From Candidatus Dormiibacterota bacterium (GTDB taxonomy: Bacteria; Chloroflexota; Dormibacteria; Aeolococcales; Aeolococcaceae), in the NCBI GenBank assembly GCA_003153215.1, contig PLXL01000061.1, forward strand, positions 1-41,144: DNA of 41,144 nucleotides, written 5' to 3'. How positions within the stretch are numbered: the first letter of the stretch is position 1; every line of letters starts with the position of its first letter. The notes under the pieces are model-generated. The model searched no databases. It was not told the origin of the DNA and worked only from the letters and a program-made list of their open reading frames with translations. Positions 1 through 41,144 of this stretch are shown here, in pieces. The translations under genes were made by a program, and so were the position numbers.

Positions 1-2
1 TG

Positions 3-701
3 GTGGAACCAGCGTTCACCACCTGGGCGGTGCAGTTCGCCGCCAGCCCGCTGGTGGTCGCTTACTACCCTCAGGGCCCCTACGCCCCAGAGCTGAAGAA
101 GATCTCCGAGGGCAAGCTGCCCATCACCGACCTCTTCACCCTGATGGCGACCCCCGGCTTCAAGCTCGGCCGCACTGACCCGGCGCTGGACTCTCAGGGC
201 CAGGGCTTTGTCGAGATGGTCGGCCTGGCGGAAAAGTACCTCGGGATCAGCGCGGCCACTGCAAACGCCGTTCTGGGCGGATCCGACGACAGCTCGCAGA
301 TCTTCTCGGAGACCGCGCTGGAGCCTACCTTGCAGGCGGGCGAGCTGGACGCCGCCAGCGCCTACCTCCCCCAGGCGGTCCAGCTTGGTCTTCCCTACGT
401 CGCCCTTCCGGACCAGATCAACTTCGGTGACCCCAGCGACGCCTCGATCTATGAGTCGGCCTCGATGACGCTCTCGACCGGTACGGTGGTCAATGGCTCC
501 CTGCTCGATCTCGAAGCCTCCGTGCTGAGCACGGCGAGCAATCCCGCCACCCCGGCCGCCACGGCTTTCGTGGAATTCCTGCTCAGTTCCACAGCGCGCA
601 GCATCCTCAAGAGTGAGGGCTATACGCCGCTGCCTCCCACGCTGCTGGGTCAGGCATCGGCCGCTCCTCAACGGATACGGGATCTCACCACAAGCAGTTG
701 A
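3..701 (+). CDS. ABC-transporter periplasmic substrate-binding protein, C-terminal part (5' end outside window); molybdate/tungstate/sulfate-type family, substrate not assignable
   Basis: Open frame from the window edge to TGA 699-701. The stop overlaps the start of the downstream permease. Same-strand permease and ATPase follow. Soluble SBP-like composition. Confidence 0.6.
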   Translation: MEPAFTTWAVQFAASPLVVAYYPQGPYAPELKKISEGKLPITDLFTLMATPGFKLGRTDPALDSQGQGFVEMVGLAEKYLGISAATANAVLGGSDDSSQIFSETALEPTLQAGELDAASAYLPQAVQLGLPYVALPDQINFGDPSDASIYESASMTLSTGTVVNGSLLDLEASVLSTASNPATPAATAFVEFLLSSTARSILKSEGYTPLPPTLLGQASAAPQRIRDLTTSS

Positions 702-1516
702 CCAATCCGCCAGCTTCGATGGCGATGCACGGCGCCGGCGTGAGGGTGAGCACCGGCGCCGCAGTGATCGGAGCGCTGATCGTCTGGGTGGCTCTGCTGG
801 GGCCGTTCATCACCCTGCTGGCCCACCTCACCCCGGCTTCCGTGATGAGCGCCCTGAGCCAACCGGGCGCCTTCCAACCGCTGCTCACCTCGGTGACGGC
901 CTCGCTGGTAGCTCTGGCGGTAATCCTGCTGCTCGGCACTCCGCTCGCCTACCTGATGGCCCGAGGCCGGCTGCCCTTTCCCCGGGTCTGGGAGGCCGGT
1001 GTGATCCTGCCGCTGCTCACCCCGCCGCTCGTGATCGGCCTGCTGTTGATCTTCATGGTCGGGCCGGCCACCCCCATCGGGGCTGCCCTCAGCCACCTCA
1101 ACCTGACCGCCTCGGACACCTTCTTCGCCCTGGTCGTGGCCGAGGTCTACGAGTCAGTGCCCTTCTACGTCCTGGGCGCCATGGCCGCCTTCGCCACGGT
1201 CGATCCAGCGCTGGAACAGGCCGCGGCACTTCTGGGAGATGGCCGCTGGCGCACCTGGCGGCGGGTGACCGTGCCGCTGGCCGCTCCCGGTCTGGCCAAC
1301 GCGCTGGCGGTGACCTGGGCCAGGGCCATGGGCGCCTTCGGCGCGGTCCTCATCATCGCCTACCACCCGTTCGGCCTCCCCATGCAGATCTGGGTCACGC
1401 TGCAGGAGACGGGGCTCAGCTCAGCCCTGCCGTACGCCCTAGTGCTGCTGGTCGTGGCCCTGCCCCTGCCGGTCACGGCCTACATCTGGAGTGCCCATGC
1501 TCGTCGCCGACTTTGA
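698..1516 (+). CDS. ABC transporter permease (CysT/ModB-type binding-protein-dependent inner-membrane component)
   Basis: 272-aa ORF with several hydrophobic helices and an EAA-type loop (LEQAAALLGDGRWRTWRRVTVPLAAPGL). Overlaps both neighbouring genes. An alternative ATG lies at 719. Confidence 0.85.
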   Translation: MTNPPASMAMHGAGVRVSTGAAVIGALIVWVALLGPFITLLAHLTPASVMSALSQPGAFQPLLTSVTASLVALAVILLLGTPLAYLMARGRLPFPRVWEAGVILPLLTPPLVIGLLLIFMVGPATPIGAALSHLNLTASDTFFALVVAEVYESVPFYVLGAMAAFATVDPALEQAAALLGDGRWRTWRRVTVPLAAPGLANALAVTWARAMGAFGAVLIIAYHPFGLPMQIWVTLQETGLSSALPYALVLLVVALPLPVTAYIWSAHARRRL

Positions 1517-2462
1517 AGTAGCCCGACGAGAGTTCAGCGTCCGGGTCGATCTCCAGGTGCCGCCCGGAGAACGGGTGGCGCTGCTGGGCCGCTCCGGTGC
1601 GGGCAAGACCACCACGGTGGAGGCGCTGGCGGGGCTGCTGCGGCTGACCCGTGGCGAGATTCGCCTCGGGCAGCGACGGCTCAGCTCGGCCAGCTTCCCG
1701 ATCGCCGACCTGCCCCCGGGGCGGCGCGGAGTCGGCCTGCTGCGCCAGGACCCGGGGATCTTCCCGCACCTCACGGTGCTGCAGAACATCGGCTACGCGC
1801 CGGGAGCCGACCCGGCCGCAGCCCGGGTCGCCGGGGAGAGGCTGGGACTGGGAGCTCTCTTGGGAGCCCGACCCCGGGGTCTCTCCGGCGGCGAGGCCCA
1901 GCGTGTGTCCCTGGCCCGGGCGCTCCAGACCAAGGTGGATCTGCTCTGCCTGGACGAGCCCTTCAACTCCCTGGACCGTCCCCTCGGCCTGGAGCTGCTC
2001 GACCTGCTGCGCCGCGAACTGGAGGGTTCCGCCACCTCCGCCATCCTGGTCACCCACCAGCTGGAGGAGGCCCAGGCCTTTGCCCACCGCTTGGCCGTTC
2101 TCCACCGCGGCGAGATCCTCCAGGTGGGCGACCCCCGCGAGCTGGTGCTGCGACCGGCCAGCCGCGAGGTCGCCGAGCTGGTGGGCTATCGGGGCTGGCT
2201 CAGCTTCGGCGCTCAGACCATGGCCCTGCACCCCGACCGGGTGTATCCGGTCGGCGCTGAGGATGGCGGGGGGATCTCGGCACGGGTGGTCCAGATAGTC
2301 CCCCAGGGAGCGAGGATCGAGCTCGAGCTCGAAGCTGAGGGGCGCTGGCGAGGACGATTCCGCTGTCGGTCGAACCGATCAGCGACGATCGGCGAGCTGA
2401 TGTACTTCGCTGCCCCCGGAGCCCCGATCTTCCCCACCGCCGAGGAGGTGGAGCCTGGCTGA
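1491..2462 (+). CDS. ABC transporter ATP-binding protein with C-terminal TOBE-like extension (ModC/CysA-like)
   Basis: Walker A GRSGAGKTT, signature LSGGEAQRV, Walker B LLCLDEP. About 90 aa of extra C-terminal domain. Overlaps the permease stop. An alternative ATG lies at 1497. Confidence 0.9.
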   Translation: MPMLVADFEVARREFSVRVDLQVPPGERVALLGRSGAGKTTTVEALAGLLRLTRGEIRLGQRRLSSASFPIADLPPGRRGVGLLRQDPGIFPHLTVLQNIGYAPGADPAAARVAGERLGLGALLGARPRGLSGGEAQRVSLARALQTKVDLLCLDEPFNSLDRPLGLELLDLLRRELEGSATSAILVTHQLEEAQAFAHRLAVLHRGEILQVGDPRELVLRPASREVAELVGYRGWLSFGAQTMALHPDRVYPVGAEDGGGISARVVQIVPQGARIELELEAEGRWRGRFRCRSNRSATIGELMYFAAPGAPIFPTAEEVEPG

Positions 2463-2469
2463 GGAACGC

Positions 2470-2621
2470 AGAGCGGGCGGGCCGTCCGCCGCCGTTTCGA
2501 CGCCGCCGCTATCGAGTCGACGCCGGAGACCCGCCGCAGCTACCGGGAGTTGCTCTTCGCCACCCGGGGATCGAAGAGTTTGTCAGCGGGGTGGTCCTCT
2601 ACGACGAGACGATCCGTCAGC
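2470..2621 (+). pseudogene. Remnant (~50 codons) of a class I fructose-bisphosphate aldolase
   Basis: Frame of 2491 reads RFDAAAIESTPETRRSYRELLFAT. After a 1-nt loss in a C/G run near 2565-2570, the next frame reads (P)GIEEFVSGVVLYDETIRQ. This matches the conserved NRRxYRELLFTTPG..ISGVILYDETxxQ block of class I aldolases. No start and no remainder are present. Confidence 0.5.
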
Positions 2622-2622
2622 C

Positions 2623-2928
2623 TCAGAGCTCCCTCTCCCCTAGCCCGGCGGCGCAGCCGCGGCGATGCTGGCCCACGGCTCCGCATTCCGGGCAGACCAG
2701 ATGGGCCCAGCAGGCGGGGTCCCCGCCCTCAGCTCGGACATCGGCCTCCGCTCGCTCCGCCATCGCACTGCTGAGGCTGGGCTGAACTGTCTCGGCATCG
2801 AGCGCCCGCTTGATCTCCGGGTAGGCGTCGCTGAGGCAACAGGGGCAGGCTCGGTACCAGCGACGCATGCCTTCGTCGATGACCACTTCCATCGATCGGA
2901 CCTCCTGATGTCCTCTTGCGCTCTTCAT
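2623..2928 (-). CDS. Small Cys-rich hypothetical protein (possible zinc ribbon)
   Basis: 101-aa ORF with CPCC near the N-terminus and CW-x5-CPEC near the C-terminus. The internal start MEVVIDEG at 2892 is more plausible. No family recognised. Confidence 0.4.
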   Translation of the reverse strand: MKSARGHQEVRSMEVVIDEGMRRWYRACPCCLSDAYPEIKRALDAETVQPSLSSAMAERAEADVRAEGGDPACWAHLVCPECGAVGQHRRGCAAGLGEREL

Positions 2929-3061
2929 CCACCATCCCTCCTATCCCTGCGGCACTGCACCCCGTCACTGCTCCGCTCAGCGATCACAGGCTGCCCGGCG
3001 CGCGCCGCGCCGTCGCCCCCGCGGACCGAGGCGACTGCACCGCGGCGGTGGGCCACGTCTA

Positions 3062-3396
3062 TCACAAGGTGTGGTGCCCCGCGATCGTGGCGGTGAGGTA
3101 CGGATCCCGCTGCCACCCCCCTCCGTTCCCGGTCCCTCTCTCGAGATGCAGCCGCACGGCCTTGGCCGCCGCACGGAGATAGTCGGGATTACTGGGCGCG
3201 GTTTCGGCCCGCCACCAGGCGAGCTCCACAAAGTCGATACACTGATCGCGGGTGCCGGCGAACTCCAATCCGCCATCGAAGTCGACGACGCGACACGGGG
3301 CCTCGCCCCCTCCTGCGAGATGCTGCCGTGGCTCCGATGGATGGCCTCTCGCGCCAGCTCTCCCGGCCTCGGCTCGAAGACGTGGTAGCTCTGCAT
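3062..3396 (-). pseudogene. Hypothetical ~110-aa protein split by a frameshift in a G run
   Basis: MQSYHVFEPRPGELAREAIHRSHGSISQEG (frame of ORF 2977..3396) continues as GEAPCRVVDFDGGLEFAGTRDQCIDFVELAWWRAETAPSNPDYL... (frame of ORF 3062..3535). The frames switch at the GGGGG run near 3305-3315. No family recognised. Confidence 0.25.
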
Positions 3397-3665
3397 CGCA
3401 CACGAACCTCATCGAAGCGGAATGGTGGGGGTGGGTGCGATCGGGATCGGCACCGGTGCCAGCTGCCCCGCGGGTCCGAACCTGACCCGTGGGCCACCGC
3501 CTTGTCCTGAAAGGGCTCGCCAGAGGCGGCCCCACGCCGACCGGCGAGGCCGTCGCCGAGGACGCCGCGGCCCTTCGGTACCGGCTTCCTGGAGCCGGGC
3601 CGCGTCGTCACCGAGCACCTGCCGCCTCATCGTGCCCTCTCTGGCAGCCTCATCGCTAGACACGC

Positions 3666-4187
3666 TCAGCCAACCTCCACGTGCACCAGGGATGCCGGAA
3701 TCACCGAGACTCCACCCACCTCGTAGCGGATGTCGCTGCACAGCGCCTTCCCAATGAAACAGTGGTCGCGGGCCGTGCGCGCAGTCCCTGTACTCCTGCT
3801 CCCGGTTCGGCTCCTCTGAGCGGATGGTGGGGTGGACCACGACCTGGGAGAAGCGCGCCCCGGCACCCGGATAGTCACTGACCGTGCCCGTCGCCCGCAA
3901 CATCACCTGCTCGGCCGGGAGCCCGTCGCGCACCAGCAGATGAAGAGGGTGCCGGAGTAGCAGGACGCGACGGCGGAGACCAGAAGCTCCTCCGGACTGC
4001 TGCCGACCCCGCGGCCACCCATGCTCTCCGGTGCCGAGAACACCACCCGCTGCTGGCCGGTGGTGAGGACCCCGGCCCCGGCCCGCTGCGGTCCCCTCCA
4101 GGTCGCCTGCGACTCGAAGGTCAACTGAGGCCATGCTCTGCACCGGGACAACCCCAATGAACCTTTATTGATGGTCACTGCCATCAT
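3666..4187 (-). pseudogene. OsmC/Ohr-family peroxiredoxin-like gene disrupted by two frameshifts
   Basis: Segment 1: ...VVFSAPESMGGRGVGSSPEELLVSAVASCYSGTL (ORF 3903..4187). Segment 2: HLLVRDGLPAEQVMLRATGTVSDYPGAGARFSQVVVHPTI (second frame). Segment 3: ARDHCFIGKALCSDIRYEVGGVSV (ORF 3666..3878). Read in order they give a typical OsmC layout. Confidence 0.6.
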
Positions 4188-4373
4188 AATACCCCTTGCC
4201 TGCGATTGTCGTCAACTCGTTCGGGAGCTTGGATCGTGGTCGCCGCCCGGGCGCGGCTCCTTCTCCCTGTGGTGGCGATCGCCACCCTGGCGGTGGTCCT
4301 CATCGACCTCGCCGCCGTCCTCAGCAGCCTCCTGGTGGGGCGGGGCATCCCCACTCTCAGCGGCGGCTGGGTT

Positions 4374-4526
4374 GTAAACCCTCACCGAAGTGTCAGTGGA
4401 AACCGCACGGTGATGTCAGCGGAAAGCCGCCCGGAAATGTCAGTAGCGTCTGATCCTGAACGCCAGTATGGCGACTACTGACGTTTTGGCTGGTGTTTTC
4501 GTACTGACATTCCCGTGCGGGTTTAC
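4374..4526. repeat. Convergent array of five 23-24-nt iteron-like repeats (three tandem direct, a 32-nt spacer, two inverted)
   Basis: R1 4374-4397 GTAAACCCTCACCGAAGTGTCAGT. R2 4398-4420 GGAAACCGCACGGTGATGTCAGC. R3 4421-4444 GGAAAGCCGCCCGGAAATGTCAGT. R4 4477-4500 and R5 4503-4526 are reverse complements (GAAAACACCAGCCAAAACGTCAGT and GTAAACCCGCACGGGAATGTCAGT). Confidence 0.85.
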
Positions 4527-4638
4527 ACCCACGTCACGGAGAAGCGACGGACCATGCTCCCGAGCGACCGGGTGGCAGGATGTCGCCGTGCAACAAGCGG
4601 GTGACCCGCATGGGCCTCTCGGCCCGGCAGGTGGCGAG

Positions 4639-5112
4639 ATGTCGAAGGTGAGCACAGCTAGGGGTCCCGCAGGTCCACCGGGGCCGTGGCAACTCACCGT
4701 GACTCGGCGGGTGATCTTCGTCGAGGCTGCGGTGTGTGCTCTCCTCTCGGCCTACCTCCTGTGGGGGGCGGTCATCGCACTCTCTCCCGAGAGCCTCTTC
4801 GCCGTCGCCAATGGGGGGACCGGTCCGCAGTTGCTCTTCCTCTGGGGTGGGGGGCTTGCCGCTGCGACGGCCGTGCTCCTCGTGGCTGGCGTGGCACTGT
4901 TCCGCTGGCGGGCGGCGTACGGCGCTGCTGTGGGCATTCAAGGAGCGTTCCTACTCGCAGTCGCGCGCGTGACGGGGGTACACCCGGATGGCACGGCGGC
5001 CTTCATCGCGCTCGTCGCGGTGGTTGTCTTTGCCGCGGAGCTCGCCCTGCTGCTGACGCCAGCGGCCCGCCGGGCGGTCACGTATCGACCAGGGGTGACC
5101 CGGAGATTCTGA
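4639..5112 (+). CDS. Small integral membrane protein (about 4 TM helices), function unknown
   Basis: ATG at 4639 is preceded by AGGTGG. Hydrophobic helices include VIFVEAAVCALLSAYLLWGAVIAL, LLFLWGGGLAAATAVLLVAGVALF and AAFIALVAVVVFAAELALLLT. The N-terminal extension of the 214-aa track ORF is not protein-like. Confidence 0.6.
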   Translation: MSKVSTARGPAGPPGPWQLTVTRRVIFVEAAVCALLSAYLLWGAVIALSPESLFAVANGGTGPQLLFLWGGGLAAATAVLLVAGVALFRWRAAYGAAVGIQGAFLLAVARVTGVHPDGTAAFIALVAVVVFAAELALLLTPAARRAVTYRPGVTRRF

Positions 5113-5261
5113 GGGTCCCCTATCCGCGCGGCCTCGGCGAACGGCTGCCGCATGCGCTGTACGGGCCAGCACGACCCAACTGCGCTAAATTGCAGTTTAG
5201 CTCTGTTATTGACAACCTCGCGTCCCCACCCCCCGCCTATGAGCGGGCGAGCTCCGGTCCT

Positions 5262-5703
5262 TGACCCCGACATGGCGCACTCTCACTGGCCAGCAGACGC
5301 TTCTCTATGAGCCCTCCACTCTCCCTGATTGTCCGCACCGACGACAGGCTTTACCGCGCCTACCTTCTCAAGGAGCAACTCCGACAGGTTTTCCGACCGC
5401 GCGGGCGGGGGCCGTGGCACTCATCCACGACTGGCTCGTCTGTGCCCGCCGCTCTCGCATCCCCGCCTTCGTCAAACTCGTCGCGTCCATCACCGCGCAT
5501 CGTGCCGACATCGAGGCGAGGGTCACCCATGAGCTATCTAACGCCAGAGTCGAGTCCGTCAAGACCAAGCTCCGCTTGCTCACCCGGCTCGCCTTCGGGT
5601 TCCGCTCCGCCGACGCCCTCATCGCTCTGGCCATGCTAAGCCTAGGCGGTCTCTGGGCGCCGCTTCCAGGCCGCTGCTGACCCACGGATGCGTCACAAGA
5701 GCC
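5262..5703 (+). mobile_element. ISL3-family IS remnant (internally deleted, frameshifted transposase 3' part plus right inverted repeat)
   Basis: DDRLYRAYLLKEQLRQVF (frame of 5307) and LIHDWLVCARRSRIPAFVKLVASITAHRADIEARVTHELSNARVESVKTKLRLLTRLAFGFRSADALIALAMLSLGG (frame of 5261) are typical ISL3 C-terminal blocks. The reverse complement of 5681-5703 is GGCTCTTGTGACGCATCCGTGGG, an ISL3-type IR start (GGCTCTT). Confidence 0.7.
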
Positions 5704-5860
5704 GGAAAAACCGAGTACCCAGCAGTCGCTGGCGCTGACGCAGGTCACGCCGTGGAACCCCGTGTCCCTGGCGGCCTACCGATCCTCAGGCATCCGCATT
5801 CACGCGTTCTGAAGTGGGGACCAGGCGAGCCGGGAGGATGTCCTTGCCCACGGCCGTCGG

Positions 5861-6157
5861 CTACCCAACGCCCCCTCCCCGTGTGCGCACGCCGATGCCA
5901 GAGCGAGCACCGCGGGCGAGGGTGAGCTTGAGACCGCTCAACCCTGAAACGAGCCCGAGCGTGGCCGCGTTGGCGGCGATGATGGCCGGGTCGCCACGAC
6001 CGACACCGTAGAAAACCCAGGCCACGATGCCGACGGTGAGGGTGCCGAGGTAGACCCAGCTGATGTCGGCCGCCGACCGAGTCCGGATGGTTCGGAGCAC
6101 CTGGGGCAGCCAGCATGCCGTGGTGAGTGCGCCGGCGACGAAACCCAGTGCCTCCAT
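5861..6157 (-). CDS. SemiSWEET (PQ-loop, three-TM sugar transporter half-unit)
   Basis: 98 aa starting at ATG 6157: MEALGFVAGALTTACWLPQVLRTIRTRSAADISWVYLGTLTVGIVAWVFYGVGRGDPAIIAANAATLGLV... It has the conserved LPQ motif, three TM helices and close resemblance to characterised bacterial SemiSWEETs. Confidence 0.8.
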   Translation of the reverse strand: MEALGFVAGALTTACWLPQVLRTIRTRSAADISWVYLGTLTVGIVAWVFYGVGRGDPAIIAANAATLGLVSGLSGLKLTLARGARSGIGVRTRGGGVG

Positions 6158-6176
6158 GGCGCGCTCGAGGATATCA

Positions 6177-6785
6177 TCATGGCAGAGTGCAGTGATCCTC
6201 AGATCCGACGAGAAGGTTGCGCAGCCCCGACGTCTTGCCGCAGCGGATGCGGTCCTCGACCCGGGCGTGGGCGCGGTGACGCGCCTCCAGCGCCGCCAGA
6301 TCGGTGTCAGCTTGGTCGGTGATGAACACCTGAAAGCGAAACCCGTCGTGATCGGTGAAGGAGAGCTGAGCGCCGGGATGGGGCCGCTCACGCCGGCAGA
6401 TGGCCCGGCTAGCGGTGGGCCAGGCGCTGAGTCGAGATCGTGCAGCTCGCAGACGGCGGCACCGTCACGGGGGTCGCCGTCCTGGGTGATCGCGGGCACC
6501 CAGGTGTCCGGGGAAACCGCAAGCAGGCACGCGAACTCCCGAGACAGCGCCGCGGTCAGCCCGACGCGGTCGGCCAGCTCAATCAGCAGGTAGCTGCCGG
6601 CGTGGGAAACCACGCCGTCGCCGTCCGTCGTCACCACCGGCCGTGGCCGCTTGGTAGCCTTCACCTTGAAAGGCCCCCTCTTCGGGATTCTCGAGCGTCG
6701 ACAACCCGAGTATCCCTTGTCAGGTGGGGCACTTTCTCCTTCCCGACCAGCGCGCCCGGCTACCTCGGTGAAAGATCGAGGCTAG
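6177..6785 (-). mobile_element. IS1380-family IS remnant (N-terminal ~60 codons fused to an internal fragment; 3' part missing)
   Basis: MKATKRPRPVVTTDGDGVVSHAGSYLLIELADRVGLTAALS starts at 6664. A second frame (about 6360-6180) reads HPGAQLSFTDHDGFRFQVFITDQADTDLAALEARHRAHARVEDRIRCGKTSGLRNL, the classic IS1380 block. The upstream non-coding end runs to 6785. Confidence 0.7.
6754..6785 (+). repeat. 32-nt repeat copy A (outer end of the IS1380 remnant)
   Basis: GCCCGGCTACCTCGGTGAAAGATCGAGGCTAG is the exact reverse complement of 19650-19681. Confidence 0.9.
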
Positions 6786-6952
6786 GCTTCAAGGACTCGT
6801 ACGAGCCCGGCTGGTTGGGGCGAACCACCGGTACCGCACCTCCGCCCAGGGTCCGCTGCCACCCATCACGGACCACCCGCAGAACTCCCCACCTAATCCC
6901 TGCCATCGCCCACGTTCCAGTGCCCAACAACAAGTCGGGAGCGGGTAGGCGC

Positions 6953-6982
6953 TTGACTCCCCCAGTTGCGACCAACTAGTAT
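6953..6982 (+). promoter_or_regulatory. Candidate sigma-70-type promoter for the SDR gene
   Basis: TTGACT (6953-6958), 18-nt spacer, TAGTAT (6977-6982), about 65 nt upstream of ATG 7047. Consensus match only. Confidence 0.4.
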
Positions 6983-7046
6983 CTGGTCAGACTAGAAGAC
7001 GGGCCTACTTTCGGTACTGTTGTTGCAATCAGTCTGATGGGAGTCG

Positions 7047-7781
7047 ATGGTGGCAGAATGGCGTGACTTGGATGGCGCAGTTGTCGCGATCACTGGGGCT
7101 AGTTCCGGTATCGGAGCCGCTACGGCACGCGAGTTGGTTTCGGCCGGAGCGCGGGTGGTGGTAACAGCAAGACGCGAACAGCGGCTAAAGGACCTTTGTG
7201 ACGAACTAGGACACGACACCTCAGTAGCGCTGGTTGGCGACATTCGAGAGCCGGCCGTGAGCGAGCGCCTGGTGAAGCTAGCAGTTGACCGTTTTGGTAC
7301 GCTGGACAGCCTGGTTGCGAATGCTGGCGCCGGAATGTATGGCGGTATCCTAGACCATGACGACGCCACCCTCGCGGCTATGGTCCAGACCAACCTCTTA
7401 GGCACGGTGTGGCCGATTCGTTCGGCAGTCCGGGAGTTCCGCCGCCGTAGCGGTGGTGACGTTGTGATCGTTGCCTCGGTCGCAGGGTTCCGCGGAGACT
7501 CCAATGAGGCCGTGTATGCCGCCACCAAGTTTGCCCAGATTGGTCTGGCGGGTTCGCTCGATCGTGAAGTCCGAACCGAGGGGATCCGGGTCACTGCGGT
7601 CTGCCCCGCCGGCGTAAACACCGAGTTTGCACTGGGGGTCGGTCGGAGCGTCGGGGATCCGGACCTCGATCAGATGCTACAGCCTGCTGACGTCGCCGCC
7701 GCCATCCTCACAGTTCTCCGTCAGCCGCGGCGACTACGCACCAGCGCGTGGACCATCTACTCGATGTCCGAGGGCTCCTGA
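7047..7781 (+). CDS. Short-chain dehydrogenase/reductase (SDR) family oxidoreductase
   Basis: VAITGASSGIGAATAREL Rossmann motif, NAG, and a YAATK catalytic Tyr/Lys motif. Typical 244-aa length. Confidence 0.9.
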   Translation: MVAEWRDLDGAVVAITGASSGIGAATARELVSAGARVVVTARREQRLKDLCDELGHDTSVALVGDIREPAVSERLVKLAVDRFGTLDSLVANAGAGMYGGILDHDDATLAAMVQTNLLGTVWPIRSAVREFRRRSGGDVVIVASVAGFRGDSNEAVYAATKFAQIGLAGSLDREVRTEGIRVTAVCPAGVNTEFALGVGRSVGDPDLDQMLQPADVAAAILTVLRQPRRLRTSAWTIYSMSEGS

Positions 7782-8159
7782 CTGACTTGGACTGGGCCAG
7801 GGTCTCGCGCGCGATCCGCTCGCTGTCCAGCGCGTCCGACTTCCCCTGGTAACGGCCGTGCGCCCGCTCAGCCGTCCGCGTGGGGCAGACATCGCGCACG
7901 TCGTGGCCTTGGCGGCAGAGATAGACCGACGTGTGTCTACCCAGGCCGCTGGCTCCCTCGATCCCCCACCGGCCCACGGGCCTGAAGCTCAGTGCCCAGG
8001 CCTCGAGGGCACGGTGCCCTTCTCCGACACGTTGTAGTGGCCGGTGGCGACGATGCCGCCCCGCTCGTCGACCACCGTGGCCGACAGGGCGTGCCGGTGG
8101 GGGTCGACCCCGACCACGCGAGCTTCAATACCCGGGCCGCGATGAGCGGTTCGCCTCAT
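7781..8159 (-). mobile_element. IS110-family recombinase gene, N-terminal (DEDD/RuvC-like) half, frameshifted
   Basis: ATG 8159: MRRTAHRGPGIEARVVGVDPHRHALSATVVDERGGIVATGHYNVS. A frameshift near 8020 is followed by EGHRALEAWALSFRPVGRWGIEGASGLGRHTSVYLCRQGHDVRDVCPTRTAERAHGRYQGKSDALDSERIARETLAQSKSV. Homology stops at the SDR stop codon. Confidence 0.75.
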
Positions 8160-8281
8160 CTGGCATCCTCAATCACCACACGACTCGTTCCCCGCCATCA
8201 TGCGGAGCCGTGCAGCACCACTGTCGCCACGCCACTTCTCTTTCCAGATAGCAGCCCCACACCGCGATCCGGAAGCTCTAC

Positions 8282-9364
8282 CTAAACGCCCGGTACGGAC
8301 ACCGAGTCTGCGAATTCTAGCGGCTCGGCCTCGGCCACATGGCACGCAGCCCGGTGATCAGGGCGAAGGAGTCGCAGCTTTGGCGTCACGCTATCGCACT
8401 GATCGATCGCGAACGGGCACCGGTGCCGGAAGCGACATCCTTCCTTCGGATTCACGACCTTCGGTGGCTCGCCTACGTCGGCCGCGTCCACTAGCGACAG
8501 CTCCGCCTGGGGATTGGGCACGGCGGAGAGTAGCAACTGCGTGTACGGATGCTTGGGCTGTTGGAGCACCTCGTCCGCTGGCCCCTCCTCCACGAGCTGG
8601 CCACCGTATAGAACCAGCACACGGTCGGCGATGTACCGGGCGCTCGCGATGTCATGCGTGATGTAAAGGAGCGAGACCCCCTCACGCTCGCGAAGGTCCG
8701 CCATCAGATTGAGGATTCCGACTCGTATCGACACGTCCAGCATGGACACGGGCTCATCGGCCAAGATAAGCTTCGGTCTGCAGACCAGAGCCTCGGCGAA
8801 GCCCACACGCTGGCGTTGCCCACCGCTCAACTCGTAGGGGAACTTCACCAGCATGTCGGTCGCCGGCACTAGGCCAACAGCGTCAAGTGCCCACAAAGCG
8901 GCCTCCACGCGTTGCTCGTGGCTCAGCTCCGGACGGTGCAACTTCATACTCCGCAGGATTCCGTGGGAGACTCGGTAGGTCGGATTGAGGGACGCGAAAG
9001 GGTCCTGAAAGATCATCGGGACGTCGCGTCGGTAGGCTAGCCGCTCCTTGCGGGAGTGAATGCCACTGAGCGGGCGCCCCTCAAAGAAGATCTCACCCCG
9101 AGTAGGCTTGTACAGCATAGCGAAGAGACGCGCAATGGTGCTCTTGCCACTGCCGCTCTCTCCAACGAGCGCCACGATCTCGCGCCTTCCGATCGAAAGG
9201 TTCAGGTCGTCAACCGCATGAAGGGTGCCCCTCGCAAAGAGCCCTCCGGCACGGAAGTGGCACGTCAAGCCAACAGCCCGAAGCAGGGCCTCGCTCGAAT
9301 CCTGCCCGACCTGGCCGGGCCGCCCCCGCCCCTCAGCCCCTGGCCCCGACTCGAGCTCACTCAT
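8282..9364 (-). CDS. Oligopeptide/dipeptide-type ABC transporter ATP-binding protein (OppF/DppF-like)
   Basis: GESGSGKST, LSGGQRQRV, LILADEPVSMLD, and a C-terminal Cys-containing oligo-HPY-type extension. Confidence 0.9.
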   Translation of the reverse strand: MSELESGPGAEGRGRPGQVGQDSSEALLRAVGLTCHFRAGGLFARGTLHAVDDLNLSIGRREIVALVGESGSGKSTIARLFAMLYKPTRGEIFFEGRPLSGIHSRKERLAYRRDVPMIFQDPFASLNPTYRVSHGILRSMKLHRPELSHEQRVEAALWALDAVGLVPATDMLVKFPYELSGGQRQRVGFAEALVCRPKLILADEPVSMLDVSIRVGILNLMADLREREGVSLLYITHDIASARYIADRVLVLYGGQLVEEGPADEVLQQPKHPYTQLLLSAVPNPQAELSLVDAADVGEPPKVVNPKEGCRFRHRCPFAIDQCDSVTPKLRLLRPDHRAACHVAEAEPLEFADSVSVPGV

Positions 9365-10359
9365 GAGCTCCGCTCGGAAGTACCCGCCCGACCCCCCCTT
9401 TCGTCATACAACAGGCACCGGACGAGATCGCCGCCGACTTCGTACAGAGGCGGCTCCACGTTCGGGCACGAACGCATGACCTCGGGGCAACGCGGATGGA
9501 ATCGGCACCCTCGCGGGGGCCGAAGGAGGTCGGGAGGCGCGCCGGGGAGACCCACAAGATGAACTCTGGGACCAGTCACCGATGGGAAAGCCGCTAACAG
9601 TCCGCGCGAGTACGGGTGCAGAGGGTGGCCGAATACCTGCGCGGTGCTGCTCACCTCCACCACTTGACCTGCATACATCACGGCAACACGGTCTGCAAAA
9701 TGCCTCAGCAGCGACATGTCGTGCGTAACGAACAGCACAGCAAAGCCAAGTCGCTTCTGTAGCTCCCTGATCTGGACCATCAAGGACCGTTGCGCCACTA
9801 CATCGAGAGCAGTAGTAGGCTCGTCCATAATTACCAGCTGTGGGGTGAACAACAGTGCCATCGCAATCATGGCTCTCTGGCGCATCCCACCCGAAAGCTG
9901 GTGCGGATAACTGTCCAGATGTCTAGGGTCCACAGAGACCAGCCGGAGCACCTGCGCCGACCTCAGAGCAATCTCCCGCCGCGACATCGTCGAGTGCTGC
10001 TCGCATACATCCTTCAGCTGAGCACCAACCGTCATGACCGGATTCAGAGCGTTCATTGCGCTCTGCATCACCACCGAAAAATCCCTCCACCGCACTTGGC
10101 GAAGTTCCTTCTCCGCGAGCTCAACCATGTCCCGGCCACGGAAGACCACGCTGCCCGAAGAGATCCTCGCAGGAGGGACCAGCAGCCGGGCGATAGCGAA
10201 CAGGAGCGTCGACTTTCCACAACCCGACTCCCCAACTATGCCGAGGAACTCACCCTCCCGGAGCTGCAAATCTACCTGTTCAACCGCCACGAGCGGCCCG
10301 GACTCTGTCTCGTACTGCACAGTCAGTCCGCGGACGTCCAGCAGGAGCCCGTCACCCAC
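9361..10359 (-). CDS. Oligopeptide/dipeptide-type ABC transporter ATP-binding protein (OppD/DppD-like)
   Basis: GESGCGKST, LSGGMRQR, LVIMDEPTTALD. 4-nt overlap with the downstream ATPase gene. Confidence 0.9.
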   Translation of the reverse strand: MGDGLLLDVRGLTVQYETESGPLVAVEQVDLQLREGEFLGIVGESGCGKSTLLFAIARLLVPPARISSGSVVFRGRDMVELAEKELRQVRWRDFSVVMQSAMNALNPVMTVGAQLKDVCEQHSTMSRREIALRSAQVLRLVSVDPRHLDSYPHQLSGGMRQRAMIAMALLFTPQLVIMDEPTTALDVVAQRSLMVQIRELQKRLGFAVLFVTHDMSLLRHFADRVAVMYAGQVVEVSSTAQVFGHPLHPYSRGLLAAFPSVTGPRVHLVGLPGAPPDLLRPPRGCRFHPRCPEVMRSCPNVEPPLYEVGGDLVRCLLYDERGGRAGTSERSS

Positions 10360-11275
10360 GACGCCTCACCACTCGCAATGCCGGGTTACCGATCTCGTCG
10401 AAGGCGTAGTTCAGCAAGGCGAACGCAGCAGCCAGCGCCGCAATGCACATCCCCGGCGTCAAAGCCCAAAGCGGCATCCCTGCAAGGAGTGCGTCATTAT
10501 TCTCAGCCCAATACAGCATCGTCCCCCAACTCTGCGCATTTGGATCGCCGAGGCCGATGAACTGCAAGCTTGCGGCTGTCAGCACCGAGAAAATCGCCGC
10601 CCCAAGAAAGCTAGCCACGATCAGTGACGTCATGGTCGGGAGAATTTCGAATACAATGATATACGCCTTCCGCTCCCCCCGGACGCGAGCCGCGTCGAGG
10701 AACTCCCGTCTGCGAAGGGACAGTACCTGGGCCCGGAGCTGCCGGGCGCCATAGGACCACCCAAGGGCTCCAAGCACAATGATCAGCGTGAGCAACCCCG
10801 CGCTCTTCACGTACGCGGCAATCACTATGATTAGCGGCAGCACCGGGATCACCAGAAGCACATCTGTGAAGAGCGACAACACCCCGTCAGCAACACCCCC
10901 GAGATAGGCCGCCGACACCCCCACGAGCACCGCGATCAGCGTCGCCGCGCCTCCGACAGCGAACGCAATGATAATCGACTGCTGCGTACCCCATATTAGC
11001 TGAGACAATACGTCCTGACCATACGAGGTCGTGCCCAGCCAATGTTGGGCCGAGGGCCCCTGAGCCGGTGCGAAAGCTGCTGCCGTCGGACTATAGGGCG
11101 CGATAAACTCTGGAAACGTCGCCAGCACAAGAAAGAGCACCAGCAAAACAAATCCTGCCAACGCCTTCCGGTTTGTCCGCACTGCCCGCCAAAGCGTGGT
11201 CGAGCCAGCCAACCTCGACCGAGCCCGCTTTACCTGGCCTCGCGGAACGTTATCTGCTGCTGCGGGAAGACTCAC
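10352..11275 (-). CDS. ABC transporter permease (OppC/DppC-like)
   Basis: 307 aa, multi-TM, with an EAA-type loop (FLDAARVRGERKAYIIVFEILP). Overlaps the ATPase gene. Confidence 0.9.
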   Translation of the reverse strand: MSLPAAADNVPRGQVKRARSRLAGSTTLWRAVRTNRKALAGFVLLVLFLVLATFPEFIAPYSPTAAAFAPAQGPSAQHWLGTTSYGQDVLSQLIWGTQQSIIIAFAVGGAATLIAVLVGVSAAYLGGVADGVLSLFTDVLLVIPVLPLIIVIAAYVKSAGLLTLIIVLGALGWSYGARQLRAQVLSLRRREFLDAARVRGERKAYIIVFEILPTMTSLIVASFLGAAIFSVLTAASLQFIGLGDPNAQSWGTMLYWAENNDALLAGMPLWALTPGMCIAALAAAFALLNYAFDEIGNPALRVVRRRG

Positions 11276-11294
11276 GCTGACACACGCCTCCCGC

Positions 11295-12278
11295 TCAGCT
11301 CTCCCGCACGCGCGGATCGAGTATGGCCGTCAACACGTCGGCGACGAGGATCGCCACGAGCACCGCAAACGTGATCAATAAGAAGAGGGCTTGCATCAGC
11401 GCGTAATCGTCGTTGAGCACCGATTGGAGAAGCATCCATCCGACCCCAGGATAGTTGAACACGTACTCAACAAGAATTGCACCGCTCACGACAAACCCCA
11501 GCGACATGGCAAAGCCAACCAGGTTCGGCAGTATCGCATTCCTCCCAGCGTACGTCCACATTATCGTCCAGGGCCTCAAGCCCTTCGCCCTAGCCATACG
11601 CACATAATCCTCTGCCAACACGGTAACCATGTTGTTCCGCATCGTCAGGATCCACCCCCCAATGGCCGTGATGAGTATTGTGGCCGCCGGCAAAATGGAA
11701 TGCACAAGCACATCCCCCACAAACTGCCACGACCAGCCGATCGTGTCGGTGACCGAGTACCCGCTCCCCAGCGGGAGCCATTTCAAGATTACGCCAAATA
11801 CCAGGATAGCAACTAGCCCTATCCAGAAGTATGGGAACGCGGAAATGACAATGAAAACGGGCGGCAGCACGCTGTCCAGGACACCCCCCCGCCGCCAACC
11901 GCCAATGAGTCCGATGAGCGTCCCAAGAAGGAACGCCAGAACTGTGGTCGTTCCCACGAGCCCCAGGGTCCACGGGAGCGCCTGGAGGACCGCTTTGCTG
12001 ACTGGCTCCGGAAAGAACGTAAGCGAGATACCCAAGTGCCCCGTAAACGTGTTGGCCAGATAGCCAAAGTATGAGCTGATGAAGCTCTGATGCGCCACCC
12101 CCACACCGAAATCGATCTCAAGAGCGTGTAGGGCTTGCGGGTTCACGCGCCCTCGGTATCTTGCTAGCATCGCCAGGGCAGGATTGCCGGGGATGAGGCG
12201 TGGAATAAGAAAGTTGATCGTCACCGCCGCCCACAGCGTAACCATAAAGAACCCAAGACGACGAAGCACGAACCTCAC
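11295..12278 (-). CDS. ABC transporter permease (OppB/DppB-like)
   Basis: 327 aa, multi-TM, with the typical MRFVLRRL N-terminus and YVRMARAKGL EAA loop. Confidence 0.9.
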   Translation of the reverse strand: MRFVLRRLGFFMVTLWAAVTINFLIPRLIPGNPALAMLARYRGRVNPQALHALEIDFGVGVAHQSFISSYFGYLANTFTGHLGISLTFFPEPVSKAVLQALPWTLGLVGTTTVLAFLLGTLIGLIGGWRRGGVLDSVLPPVFIVISAFPYFWIGLVAILVFGVILKWLPLGSGYSVTDTIGWSWQFVGDVLVHSILPAATILITAIGGWILTMRNNMVTVLAEDYVRMARAKGLRPWTIMWTYAGRNAILPNLVGFAMSLGFVVSGAILVEYVFNYPGVGWMLLQSVLNDDYALMQALFLLITFAVLVAILVADVLTAILDPRVRES

Positions 12279-12323
12279 TTGTCACTCCCCGTCCAACGGC
12301 ACTCCCGCGCCTGGCCAGAACTC

Positions 12324-14030
12324 TTACTTCTTCAGCATATACAAGTGATCCATCACTACGCCGAAGTCAGGCAGAATGTAGGCGGCCGGAAACGCGTATG
12401 GATCCTTCTCAGTGACCCAGCCACCGATGTCAGCGGTGTCGTACTGATACCACGCGACATACTCAACGACGGGAATGACTGGCACGTCGGCCAGCATGAC
12501 CCCCTCCAGCTTATCAACAATTGCATGCTGCGTCGCTACGTTGGTCGTGGCCGCATACTCGTTCAAGAGCGCATCCGTCGCGGTGCTGGAGTACCGCTCC
12601 CAATTCGATGCCGCCGATTGACCGATCGGCGCTGAATTTGCGGAGTCCAGGATCTCGCGCAACTCGTAGTACGGCGAGGGCCCACCGTTCTCGAAGTAGT
12701 ATCCGACTTGATAGTTGCCGTCGAAGAGATCGGCAACGAATGTTGATTGGGAAAGGAGTTCCAGCGTAGCTTGGATACCCACAGCCTTCAACTCCTCCAC
12801 GATCACATTCACGGACGCAATCGTGTCGGTCGCTCCGCTAAGGTTGATGATGGTGAAGCCCAGAGGTTGCCCCGAGGGCGTATAGAAAGTGCCGTTCTTC
12901 TCCGTGAAGCCAGCCGTCTTCAAAATCGAGATCGCGCGAGCGGGGTCATAACTATAGTCATGGTACTGGCTGGATAGACTTGAGTCCAGCCAACTCGTGT
13001 ACGTGGGAGTGACTACATCGGTTTGGTTCGCGGCTGGCTCGTATCCATACTCGGCAATCTTAGAGACCTGGGGTCGGTTAATGGCGTACGCCACGGCTTG
13101 GCGAACTGCAAGATTGCTCACAGTCGGGTCTTTCAGATTGAAGAACAGGGAGTAGTTGGCGAACGGCGGGGTCCAAGTGTGATAGTCAGGGCTCTTCGAC
13201 AGGTAATAGCTCTGGATATTGGGAATGAACTGGCTGCCCCATTGCGCTCCGCCCGTCGCCAGCAACTCGTTGGCAGGAGGGTTAGAAGTAAACGACGGGT
13301 AGTTGTACGTCTCGATCTTCGGAACACCCGGCTGCCAGTAATGCGGGTTTGCGGTGTACTTGATGTTCGCGGGCGAACAGGCCGCCATTTCGTACGCTCC
13401 GGTCCCTACCGGGTTAGTGTCGCCGTATGTGACTGGATCGCCTACGTTGGACCAAATATGCTCAGGCACGATTGGCGTCTGGTCGGCAATATAGTAGAAG
13501 TAGGGCACCGAAGGTTTGTTAAACTGGAAGACGACTTGGTTCGAGTTTTGTACCGTGACGCTCGTGAGTACTGTCCAGACAGCATTCAGATCGATACCAG
13601 GATCAGCTTTCAGAAGATTGAAGGTGTATGCAACGTCCTGGGCACTAAATGGATCTCCGTCCGTCCACTTGGCTCCCGAGCGGATTTTAAAGGTGAGTGT
13701 CGTATCACCAGTACTCCACGCGTAGCTCTGGGCGAGCCATGGCGTTGTCGCGCCATTTTTGAGGCTATCAACGAAGGTCAGCATCTCATAGGTCGGCCCA
13801 AACGACAGGTAGTTCTGCGCCGCATTGAACGGGTTGAAGCCACAGCTCCATGTTGTCCCTTGTTCATTGGAGATCGTAATCGATCCGCTCGGACCGCCCG
13901 TAGGGATCCCTTTGCTGGTGCTAACGCCAACCACGTTCCCACAGCCCACGACCATGAGCGCTACGATGGCCAGCGTCGACACCGCTCGGACATGTCTCGT
14001 GTCAGCCAGCGACCGGAACAGTCGTCTCAT
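12324..14030 (-). CDS. Family-5 (peptide/nickel/oligosaccharide-type) ABC substrate-binding lipoprotein
   Basis: 568 aa. Signal peptide with lipobox (LMVVGCGN). Typical family-5 SBP length and composition. First gene of the five-gene operon. RBS GGAGGG lies 9 nt upstream. Confidence 0.9.
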   Translation of the reverse strand: MRRLFRSLADTRHVRAVSTLAIVALMVVGCGNVVGVSTSKGIPTGGPSGSITISNEQGTTWSCGFNPFNAAQNYLSFGPTYEMLTFVDSLKNGATTPWLAQSYAWSTGDTTLTFKIRSGAKWTDGDPFSAQDVAYTFNLLKADPGIDLNAVWTVLTSVTVQNSNQVVFQFNKPSVPYFYYIADQTPIVPEHIWSNVGDPVTYGDTNPVGTGAYEMAACSPANIKYTANPHYWQPGVPKIETYNYPSFTSNPPANELLATGGAQWGSQFIPNIQSYYLSKSPDYHTWTPPFANYSLFFNLKDPTVSNLAVRQAVAYAINRPQVSKIAEYGYEPAANQTDVVTPTYTSWLDSSLSSQYHDYSYDPARAISILKTAGFTEKNGTFYTPSGQPLGFTIINLSGATDTIASVNVIVEELKAVGIQATLELLSQSTFVADLFDGNYQVGYYFENGGPSPYYELREILDSANSAPIGQSAASNWERYSSTATDALLNEYAATTNVATQHAIVDKLEGVMLADVPVIPVVEYVAWYQYDTADIGGWVTEKDPYAFPAAYILPDFGVVMDHLYMLKK

Positions 14031-14064
14031 CCTGAGAATCCCTCCGCGGGTTTGGTTCGCACCG

Positions 14065-14098
14065 TAGGAAGGTTACCTACCTCCCCTGGCATTGTCAA
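14065..14098 (-). promoter_or_regulatory. Promoter of the SBP/ABC operon, overlapped by a TAGG-N7-CCTA palindrome (candidate operator)
   Basis: On the minus strand: TTGACA (14098-14093), 17-nt spacer, TAACCT (14075-14070). The -10 lies inside the palindrome TAGGAAGGTTACCTA (14065-14079). Confidence 0.45.
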
Positions 14099-14270
14099 TC
14101 ACCGCAGCGGGCGATTCTGCCAGCAGCCGGGGGGCCTTGAGCCAGCGAAGGTCCAGGCCGGCCGGATGGCGACCCGTGGTCGCGTGTCGAGAGCGGCCGC
14201 CGATCGGCAGCGGAGAAGGCGCCGCCGGGCTGGGGATGGTCACATTGACGCGGATATCCCTGGCATGTTA

Positions 14271-14285
14271 TAGGTAAGTTGCCTA
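14271..14285. promoter_or_regulatory. Second TAGG-N7-CCTA palindrome (candidate operator upstream of the ROK regulator gene)
   Basis: TAGGTAAGTTGCCTA sits 32 nt upstream of GTG 14317 and is flanked by CCCTGGCAT (14258-14266), a motif also found next to the first palindrome (14084-14092). Confidence 0.3.
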
Positions 14286-14316
14286 ATATCCAACTGCAGG
14301 AGGTGAAGAGGACACC

Positions 14317-15621
14317 GTGGCAAACGGAGAGGGCGCCAAACCGAGCCTGGTCCGGGCGATCAACCTGCGGGCCACCTTCGAGTTGATCCAGCTCCTGGGT
14401 CCCGTTGGCACGGCGCGCGTCGTCGGCGAGACGGGGCTCTCCCGGCCCACCGTGGCTGACGTGCTCACCCAGTTGCTCAACCTAGGCCTGATCCGCAAGG
14501 CAGGGCGCACCCGGCGGCTGCCTGGGCCAAGCGCCCAGGTCTACGGCGTGAACCCGCAAGCGGGATGGGTGCTGAGCCTGGACGTCGGCCGAGAGTGGGT
14601 CAGGGCCGAGCTGACCGATCTCACCGGAGCGACGGTTGCTCGTAGCGCATGGCGAACCGACCTCTCGACGACCTCGACCCTGATCACCCAGCTGCGCCAG
14701 GTCGCGGAGAGGCTCACCGCTGAGGCGAGGATCACCCTCGCCCAGGTCGAACAGGTTGTGGTGGGGACCCCGGGGCTCGTCCGCCCCGGTGAAGACCACT
14801 TATCACTCGCCCCCAACTTCCCGGGGTGGGAGAATGCGAGCGTCATCGCCGAGATCCGGAAAGCGCTGGTGGCGCCGGTCGTCTTCGAGAACGACGCCAA
14901 CTTGGCCGCGGTCGGCGAGCATATCCACGGTGTGGCGCGCGGGGCTCGGGACTTCGTCGTTGTCTTCCTCGGCACCGGCGTCGGGATGGGCGTGGTCTTG
15001 GACGGTGAGCTGCGGCACGGCGCGCGTGGCCTCGCCGGAGAGATCGGCTACCTCGCCCTCGACATGGATGCCCAGGGAGCGAAGCACGCCGCTTGGCGGG
15101 CGGGTGCGTTCGAGGCGCTGGTCTCTTCGTCGGCCATTCTCGGCTTGGCGCACGCCAAGGGCCTCTCCAATGCCGGCTCGACGCCTGAAGTCTTCGACGC
15201 CGCCCGGTCCGGGGACGAGATAGCGGGGGGTGTGATCGCGACCGTGGCCCGGCGTCTCGCCCACGCCATCGCCGCGATCGCGGCCGTGCTCGATCCCGAG
15301 CTGGTGGTCTTGGGCGGTGGGATCGGGTCGGGTGGAGGGGATCTTCTGCTCTCTCCAATCGCAGAGACTCTCACCGCAATCTCGCCGTTCTCACCGCGAT
15401 TGGCGGTCTCGACCCTGGGTTCCGAGGCGGTCGTCGCCGGAGCTAGTGCTCTGGGGCTTCGGCTGGCTCTCGATCGCATCTTCGAGCGCGTTGCCAGCAA
15501 CGGCCCGCTGCCAGAGTTCGGAGGCGCTCGCCCAGGACCCTCCATGTCGATCTCCGATGGTGCATCTCGGGCCCGCCGAGGCGGCTCAAGGACCAGGCCA
15601 ATGTTGAGGGTTCGCTCGTGA
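14317..15621 (+). CDS. ROK-family transcriptional regulator (N-terminal winged HTH + ROK sugar-binding domain)
   Basis: HTH GETGLSRPTVADVLTQLLNLGLIRKAG, followed by a ROK fold (VFENDANLAAVGE, GTGVGMGVV). No CxCGxxGC zinc motif. The Arg-rich C-terminal tail may be an over-extension. Confidence 0.85.
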   Translation: MANGEGAKPSLVRAINLRATFELIQLLGPVGTARVVGETGLSRPTVADVLTQLLNLGLIRKAGRTRRLPGPSAQVYGVNPQAGWVLSLDVGREWVRAELTDLTGATVARSAWRTDLSTTSTLITQLRQVAERLTAEARITLAQVEQVVVGTPGLVRPGEDHLSLAPNFPGWENASVIAEIRKALVAPVVFENDANLAAVGEHIHGVARGARDFVVVFLGTGVGMGVVLDGELRHGARGLAGEIGYLALDMDAQGAKHAAWRAGAFEALVSSSAILGLAHAKGLSNAGSTPEVFDAARSGDEIAGGVIATVARRLAHAIAAIAAVLDPELVVLGGGIGSGGGDLLLSPIAETLTAISPFSPRLAVSTLGSEAVVAGASALGLRLALDRIFERVASNGPLPEFGGARPGPSMSISDGASRARRGGSRTRPMLRVRS

Positions 15622-16046
15622 AGACAGCAGTGGTTAGGGGCAGCGGCCCACTCAGCCCCGAGCTTGTCGGGGGGCGGACGCGGCTGCCTGATCGGTTCGC
15701 GGCGGACAAGCTGATCCTCCGCCACGTGAATCATGAGCGGCTCCCCGTGGTCCGCCCTGTCGCCGGCGGAAGTGCAGTCGCCTGCGGCTTCCCAGGCCGC
15801 GTGACCCGCAGGCCGGTCGCGGCCGGGCCGGTGCATGGAGTTGACTTCGCGCTCTGTGTACGGCGATACCCTCACGACGCCGCTAGGTTCGACGCCCACC
15901 GAGCCTCTCATGCAGATGGAGGGCCGACTGGCCCAACCGTCCTGCGAGCGCGTTCAACCCTGCCGATCACGACGAGTAGCGCCGTTCAATACCCGCGGGC
16001 AGTGCGAGCGCAACTCGGTCGACGCCCGCATACTGCGGGCGCGTAG

Positions 16047-17045
16047 TTGGTGCGCGAGTCGGTCCGTCAGGAGATTGGGAACCTTTCCGAGCTCATCGGA
16101 CGGTCGCAACCTCACTTCGTGTTGGCCATCGACTTCGGGGGCACCAAGATCGCGGTTGGGTGCGCCACCCTTGGTGGAGACCTGCTGGTTCAACGTCGCT
16201 TGTCCACCTCCGCGACGCGCGGAGCCACCCAGGCGGTCGGTCGCGCCCTCGCGGCGGGGAGGGCGTTGTCTCGTGATCTCGTGGATCGGTACGATGGGCA
16301 ACTGATCGGCGTAGGCTTGGTCAGCCCTGGGGTGGTGCTTGCCGACCAGATATTGCTCGCGCCCAACGTCCCGGGCTGGGAGCGCCTGTCGCTACGCCAG
16401 CTCGCGGCTGAGCAGTTCCCCGGGATTCCGGTCGCCACGTGCAACGACGCCCGGGCAGCGGCAGTCGCCGAGTTGCGGTGGGGACACTTGCAGGGTATCC
16501 GCTCCGGCCTCTACGTCAATGTCGGCACGGGAGTGAGCGCCGCCGTGGTGATCGACGGTCGCGTCCTGGCGGGATCACATCAGGCGGCCGGAGAGATCGG
16601 TTACGCGCGAGCCGACCCCGCCGCAGACGGACCCGGTTACCTGGAACAGCTACTCGGTGGGCGCTGGCTGGCACGCCGGGCGAGCCTCGCTGCCGGGCGC
16701 CGGCTGTCCGTGGCCGATGCACTCTCCACGTCGGAGCCGGTGGTACGAGAGGTAGTCGATAAAGCGATAGATACTCTGGGCCACCATCTGGCGAACTTCT
16801 CCATCCTCCTCGATCCAGAGCGAATTGTCATGGGCGGTGGCCTCATGAACGCTGCCGAACGTATCCTGCCGCGGCTGCGCCACTGGCTCCTCGAGGTAGT
16901 GCCCTTCCCACCGGAACTAATGGCGGGGGCGTTCGTCACCGACGCGGCGCTGCGGGGGGCGGCATCGATCGCGATCGATGCCGCGGCTGAACAACCATCA
17001 GACGGCCGCGCGCCATCCTGCGCGGCCCCCGAGCGGGTTGGTTGA
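16047..17045 (+). CDS. ROK-family sugar kinase-like protein lacking the Cys zinc motif
   Basis: Phosphate-1 motif LAIDFGGTKIAVG, then NDARAAAVAE and NVGTGVSAAVVIDG. The zinc-motif position reads AGEIGYARADPAADGPGYLEQ (no Cys). The stop overlaps the SIS gene start. Confidence 0.8.
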   Translation: MVRESVRQEIGNLSELIGRSQPHFVLAIDFGGTKIAVGCATLGGDLLVQRRLSTSATRGATQAVGRALAAGRALSRDLVDRYDGQLIGVGLVSPGVVLADQILLAPNVPGWERLSLRQLAAEQFPGIPVATCNDARAAAVAELRWGHLQGIRSGLYVNVGTGVSAAVVIDGRVLAGSHQAAGEIGYARADPAADGPGYLEQLLGGRWLARRASLAAGRRLSVADALSTSEPVVREVVDKAIDTLGHHLANFSILLDPERIVMGGGLMNAAERILPRLRHWLLEVVPFPPELMAGAFVTDAALRGAASIAIDAAAEQPSDGRAPSCAAPERVG

Positions 17046-18043
17046 TGAACGGGAACGTCATGGCCGCGGAGATGGCCGAGCAGCCTGCCGTGCTGGCGAG
17101 GCTCGTGGCCCGGGCTCCTCAAGACGCCGAGGCGGTGGGCATGATAGTGCCACGACCGCTGGCTGGCATTGTCCTCCTGGCGCGTGGATCATCGGACAAC
17201 GCGGCAGTGTTGGGACGGTACCTCACCGAGCTGGCCGCCGGACGACCAGCCGGACTCGCGGCGCCCAGCCTGTACACGCGCTATCGTGCGCAGGTCGACT
17301 GGCGCGGCTACCTGGTAGTCGCACTCAGTCAGTCGGGGGCCACCCCGGAGATCGTGACGACATGCCGGACGGTGCGTACCGCCGGAGCCGCTGTCGTTGG
17401 TATCACCAACGTGGCAGACAGTGAGCTGGCCTCCGCGAGCGATGTGGTGTTGGCCGCCGATGCCGGGCTGGAGCATGCGATCCCGGCCACCAAGACGGTC
17501 ACCGCCCAGATGCTGCTGCTGATCACGGTTGCTCAGGCACTCGGCCCGGTCGACGCAACCGCGGAGCAGCTGCTCGAGCTGCCCGCAGCGGTGAAGGGGA
17601 TCCTGGACGACAGCCGTCCGATCGATCTGCTGGCTGACCGCTGGGCTCAGGTGGATCGTCTCGTGGTTGCCGGGCGGGGGCTCGGATACGCGGCTGCCCT
17701 CGAATGCGCGCTCAAGGTGAAGGAGACAACCGGGATCCTGGCCGAGGGCATCTCCACCGCCGACCTGCGACACGGGCCCATCGCCGCCGTCAACGCCGGG
17801 GCTCCGGTCCTGCTCGTCGATGCGGGCGGCCCCGTCTTGCGAGACCTCGCCGACCTGCGCCGCCTGCTCACCGATCGGCATGCGGAGATGAGCACCCTGC
17901 CACTGGGATCACCCCTCCCTGAACTCCTGCAGGTCCTCATGGCCGTGGTGCGCGGTCAGCAACTGGCCCGTGCGCTGGCATTGGTGCGCCGTGTCGATCC
18001 GGACACCCCGGCGACCCTCACCAAGATCACCCTCACCGCATAG
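17042..18043 (+). CDS. Double-SIS-domain sugar-phosphate isomerase/deaminase (GlmS C-terminal/FrlB/AgaS-like; no glutaminase domain)
   Basis: 333 aa with SQSGATPEIV and ARGSSDNAA motifs typical of the GlmS isomerase-domain family. 4-nt overlap with the ROK gene. Confidence 0.85.
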   Translation: MMNGNVMAAEMAEQPAVLARLVARAPQDAEAVGMIVPRPLAGIVLLARGSSDNAAVLGRYLTELAAGRPAGLAAPSLYTRYRAQVDWRGYLVVALSQSGATPEIVTTCRTVRTAGAAVVGITNVADSELASASDVVLAADAGLEHAIPATKTVTAQMLLLITVAQALGPVDATAEQLLELPAAVKGILDDSRPIDLLADRWAQVDRLVVAGRGLGYAAALECALKVKETTGILAEGISTADLRHGPIAAVNAGAPVLLVDAGGPVLRDLADLRRLLTDRHAEMSTLPLGSPLPELLQVLMAVVRGQQLARALALVRRVDPDTPATLTKITLTA

Positions 18044-18287
18044 CCCGAGCCGCAGAGGCGGGCATTCGCCGAGGGATACCTCCCAAGGTGCCCACATCCG
18101 ACTGACCCTTGCCAGGCTGATCGTCAGCTGTCAAGGGATCGGCCGAGCAGAGTGGTTCTAGTTGTAGCCGGGCCCAGCTGCGGGTCCTGGACGGCTATCC
18201 CGTTCGCTGGCACCTTCCCGCACCACGGTACCGGGCTCGCCTTCGACCCCCAGCGTCATGGGGCGTTCGCCGCGATCGGCTCACATG

Positions 18288-18494
18288 TCACTCGTGAGCG
18301 CCAGTGCCACCCTCGTGAGCGTTCCAGTGACTCAAAGAATCGGGAGGTGTGGACAAGCAGTCGTAGTAGTTGGGGGGAGACGCCAGAGGTTCTTAGCAAA
18401 CGTGTCCGTCAAAGCGGGTCAGGCCCAGATCCGGCGCCAGAAGCAGCAACTGGTCGGGCTCGTATGGGCGGAAGGTCTTCTGGGCAGGGGGCAT
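18288..18494 (-). mobile_element. IS5/IS1182-like transposase N-terminal remnant (frameshifted)
   Basis: ATG 18494: MPPAQKTFRPYEPDQLLLLAPDL... resembles the (K)TFRPYDPDQLLLLPPDL start of IS1182/IS5-type transposases. A second frame reads DSLSHWNAHEGGTGAHE, loosely like the LDLSxxEAxYRGxG block. Nothing recognisable follows. Confidence 0.45.
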
Positions 18495-18583
18495 GGGCGA
18501 ATACCTCGACGACCACCGGCCGGATCTCAGGCGTTCGCCATTATCTCAAGCCAAACAACTGTTTTCCACACAGACTCCCAGAG

Positions 18584-19354
18584 CTACCGAGCCGTCCAGC
18601 CGCCATCGATCAGGATCGTCTCTCCCGTGATCAGCGCCGCCGCCGGGGACGCGAGGAACACGACGGCCCCAGTGACGTCGGCCGGCTCGCCGATGCGATG
18701 GAGACCGGCGATCCGCTCGATCACGTCGGCCCGGACGAGCGGATCGCGCAGGTCTGATTCGGTGCCCGGAGTGTTGATGAAAGTCGGCGCGACGGCGTTC
18801 ACGGTGACTCCATGGCGCCCCCATTCGACGGCGAGGCACTTGGTCAGGTGCGAGATCGCGGCCTTGGACATGCAGTACACGGATTCGCCGGGAAGCGCCA
18901 CGAAGCCCGCCTGAGAACCAAGGTTGACGATCCGGCCGTGCCCCTGGGCGATCATGACCCTGCCAACCGCCTGGCTGACGAAGAAGGTCCCCTTCAGGTT
19001 GACCGCGAGCGTCAGATCGAAGTCCGGCTCGGTGGCGTCTTCAGCGGGATTTGCCGGACCGACGCCGGCATTGTTGACGAGGATGTCCACGTGACCGAAG
19101 TGGGCAACGGCATCCGCCACCGCTTGGCGCACCTGACCGAGCTCGGTCACGTCCATCTGCAGGGGCAACCCATGGCGACCCATCGCCTCGATCTCCGCGG
19201 TCGGCCCCGGCCCGGCGCTGGCGTCGCGCAGGCCGAGCGCCACATCCGCGCCGGCGTTCGCGAGCGCGAGGGAGATCGCACGGCCCAAGCCGCGCGCCGC
19301 GCCCGTCACGATTGCAACCTGGCCCTCCAAGTCAAACCGCGGGTATACCTCCAT
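18584..19354 (-). CDS. SDR-family oxidoreductase (FabG/KduD-like)
   Basis: Start ATG 19354 (MEVYPRFDLEGQVAIVTGAARGLGRAISLALA) is preceded by GGGAGGCAAGGAAG. Motifs NNAG and YCMSKAA. The 298-aa track ORF is an over-extension. Confidence 0.9.
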   Translation of the reverse strand: MEVYPRFDLEGQVAIVTGAARGLGRAISLALANAGADVALGLRDASAGPGPTAEIEAMGRHGLPLQMDVTELGQVRQAVADAVAHFGHVDILVNNAGVGPANPAEDATEPDFDLTLAVNLKGTFFVSQAVGRVMIAQGHGRIVNLGSQAGFVALPGESVYCMSKAAISHLTKCLAVEWGRHGVTVNAVAPTFINTPGTESDLRDPLVRADVIERIAGLHRIGEPADVTGAVVFLASPAAALITGETILIDGGWTAR

Positions 19355-19649
19355 CTTCCTTGCCTCCCAGTTGACGTGCACCGACGAGCCGTAGAGTGGC
19401 ACAAGCGGTCGGCCCTCCGCGCGCTCGGGCGCCTGTCGCTCGCCCTGGCATCTTTGAATTCGGTCTGGCCCGTCCAGCACGTGTTCCGATACGGACCGAC
19501 GGCCATTCGGATGCCAGGCACCCTCGTAAGGCGTGTGGAACTGGTCATGGTCCCGTGCGGGTGGATAATCGGAGCGCGCGGCCTCGTGGTCGTACGAGGT
19601 GCGTGAGCGCGAAGACGACCATCGCCCATTTGCCCATCAGGTGGCGGGT

Positions 19650-19681
19650 CTAGCCTCGATCTTTCACCGAGGTAGCCGGGC
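19650..19681 (-). repeat. 32-nt repeat copy B (solo IS1380-type end)
   Basis: CTAGCCTCGATCTTTCACCGAGGTAGCCGGGC is the exact reverse complement of 6754-6785. Loose similarity continues about 10 nt inward. It abuts the truncated ATPase gene. Confidence 0.9.
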
Positions 19682-20402
19682 AGCGCCCTGGGGGTCATGA
19701 GCCAGGGGGAGCTCAACTGCCTTGCGCTCAGCCTCTTCCTCCCACGTGCCCGCATGGCGGAGTCGCCCTTCCGGTTCATCGTCATCGACGACCCCGTCCA
19801 GGCCATGGATCCCGTCAAGGTGGAGGGCCTGGCCCGGGTTCTGGGGAACGTGGCCAAGGACCGTCAGGTGGTCGTCCTCACCTACGACGACCGGCTGCCC
19901 CAGGCGGTCCGACGTCTCGACATGGAGGCGACCATCATCGAACTGGTCCGGCGTGAGCAGTCGGTGGTGGAGCTCCGCGCCGCGTTCGACCCGGTCCGCC
20001 GGCACATCGAGGACGCCCTCGCGGTCGCGCAGAGCAAGAATCTCCCCCGGAGACCCACCGTGTCGTCCCTGGATTCTGTCGCCTTGCACTGGAAGCCGCC
20101 GCCCGGGAGGCCTCACCCGCCGCCTCGCCCACGAGGGCAAGCCGTACGAGGAGATCGAGGCAGCGCTGGAGCGTCCGACCACCCTTCTGATGTGGCTGGC
20201 CCTGGCCTTCTTCGAGGACGAGGGCCGGGCCGGGGATGTGATGGCCTACCTCAACCGCCAGTCGCCGGCGGGCGCCGACGCCGTCGCCATCTGCAACCGG
20301 GGGGCCCACAAGGCTGTCACCCGCGAGCAGCAGATGACGACCATTCGCGCCGTCGAGGAGCTCACCGGCAGGATGCGGGAGGGCACCGGTGGCGACCGCT
20401 GA
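19676..20402 (+). pseudogene. C-terminal remnant of an SMC/RecF/ABC-like ATPase (5' part missing, two frameshifts)
   Basis: SQGELNCLALSLFLPRA (signature-like) and FRFIVIDDPVQAMDP (Walker B/D-loop). Frame changes at C runs near 20044-20048 and 20105-20112 restore ...PETHRVVPGFCRLALEAAAREA / LTRRLAHEGKPYEEIEAALERPTTLLMWLALAFFEDEG... ending at TGA 20400-20402. Confidence 0.6.
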
Positions 20403-20796
20403 AGCCCCCGACGCCCACTCCCTGGTGTCGACGGCACGCGACCTGATCCACTTCGACGACCCGCAGACGGCCGGCCTCTGGCCGCGAGCTGCAGCTCTGC
20501 TTGGGCGTCAGGCCATCGAGGCCGCCATGGAGGACCTCTGGCATCTCAGTGCCCCCGGCCTGGAGGACACCAGCGCCAGGTGCCAGCTCCTCTGCCTCTC
20601 CCAGTTCCTCGGCGATCCCGACCTCGCCGGCCGCATCCACGCAGCCTGACACGGCCTCTCCCGCTCCTGCCGCATCCAGACCTACGAGCTCGCCCTCATC
20701 GCCACCGAGCTCCAGGGCTGGCTGGAAACCGCGTGGGCCCTCGCTGAGCACGTATACCGCATCCGCGGCAAGGTCGCCGGCGTCACTCCTACGTAG
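20389..20796 (+). pseudogene. Small helical hypothetical protein with an in-frame TGA (20647-20649)
   Basis: ATG 20389 overlaps the ATPase stop by 14 nt. The frame is continuous to TAG 20794-20796 if TGA at 20647 is read through (…GRIHAA*HGLSRSCRIQTYELALIATELQGWLETAWALAEHV…). Confidence 0.4.
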
Positions 20797-20888
20797 TCGG
20801 ATCGGAAGCTAACCCCCGTGCTGCCGGGTGTCAGGCAACCCACGTGGCGCCTCCTTGAACATCTGATCGTCCACCGTAAAATCGACCC

Positions 20889-21966
20889 ATGGCCGACAAG
20901 GTGACTCTCCGCATTCAACCGCTGTTTCCCGTGCAGGAGATTTCGCGCCTGGCCTCCCACCGCACGCTGCCTCCTGGCCCAGGCCAGCCCCGACAAGGCG
21001 TCGCTCTGCCGATAACCGTGATCTACGACCATCTGACTGGCCGTCCTGCCGCCTTCATCGAGTTGGGCTTCAAGCCAGACGGTAACTTCCCGGAGCCGCT
21101 CTCCCCCGAACCTTGGGATGCGATTCGGAGGCAATTCGAACTCCCTCCGATCGAGAACCAGGATCCGGCTCACCCCTTTTCGGGGTGGGCACAGAATCGA
21201 GTTCGGCCCTTTCACGATCGTTCGTGGTCCCAAGGCATTGGGCCTGCTCCTACCGACACCGGAGCCCGCCTGGGAGGCCTCCGTGCAGCGGGCGGGCTCG
21301 TGTCTGGTCGCGCTTGGTTGCGGCCTTGGCGTCACCGACGACTCCTTCATCGTGGTGCCCGAGGGTGCTGCGATCTTCGTCGCAACCTATGGCGGTTCGT
21401 TTCCCGCTCCGAGCTTGGACGGCATCCCAGGTCTGCATGTTCTCCCCCTCACGACGGATGCGTACGACCCTCGGGCACCGAGCAGCTTTGTGATCGACTC
21501 CGACGTCCTGATCGAGATCGAGCGTTTCTGCGTCACCCCAAGTTGCGAGGGAGATCGGGTCGAGCGGATTCGCCACCTGCTACTACTCAACATTGCCTAT
21601 CGCGACCTTCTCCCGGGTCTCGCCCTCGCACAGGTGCACCAGCCGGGGCGCAGATCCACCAATGTCGACACTGCCACGTGCGCGGCCAAGGCCGTCCACG
21701 AGGTGATAGATTGGGACCGTGCTCGCATCTCCACCCACGACCCCCCTGCCAGAGCTTCCGACCAGGCTTCCTGGAGGACTTTACTGGGACCGCCTCAGAC
21801 GCCCGGATGCTCGCCCTCTACGCTGGGGTGCTCAGACTTCGTCGCCTCTAGCATCCGAACGCGCGGCTACGCGACCGTGTTATTTCCTTCGAAGCGTTCG
21901 TCCGCTGGATGCGGACCGACCTCCGAAGCCGGCCGAGGTCGAGCGCATCGAGCACGCTGGGGCTAA
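20889..21966 (+). pseudogene. Hypothetical gene spread over at least three frames
   Basis: Protein-like segments lie in frame 20889 (MADKVTLRIQPLFPVQEISRL...AIRRQFELPPIENQDPAHPF), frame 21118 (...GVTDDSFIVVPEGAAIFVATYGG...FVIDSDVLIEIERFCVTP...AKAVHEVIDWDRARIS) and again frame 20889 (FLEDFTGTASDARMLALYAGVLRL). No family recognised. Confidence 0.35.
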
Positions 21967-21990
21967 GGTTGTGATGGTGACGCCGGAGCG

Positions 21991-22695
21991 GTGACCGACC
22001 TGCCCATCGAGGCGGTCGTCTTCGACATGGACGGCGTTCTCATCGACAGCGAGCCGGTGTGGCGGGTCGCCGAGGTCGAGGTGTTCGCCGAATTCGGAAT
22101 AGACCTGACCGAGGACGAGTTGCTCGCCACCATCGGTCTACCGATCGACAAGACCATTGCCCTCATCTGGCGCAGCCGTCCCCCGGCTGTCCGGGGTGCC
22201 GGGCGGCCGGGCGATGCGGAGATCACCAGGCGTATCGCGGATCGGGTCTTGGCCCATGTCCGCCTTCACGGGGAGCCCATGCCCGGGGTGAGGTGGGCGA
22301 TCGCTCTCCTGAGCAGCCTGGGGCTCCGCGCTGCCATCGCCTCCTCGTCCCCATCCGCCGTGATCGATGCCGTCTGCGACCGCCTCGATCTCGACACTGT
22401 CCAGGTGCGGTGTTCGACGTCGGACGAAGCCAGGGGCAAGCCAGCTCCCGACGTCTACCTCACCGCCGCTCGGCGGCTGCGGCTCAGTCCCTCCAGCTGC
22501 CTGGGCATCGAGGACTCACCAAGTGGTGTGGCGGCGGCGAAGGCCGCGGGGATGCGGTGCCTTGCCGTTCCCGACCCCCTGCTGGCTGCGGACCCCGTCT
22601 ACCGGAAGGCCGATCTCGTCCTCACCTCTCTCAGCGAGCTCAGCGAACCGATCCTGCGGTCGCTCGGCTGGCTCCCCGCGGGCGCGAGGCCCTGA
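21991..22695 (+). CDS. HAD-superfamily hydrolase (beta-phosphoglucomutase/sugar-phosphatase subfamily)
   Basis: Motif I VVFDMDGVLIDSEP, motif II ASSS, and a C-terminal GIEDSPSGVAAAKAAGM motif. 234 aa. Confidence 0.85.
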   Translation: MTDLPIEAVVFDMDGVLIDSEPVWRVAEVEVFAEFGIDLTEDELLATIGLPIDKTIALIWRSRPPAVRGAGRPGDAEITRRIADRVLAHVRLHGEPMPGVRWAIALLSSLGLRAAIASSSPSAVIDAVCDRLDLDTVQVRCSTSDEARGKPAPDVYLTAARRLRLSPSSCLGIEDSPSGVAAAKAAGMRCLAVPDPLLAADPVYRKADLVLTSLSELSEPILRSLGWLPAGARP

Positions 22696-22983
22696 CCGCC
22701 CGCCCGGCTGCGGGTCCGCGTGGCTGCGGCCAGCGCCGATCCATCACCGACGCCGGCCGTGGGGCCGCGCAGCGTCCGCCCGAGACCGGCGCGGCACCCG
22801 CCCTCAGCTCGCCTGGGGCAGCGCAACCGCGGCGCTGTCGTCCGACTTCTCGGTGGCCAGGTCGGCGCCCGGCCGGCGGACGGTAAGGAGCTTCACGAAC
22901 TCGGCGAGGACTCGGTGCTGAAGTTGTGAAGAGACACCAAACTGTCACCCGCCCCGTCATCAAACTGATGCTTCTATGGTTTG

Positions 22984-23662
22984 TCAAGCAGCATGGGCAA
23001 GTTCGCGCTCGGCGACGATGACTCGGAAGACCTCACGTGCGACGTAGCGCTTGAGGCAGCGGATGATCTCCTTCTTGGAGAGGCCCTCGGCGGTTCTGCA
23101 GGCCACGTAGTCCCTGGTTGGGTGATGCCACCGGAGGCGACCGATGACGATGCGCCAGAGGGCGTTGTTGGCCTGCCGGCCGGTCGTCTTGCCGGATGAG
23201 GCTGGCAGCGGCGCCACGCCGCAGAGCTGCGCGAAGCTGGCCTCGGAGCGCAGCCTCTCGGGGTTGTCGCCAGCGGCCACCAGGAGTGCTCCCGCCACAT
23301 CTGCGCCGACGCCCTTGAGGGCGCACAGCTCGGGCGCGACCTCCTGGGTGAGACGCTCGAGCTCGACGTTCAGCGTGGCAATCTCGTTGCCGAGGTGCTG
23401 ATGGCGTCGCGCCAGAACCCGCAGGGTCATCTTGGCCGCCGCCATCGGCGTGGTGATCGGTCTGGGCCGGAAGGCCGCCAGGGTCTCGATGAGACTCCTG
23501 CCGGTGAGCGACCGCAACTGCTCGCGGAGATCAGCCGGAGCCGTGACCAGCAGGGAGTGGATCTGGTTGACGATCTGCATCGTGCTGTGGACGGCCGAGC
23601 GGCGAGCCACCCGCAGGGTGCAGTACGCCGAGTTTGGCCTTGAGCCGGGCTAGGGTACTGAC
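22984..23662 (-). mobile_element. IS110-family recombinase gene, C-terminal (Transposase_20-type) half
   Basis: Minus strand from 23662: SVP*PGSRPNSAYCTLRVARRSAVHSTMQIVNQIHSLLVTAPADLREQLRSL...LKGVGADVAGALLVAAGDNPERLRSEASFAQLCGVAPLPASSGKTTGR...KEIIRCLKRYVAREVF. There is no N-terminal domain upstream. Confidence 0.8.
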
Positions 23663-24017
23663 CGGTCCCCTATGCTGGTAAACGCCTATGAGGGATCCCG
23701 GTTACGCCCCTTCACAGCTGACCGGAGGCTTTCGCGAGTTTGGCCACCGTCGTTGCGAGTTTCTTCCGAGCACCGGGGAGCGAGCAGCGGACGCTAGTCG
23801 CTCCCTGATGTTGGCGTCTATCGCGTCGGCAGCGTCGAGTTGGCTGGGAAGGTTCTCACGCGCGAGATCATAGACGACGTCGTAATCCGGATTCTTAAGT
23901 CATGGGTGTCCTCGACAACCGGGACCTCCGACTCGTACTAACCAACACCCGCGGCCTTCACGACCCCCTATACCCCCTCGCCGATCTCGACCCGGAGTCA
24001 TCGCCAGCAGTGAGACC

Positions 24018-25307
24018 TCACGGGTAGATACCTCGGACCGTGGTGGCTTCGGCGACCCGCTCGACCGCCACCGCGTAGGCGCCCAGGCGAAGCGGTACCC
24101 CGAGGCGCTTGGATGCCTCCCAGGACGAGTTGAAAGCACCGGTGATGATGTGCTCGAGGCGGTTGTTGATCTCGTTCTCCTCCCAGAAGAAGGACTGCAG
24201 ATCCTGCACCCACTCGAAATAGGAGACGATGACCCCCCCGGCGTTGGCGACGATATCGGGGACGACGGTCACCCCGCGCCGGACCAGGATGTCGTCGGCG
24301 TCGGGGGTGGTCGGCCCGTTGGCCGCCTCGAGGATCAGCGAGGCCTTGACCCGCCCCGCGTTGCTCGCCGTGATCTGGTTCTCCAGGGCGGCCGGAACGA
24401 GCACGTCGACCGGCGCCTCGAGCAGCTCGGCGTTGCTGATCGGCCGGGTGCCGGGGAAGCCGACGACCGACCCGGTGCGCTGCTTGTGCTCGATGACCGC
24501 CTTGATGTCCAGCCCCTGCTCGCTGTAGATGCCACCGGCGCTGTCCGAGACGGCCCGGATGCTGAAGCCGTCGTCCGCCATCAGTCCGGCAGCGATGCTC
24601 CCGGCGTTGCCGAAGCCCTGCACCGCGACCGTCAAAGCCTTGGGTTCCCTGTCCAGCCGGCGGCAAGCCTGGAGGGCAACGATCGCCACCCCGCGGCCGG
24701 TGGCCGCGTTACGCCCCTGGCTGCCCCCCACCGAGAGCGGCTTGCCCGTGACGACGGCCGGGACCGAGTAGCCGGCCGCCATCGACACGGTATCCATGAT
24801 CCAGGCCATCACCTGGGGGGTGGTGTTGACGTCGGGGGCGGGGATGTCCCGCTCCGGGCCGATCAGCACCGAGATCTCGCTGGCGTAGCGGCGGGTTAGC
24901 CTCTCCAATTCGCTGCGGCTGAGCCGCTTGGGGTCGACGATCACCCCGCCCTTGGCGCCGCCGAAGGGGATCCCGGCGGCGGCGCACTTCCAGGTCATCC
25001 ACATCGCCAGGGCCTTCACCTCGCTCAAGGTGACCTGGGAGTGGTAGCGAATGCCGCCTTTGGCCGGGCCCCGAACCAGGTTGTGTTGGACCCGGTAGCC
25101 CTCGAACACCCGGACCGACCCATCGTCCATCTTGACCGGGAAGTTGACGATCAGCTGGCGCTGGGGCTCGCGGAGAATCTCCCGTACGCCGTGGTCCAGG
25201 TTGAGGATCTGGGCTGCGGCGTCGAACTGCCGCTGCGCATTGAGCCAGGGATCGTCGACCCCCAGCGATGTGACAACCGTTTCCGTAGCCATGATGTTCA
25301 CCTCCAA
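24018..25307 (-). CDS. gdh: Glutamate dehydrogenase (Glu/Leu/Phe/Val dehydrogenase family)
   Basis: 429 aa with the catalytic-Lys motif IPFGGAKGGV and the dinucleotide-fold GFGNAGS. Typical hexameric GDH length. The start may be the MATETV Met at 25292. Confidence 0.95.
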   Translation of the reverse strand: MEVNIMATETVVTSLGVDDPWLNAQRQFDAAAQILNLDHGVREILREPQRQLIVNFPVKMDDGSVRVFEGYRVQHNLVRGPAKGGIRYHSQVTLSEVKALAMWMTWKCAAAGIPFGGAKGGVIVDPKRLSRSELERLTRRYASEISVLIGPERDIPAPDVNTTPQVMAWIMDTVSMAAGYSVPAVVTGKPLSVGGSQGRNAATGRGVAIVALQACRRLDREPKALTVAVQGFGNAGSIAAGLMADDGFSIRAVSDSAGGIYSEQGLDIKAVIEHKQRTGSVVGFPGTRPISNAELLEAPVDVLVPAALENQITASNAGRVKASLILEAANGPTTPDADDILVRRGVTVVPDIVANAGGVIVSYFEWVQDLQSFFWEENEINNRLEHIITGAFNSSWEASKRLGVPLRLGAYAVAVERVAEATTVRGIYP

Positions 25308-25335
25308 GCGAGTACGTCATTTGCCATGCGAAGTG

Positions 25336-26784
25336 TCAGCTCGGCTCGGTGATCGAGCCCAGCGCCGGGTACAGCGAGCGGAAGCGGCGACGCACCTCTC
25401 GATAGGGGCCGATCCAGTCGGCGACCGGGTCGATGACGTCGGCCACGTGGACGCAGGCGGTGACCGCCTCGACGATGTTCGCGTAGACGCCCGCGGCGAC
25501 CCCGCCGAGCAGCGCCGCGCCGAACGCCGAGCCCTGCTCGCTTCCCATCACCTCGACGGGTAGCTCGAGCACGCTGGCGATGATCTGCAACCAGAGACGA
25601 CTGCGAGCGCCACCGCCCGAGGCGCGCGCCCGTCCTGCCTCCACACCGACGCCCCGAACCGAGTCGAGGCAGTCCGCCAAGCCGAAGGCGACACCCTCCA
25701 GTACCGCCCGGGTCAGCGACCCGCGTCCATGCTCGAGGGAGAGCCCGACAAAGGCTCCTCGCGCGTCCGGGTCGGCGTGTGGCGTCCGCTCACCGGAGAG
25801 ATAGGGCAGGAAGACAAGGCCCTCGCAGCCAGGTGGACAGCTGCGGGCCTCCTCAACCATCTGGTCGTAGCCCGAATCCGGCAGCAGGGTGTCGTGGTAC
25901 CAGGCGAGTGCTCCCGCGGCCGCGAGCATCACCCCCATGACGACCCAGCGCTCCGGGACGGCGTGGCAGAAGGCGTGCACCCGGCCCTGCTCCTCGGCCA
26001 CGAAGCGATCGAGGGCGGCGAGCACCACCCCCGATGTGCCGAGGGCGATGGAGAGCGGACCGGACCCGAGAATGCCGGCGCCGACCGCGGCCGCCGCCTG
26101 GTCACCGCCCCCGGCGGCGACCGGCACGCCGTCCAGGGAGCCGACCCGGTCTGTGCCCTCGGCAAGGTCCGGCAGCCAGCTTCGGGGAATCTCGAACTCA
26201 TCCAGCAGCTCGGCGCTCCACCGCCGGGTGGCGACGTCGAGGAGCAGCGTCCCCGATGCCTCCGCGACATCGGAGACGTGGCCACCGACGAGGGCGTCGC
26301 GGACATAGTCCTTGGGCAGAGCCACCCGCCGGATCCGCGCATAGAGCGCCGGCTCGTGGTGGCGCATCCAGAGCAGCTTGGGAGCGGTGAAACCGGGCAG
26401 AGCGCGGTTTCCGGAGAGCTGTACCAGCCGTTCACGACCGAGCTTCGCCTCGATCGCGGAACATTCGCGAGCCGAGCGACCGTCGTTCCAGAGGATGGCG
26501 GGGCGGATGACCCGATCCGCCGCGTCGAGGCAGACGAGACCGTGCATCTGCCCGGACAGACCGAGCCCCAGGATCTCGACGCCCTCGCTCCGAATACGGT
26601 GCAGTACCGTCTGAGCGGCGGCCACCCAGTCGTCGGGGTCCTGTTCCATCCACCCCGGATGCGGGGAGCGCACCGGGTACTCAGCCTGCGCAGTGGTGGC
26701 CACCGATCCCGTGGTGGGATCGATGGCCACTCCCTTGGTTCCCGTGGTGCCGATATCGATGCCAACCACGCAGCCCCGGCTCAT
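25336..26784 (-). CDS. xylB: Xylulokinase (FGGY carbohydrate kinase family)
   Basis: Start ATG 26784 is preceded by AAGGGAGA. GIDIGTTGTKG N-terminal motif, ...HPGWMEQDPDDW..., and the FGGY C-terminal signature GGGARS.LW.QI.A. Confidence 0.85.
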   Translation of the reverse strand: MSRGCVVGIDIGTTGTKGVAIDPTTGSVATTAQAEYPVRSPHPGWMEQDPDDWVAAAQTVLHRIRSEGVEILGLGLSGQMHGLVCLDAADRVIRPAILWNDGRSARECSAIEAKLGRERLVQLSGNRALPGFTAPKLLWMRHHEPALYARIRRVALPKDYVRDALVGGHVSDVAEASGTLLLDVATRRWSAELLDEFEIPRSWLPDLAEGTDRVGSLDGVPVAAGGGDQAAAAVGAGILGSGPLSIALGTSGVVLAALDRFVAEEQGRVHAFCHAVPERWVVMGVMLAAAGALAWYHDTLLPDSGYDQMVEEARSCPPGCEGLVFLPYLSGERTPHADPDARGAFVGLSLEHGRGSLTRAVLEGVAFGLADCLDSVRGVGVEAGRARASGGGARSRLWLQIIASVLELPVEVMGSEQGSAFGAALLGGVAAGVYANIVEAVTACVHVADVIDPVADWIGPYREVRRRFRSLYPALGSITEPS

Positions 26785-26797
26785 GGAATCTCCCTTG

Positions 26798-26830
26798 GAG
26801 GGTGGGCCCGGCCGCGCCGGGCCCACCCTC
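26798..26830 (-). terminator. Perfect 15-bp GC hairpin between the APC permease and xylB (intercistronic terminator/stabiliser candidate, no U-tract)
   Basis: GAGGGTGGGCCCGGC-cgc-GCCGGGCCCACCCTC. It ends 13 nt upstream of the xylB start codon and abuts its RBS. Confidence 0.5.
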
Positions 26831-26863
26831 AGCGAATCACTCAGACAATTCATTGCGTCCCGA

Positions 26864-28363
26864 CTACTTGGAGACGGCCTCAGGAGCCACTCCGGCGCCG
26901 GGTCCCCCCAGCACCCCGGTCGCCTGCGCTGTGGTGTCCACGGTAATGTGTCGGGCCCGGTAGAAGTACCAGATCACGCCCAGCGCGATCATCACCAGGC
27001 TGCCCTCGCCGGCGACATTTCCGACCGAGGGAATCGTCATGGCACAGCAGATCAACACGCACCAGAGCATGCCGATGTAGGCGAGCGGCTTGTGAGCGCG
27101 ACCCAGACTGAAGGTGCCCGGGATCGCCGGGTGATTCTTATCCAAAACGCCGGCGAGGATGACCAGGAAGTAGGCGGCGAAGATGCCCACCGATGAGACG
27201 CTCGTGATCACCGACTCGACCTTGGCAACGACGGTGAACAGCACCGAGATGACTGCGCACACGATGAGAACCACGTATGGGCTCCGAAAACGGCGGCTGA
27301 CCCGTGTGAGATGCTCCGAGAAGGGCAGCATGTTGTCGCGGGCCATCGAGAATCCGAGCCGGCTCACCGCTGCCAGGTTCATCAGCCCACACGCGAAGAT
27401 GGCGATGAACACCATTGTCATGGACAGCTCGACCAGGATGCTGGGAAGCCGCTGCTGCATGATGTAGAGGAGCGGCGTGCTGCTCGCCTGGGCGGCCGCG
27501 AGGTTGGGGATCGCCATGGTGAAGCCGAGCAAGACGAGGAAGCCCACGCTCGCCGAGATGGCCTCAGCCATGATGATCGCGCGGGGTATGCTGTGCCGCG
27601 GATCCTTCGACTCTTCCGCGAGGTCAGCCGCCCCCTCGTACCCGGTCAGGGTGTACGCGCCCAACAGCGCCGAGACCGCGAAGGCTCCGAGCCCAGCCGA
27701 ACCGGCGGTACTCCCATGCGAGAAGATGAAGCTGGCGTTGGCATTGGGAAGGCCGCGAACCAGCGAATAGATCAGCAGGCCGATGCCCACAGCGGTGATA
27801 CCGATCAGCTCGGTGACCACCGAGAAGTTGTTGACGTAGGCGGTAGCCCGAATACCGACCAGGTGAATGCCGAGGTAGGCCAGGATGACGATCGCCGTCA
27901 CCAATATGATGATGCCCTGGCCGCTTCCCAAGCCGGCATAGGGGGCGAAGTACGCTGCGAAGGCGTAGGCGACACCCGCGGTCCCGGTCAGCCACCCGGC
28001 GAGCGCGAACCATCCTGGGAACCAACCGAACGCGGCGCTGCGCATCCGCGACGCCCATTGGTATGCGTATCCCGCCAGTGGGATGCGTGGTGCCATGTGG
28101 GCGAGATTCAGCGCGATCACCATCTGTCCGACGCCGACGATCACCCAGCTCCACAGAAGCCGAGGGCCCGCGTTGTCGAGACCGAAGCTGTAGTTTGCGA
28201 AGATTCCTGTCGAGATCGAGATCAGCGAGAAAGAGATCGCGAAGGTGGTGAACCGCCCCATCGACCTCCGCAGCACCGGCTTGTAGCCGAAGTCGGTGAC
28301 GGTGCCAGCGTCTGCGTCGTGCTCCTCCAAGCTGGGCGCTCTGGCCGGGTGAACTCTATCCAT
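26864..28363 (-). CDS. APC-superfamily amino acid/amine permease
   Basis: Start ATG 28363 is preceded by AGGAGG. About 500 aa with about 12 TM helices and typical APC N-terminal segments (FTTFAISFSLISISTGIF). The 621-aa track ORF is an over-extension. Confidence 0.85.
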   Translation of the reverse strand: MDRVHPARAPSLEEHDADAGTVTDFGYKPVLRRSMGRFTTFAISFSLISISTGIFANYSFGLDNAGPRLLWSWVIVGVGQMVIALNLAHMAPRIPLAGYAYQWASRMRSAAFGWFPGWFALAGWLTGTAGVAYAFAAYFAPYAGLGSGQGIIILVTAIVILAYLGIHLVGIRATAYVNNFSVVTELIGITAVGIGLLIYSLVRGLPNANASFIFSHGSTAGSAGLGAFAVSALLGAYTLTGYEGAADLAEESKDPRHSIPRAIIMAEAISASVGFLVLLGFTMAIPNLAAAQASSTPLLYIMQQRLPSILVELSMTMVFIAIFACGLMNLAAVSRLGFSMARDNMLPFSEHLTRVSRRFRSPYVVLIVCAVISVLFTVVAKVESVITSVSSVGIFAAYFLVILAGVLDKNHPAIPGTFSLGRAHKPLAYIGMLWCVLICCAMTIPSVGNVAGEGSLVMIALGVIWYFYRARHITVDTTAQATGVLGGPGAGVAPEAVSK

Positions 28364-28434
28364 GGTGCCCTCCTGATGAATTAACGTGGTACCGACTCCA
28401 TACGGCGGATGCCTGGTGCCCGAAGGTGCCCCCT

Positions 28435-29733
28435 TCAGCCGGCCGTGGCCGCGGCTTTCTCCATCCGCTCCAAGACCTCGGCCAGGAGGGCTGGCGAGTG
28501 CGCTGCCGACACCGAGAAGTCGGTGTGGAAGTACACGCCCTTGTCGATACAGGAAGTGAAGAAGCGCCGGCTCAGATCGGCGTCCAGGGCCCGGATGTCC
28601 GCATACGTCCGCACCGGCTCGCGGGTGCCGACGTAGATCCCGAACATGCATCCGAGCCACTGCACACGGGCGGGCAGCGGCGAGCGATCGAAGATCGCCT
28701 GGAGCTCGGTCAGGAAGTCGTCCGTGCATTTGGCGAGCGTCGGGTAGAACTGGGGCTCGGAGAGGATCGTCAGGGTGGCCCGGGCGGCGGCGAGGCCGAT
28801 CAGGTTGCCGGCAAACGTTCCGCCCTGAAGCGCGCCTCTCGGAAGCGGCTTCATCAGGGTGGACATGACGTCCCGCCGGCCGACGATGGCCGAGAGCGGG
28901 ACACCGCTGCTGAAGGCCTTGGACAGCAGCGTGATGTCCGGGGTGATGCCGTAGAGGACCTGAGCCCCGCCGAGCCCGGTCTTGAAGCCCGACAGGACCT
29001 CGTCGAAGATGAGCACCGCCCCGGCCTCCTTGACCAGTTCCTGGGTGGCGGCAAGGTAGCCGTCGAACGGCGTTATGCAGCCGTTGTTGTAGTCGATCGG
29101 GACCATGATCACGGCGGCGACGCGGTCGCGATATTGGCTGAACGCCGCCTCAAGCGCTGGGAAGTCATTCCAGGGAACGGGCACGATGGTGTCCGCCACC
29201 GCCTGGGGAATCCCGCTCGAACAGAAGATCACCTTCGACGGCCGCCCGCCGGGGTTGTCCGCGTCGGTGTTCGACCACATCGAGTTGAGCATCGCGTAGT
29301 CACTGCCACCGTTGAAGTGACCGTCGACCTTCAGGACGATTTCGCGGCCGGTATGGGCACGACAGAGCCGGATGGCGGTGGAGACCGCCTCGCTCCCGGA
29401 GGCGACGAAGCGCACCCGCTCGGCGGAGGGCACGATCTCGGTGAGTCGGTGTGCGACCTCCTCGCCCAGCCCCGTCTCGTAACCGATGACGACGCCGAAT
29501 TCCAGGATCTCCCGGATGGCGCGGACCACGTCCGGGTGAGCGTGGCCCAGAACCGTGCTCCCGTGGGCCATGAACATGTCGAGATAACGGCGTCCGTCCG
29601 TTGTCTCGATGGTTGCGCCGCTCGCTCGGCGGACCTCCAGGTGCTGGCCGGTGTACGGGTTGATACGGAACTGCGAGGAGATGCCTCCCAGCAGACTTTG
29701 ACCTTCGTCAGCGTGCGTTACCATGGGACCCAC
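28435..29733 (-). CDS. Class-III PLP-dependent aminotransferase (glutamate-1-semialdehyde 2,1-aminomutase-like)
   Basis: LIFDEVLSGFKTGLGGAQ (the DEVMTGFR-type block of GSA-aminomutase relatives), VASGSEAV and HGST motifs. The likely real start is ATG 29724, behind AGGAG. Confidence 0.85.
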   Translation of the reverse strand: MGPMVTHADEGQSLLGGISSQFRINPYTGQHLEVRRASGATIETTDGRRYLDMFMAHGSTVLGHAHPDVVRAIREILEFGVVIGYETGLGEEVAHRLTEIVPSAERVRFVASGSEAVSTAIRLCRAHTGREIVLKVDGHFNGGSDYAMLNSMWSNTDADNPGGRPSKVIFCSSGIPQAVADTIVPVPWNDFPALEAAFSQYRDRVAAVIMVPIDYNNGCITPFDGYLAATQELVKEAGAVLIFDEVLSGFKTGLGGAQVLYGITPDITLLSKAFSSGVPLSAIVGRRDVMSTLMKPLPRGALQGGTFAGNLIGLAAARATLTILSEPQFYPTLAKCTDDFLTELQAIFDRSPLPARVQWLGCMFGIYVGTREPVRTYADIRALDADLSRRFFTSCIDKGVYFHTDFSVSAAHSPALLAEVLERMEKAAATAG

Positions 29734-29862
29734 TCCTAGCTAGTGCCTATGACGCAATGCATGCAAATACTCCAACTGCGCTGCGGCGGGCTCGCGCCAC
29801 CCTCCCCGCTGTTCCACCTCCCTCCCACGATCCCTCCGCGGCCACAACAGACCCGGGCAACA

Positions 29863-30798
29863 TCAGTTGTGCGGTGATGCTGAACCCTCCTCGGCCAGGA
29901 CGGCGGCGCCGATGGCGCCGGCGAGCGGGCCCAGCCGGACCGCGACAATCGGCTCGCCGGTAACGAAATGGGGGGCTCGTGCACGGCTCTCCTCGACACC
30001 GGGGAGCAGCAGGTCGAGGTACTCGGAAACGCTGCCACCGATGACTGTCAGGGTCGGGCCATAAACGCTCTCTAGGACCGCCAGTCCGCGGCCCACCCGA
30101 CCGCCATGGGCGGCGAAGGCGGCAGCGGCAGCCGCGTCCCCGACTCTCGCCGCCGCCGCCGCGCTCACCACGCTCGTCCCGGAGAGGGAGAGGCCCGCCG
30201 AATGAATCTCCGCCTCGAGTCGGGTGCGCGATGCGCTCTGCTCCCAGCAGCCGACGGTACCGCAGTAGCAACTGCTGGTCTCGGCGGTCACCCCGATGTG
30301 GCCGGCTTCGGGGTGCCCCCCATCGGCACCTCGATAGGGGTAGCCGCCGTCGATGAAGGCAACGCCGACCCCGGTCCCGATGGTCACCAGCAGCATCCGC
30401 CGGGCTCCCTTCCCGGCTCCGACCCGGTGCTCGCCCACGGCCGCGGCCACAGCGTCGTTCTCGATGACGACGGGCACGCCGCTCACCGATCGGAGCAGGG
30501 ACGGCACGTCGAATCCCGAGAACCATGGGAGCGTGTTCCAGTTCAAGATCACGCCGGTGGCAGGATCGATGGGACCGCTGGCACCGATGCCGATAGCCTC
30601 GACGGCGCTGCCGGCCGGTACAACGCTCCGAACCAGATGCCAGAGTTCACGCACCCGTCGCGCCGGCTCGCCCTGGCCAAGGCTCGAGGTGGAGACAACC
30701 GCGTCGCCCACGGTTCGACCGGCACTCCAGCCGACCACCCGGGTGGCCGTCCCCCCGATGTCGACACCTGCCACTACGGGCCGATCTGGGGAGGTCAC
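29863..30798 (-). CDS. ROK-family sugar kinase (canonical zinc motif present)
   Basis: VAGVDIGGT, ENDAVAAAVGE, and GHIGVTAETSSCYCGTVGCWEQ (CxCGxxGC). GTGA overlap with the upstream SIS gene. Confidence 0.85.
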   Translation of the reverse strand: MTSPDRPVVAGVDIGGTATRVVGWSAGRTVGDAVVSTSSLGQGEPARRVRELWHLVRSVVPAGSAVEAIGIGASGPIDPATGVILNWNTLPWFSGFDVPSLLRSVSGVPVVIENDAVAAAVGEHRVGAGKGARRMLLVTIGTGVGVAFIDGGYPYRGADGGHPEAGHIGVTAETSSCYCGTVGCWEQSASRTRLEAEIHSAGLSLSGTSVVSAAAAARVGDAAAAAAFAAHGGRVGRGLAVLESVYGPTLTVIGGSVSEYLDLLLPGVEESRARAPHFVTGEPIVAVRLGPLAGAIGAAVLAEEGSASPHN

Positions 30799-31883
30799 AG
30801 CTGCGAGGTCACCTTCTGACCGAAGCGGAACTCGCCCGGCGTCACCCCGGCAGCCCGCGCCGTGGCGGCGCAGAGCAGCTGAATGAACTTTGCGTCCATA
30901 GCCAGCTGACTCAGCTCGTGAGTGGCCGGCGTGACCACCGGCTCCGCGGTGCTCGACGGGGCTGCGCCGACCTCGACAGCGAGTGAGCCCGTCGCTCCCA
31001 CATCGTCGGCCAGCCGGCTCAGGCTGGTCCGCCCTCCGGAGCCGGTGAAGACGACCGCCACGAGGCCAGGGCCAGCGAGCTCCAGCGGGCCGTGGCGGAA
31101 CTCGCCGCCGATGAAGCTCTCCGCGGGGAGCTTGGTAACCTCCTTGAGGAGCAGCGCTCCCATGGAGACGCTCGCCACCTGGTTCTCCGAGCCGATGAGC
31201 ACGACCCGGGGAGTGGCGGCCTGCACGATCCGCGCGGCCACCGAGTTGAGCCGCTCACCGCTGGGCGACCATGGCTCGAGTTCTCTCGCCGCCACCCGAA
31301 CGGCCGCGTAAGTAGACTCGGTGCTGCCACCGTCCACGCCCGCGAAGAGGAGGTGATGGGCGGCCAGCGAGTTGAGGTAGCTCTTGGTGCTGACGGCGCT
31401 CTCGACTCCCGCCATCAGCTCAAGGACCAAGTCGCCAGCCGATGCCAGCGGACTGGTCGCGTCGTTGGTGATCCCGATCAGCAGCCTCGGTCTGCGGATG
31501 TCCGTCTCCAAGCGCTGGAGCAGGGCGATGAGCTCGCCGCTCCGTCCGGACTGGGAGGTGATCACCAGCAGGGTGCGGTCGGTGATCAGCTGAGGTGAAT
31601 CGAGCAGCGCCGCAGTGCTGAGCCACCAGGCTGGCAGCCGGGCAGCGACGAGATGCCGCCAGCTGGGCAGCGCACTGTGGTGCGAGGTCCCCATGCCGGT
31701 GAGCACGACACGATCGAAACCCCTGACGTCGGGCAGCCGCAGTGGGTGGGCGATCACCGCTTCGACCAGGTTCCGAAGAGCGGCCGACTGCTCAGCGATG
31801 TCGCTATCGAAGGCGCTCACGACCGCTGGCTGTCGATACGTGGTCTCCCAGGCCAACTCTTCTCCTCCCAGCAACCCGCTCAC
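30795..31883 (-). CDS. Double-SIS-domain sugar-phosphate isomerase/deaminase/deglycase (AgaS/FrlB/GlmS-C-like)
   Basis: 362 aa with GMGTSHHSA and TSQSGRSGELI motifs. GTGA overlaps on both sides (DeoR upstream, ROK downstream). Confidence 0.85.
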   Translation of the reverse strand: MSGLLGGEELAWETTYRQPAVVSAFDSDIAEQSAALRNLVEAVIAHPLRLPDVRGFDRVVLTGMGTSHHSALPSWRHLVAARLPAWWLSTAALLDSPQLITDRTLLVITSQSGRSGELIALLQRLETDIRRPRLLIGITNDATSPLASAGDLVLELMAGVESAVSTKSYLNSLAAHHLLFAGVDGGSTESTYAAVRVAARELEPWSPSGERLNSVAARIVQAATPRVVLIGSENQVASVSMGALLLKEVTKLPAESFIGGEFRHGPLELAGPGLVAVVFTGSGGRTSLSRLADDVGATGSLAVEVGAAPSSTAEPVVTPATHELSQLAMDAKFIQLLCAATARAAGVTPGEFRFGQKVTSQL

Positions 31884-32662
31884 GCCACGCAGAAGTTGAC
31901 GTCGACCGCACCGAAGGCCGACTGCTGCCGAGGGTCGATGGCCGAGTCGGTGACGATCGTGTCGACCTCCTCCACAGCGCAGATGCGCCCGAACGCGGTC
32001 TTCCCGAACTTGCTCGCGTCACAGGCCACGATGCAGCGGTTGGCAGCTCTCAGCGCGGCCCGCTTCACCGCTGTGTCATCGAGGTTCCACTCGGTGATTC
32101 CGGCGCTGATGTGGATCCCGCTGGCAGTCATGATGTAAACGTCGAAACGGTGGTCTTCGAATATCCGGAGCGCAGCCGGTCCGATCAGGCTGCGCTCGTC
32201 AGGTCGAACGATGCCTCCGGCGATCATCAGCCGGACCGCGGTCGACGCCGTCAGAACGTCGGCAACTCGCAGCGAGAGTGTGCAGATGGAGATGTTTCGG
32301 TGCAGAAGCACCTCGGCGATGGCCGCTGCGGTCGTTCCCCCATCGAGGATGACGGTCTCTCCGTCGCCGATCCTGCTCCCCACCAGAGTGGCGATCTCTT
32401 GCTTCGCCGCCGCCCTGAGACTGGTGCGAACGCTAAACGGAGGCTCATAGCTCCCACTCACCACCGGCAGAGCACCACCGTGGATCCGGCGGATGGTGCC
32501 CTCGCTGTCGAGTGCCGCCAGATCCCGCCGGATCGTCATCTCCGAGACGCCGAGGTGGTGGGTGAGATCGGCAATGCTCAGGCGACCCCTCTCGGTGACG
32601 AACTCGATGATCGCCTGCCGACGCTCCTGGGTCGGTTTCATCTCGTGGCTATCCCCACCCAC
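31880..32662 (-). CDS. DeoR-family transcriptional regulator
   Basis: N-terminal HTH ERRQAIIEFVTERGRLSIADLTHHLGVSEMTIRRDLAAL plus a DeoR C-terminal sensor domain. About 255 aa. Confidence 0.9.
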   Translation of the reverse strand: MGGDSHEMKPTQERRQAIIEFVTERGRLSIADLTHHLGVSEMTIRRDLAALDSEGTIRRIHGGALPVVSGSYEPPFSVRTSLRAAAKQEIATLVGSRIGDGETVILDGGTTAAAIAEVLLHRNISICTLSLRVADVLTASTAVRLMIAGGIVRPDERSLIGPAALRIFEDHRFDVYIMTASGIHISAGITEWNLDDTAVKRAALRAANRCIVACDASKFGKTAFGRICAVEEVDTIVTDSAIDPRQQSAFGAVDVNFCVA

Positions 32663-32722
32663 CAGGGGAACCTCTTTCGAGCACGACGTCCACCGTCCGC
32701 CCCCACTCGCGCCGCCGACACG

Positions 32723-33745
32723 CTAGCCGGCCAGCCACGCCTGCACCTTGTCCAGGTAGGAGTCGGTGATGGGAAGGTGGACCGCGGCCGTGTACCAGAG
32801 GTTGCCCGCTTTGTGCCAGTACTCCGGCATGAACCTGAGCCCCGCCCGAACGTCGTCCCAGGTGATGCCCATCGCCTCCGGCTGGTAAGCAACGCCGATG
32901 CGGTCGAATCTGGACTTGATGAACTCGGGGTCGTTGCCCTGCAGGAAGCTCATCAGCAGCACCCCGAGGCTCACGATCTGACCGTGGGAGAACGGGCGAT
33001 GGGTCAGGTACTCGAGCGAGTAGAAGAAGGTGTGCTCGCTGCCCTCGATGGGACGAGGGTTCCAGCCGGTGTTGTTGAATGATGCGCCACCCCAGCGCAG
33101 GGCATTCATGAGCGCCCGGATGCCCTCGTCGGAGACGTCGTGGACCGCATCCGCGGCATCCAGCACACCGTCAAGAATGGCCCGCGACTGGCCGACCCAG
33201 TATTCGTCATACGGCCACTGGGGCTCGCACTTGCCCTCGCGCTGAGCCATCGCCCAGTCCCAATGGGCTGTGTAGTAGCAGGCGATGTCGCCAACGCTGG
33301 AACGGTTGATGGCAAGCGGTGCGGTCCGGATCACGTCGTAGTCGACGTACACCGTCTCGGGAACCGCCCACCCCACGTACTTGAGAACACCCTCGTCGCG
33401 GACAGCCGCGCGCTGGGCGAAGGGGGCGTTGACGCTCATCGAGGTCGGCACCTGGAAGAGGGGTAGCCGTCGCCGCCAAGCGATATACTTAGCAACGTCG
33501 ATGGCCATGCCGCCACCGAGGCCGACCACCACCTCGACGGAGGGGAGGTCGCGGACCAGGGCTTCTAGGTCCCGCACCTCGAGGGAGTCGACCAAGTGCA
33601 CGTGGTGCCGACTGTGGGTAAACGCCCGCTCGAAACGGGGCCAGAGGTCGGCCATGCTGACGACCAAGTAGGGCTCGCTGAGCGACTCCCGGAGCTTCGA
33701 CACGAGGTCACGTCCGTAGACCACATTGAACAGTTGGATGCTCAT
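32723..33745 (-). CDS. Glycerol-1-phosphate dehydrogenase/AraM-like member of the iron-containing alcohol dehydrogenase/DHQS-like superfamily
   Basis: 340 aa with the GLGGGMAIDVAKYIA nucleotide-binding motif and VPTSMS. Metal-site His residues lie in the C-terminal half. Substrate not assignable. Confidence 0.65.
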   Translation of the reverse strand: MSIQLFNVVYGRDLVSKLRESLSEPYLVVSMADLWPRFERAFTHSRHHVHLVDSLEVRDLEALVRDLPSVEVVVGLGGGMAIDVAKYIAWRRRLPLFQVPTSMSVNAPFAQRAAVRDEGVLKYVGWAVPETVYVDYDVIRTAPLAINRSSVGDIACYYTAHWDWAMAQREGKCEPQWPYDEYWVGQSRAILDGVLDAADAVHDVSDEGIRALMNALRWGGASFNNTGWNPRPIEGSEHTFFYSLEYLTHRPFSHGQIVSLGVLLMSFLQGNDPEFIKSRFDRIGVAYQPEAMGITWDDVRAGLRFMPEYWHKAGNLWYTAAVHLPITDSYLDKVQAWLAG

Positions 33746-33792
33746 GATCGCCTCTCATGAACCGAATTTTTAGAGAGCATAAACATCTGGAG

Positions 33793-33843
33793 TGGTCAAG
33801 TCAAGCAAATTCCTGATCGAAATCGAGGTCAGATTTGACCAGG
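33793..33843. promoter_or_regulatory. Inverted repeats in an AT-rich gap upstream of the G1PDH-like gene (candidate operator)
   Basis: TGGTCAA (33793-33799) pairs with TTGACCA (33835-33841). The local palindrome GGTCA-gatt-TGACC lies at 33827-33840. The gap is much more AT-rich than its surroundings. Confidence 0.3.
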
Positions 33844-33889
33844 CAGAACGCGGGCGCCGGACCACCTCGCCCGCCGCTGGGGCTGCCCG

Positions 33890-34828
33890 TCAGGGGCCAC
33901 CCGTCAGCTCCTCACGCCACGGAGGATCGGCTCCCGGCCTGGTGCAGGTGAGGGCTCCGACCTGACAGGCGAACCGGAGCATCGCCTCGAGCTCAGCGTC
34001 AGAGCTGGGGACGGCAGCCACGCCCGCTGACCCATGCTCCAGAAGCCACGCGACAACGGCCGCCCCAAAGGCGTCACCCGCCCCGATAGTATCGACCACG
34101 GCCACTTCCGACGGATGGGCCCGAGCCCGGCAGCGCCGGGTTGCACCGATGGCACCTTCAGCTCCGAGGGTGACCAGCGCAGCTCGCGCACCGGCATCGA
34201 GGATCCGGTCGACAGCGGCTTCGGCGGTCAGCTCCGGGTACAGCCAGGCGACGTCGTCATCGCTCGCCTTGACCAGAGCATCCATGGAAATCAGCCGCAG
34301 CAGCCGGGCACGGTACGTGTCCTGATCCGCCCCTCGAACAGTCCGAATGTTCAGATCGAGCATCAGGAGATGTCGTCCGCGCTCTCTCTCCGCCAATGAT
34401 TCCAGGGTGCGTGCGATCGGTTCGAGAAGCAGGCCGAGCGTCCCCATGTGAAGCACAGCGACCTCGGCGCCCAGCTCGGCCGGGACCATTTCGGCGGTCA
34501 GGTACGGCGCCGACGTCCCGTCCACATAGAAGCTGTACGTCGCAGCGCCGCCCCTGTCGAGGGGGGCGATCGCGAGGGTGGTGGGCTCATCGCCCCAGCT
34601 GGTCGTCGAGAGGTCGACACCGTCCGCCGCGAGCTGACCGGACAGCAGCTTTCCGAATGGGTCGGACGAGAGACGCCCCAGAAAGGCGGTGGGAACCCCG
34701 AGGCGGGCCAGCGCGCGAGCGGTGTTGAACGGTCCGCCCCCGGGATGAGGCTGCAGCCGCCCATCCGAGTCAGGGACGAGGTCGATCAGCGCTTCGCCGC
34801 AGATCAGGGCGCGCGCCCTGTCAGTCAT
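33890..34828 (-). CDS. PfkB-family carbohydrate kinase (fructokinase/ketohexose-phosphate kinase-like)
   Basis: 312 aa. N-terminal GEALIDLVP...GGGPFNTA and C-terminal DTIGAGDAFGAA motifs. Confidence 0.85.
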   Translation of the reverse strand: MTDRARALICGEALIDLVPDSDGRLQPHPGGGPFNTARALARLGVPTAFLGRLSSDPFGKLLSGQLAADGVDLSTTSWGDEPTTLAIAPLDRGGAATYSFYVDGTSAPYLTAEMVPAELGAEVAVLHMGTLGLLLEPIARTLESLAERERGRHLLMLDLNIRTVRGADQDTYRARLLRLISMDALVKASDDDVAWLYPELTAEAAVDRILDAGARAALVTLGAEGAIGATRRCRARAHPSEVAVVDTIGAGDAFGAAVVAWLLEHGSAGVAAVPSSDAELEAMLRFACQVGALTCTRPGADPPWREELTGGP

Positions 34829-35132
34829 CGGCAGCCACCGCCGTCAAAGACCGGCGCCGTCGCCGTGCGCCCATGGGTATCTCCCCAGGTGGCGTGTCGG
34901 AGCCAGCGTCATCTGTCTTCCACCATCCCCTCGGTAGCCTCAAGATACTTCCGCCTGGCTCACGCCGCTGCCGGAACACCATGAGCTCGAGATCGAGGTT
35001 CAGCATCCTGGCGGCCTCGAGTGGTGGCATTCCGGGAGGGACGCCGATCTTGACCAACTGCTCATACGACATCGATGCCGCAGACGCCTCGTATCCCGCC
35101 TCGCTCAAGGTTCGGGGGCGGATGCTTGTCAC
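34821..35132 (-). CDS. Hypothetical protein, possible excisionase/MerR-like HTH; may be a fragment
   Basis: 103-aa ORF whose stop overlaps the PfkB start by 8 nt. PPLEAARMLNLDLELMVFRQRREPGGSILRLPRGWW loosely resembles HTH_17-type DNA-binding domains. The C-terminal third is low-complexity. Confidence 0.3.
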   Translation of the reverse strand: MTSIRPRTLSEAGYEASAASMSYEQLVKIGVPPGMPPLEAARMLNLDLELMVFRQRREPGGSILRLPRGWWKTDDAGSDTPPGEIPMGARRRRRSLTAVAADD

Positions 35133-35150
35133 GAAGGGAGATCATGGCCT

Positions 35151-35543
35151 GTCATCGACGACCACCGGCATCAGGAGTTCCTCACCTTCCTGCAATTGGT
35201 CGCCAAGCGCCATCCCAAGCTCGAGATCCACATGGTGCTCGACAACTACCGGACGCACAAGCACCCGGTGGTGCGGGAGTGGCTGGAGGCCAACCCTCGC
35301 TTCCACCTCCACTTCACGCCAACGAGTGCGAGCTGGATGAATCAGGTCGAGACGTGGTTCTCGATCCTCCAACGCAAGACGATTCGGCGAGGCGTGTTCC
35401 GCAGCGTTGGCTCCCTCCAGAGCGCCGTTCACCGCTTCATCGACGCGTGGAACGACCCCAAGAAGCCCTTCGCCTGGGTGAGGACCTCCGACGAGATTCT
35501 CGCCAAGGCCATACCGAAAGCTATTTCAGCCGGGCTGCACTAG
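35151..35543 (+). mobile_element. IS630-family transposase, 3' (DDE) remnant with the right end of the element
   Basis: IDDHRHQEFLTFLQLVAKRHPKLEIHMVLDNYRTHKHPVVREWLEANPRFHLHFTPTSASWMNQVETWFSILQRK...PFAWVRTSDEILAK is the canonical IS630 C-terminal domain. No N-terminal half is present. Confidence 0.8.
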
Positions 35544-35801
35544 GACGTCGACCCCGTCGAATCGCGCGTCCGCCGCGCCCACCAACCGGGCCGCTCCGGC
35601 AGCGGTGGTCACGTCTACGTGGACGAACTCGGCCTGATCGCCCGGGAGGAGGCGCTCCCGGGCTACATCGCTCAGGCTGTTCTCGTTGAGGTCACCGATG
35701 GTGACGGTCGCTCCCTCCTCCACGAAGAGGAGGGCGACGGCACGTCCGATGCCGGACGCGCCTCCGGTCACGATCGCGGACTTGCCCCGCAGTCGATCCA
35801 C
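35526..35801 (-). pseudogene. SDR gene truncated after about 85 codons by the IS630 end
   Basis: MDRLRGKSAIVTGGASGIGRAVALLF...ARFDGVDVLV, then non-homologous QPG-stop where NNAG is expected. The junction is at the TA of 35541-35542. Confidence 0.75.
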
Positions 35802-35835
35802 CTGTCACTCCTCATGCTCCACGATCCGGAGGAAA

Positions 35836-36990
35836 TCAGCCCTCCACCGAAAGCCGAAAACTGACCGTCTCGCGGAAGACGTCTCCCGGATCGAGCCGGG
35901 CCGAGGCGAAATGTGGATGGTTGGGGGCATCAGGGAAGTGTTGCGCTTCCAAGGCGAGGCCGTCGCCTTGGCGGTAGATGCCACCGCCCGTCCCCACAAG
36001 CGTCCCCTGGAGACCGTTCCCCGTGTAGAGCTGCAGCCCGGGCTGGGTCGTGCACACCTCCAGCACCCGCCCCGACGACGCCTCCGTCACCCGCGCCGCT
36101 CGACGAAGGGCGCCGGGCTCCGATTGGCGCAGCGCGTAGTTGTGGTCGTAGCCGTGTCCGATGAGGAGCTGGTCGTCGGCCGTCCGGATCCGCTCTCCGA
36201 TGGCCACCGGGCGGGTGAAGTCGAAGGGCGTCCCCGCCACCGGGGCGATCTTCCCGGTCGGCACCTCGTGGGGGGTTATCGGGTTGTAGCCATCGGCGTC
36301 GATCTGGAGCAGGTGGTCGTAGATGCTCCCCGAGCCCTCGCCCGCCAGGTTCCAGTAGGTGTGGTTGGTCAGGTTGAGGACGGTGGTGGCGTCGGTGACG
36401 GCCTCGAAGCTGAGGGTGAGCCGATTGTCCTCGTCGAGGCTGTAGGTGGCGGTCACCTCGAGCGTCCCCGGGAAGCCCATCTCCCCGGCCGGGCTGGCAT
36501 AGGCAAGGCGGACGCCCGCTGTCTCCGCGGTCGAGGCGAGGGTGGCCCTCCACACCTTCTGGTCGAAGCCGACGGTCCCCCCGTGCATGGCGTGCCACTC
36601 CATGTTCTTGGGGATCCGGACGGTGGTGCCGTCGAGGGTGAAGATGCCGTCGCCAATGGGGTTGGCATAGCGTCCGATCAAGGCGCCGAAGTAGACGTTG
36701 GCCCCCTGCGGGTTGACCTGGTTAGGAGCCGGGTTGTAGCGGCGGTAGTCGTCCAGGGTGCTGAAGCCGAGGACCACGTTGCTCGGCCGGCCCTCGCGGT
36801 CCGGCACCTCGATGGTCTGGACGATGCCGCCGTAGTTCAGCAGCCGGACCCGCATCCCGTGGCTGTTGGTGAGGGTGTACCGTCTCACCTCCTCGCCGTC
36901 CGCCCAGCCGAAGGGCTCGTCGGCCACCCGGAGCGTGTCGTGCGACAGCGGAGACGCGGACGTCCGAGCCTCCGAACTAAACGTGGTCAT
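35836..36990 (-). CDS. galM: Aldose 1-epimerase (galactose mutarotase family)
   Basis: 384 aa with typical blocks: GFDQKVW, NLTNHTYWNL, GYDHNY and ALEAQHFPDAPNHPHF. Confidence 0.9.
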   Translation of the reverse strand: MTTFSSEARTSASPLSHDTLRVADEPFGWADGEEVRRYTLTNSHGMRVRLLNYGGIVQTIEVPDREGRPSNVVLGFSTLDDYRRYNPAPNQVNPQGANVYFGALIGRYANPIGDGIFTLDGTTVRIPKNMEWHAMHGGTVGFDQKVWRATLASTAETAGVRLAYASPAGEMGFPGTLEVTATYSLDEDNRLTLSFEAVTDATTVLNLTNHTYWNLAGEGSGSIYDHLLQIDADGYNPITPHEVPTGKIAPVAGTPFDFTRPVAIGERIRTADDQLLIGHGYDHNYALRQSEPGALRRAARVTEASSGRVLEVCTTQPGLQLYTGNGLQGTLVGTGGGIYRQGDGLALEAQHFPDAPNHPHFASARLDPGDVFRETVSFRLSVEG

Positions 36991-37020
36991 GACCTCATCT
37001 CCTCGTCGTCGCGATATGCA

Positions 37021-37884
37021 TCATTCACTCGGGAGGACCGGCAGTGCGGACGCCTCGTCGCAGGCGACCGTGCAACCGGGGTGCCCCTGGCAGAGGGTGA
37101 CCGGGAAGCGGACGTCAGGCTCGCCGAGCAGCAGCACCCGGAGGATGAACTGCTTCCAGGGGCCGCCGTCGGTGATCAGGAGGATCTTGTGGGCAGCCAG
37201 GATGTCGCGCATCCCGACGGTGATGGCCATCGGTGGGACGGCGAAGCTGTTGCCGCCGGCGGTGCGCTGGCTCAGGGCGACGAAGGTGTCATCCAGGAGC
37301 TGGACCATCCTGGTCCGGCCGTTGCGCAGCTCATCCAGGCTCACCCGGGTCCACTTGGACTCGGGGGTCTCGTTGAAGCCCACGTGGCCGCGATAGCCGA
37401 AACCGGCGAAGACTGTGTCGACGCCTCCGGCGGCAGCGATGGCGGCCGAGTAGTCCTCGATTCGCGTCGGGTCGGGGAAGACCACCTGCTCCGGCGGGTT
37501 CCTCAGTTCCGGCCGGAGGTTGGCGTAGATCTCCCGCTGCGCGTAGCCGCGGAAACTGTATGTGCTCTCGGCGGGAATCCAGCGCCCCTCCCAATCGCAG
37601 AACTCGTCCATGTGGAAGCACCAGACGTTCTTCCACGAGAGCCCCTCCTGGTTGGACAGCTCGACGAGCCTGCGGTAGTGCGCCTTGGGGCCTATGGGTA
37701 GGATCCAGCGGAGCGGCCGGCCGTCCCGGTTGGCGGCGCGGATCTCCTCAGCCATGTACTGGGCCAGCCACTCGTAAAGGACGGACGTGTCCGGGTAGAC
37801 CGTCAGGGGGAGTTTGGCGGCCCGCTTCAGCTCCTCGACGGGCATGGCGAGCTGCTGGTCGCTGACCACTGTGCCTGGAATCAT
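37021..37884 (-). CDS. Glucosamine-6-phosphate deaminase/6-phosphogluconolactonase-family protein (long, divergent NagB-like)
   Basis: 287 aa. The FHMDEF block, GFGYRGHVGFNE and ITVGMRDILAAHKILLI match the NagB/Pgl fold family. Function not assignable. Confidence 0.75.
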   Translation of the reverse strand: MIPGTVVSDQQLAMPVEELKRAAKLPLTVYPDTSVLYEWLAQYMAEEIRAANRDGRPLRWILPIGPKAHYRRLVELSNQEGLSWKNVWCFHMDEFCDWEGRWIPAESTYSFRGYAQREIYANLRPELRNPPEQVVFPDPTRIEDYSAAIAAAGGVDTVFAGFGYRGHVGFNETPESKWTRVSLDELRNGRTRMVQLLDDTFVALSQRTAGGNSFAVPPMAITVGMRDILAAHKILLITDGGPWKQFILRVLLLGEPDVRFPVTLCQGHPGCTVACDEASALPVLPSE

Positions 37885-37942
37885 CTGTCTTGCACCTCTG
37901 CATGCATGTTCTGCCGCGTTCTGATCGTGCTCACTTCACCGA

Positions 37943-38929
37943 CTATCCCGCACGCTGGGCCAGGTCCGCTGCCCAGGCCGCCACTTCGTCGCTCCGCCCG
38001 TAAGACGGGATGCTCCCGTCCTGGGTGACGCTCCGGCTGGCAGCCAGGACGGCTGCGTCGACCGCGGTGGTGAGCGGGTCCCCGGAACGGAGGCGGACGG
38101 CAAGCGCCCCAAGGAAGGCGTCCCCGGCACCCGTCGTGTCCACCACCGGAACCACGGGCGCCGGTGAGTGGTACTCGCGCCCCCGCCGGTCGCAGACGTA
38201 GGCGCCGGCTTCACCGGCTGTCACGATGATGCAGGACCCCGGCCAGTCCTGGCGAAGGCGCCGGGCCAGCAGGTCCGGGGCTCCCTCTTCTCCCGTGAGG
38301 TATGCGGCCTCGTGCTCGTTGGGCACCAGGATGTCGGTCAGCTCCACGAGGTCGGGCGGCAGGGCAGCCGCCGGCGATGGGTTGAGCACGGTCAGGGCGT
38401 GATGGTTGCGAGCCATCCGGAATGACGCCATGGCGCACTCCAGCGAGGCCTCCAGCTGGCAGACGACCATCGAGGTGCCGGCAAACCCGGCCGCCGCCTC
38501 CTCGACGTGCTGGCTGTCGAGCTCCAGGTTGGCATCGAGCGCGGTGGCGATCGAGGGGATCCCGCGCGGGCCGATGATGACGAAGCCGACGTCGGTGGGC
38601 CGCTCGCTGGTGAACGACCAGCCCATCTCGATACCCTCCGCCTCGAGGAACGCCCGCCACCTCCGGCCCCTCTCGTCGCTGCCGAGCACGGTGATGAACC
38701 TGACCTCGGCGCCGAGCCGTGCGGCGCAGACCGCCTGGTTGGTCGCCTTGCCGCCGTCCACCGGCTCGGCGAAGCCGTGGCCCAGGACGCTCTCCCCCTC
38801 GAGGGGGACCTGGTCCACGCGCATCACCAGACCCTGGATGTGGGCGCCCGCCACCACGATGGGCCCGCGGCCCACGGGCTGATCCAGCCCGACCCTCCCC
38901 GGCGCGACGGAGCCGTCCTCAGTGCTCAT
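37943..38929 (-). CDS. PfkB-family sugar kinase (ribokinase-like)
   Basis: GGKATNQAVCAARLG and DTTGAGDAFLGALA motifs. 328 aa. First gene of a three-gene minus-strand operon. Confidence 0.85.
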   Translation of the reverse strand: MSTEDGSVAPGRVGLDQPVGRGPIVVAGAHIQGLVMRVDQVPLEGESVLGHGFAEPVDGGKATNQAVCAARLGAEVRFITVLGSDERGRRWRAFLEAEGIEMGWSFTSERPTDVGFVIIGPRGIPSIATALDANLELDSQHVEEAAAGFAGTSMVVCQLEASLECAMASFRMARNHHALTVLNPSPAAALPPDLVELTDILVPNEHEAAYLTGEEGAPDLLARRLRQDWPGSCIIVTAGEAGAYVCDRRGREYHSPAPVVPVVDTTGAGDAFLGALAVRLRSGDPLTTAVDAAVLAASRSVTQDGSIPSYGRSDEVAAWAADLAQRAG

Positions 38930-39316
38930 GAGGCACTAGGTACATGGGAGGCTCGGGTAGCTGCGGCGGCCTCCTTGGCGGCGGCGGCCTCAGTCATGAC
39001 CCGGCCTCCTTGGCGGGTCACCCGCACCGCGAAGACGACCCCGATCATGAAGACCAGGCAGCAGAAGACGTGGCCCGGTCCACACTTCGCCCATGGCCAG
39101 AAGTCGTCCGCGAACCGCGGTCTTGGAGCGTCCCGGGAGGCAGAGGACGGAGTCGTCTATGACCGGGACCGTCCCACGGTGCGGAAGCTCCCCACTGGAC
39201 GGTGCCGGGGCCCTCTCCCGCCCGCCCACGCCACCGTCGGAACCCGCCCGCGAAGACCCCGGTCATGGCGCCTCTTTCTGAGAACTAGTTTCGTTGGTCC
39301 GCATAAAGTAGTACCC

Positions 39317-40492
39317 ATGACACCCGCCGTCAAGCCCCCCCTGCGCCTGCCCTCCGAGGGGCGCTCGACGCTCGTCCGGGCCTTTCTCGCCCTCTGCGCC
39401 GCAACCCCGCTCAGCCGCGGGGATCTCCGCCGCCGGCTCGGGGTCAGCCCCTCCACGGTTACCGATGCCATCACCACGCTGATGGATCTCGACCTGGTCC
39501 GCGAGGTGGGGCACGCCGATTCCACCGGCGGTCGACCCGCAGGCCTGCTCGAACTCTCCCCCACGCTGGGAGGCGTGCTCGCCGCCGACGTCGGGGGACT
39601 GCGGATCCGGGTGGCTGCGGCTGATGTGACCGGCCGGATCGTCGCCCGCCGAACCCACTCGACACCGACCGCGCCGGCGGCGCTGCGCCGGACGCTCACC
39701 GGCGCTCTCGAGGCGATGCGCGAGTCCCTCGGCGGTCCAGCTCGCGCCCTCTGTCTGTCCATCGCAGGGGCGGTGAACCCAGACACCGGCGACATCGCGG
39801 CCACCGACAACATCGCGGGCTGGCGCGACACCACAACGCCCGAGTGGTTGGCCGAGGTCGCCACCCCGCTGCTGGTCGAGAACGAGGCCAACATGGCCGC
39901 CTTCGGCGAGTATCACCACGGAGCCGCCCGAGGTACCCGGATCGCTATGTTCATCGCGCTGGGTGCCGGCGTGGGTGCCGGCCTGATGGTCTCCGGCGAG
40001 CTTTTCCGAGGTGCCACGGGGGCTGCTGGAGAGATCGGGCTGAGCCGGTCCAGCTCCGAACCGGGCTCCCCGGATCTAGAGCAGGAGGTGGCCGGGCCGG
40101 CCCTGCTGAGCGCCTACGAGCGGGCGGGGGGTGGGAGCATCGACAACCCGGCGGAGCTATTCCAACTGGCCGAGGCGGGCGATGACGCGGCCAACCGGGT
40201 CATCGGCAACGCCCTGGACCGGCTGGCCATCACGCTCAGCCACGTCCTGCTGGCGGTGAACCCGGACCGGGTCATCATCGGCGGCGGTCTGGCGACCGCG
40301 GGTGACCTGCTCCTGGAGCCGCTGCGCCGACGCATCGACGCTCTGCTGATCACGGGCGCCCCTGACTTTGTGCTCAGCCGTCTGGGACCTGAAGCGGCCC
40401 TGGTGGGTGCCGCCACGCGCGCCGCTCAGCTCGCGGTGGAGCAGCTGGCCGCCGAGCTCACCGCCAAGCCAGCGCCCCCTGTCCTTCCCTGA
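39317..40492 (+). CDS. ROK-family transcriptional regulator
   Basis: Start ATG 39317. The upstream part of the 661-aa track ORF is not protein-like. HTH LSRGDLRRRLGVSPSTVTDAITTLMDLDLVREVG plus a ROK domain (VENEANMAAFGE, LGAGVGAGLMV). No Cys zinc motif. Confidence 0.85.
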   Translation: MTPAVKPPLRLPSEGRSTLVRAFLALCAATPLSRGDLRRRLGVSPSTVTDAITTLMDLDLVREVGHADSTGGRPAGLLELSPTLGGVLAADVGGLRIRVAAADVTGRIVARRTHSTPTAPAALRRTLTGALEAMRESLGGPARALCLSIAGAVNPDTGDIAATDNIAGWRDTTTPEWLAEVATPLLVENEANMAAFGEYHHGAARGTRIAMFIALGAGVGAGLMVSGELFRGATGAAGEIGLSRSSSEPGSPDLEQEVAGPALLSAYERAGGGSIDNPAELFQLAEAGDDAANRVIGNALDRLAITLSHVLLAVNPDRVIIGGGLATAGDLLLEPLRRRIDALLITGAPDFVLSRLGPEAALVGAATRAAQLAVEQLAAELTAKPAPPVLP

Positions 40493-40610
40493 CTGGGCGC
40501 AGGGCTCCGGTGGCGGCGAGTGCACCAAGGCACCATGAAGGTGGGCGCCGTCTGCACATCGCCACCGAGACCGCTGTGAGGCTGCAGTCAGTAGGAACGC
40601 GCAGGGCGTG

Positions 40611-40913
40611 TCAGTGAGACCGGGCAAATGAGGCTGGCCGACCGCGCCAGGTGCAGGTGAACCGCCACTCCATGGCCGCGCCCTCAGCGGTCACGAGCAG
40701 CCCCGTGATGTCCCAGCTCTCGATGGAGTTGCCCTCACCGAACCACGCGTCGATCCACTTCGCCACGCGATCCGTGCCGCGGTACACCGGACCGTGAGAC
40801 TCGACGACCACACACGCGGGGTCGAGCGTGCCGAGGATCTTCGCGGTGTCCCGCTCCATCCATCCCTGGACGTAGGTCCGAAGAAGGCGCTTGCCGACGG
40901 ATAGTCCATCCAC
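40611..40913 (-). CDS. SnoaL-like/NTF2-fold small protein
   Basis: 100 aa. YVQGWMERDTAKILGTLDPACVVVESHGPVYRGTDRVAKWIDAWF is typical of SnoaL_2-type proteins. The start is uncertain. Confidence 0.5.
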   Translation of the reverse strand: MDGLSVGKRLLRTYVQGWMERDTAKILGTLDPACVVVESHGPVYRGTDRVAKWIDAWFGEGNSIESWDITGLLVTAEGAAMEWRFTCTWRGRPASFARSH

Positions 40914-40982
40914 CTCGCCGCGCTCGATTCTGCTTCCGCCGTCTTCGGTCAGCTCAGGCTCCCCGATATCCCGAGCGATGCG

Positions 40983-41144
40983 TCAGCCGCCGGCTGCGCG
41001 GCCCGATCCGGAAGCCGCTGTCAGTGAGTAGATGACCCGAGGTCTGCCGACATCCCCGGGGGCGCCGGTGCGGTGCAGCACCCCTCGCCGGACCAGCTCG
41101 TTGGCGATCCGGTGCGTCTTGCCGTAGGCCCAACCCAACTCGTC
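40983..41144 (-). CDS. Winged-HTH transcriptional regulator, C-terminal 53 codons (5' end outside window)
   Basis: The minus frame from the window edge reads DELGWAYGKTHRIANELVRRGVLHRTGAPGDVGRPRVIYSLTAAS...-stop (TGA at 40985-40983), i.e. a recognition helix plus wing pattern. Not in the ORF track because there is no Met. Confidence 0.5.
   Translation of the reverse strand, partial: DELGWAYGKTHRIANELVRRGVLHRTGAPGDVGRPRVIYSLTAASGSGRAAGG

Follow-up and report, generated by a model that had tools for sequence, protein, structure and literature searches.

Results

An array of five repeats beside a membrane protein gene

The window, i.e. the whole stretch of 41,144 nucleotides analysed here, is approximately 67% GC and actinobacterial in appearance. 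Between a short open reading frame and a gene encoding a protein with four transmembrane helices (4-TM protein), it contains an array of five repeats of 23–24 bp. Three of these (R1, 4374–4397; R2, 4398–4420; R3, 4421–4444, as numbered in the original prediction) are direct and abut each other, and they are followed by a spacer of 32 nt (4445–4476) and by two copies on the opposite strand (R4, 4477–4500; R5, 4503–4526), which are separated by 2 nt. This layout and these coordinates held on re-inspection, and Tandem Repeats Finder reports a period of 23 with 2.9 copies at 4376–4444. R1 and R5, which had been predicted to be the most similar copies and to act as terminal inverted repeats, are indeed the best-paired ones, with arms of 28 nt and a complementarity of 82%. 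Each repeat consists of two conserved blocks, TG(T/G)AAA(C/G)C and TGTCAG, with about 9–10 variable base pairs in between. That every copy ends in TGTCAG(T/C), as originally described, is true for four of them, whereas R4 ends in CGTCAGT. With its first block decayed, R4 is the weakest of the five repeats and falls under the 8-bit reporting cut-off of a weight matrix built from four repeats, which assigns the top score in the window to the site at 4503–4527 that includes R5 and detects no additional repeat elsewhere in the 41 kb.

An important question is whether such an arrangement could have arisen by chance. The excess of the heptamer on which the original prediction relied does not extend to the window as a whole, where TGTCAGY occurs 14 times against an expectation of 9.6 ± 3.6 and where 15 of 100 shuffled sequences reach 14 or more occurrences; four of the 14 occurrences, however, fall inside 4391–4509. 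The 24-nt degenerate consensus (three mismatches or fewer) has four matches, all in the array, versus 0.03 expected in 41 kb, and a two-site pattern has two matches versus 0.00 expected. The array is thus confirmed to be non-random, far above chance and unique within the window, which holds a single copy of it. Its GC content in a frame plot is about 0.55 in all three codon phases, and the array is therefore non-coding.

The original prediction had placed the array upstream of the 4-TM gene and inside a zone of decay, and both statements are borne out. To the right, the conserved leader of the 4-TM gene (4528–4640, plus strand) leads into an open reading frame with a conserved ATG at 4639, and further right lies a C-terminal fragment of an ISL3 transposase (5261–5680). 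To the left, a short open reading frame with one transmembrane helix (4206–4372, plus strand; frame plot and translation) is preceded by the frameshifted remnant of an OsmC-like gene (3903–4187, minus strand). On an ENA metagenome contig identical to the window (L001), recorded as ERZ27254241 k141_870756, this short reading frame is called as an 81-aa gene that runs into the array; it may be a truncated gene.

By their morphology, abutting 23–24-bp repeats with inverted copies resemble sets of iterons or operators, and the original prediction, which had termed the array iteron-like, listed attP arm sites, plasmid iterons and centromere-like sites next to transposon ends. Moreover, the array folds well as a single strand (z = −5.6), as might be expected of a structured RNA, but this is a trivial consequence of its inverted repeats. 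The surroundings speak against all of these readings: no integrase, Rep or Par genes or domains were found among the neighbouring open reading frames, blastn with 4150–4750 found no match in plasmids, Rfam at the gathering threshold had no match in the whole window, and the locus of the closest 4-TM homologue outside the identical contig (L002, see below) does not carry the array. No tRNA gene was detected in the window, L001 or L002 either. In addition, the half-arrays of the relatives described below lie on either side of 3 kb of transposition genes, which none of these readings predicts. All of these readings, from iterons and centromere-like or integrase arm-type sites to a structured RNA, thus are hardly credible, and the iteron-like designation is not supported.

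The array is a discrete element of 155 bp

When the unit is widened by one base per side, it starts with TGT (at 4373) and ends with ACA (4525–4527). The array thus is a discrete element of 155 bp (4373–4527) without coding capacity, bounded by the tips TGTAAACCC and GGGTTTACA; the tips of this window element, as well as those of its relatives L003 and L010 (see below), were located by motif search. The coding signal of the left-flank reading frame (GC3 0.80–0.95), which is of interest for context only, ends at the element tip. The right boundary is visible also in the host DNA. The 4-TM protein has just two relatives in a large protein set, i.e. the copy on L001 and a protein in L002 that is 73% identical; at the DNA level, homology between the window and L002 begins at CCCACGTCACGGAGAAGCGACGG, position 4528, which is the first base past the ACA tip, and alignment reveals no similarity between the two to the left of it. 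The array therefore stops where host-type sequence starts, and the element sits at a synteny breakpoint beside the 4-TM gene, with the leader at 4528–4640 as host DNA outside the element that sets its right boundary.

The same comparison bears on the idea that the element was later co-opted by its host, either as promoter or operator of the 4-TM gene or as a platform for a regulator. That the element lies 111 nt before the conserved ATG, and that the intervening leader is conserved with L002, would be compatible with such a role. However, the array was not found upstream of the 4-TM homologue in L002, a sigma-70-type scan of the plus strand at 4150–4700 detected nothing resembling a promoter, and the pattern of conservation is that of transposon ends, all of which makes co-option quite unlikely.

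Both ends of the array match the ends of a 3-kb element

Relatives of the array turned out to depend on how the search pattern was written. The single-site pattern GKAAASCCNCMCSGRANTGTCAGT, with zero matches in genome contigs and zero in metagenome contigs, is too strict, as it would miss even L010. The looser two-site pattern hit 11 loci in metagenomes, three of which are true relatives (L003, L010 and L011), and none in viral contigs. In genomes, a scan with two copies of GTCAGNGGAAA gave 45 loci, mainly unrelated tandem repeats, with no L010-type tnsB homologue within 8 kb of any of them; the Acidimicrobiales loci L044 and L045 may represent related ends. Comparing the six-frame peptides of the array with 5.8 billion proteins yielded no further copies.

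In the metagenome contigs L010 and L011, a long stretch of DNA follows a three-site end as in the window. Of the two ends in L010, the one with three sites starts at 3110 and the one with two sites extends to 6076, giving a span of 2967 bp. When the two L010 ends are concatenated, the window element is 82% identical to them over 155 aligned nucleotides, and all five of its sites align with their positional counterparts (19–22 identities each). In the three-site end, these are the terminal site L1 (4373–4397, plus strand), which includes the TGT tip, is tnsB-distal in full-length copies and matches L010 L1 in 20 of 24 positions as well as, compared by eye, the distal terminal site TGTAAACCCTCACCGAAATGTCAGT of L059 in 24 of 25; the 23-nt second site L2 (4398–4420, plus strand; 21 of 23), within which TGTCAGTGGAAACCGCACG is invariant across the window element, L003, L010 and L011; and the third site L3 (4421–4444, plus strand; 20 of 24). 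In the two-site, tnsB-proximal end, the terminal site R1 (4503–4527, minus strand; R5 of the original prediction) includes the ACA tip and is identical to L010 R1 in 22 of 24 positions, and the internal site R2 (4477–4500, minus strand; R4 of the original prediction) is degenerate and scores 19 against the 25-nt R2 of L010. That this degenerate site is nevertheless a true copy follows from the equivalent-position sites in L010, L059 and L003, which likewise have the ending AAAACGTCAGT.

The spacer can be read in the same way. Approximately 14–16 nt next to L3 and 16–18 nt next to R2 align to the inner flanks of these sites in L010, with AGCGTCTGATCCTG of the window pairing with GGCGCCTGGGTTCA of L010 and AACGCCAGTATGGCGACT pairing with GGCGCCAGTATGGCCAACT, and the 32 nt at 4445–4476 are therefore a deletion scar, at which about 2.8 kb are missing relative to L010. 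The third relative, L003, is a second miniature copy of 166 bp (6521–6686) with the same 3 + 2 layout, which is located at an unrelated locus in another organism, is 78% identical to the window element and has an inner spacer of 43 nt.

Did the window element then move as a miniature, or is it what remained when a full-length copy lost its interior in situ and died? Several features suit the latter. The surrounding zone is decayed, as seen in the ISL3 fragment and the frameshifted OsmC-like gene; R4 is degenerate; there is a single copy in the window; and the inner junctions of the window element and L003 differ (32 versus 43 nt), for which independent deletions are as good an explanation as indels within one lineage. 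On the other hand, the two miniatures keep a nearly equal minimum, i.e. five sites plus 14–25 nt per inner side, as expected from selection for mobilizable ends, and the window element has kept its two terminal sites and its two tips intact. An in-situ scar within the same family thus is a real possibility, though not the reading we favour, which is that of a non-autonomous miniature element.

The genes between the ends encode a TnsB-like transposase and an AAA+ ATPase

The original prediction had proposed using the consensus to find a co-occurring protein family. Metagenomic relatives do provide one, since the DNA between their matching ends codes for a transposase resembling TnsB together with an AAA+ ATPase. 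In L010, three proteins are encoded between the ends, all on the same strand. The first is a DDE transposase of 493 aa (L010:4465–5946, minus strand) with matches to rve (4e-10) and Mu-transpos_C (7e-15), for which the closest solved relatives are the TnsB proteins of ShCAST (E = 7e-11) and Tn6677. The second is an ATPase of 317 aa, which matches AAA_22 at 4e-18, has weak PDB matches to MuB and ShTnsC, and carries a Walker A motif (GPAGTGKT) and a Walker B motif (VIDEAQ) that are invariant in five homologues. The third, orf3, is conserved across the family, with TPG and YVLRAH motifs, and had no match in Pfam, NCBIfam or PDB sequences. We also considered orf3 as a degenerate TnsC paralogue, which was not supported (hhalign probability 0.1%).

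Within the L010 element we found no tnsA, TniQ or TniR/resolvase, with the absence of TniQ being judged by sequence profiles alone, and no serine recombinase within L010:3110–6076. As far as these sequences tell, the autonomous form of the element consists of tnsB-like, tnsC-like and orf3 genes and is devoid of tnsA, tniQ and a resolvase gene, which is why we refer to it as ‘TnsBC’-type. No homologue of tnsB or tnsC was detected by tblastn in the window itself. Among the candidates of the original prediction, multi-site ends of the Tn7, Tn402 or Mu type are thereby corroborated, given that the half-arrays of the relatives enclose the TnsB-like and AAA+ genes and that the tips are TGT…ACA. It had also named, as an outcome that would speak against it, a dispersed MITE-like repeat whose neighbouring genes show no consistency; the element is indeed MITE-like, but its full-length relatives do carry a consistent gene set.

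End anatomy taken by itself would equally fit a miniature element of the IS21 family, with IstA bound to L1–L3 and R1–R2. IS21 elements have terminal inverted repeats of about 55 bp with at least two abutting direct repeats, each of two blocks about 10 bp apart, and CA ends (PMC10122671, PMC11208146). In this respect, i.e. abutting bipartite repeats and a terminal CA, the L010 ends are alike. The L010 proteins, however, are not IstA and IstB: the transposase between matching ends reaches only 24 bits on the NCBIfam model transpos_IS21 against a cut-off of 160, has a Mu-transpos_C domain and finds its solved relatives in TnsB rather than IstA, and the ATPase matches AAA_22 and, weakly, TniB but not IstB_IS21. 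Against the NCBIfam models for IS21, IS481 and IS3, the transposase stays far under the cut-offs. An IS21 origin of the window element is accordingly most improbable.

Repeat sequence and transposase vary together across the family

Homologues of the transposase form 48 clusters, nearly all of them metagenomic. We examined contigs of six clusters (L059, L060–62, L063, L064, L065/66 and L068–77) as well as a Pseudonocardia plasmid (L067); the full-length relatives are all on short metagenome contigs, some of which are possibly chimeric across the repeat. The tnsB–AAA_22 gene pair is present in contigs of all six clusters and in L067, the combination of rve and Mu-transpos_C was found also in the transposases of L059, L060, L063, L065 and L068, and orf3 is present wherever the contig is complete (L010, L059, L060, L063, L065, L068). 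In ten end sets, which belong to transposases that are 42–90% identical, we found TGT tips and two to three abutting sites per end with a period of 23–25 bp. TGT/ACA tips as in the window element occur in L003, L010, L059, L060, L063, L064, L065, L067 and L068, and the number of sites per end is 3 + 2 in the window element, L003, L010, L060 and L068, and 2 + 3 in L063. Immediately outside TGT and ACA, the flanks diverge in all copies, and the tips therefore are the true element boundaries.

Within this common design, the sequence of the sites shifts alongside the divergence of the transposase. The inner block is TGTCAGT in L059 and L065/66, whose transposases are 87–90% identical to that of L010, TGGCAGT in L064 (79%), CTGGCAC in L063 (56%) and GTGGCAC in L067 (42%); in L060 and L068 (52–55%), TGTCAGT is kept and the other block is altered. 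The repeats are thus probably the recognition sites of the TnsB-like enzyme, for which the co-occurrence of ends and transposase across the family is the main evidence.

Flanks without direct target-site duplications

Transposases of the TnsB, TniA and MuA kind as a rule generate target duplications of 5 bp. We looked for direct duplications of 5 bp, also allowing shifts of the tips by 1–3 nt, and found none at the window element, L003, L010, L060, L063 or a multi-copy element termed P0013. The 5-nt flanks on the left and right are TGGGT and CCCAC for the window element, TAGGG and CGCGG for L003, CTGGG and CCAAG for L010, GCATC and ACTGG for L060, and CATCG and CGTGC for L063. Between the left and right flanks, the few bases next to the tips often show partial reverse complementarity; in L068, for instance, CCTGG precedes the tip TGTGA and CCAGG follows the tip TCACA. 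Moreover, a G is frequent directly outside TGT. The P0013 element occurs with mixed combinations of flanks among ten contigs, i.e. with CCTGG, TCTGC or GTAGT on the left and CCAGG or CCCGA on the right. Such mixed flanks could reflect a symmetric target preference, exchange by recombination or by unresolved replicative transposition of an element that lacks a resolvase, or assembly chimeras.

Discussion

A probable gene-less derivative of a TnsBC-type transposon

Starting from what is directly observed, i.e. the anatomy of the array, its homology to both ends of the full-length copy, its discrete boundaries and the gene content of its relatives, the window element is very probably a non-autonomous, gene-less and MITE-like derivative of an approximately 3-kb transposon of ‘TnsBC’ type within the Tn7/Tn552/Mu superfamily. 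How would such an element be recognized and moved? In Tn7 and Mu, the transposases TnsB and MuA bind abutting bipartite repeats with one protomer each, and the terminal site sets the catalytic subunit at the CA-3′ end. Structures of the IS21 system likewise feature abutting bipartite repeats that are occupied by one protomer each, with the terminal site placing the catalytic subunit at the CA-3′ end (PMC10122671, PMC11208146). By analogy, each 23–24-bp repeat of the window element is a putative binding site for one TnsB-like DDE transposase, with the two conserved blocks per site suggesting recognition by two DNA-binding modules of a single protomer. If so, the three gene-distal and two tnsB-proximal sites would load several transposase protomers, which would then bring the two ends together and make the terminal …ACA-3′ available for cleavage and strand transfer, whereas target capture or delivery would be handled by the AAA+ partner.

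To move, the window element would depend on a cognate transposase acting in trans, and the 41 kb contain no gene for one. With the element itself being gene-less and the window lacking tnsB and tnsC, it is therefore mobilizable in trans at best and, given the decayed R4, it may be inert. For the annotation of this locus, this reading explains the repeats as a mobile-DNA relic of an ordinary kind, though from a poorly described actinobacterial family, whose position marks a breakpoint of rearrangement by the 4-TM gene. At the same time, it would provide a compact natural minimal substrate, i.e. five sites in 155 bp, for a three-gene TnsB/TnsC-type transposon of approximately 3 kb.

A more far-reaching view of the whole family is speculative, and we would be rather surprised to see it hold in full. 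The approximately 3-kb tnsB–tnsC–orf3 elements with their strictly abutting 3 + 2 (or 2 + 3) ends would then form an IS-like family, so far undescribed, in uncultured Actinomycetota. This family would integrate without direct duplication and might favour short targets that are symmetric, G-rich or palindromic, or else use replicative events that are left unresolved and shuffle the flanks. The 155-bp and 166-bp forms would be natural MITEs of the Tn7/Mu superfamily, and orf3 would be a new targeting or regulatory subunit.

Comparison with known systems

With MITEs, the window element shares its small size, its lack of coding sequence and the terminal repeats of an autonomous relative, as well as the occurrence of miniatures (here and in L003) at unrelated loci. 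It differs in having no target-site duplication, and instead of simple inverted repeats it has several sites per end, in an asymmetric 3 + 2 layout.

A DDE transposase with a Mu-type C-terminal domain, an AAA+ partner and repeated sites in the terminal repeats are also characteristic of Tn5053/Tn402 (tniA–tniB–tniQ–tniR), defective derivatives of which, e.g. class 1 integrons, are non-autonomous and have retained only the ends. Membership of the L010 element in this group was considered and rejected, with Pfam TniB at 16.6 bits staying below its cut-off of 22.4 and with no TniQ, TniR or resolvase inside the element. Tn552 of Staphylococcus, which encodes the transposase p480 and the ATP-binding protein p271, has two direct 23-bp transposase sites per end, and in addition carries bla as cargo, the resolvase BinL and a res site. 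The L010 TnsB is approximately 27% identical to staphylococcal plasmid genes annotated as ‘Mu transposase C-terminal domain-containing protein’, which are probably of the Tn552 kind; the proteins are much more distant.

Closer at hand are Tn7 and the CAST systems, the TnsB proteins of the latter being the closest solved homologues of the L010 transposase. Tn7 has several TnsB sites of about 20–22 bp per end, in unequal numbers at its two ends, and a terminal TGT. In contrast to these systems, L010-type elements have no TnsA, TniQ/TnsD or CRISPR module, are at least 10 times smaller and have sites that abut at a strict 23–24-bp period at both ends, and no duplication is seen.

The nearest likeness is to the ‘TnsBC’ elements of Streptomyces, a Tn7-related group without tnsA and tniQ whose ends are TGT/ACA (Hsieh et al., bioRxiv 10.1101/2024.11.13.623437). 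L010-type elements also have a tnsB-like gene followed by an AAA+ tnsC-like gene, no tnsA or tniQ, and TGT/ACA tips. In a pairwise comparison, the L010 TnsB is 35% identical to a plasmid copy in Streptomyces sp. YIM 121038, a strain that is cited as a carrier of telomeric TnsBC elements (bioRxiv 10.1101/2024.11.13.623437). Basal two-ended TnsBC members reside on plasmids together with a serine recombinase, and minimal elements of cyanobacteria encode TnsB and TnsC and have a single further, unknown gene (bioRxiv 10.1101/2024.11.13.623437). The Pseudonocardia plasmid copy (L067), to which the L010 TnsB is 42% identical, has an adjoining serine recombinase and mobF nearby. L010-type elements differ from the Streptomyces elements in being only about 3 kb long, in having neither a serine recombinase nor cargo, in not being telomeric and in carrying a conserved third gene without a detectable family; a 5-bp duplication was not seen, and the window holds just the 155-bp gene-less derivative. 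Judged by sequence, the family would thus belong to the known Tn7-related TnsBC kind, of which the approximately 3-kb subfamily and its gene-less derivatives of 155 and 166 bp appear to be undescribed in the literature searched. They do not amount to a novel class, but small relatives of Tn7 and CAST with two ends are of interest as simple models of end recognition, in which the missing target duplications and orf3 are points worth experiment.

Sequence context of the miniature element in the window

The gene-less miniature element is surrounded by decayed genes on both sides. To its right, immediately downstream of the 4-TM gene, lies the C-terminal fragment of an ISL3-family transposase (5261-5680, plus strand; DDE_Tnp_ISL3, 1e-13), which is truncated on its 5' side and whose upstream part is frameshifted, from about position 5290. 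To its left, an OsmC-like gene is split over two frames on the minus strand (3409-4187); it carries the motif GGRGVGSSPEELL within 3903-4187, and its match to Pfam OsmC is weak (16.9 bits). The decayed stretch of reduced GC3 to which this remnant belongs also includes small overlapping ORFs at 2623-3412, which could not be assigned to any family.

The homologue on contig L002, whose product is 73% identical to the 4-TM protein, adjoins a stretch (positions 1-40) that by eye resembles a tRNA gene of which only the 3' half is present, the rest being cut off by the contig end; an ARAGORN scan of L002 yielded no tRNA call. Since no tRNA occupies the corresponding position in the window, the two loci have nothing in common upstream of position 4528.

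Further to the right, a near-perfect inverted repeat pair of 36-37 nt, GCGCCCGGCTACCTCGGTGAAAGATCGAGGCTAG, brackets 12.9 kb of the window (6750-6785 and 19650-19686). Between the two copies lie an SDR gene, an operon for an opp-type ABC transporter whose GC content is lower (55-60% at 10-14 kb), and other genes. These repeats may delimit a large transposon, or else be two IS remnants.

Elements and arrays at other loci

The TnsB protein P0013 (495 aa) is identical in ten ENA/Logan contigs (L068-L077), in which its 3.1-kb element occurs with three left and two right flanks, combined as A+X, A+Y, B+X and C+X. Either copies of the element have really exchanged flanks, or the mixed combinations are assembly chimeras. 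Of the samples concerned, several share the accession series ERZ272540xx-ERZ272542xx with the contig identical to the window.

On L065, which carries an element of the type found complete on L010, five direct repeats of about 22 nt resembling GGTGATCGGATTCAACCGAAAC (positions 1-120) adjoin and truncate tnsB. This array differs from the L010-type ends; a second transposon has probably inserted into the element, with these repeats as its multi-site end.

Two Acidimicrobiales MAGs contain three to four abutting end-like sites (L044, ~6560-6640; L045, ~4060-4150), reading TGTGCAGCGACACGG...TGTCAGT and GGAAAACGACA...TGTCAG. They appear to represent a remoter branch of the end family of the window array; no transposase was detected in either 8-kb locus.

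Several dispersed arrays with 21-22-nt units are also present in Nocardioides acrostichi (CGGAAAACTGGCGRCRGGTCAG; L022, L047, L048, L058) and in an Aeromicrobium MAG (CGGAAACNNGTGACTCGTCAG; L024, L043, L055, L057), with no L010-type tnsB found within 8 kb. In the Nocardioides arrays, inverted copies come first and direct copies follow (<<< >>>), i.e. their polarity is opposite to that of the window array.

Follow-up and report, generated by a model that had tools for sequence, protein, structure and literature searches.

Alcohol oxidoreductases paired with PLP aminotransferases, as in NeoQ and NeoB, interconvert CH2OH and CH2NH2 groups on aminoglycoside sugars. NeoB is cited in PMC6927412. Class-III aminotransferases can also aminate C2 of fructose-6-phosphate to an aminopolyol phosphate, with an aminopolyol dehydrogenase working beside them; the azasugar clusters in which this occurs combine a PF00202 aminotransferase, a dehydrogenase and a phosphatase, which can be of the HAD type (PMC8382821). 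Among catabolic systems the closest are E. coli frl and aga and the NagB-II deaminases.

The locus described here lies in a 41,144-nt stretch (the window) of a Candidatus Dormiibacterota genome. As a preliminary description had proposed, its layout is unlike any canonical system: equivalog models for frl, aga, NagB-II, HemL and G1PDH all score below cutoff, and no characterised counterpart of the cluster was found. The resemblance to aga and frl drawn there stands at superfamily level and fails at equivalog level, where every tested model was below cutoff; the Actinomycetota origin implied there is an assumption. We read the block as a fusion of two older modules, both catabolic and acting on amine-bearing carbohydrates, forming a six-gene operon (Fe-ADH_2, DeoR, SIS, ROK, aminotransferase, APC permease) with PfkB just upstream, that would convert a cationic amino-sugar or amino-polyol to a ketose-6-phosphate; we give this reading about an even chance of being right.

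Gene layout and conservation

The features are as follows.

26769-35045, minus strand: conserved 8.3-kb block, PfkB through APC permease plus hairpin (blastn)
33890-34828, minus: PfkB-family sugar kinase (PF00294, E 4e-42; Pfam, NCBIfam)
33776-33804, minus: promoter-like element, TTGACT-17-TATGCT, upstream of the Fe-ADH_2 gene
32723-33745, minus: Fe-ADH_2 / G1PDH-like oxidoreductase (PF13685, E 6e-16)
31880-32662, minus: DeoR/GlpR-family regulator (HTH_DeoR and DeoRC)
30795-31883, minus: double-SIS, GlmS-isomerase-domain-like enzyme (PF01380, two stretches)
29863-30798, minus: ROK-family sugar kinase (PF00480, E 5e-46)
28435-29724 or 28435-29733 depending on start, minus: HemL-like class-III (PLP) aminotransferase (PF00202, Aminotran_3)
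26864-28363, minus: APC-superfamily permease (PF13520, AA_permease_2, E 2e-47)
26798-26830, minus: terminator-like hairpin, 15-bp stem and 3-nt loop, 3' of the permease gene
25336-26784, minus: xylB (xylulokinase), outside the conserved block
24018-25292, minus: gdh, outside the conserved block
22984-23610, minus: IS110-family (Transposase_20) remnant, right flank past gdh (PF02371, E 6e-9)
35196-35543, plus: DDE_3 transposase remnant inside an interrupted SDR gene, the block's left flank (PF13358, E 1e-14)
35526-35801: adh_short fragment

Pfam and NCBIfam profiles matched the domain identities first assigned to all nine minus-strand genes from PfkB to Gdh, and the gap sizes, two GTGA overlaps and hairpin are as first given. 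From PfkB to xylB the gaps are, in order, 144 nt, 60 nt, -4 (GTGA), -4 (GTGA), 129 or 138 nt, 71 nt and 79 nt, the choice of aminotransferase start setting the ROK-aminotransferase value. The 144-nt gap, described as AT-rich, is so in its promoter-proximal half but not in the remaining half. Because the same gene order extends over about 15-21 kb in four independent metagenome assemblies, the arrangement is no assembly artefact. A second ROK-SIS pair and other sugar genes crowd the window.

The genes xylB and gdh, listed earlier in the same minus-strand order, lie beyond the conserved terminator hairpin and are absent in near relatives: of xylB, locus L097 retains roughly the initial 20 nt and L129 nothing. 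XylB scores above its equivalog cutoff (514 vs 380 bits). The associated idea that Gdh recycles glutamate finds independent support in L094, L113, L116 and L117, one related clade in which aminotransferase, PfkB and Gdh genes stand in a row or near one another.

The window and L096-L098 have in common one 8278-bp blastn segment at 93.4% identity, with block proteins 90-97% identical; their flanks are unrelated except for a HAD gene (68% nucleotide, 65% protein identity). L129 (74-92% protein identity) has this gene order as well, which brings the number of lineages with it to three.

TTGACT-17-TATGCT is the only sigma-70-like match in 12.4 kb, and its -35 and -10 are kept in L097 and L088 and, within the limits of what was extracted, in L129. 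There the motif reads TTGAC(T/A)TCGAACA, and the -35 of the Fe-ADH_2 promoter overlaps a probable DeoR operator: of 21 regions upstream of module A (see below), 13 contain TCGAAC, vs a 26% background (nominal p = 6e-4). The operator copy in the window itself is degenerate (TTGACTTGACCA), which counts against our reading. The hairpin stem is perfect over its 15 bp, and the 79-nt intergenic stretch holding it folds at -44.2 kcal/mol (z = -3.7); the hairpin found at the equivalent position in L129 is just as strong (-44.5 kcal/mol, z -4.1), although its outer stem differs. Between ROK and the aminotransferase the gap shows neither a stable fold (z = +2) nor a terminator or conserved promoter, and we infer co-transcription across these 129-138 nt.

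Two modules and their proteins

The gene neighbourhoods show a lineage-specific fusion of two widespread, uncharacterised modules rather than one ancient pathway. Module A comprises a polyol/alcohol oxidoreductase and DeoR, together with a double-SIS enzyme resembling GlmS and a ROK kinase; the oxidoreductase is of Fe-ADH_2 type in the window and a GMC flavoenzyme in most relatives, which usually carry an additional APC permease, different from the window's. Module B comprises the HemL-like class-III aminotransferase, a transporter and a PfkB sugar kinase, and in some relatives gains Gdh, FGGY kinase, ketose epimerase or aldolase.

The comparison set was 80 SIS-anchored and 40 aminotransferase-anchored genome loci; these share phylogeny and are not independent, and p-values are therefore nominal. 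Across them the single co-conserved pathway first suggested gives way to modules that are separate across bacteria and united only in this clade. The window's aminotransferase family is found in none of the 80 SIS-anchored loci (L017 has a class-III enzyme, but one 27% identical to the window's), and SIS in 4 of the 40 aminotransferase-anchored loci, all four from the window's clade. In 71/80 loci a ROK gene lies within 7 kb of the SIS gene, almost always right next to it; a DeoR gene is nearby in 51/80. Elsewhere the aminotransferase has as neighbours a transporter and a gene for PfkB, FGGY, Gdh, an epimerase or an aldolase, with regulators of LysR, ROK, LacI, DeoR or IclR type. The fused block has neither module A's own permease nor module B's own regulator. 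Because order is kept in three lineages, with a single regulator, a single permease and a conserved promoter and terminator, the fusion is stable and behaves as a functional unit.

In module A, the 32723-33745 product is a glycerol-dehydrogenase-like NAD(P) oxidoreductase. It is 85% identical to its counterpart in L088, 72% to that in L017 (Bailinhaonella) and 92% to that in L129, and its gene fills the slot taken by the GMC oxidoreductase in most relatives. Assignment as a true G1PDH was rejected (124 bits vs an equivalog cutoff of 413). A GMC or Fe-ADH_2 gene is present in 27 of 28 loci with the module-A permease type and in 5 of 52 without it, and variants with an MFS sugar porter or ABC transporter have no oxidoreductase; its tie to that permease and its absence beside MFS and ABC transporters suggest that the oxidoreductase serves as a funnel step. 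The relatives' GMC enzymes have Cys at the position of the cation-binding Glu312 of choline oxidase, so a choline-like binding mode is unsupported.

DeoR, the sole regulator in the block, is 67-70% identical to that of standalone module-A loci L012, L014, L027 and L088. The SIS protein matches the GlmS isomerase model at E 5e-26 and the NagB-II model at 63 bits; its GTS, SQSG, STK, KE and RHGP motifs and C-terminal Lys are invariant in 32 homologues and align with GlmS and 3fj1 structures, the GlmS catalytic set being kept. It is a predicted amino-sugar-6-phosphate deaminase/isomerase or deglycase. The ROK gene, translationally coupled to the SIS gene (GTGA overlap), encodes DIGGT and CYCGTVGC motifs and no HTH domain.

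In module B, members of the aminotransferase family from Actinomycetota, Chloroflexota and Dormibacteria MAGs share 60-75% identity. HemL itself was rejected (equivalog 313 bits vs 527 cutoff). Equivalents of Lys272 (the PLP lysine), Ser20 and Arg23 are retained, the Arg being the one that binds an anionic group in GSAM; the Glu406 position of GSAM is lost and the lid loop remodelled. In GSAM Glu406 reportedly repels 2-oxo acids, a role attributed to work of Hennig et al. from 1997. The APC permease, the sole transporter in the block, is of the amino-acid/choline (ACT) type (TIGR00907, 167 bits). It had been grouped with SIS and kinase in the manner of frl; at 70% identity to the permease after the aminotransferase in L005 and 26-28% to the standalone module A permease, it belongs with the aminotransferase module instead. 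PfkB is fructokinase-like (best NCBIfam match fructokinase, 138 bits vs 450 cutoff) and aligns end to end, at 37-38% identity, with the PfkB after the aminotransferase in L094 and L113, falling in the same cluster; it is a separate upstream transcription unit, of the aminotransferase module's partner type.

Proposed catabolic logic and its rivals

That the cluster breaks down a sugar or polyol bearing an amine, as already put forward in the preliminary description, is kept as the best reading. The gene families, the catalytic motifs, the history of the modules, the conservation of the block, its promoter and its terminator are observed; from these we infer the substrate and the order and direction of the reactions as follows. 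DeoR probably represses the operon until a sugar-phosphate intermediate lifts repression, and the ACT-type permease would bring in the cationic amino-sugar or amino-polyol, for which our working guess is a 2-amino-2-deoxy-alditol or closely related amino-sugar. Most likely, nitrogen is removed from this one imported compound by two chemistries. By one route the oxidoreductase would turn it into an amino-aldose or amino-ketose, ROK would phosphorylate that, and the GlmS-like SIS enzyme, through an Amadori/Heyns-type isomerisation, would release NH4+ and a ketose- or aldose-6-phosphate. By the other, PfkB would phosphorylate the compound and the HemL-like enzyme would convert amine to carbonyl with a 2-oxo acid, giving ketose phosphate and glutamate, which the neighbouring Gdh could recycle. 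Further points against this reading are the redundancy of running two routes to one product, the Cys at the Glu312 position in the relatives' GMC enzymes and the fact that free amino-alditols have, to our knowledge, few well-documented natural sources.

A rival reading, which we consider unlikely, is a single serial pathway for a diamino or omega-amino sugar, such as a 2,6-diamino-2,6-dideoxyhexose or 6-amino-6-deoxy sugar. The aminotransferase would convert the terminal amine to an aldehyde, Fe-ADH_2 would reduce this to an alcohol, ROK would phosphorylate the alcohol, and SIS would take off the 2-amino group to leave fructose-6-phosphate. Each operon enzyme would be used once, which would account for the modules' fusion and retention; the CH2OH/CH2NH2 interconversion on aminoglycoside sugars is a precedent, and SDR, Fe-ADH_2-like and GFO genes recur near the aminotransferase in L130, L109, L124, L093 and L094. 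Yet each module stands without the other in most genomes, the aminotransferase's universal partner is a kinase rather than a reductase, and NeoB is absent among the 60 PDB matches listed for it, HemL and other families being higher. The independence of the modules over 80 + 40 loci would suit a fortuitous adjacency, two unrelated catabolic operons joined by IS-mediated rearrangement with no common substrate, as would the IS remnants on both sides and the crowding of the window with other sugar genes, second ROK-SIS pair included. We hold this slightly less likely still: all genes are intact, their order is kept over protein divergence (74-92%), and they have a single regulator and permease, a single conserved promoter and terminator, and a junction gap without a terminator.

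The HemL-like enzyme might instead be an aminomutase, converting fructosamine-6-phosphate (1-amino-2-keto) to glucosamine-6-phosphate (2-amino-1-aldehyde) for SIS to deaminate. This chemistry equals that between 5-aminolevulinate and glutamate-1-semialdehyde, and HemL is the closest characterised relative (roughly 40% identity as read from the alignment, E 1e-73); APC and PfkB, with the ketose 3-epimerase of L094-type loci, would mirror frlA, frlD and frlC, the enzyme replacing frlB, and there would be a direct reason to join a GlcN-6-P-type deaminase. It is decidedly improbable, however, given the loss of Glu406, the GSAM residue linked to 2-oxo acid exclusion, and the rebuilt lid loop; loci with PfkB, FGGY and class-II aldolase genes but no deaminase require a nitrogen-free product, and an aminomutase is unneeded if the SIS deglycase acts directly on fructosamine-6-phosphate, as it could. 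Barely credible is a biosynthetic cluster for an azasugar or aminocyclitol-like product, made by the aminotransferase, the dehydrogenase and a nearby HAD phosphatase. The make-up of azasugar clusters does resemble aminotransferase, dehydrogenase and HAD (PMC8382821), and a HAD gene adjoins the block in L096-98; but that gene is outside the block and just 65% identical between lineages, the azasugar aminotransferase consensus SGNxFR...PYCxRC is missing, the dehydrogenase family differs (Fe-ADH_2 vs MDR), and the block combines two kinases with a permease of importer type, a SIS enzyme of deaminase type and a DeoR of catabolic type.

Comparison with known systems

Like NagB-II and GlmS, the double-SIS enzyme has GlmS catalytic motifs and adjoins a kinase that would supply its sugar-6-phosphate substrate, and the GlmS isomerase domain, NagB-II and 'putative phosphosugar isomerases' head its PDB and NCBIfam matches; unlike NagB-II, it scores 63 bits against an equivalog cutoff of 430, is tied to an oxidoreductase, DeoR and an aminotransferase, and its cluster lacks nagA and a GlcNAc transporter. 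With E. coli frlABCDR, for fructoselysine and Amadori compounds, the block has in common an APC permease, a PfkB kinase and a SIS enzyme for a phosphorylated amine-sugar adduct, and related aminotransferase loci carry a ketose-3-epimerase-like gene; PfkB, however, scores 54 against the FrlD cutoff of 247, the FrlB model has no match, FrlC is lacking, the regulator is DeoR where frl has GntR, and the aminotransferase and oxidoreductase have no frl counterpart. E. coli aga (AgaR/AgaS, galactosamine) likewise couples a DeoR-family repressor with a SIS deaminase/isomerase, but AgaS scores 19 vs 529 and AgaR 176 vs 260 (score vs cutoff), and PTS, AgaA and tagatose-bisphosphate aldolase are all lacking here.

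HemL and HemL-like transaminases match the aminotransferase in fold, PLP lysine, Ser/Arg substrate-anchoring motif and roughly 40% identity (from the alignment), whereas the window enzyme is below HemL cutoffs, has lost Glu406 and has an insertion in its lid loop, and its family is always in carbohydrate-type operons, never with heme genes. The azasugar cluster (GabT1, phosphatase, GutB1) likewise pairs an aminopolyol dehydrogenase with a class-III aminotransferase that works on the C2 keto/amino position in a hexose phosphate (PMC8382821), and the block reads as the reverse direction with kinases replacing the phosphatase; it differs in its absent consensus motif, other dehydrogenase family, lack of a phosphatase and catabolic context. 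Standalone module A is an uncharacterised run of APC permease, DeoR, GMC oxidoreductase, SIS and ROK in Mycolicibacterium, Gordonia, Arthrobacter, Microbacterium and others. That permease is missing from the window, where the aminotransferase and ACT-type permease pair lies downstream of ROK, but the window's DeoR (67-70%), SIS (43-56%) and ROK (42-51%) are identical to these extents, the TTGAC-TCGAACA promoter/operator motif is common to both, and in L088 and L017 Fe-ADH_2 already replaces GMC.

The fused block and its transcription

In our reading the cluster joins two uncharacterised modules, both widespread and both for amine-bearing carbohydrates, in a fusion specific to one clade and under one regulator and one permease. 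Module A consists of an oxidoreductase (Fe-ADH_2 or GMC), a DeoR regulator, a double-SIS protein and a ROK kinase; module B consists of a HemL-like class-III aminotransferase with a transporter and a PfkB kinase. The block occupies positions 26769-35045 (minus strand), and its genes, with the two that follow, are listed here.

Genes of the block and its 3' neighbours (window positions; ORF listing and profile searches)
33890-34828, minus: PfkB kinase
32723-33745, minus: Fe-ADH_2 / G1PDH-like dehydrogenase
31880-32662, minus: DeoR regulator
30795-31883, minus: double-SIS protein
29863-30798, minus: ROK kinase
28435-29724, minus: class-III aminotransferase
26864-28363, minus: APC permease
25336-26784, minus: XylB
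24018-25292, minus: Gdh

These positions and families agree with the preliminary description, which gave nine co-oriented genes on the minus strand. Its gap sizes, GTGA overlaps and hairpin were likewise recovered: the distances measure 144 nt and 60 nt, then come the two GTGA overlaps, then 129 or 138 nt (according to the aminotransferase start), 71 nt and 79 nt, and the hairpin 3' of the permease (26798-26830) has a perfect 15-bp stem. The same gene arrangement is present in four independent metagenome assemblies, whose agreement excludes an assembly chimera.

Within 12.4 kb there is a single sigma-70-like site, placed 31 nt 5' of the Fe-ADH_2 start. Its -35 and -10 elements are kept in L097, a relative carrying the fusion, in L088, where the DeoR-SIS-ROK part stands alone, and, as far as the extracted stretch reaches, in the fused locus L129; the motif there reads TTGAC(T/A)TCGAACA ... 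TAT(G/T)CT. Of 21 regions upstream of module-A operons, 13 contain the hexamer TCGAAC, compared with 26% of random windows drawn from these loci (nominal p = 6e-4); overlapping the -35 element, it is a plausible candidate for the DeoR operator, the window's own copy being degenerate. This motif is better supported than a block-internal shared operator, a 13-mer (12/13 matching) upstream of both PfkB and Fe-ADH_2 together with TGGTCAA repeats, which we dropped because relatives do not keep them.

In the gap between ROK and aminotransferase (29725-29862) the fold z-score and the comparison with relatives showed neither a stable fold (z = +2) nor a conserved promoter, conservation being limited to the ribosome-binding site and start codon. 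The hairpin 3' of the permease reaches -44 kcal/mol, and at this position L129 has one of equal strength whose outer stem differs. From the promoter, the structureless junction gap and the terminal hairpin together, we infer one six-gene transcript running from Fe-ADH_2 to the APC permease (about 33770 to 26800), with PfkB a separate upstream unit. An Rfam scan of the whole window found no RNA family at gathering score.

Comparison of window 35045-26769 with three fusion-bearing relatives (L096-L098) gives one 8278-bp segment of 93.4% nucleotide identity, with flanks otherwise unrelated. The block proteins are 90-97% identical, against 65% for a HAD hydrolase, the sole shared flanking gene, a contrast that suggests either block transfer or a paralogous HAD gene. 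The more distant L129 keeps Fe-ADH_2, DeoR, SIS, ROK, aminotransferase and APC permease at 92, 78, 77, 74, 86 and 88% protein identity, and the fusion is absent from L130, whose aminotransferase is 78% identical. Judged by these comparisons, the fusion is a stable unit within this clade. The single-pathway gene set proposed earlier thus holds as a joined unit in the window's own clade, but elsewhere it comes apart into two separate modules.

Homology with L097 stops about 20 nt into xylB, and L129 has no xylB at that place. The short overlap indicates that xylB is probably ancestral and was lost in L097; with its absence at the L129 position, this makes xylB and gdh dispensable neighbours outside the unit. 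Gdh nevertheless merits notice: a Gdh 82-88% identical to the window's is adjacent or close to aminotransferase-PfkB in four loci of one related clade. Transposase remnants flank the PfkB-to-gdh region.

35142-35801: DDE_3 transposase fragment inserted in a truncated SDR gene (one flank)
22984-23610: IS110-family (Transposase_20) fragment (other flank)

Two modules across bacteria

The aminotransferase family is large and tightly conserved, with 60-75% identity in MAGs of Actinomycetota, Chloroflexota and Dormibacteria (named Gaiellaceae, Dormibacteria, Chloroflexota and Actinomycetia), always accompanied by sugar kinases and transporters. Among 40 aminotransferase-anchored loci, SIS or ROK stands beside the aminotransferase solely in the window's own clade; other contexts are listed below, some of them adding Gdh, an FGGY kinase, an epimerase or an aldolase.

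Contexts of the HemL-like aminotransferase in relatives
ROK-type regulator, PfkB, aminotransferase, APC: L105, L108, L110, L111
LysR or IclR, divergent from aminotransferase, APC: L005-7, L099, L130
LacI ... APC, unknown, psicose-3-epimerase-like, aminotransferase, PfkB, Gdh: L094, L101-103, L113, L116, L117
DeoR or LacI with aminotransferase, ABC transporter, PfkB, FGGY kinase, class-II aldolase: L093, L100, L109

Module A was surveyed through SIS-anchored loci on one-genome-per-species contigs (n=80). ROK is near SIS in 71 and DeoR in 51 of them. The order APC permease, DeoR, GMC oxidoreductase, SIS, ROK recurs in some 25 loci, from Mycolicibacterium, Gordonia, Tsukamurella, Arthrobacter, Paenarthrobacter, Microbacterium, Nocardioides, Streptomyces and some Proteobacteria. 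The nearest standalone relative, L088, carries Fe-ADH_2 (85% identical), an APC permease of the other type, DeoR (70%), SIS (56%) and ROK (51%); the same layout recurs in L017 of Bailinhaonella thermotolerans, with an Fe-ADH_2 72% identical to the window's. The window permease is 70% identical to the one 3' of the aminotransferase in L005, as against 26-28% for the permeases of DeoR-SIS-ROK loci, which makes it the partner of the aminotransferase and not of DeoR-SIS-ROK. The usual module-A permease is thus missing from the window, and the aminotransferase-permease pair stands 3' of ROK instead.

A GMC or Fe-ADH_2 enzyme occurs in 27 of 28 loci with the module-A permease versus 5 of 52 without it (nominal Fisher p = 3e-15). 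The SIS-ROK core is found in Actinomycetota, Chloroflexota and Proteobacteria; its variants with an MFS sugar porter (Enterobacterales, Streptomyces hygroscopicus, a Klebsiella pneumoniae IncF plasmid cassette) have no oxidoreductase, and neither do those with ABC transporters (Chloroflexota). The oxidoreductase thus appears tied to the APC-type substrate. On the simplest reading, SIS and ROK would be a generic pair that phosphorylates and then deaminates or isomerises an amino sugar, and the oxidoreductase would supply that amino sugar from a cationic, more reduced precursor. The GMC partners of relatives are closest to choline oxidase (E 2e-51); choline-type cation binding is unsupported for them, as the equivalent of Glu312 is Cys.

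Several relatives carry further genes of interest. In L017 (2471-3883), from a cultured actinomycete, the genes Fe-ADH_2, APC, DeoR, SIS and ROK are immediately preceded by an MFS transporter and by another class-III aminotransferase (470 aa) with 27% identity, which could be a second, independent link of an aminotransferase to module A or a coincidence. The HemL-like gene of L109 (2716-5945) and of L124 (1317-5722) adjoins an aminotransferase of the DegT family and an Fe-ADH_2/DHQS-like gene with 33-35% identity to that of the window; L124 adds a ROK gene and a GH4 glycosidase. These two cases hint that amino-sugar loci pairing a dehydrogenase with an aminotransferase form a wider family. The Dormibacteria-type loci (L094, 4219-5948, and L101-103, L113, L116, L117) have in common an NTP_transf_5-like protein and a conserved protein of 317 aa that matches nothing in Pfam or NCBIfam, both between the permease and the epimerase/aminotransferase genes. 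On the conjugative IncF plasmid NZ_CP050373.1 of a clinical K. pneumoniae isolate (L131, 116713-119617), a four-gene cassette between IS elements has DeoR divergent from SIS, ROK and an MFS sugar porter, all generically named, the SIS being 37% identical to the window's. Some 100 other Klebsiella plasmids hold SIS homologues with the same 37% match (known from SIS alone), and the enterobacterial DeoR-SIS-ROK-MFS cassette has no counterpart in 5,426 E. coli genomes.

The window itself holds at least two amino-sugar-like loci, given a second, paralogous ROK-SIS pair on the plus strand. The ROK-type regulator of the third unit listed here was considered as an orthologue of the one upstream of PfkB-aminotransferase-APC in L105/L110 and rejected at 24% identity.

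Other loci in the window
8282-14030, minus: Opp/Dpp-type ABC transporter operon (SBP_bac_5, two permeases, two ATPases), adjoining the second ROK-SIS pair
14317-15621, plus: ROK-family regulator accompanying that pair
16047-17045, plus: second ROK kinase, overlapping the next gene
17042-18043, plus: second SIS, 30% identical to the first
35836-40492: unit made up of GalM (35836-36990), a protein with weak likeness to NagB/6-phosphogluconolactonase (37021-37884), a second PfkB (37943-38929) and, divergently oriented, a ROK-type regulator (~39290-40492)

G+C falls to 55-61% over 9000-14000, against 64-72% elsewhere, a dip that coincides exactly with the Opp/Dpp-type operon and suggests its separate acquisition. 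The second PfkB shares 59-61% identity with the PfkB that immediately precedes the aminotransferase in L105 and L110, and may functionally belong to the aminotransferase module.

Enzymes, predicted routes and alternatives

Residues S110-Q111-S112-G113, K247-E248, H264 and K357 of the SIS protein are kept without exception by 32 homologues and line up with the GlmS and 3fj1 structures. The GlmS isomerase set is thereby kept (phosphate loop SQSG, Lys-Glu pair, ring-opening His in RHGP, C-terminal Lys), a motif set that by homology equips an enzyme to interconvert 6-phosphates of amino sugars and keto sugars by Amadori/Heyns-type chemistry. The ROK protein has an ATP motif VDIGGT (DxGxT) and a Zn motif CYCGTVGC (CxCGxxGC); PF00480 covers residues 10-304 of 311, with no HTH or other DNA-binding domain.

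The aminotransferase keeps the PLP lysine K272 and S20 and R23, the Ser29/Arg32 substrate anchor of glutamate-1-semialdehyde 2,1-aminomutase (GSAM, HemL), all invariant in 32 homologues. Retention of this carboxylate anchor points to an anionic, possibly phosphorylated, substrate, and the constant PfkB partnership fits phosphorylation before transamination. Aligned with HemL structures, its lid loop is rebuilt and FEAGF (Glu406) is replaced by F-S with a 3-residue deletion. In GSAM, Glu406 reportedly helps to exclude 2-oxo acids, and its loss would favour a true transaminase.

Our leading reading, which we hold at about an even chance, is uptake of an amino-sugar or amino-polyol that then loses its nitrogen along two routes, both ending in ketose-6-phosphate. 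One route would oxidise, phosphorylate and then deaminate; the other would phosphorylate and then transaminate. A serial pathway acting on a sugar of diamino or omega-amino type we consider unlikely, each module occurring without the other outside this clade. That the two modules adjoin fortuitously draws on the same separate occurrence and has to be set against a joint unit conserved from L096-L098 to L129; it seems rather doubtful to us.

Two alternatives concern the chemistry. Action of the HemL-like enzyme as an aminomutase we think improbable, the lost Glu406 favouring transamination. A biosynthetic cluster has its nearest model in azasugar biosynthesis, where class-III aminotransferases aminate C2 of fructose-6-phosphate to an aminopolyol phosphate alongside an aminopolyol dehydrogenase (PMC8382821). 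The consensus of those enzymes, SGNxFRxxxFPNxxxxxxxLxVPxPYCxRC, has no sub-motif in the window aminotransferase by regular-expression search, which places it outside that family, and we judge a biosynthetic role very improbable. The two-route reading remains the preferred one.

Soil and peat contain a large pool of organic nitrogen in the form of amino sugars and related amine-bearing carbohydrates. The HemL-like family is highly conserved among uncultured soil phyla, and the fused operon predicts one substrate class common to both modules. It is a long shot that this family represents the first catabolic amino-sugar/amino-polyol-phosphate aminotransferase, or an amino-sugar-phosphate 2,1-aminomutase, and that with oxidoreductase-SIS-ROK it lets abundant soil bacteria draw carbon and nitrogen from amine-bearing carbohydrates along routes unrecognised until now; the fused operon would then be a natural instance of the two under one regulator. 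Cultured carriers exist, of the Fe-ADH_2 type in Bailinhaonella thermotolerans (YIM 75507) and of the GMC type in Mycolicibacterium brisbanense (JCM 15654), Gordonia asplenii, Arthrobacter (A. terricola) and Paenarthrobacter.

Comparison with known systems

Both modules are widespread, and no characterised member of either was found in NCBIfam, the PDB or the searchable literature; a full-text literature search gave no characterised system with these gene sets, the precedents found being NeoB and azasugar clusters. As the preliminary description held, the layout is canonical in no known system: all NCBIfam equivalog models tested on the block proteins score below cutoff (bits throughout), the only pass being XylB, outside the block (514 vs 380). 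The aminotransferase reaches 312.8 vs 527.3 (TIGR00713) and 317.6 vs 398 (NF000818) for HemL, and the Fe-ADH_2 protein 124.4 vs 413 for G1PDH (EgsA/AraM, NF002022), its sole Pfam cutoff passed being the Fe-ADH_2 superfamily domain. Equivalog scores and gene context argue against the public metagenome labels of P0001, P0121 and P0267-P0269: 'glutamate-1-semialdehyde 2,1-aminomutase', 'glucosamine--fructose-6-phosphate aminotransferase (isomerizing)' and 'glycerol-1-phosphate dehydrogenase'.

The suggested likeness to aga and frl fails at the level of equivalogs. For aga, the SIS protein scores 18.6 vs 529 (AgaS, TIGR02815) and the DeoR protein 175.7 vs 260 (AgaR, NF040755), and 24018-35045 contains no PTS transporter, AgaA deacetylase or tagatose-bisphosphate aldolase. 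For frlABCDR, PfkB scores 54.1 vs 247 (FrlD, NF007321); FrlC 3-epimerase and GntR-type FrlR contrast with a block that has no AP_endonuc_2 gene and a DeoR regulator. The six NCBIfam matches of SIS (E<=1e-3) include no FrlB model, whose presence in the library is not certain, while the catalytic motifs shared by FrlB-type enzymes and GlmS are present. Against NagB-II (NF046059) SIS scores 62.7 vs 430. Relative to the azasugar cluster, the block reads like the reverse direction, kinases replacing the phosphatase. What stands of the likeness is the mode of action: judged by its predicted enzymes, the cluster belongs to neither the NagB-II/kinase nor the frl-type amino-sugar route, but resembles them in its working.
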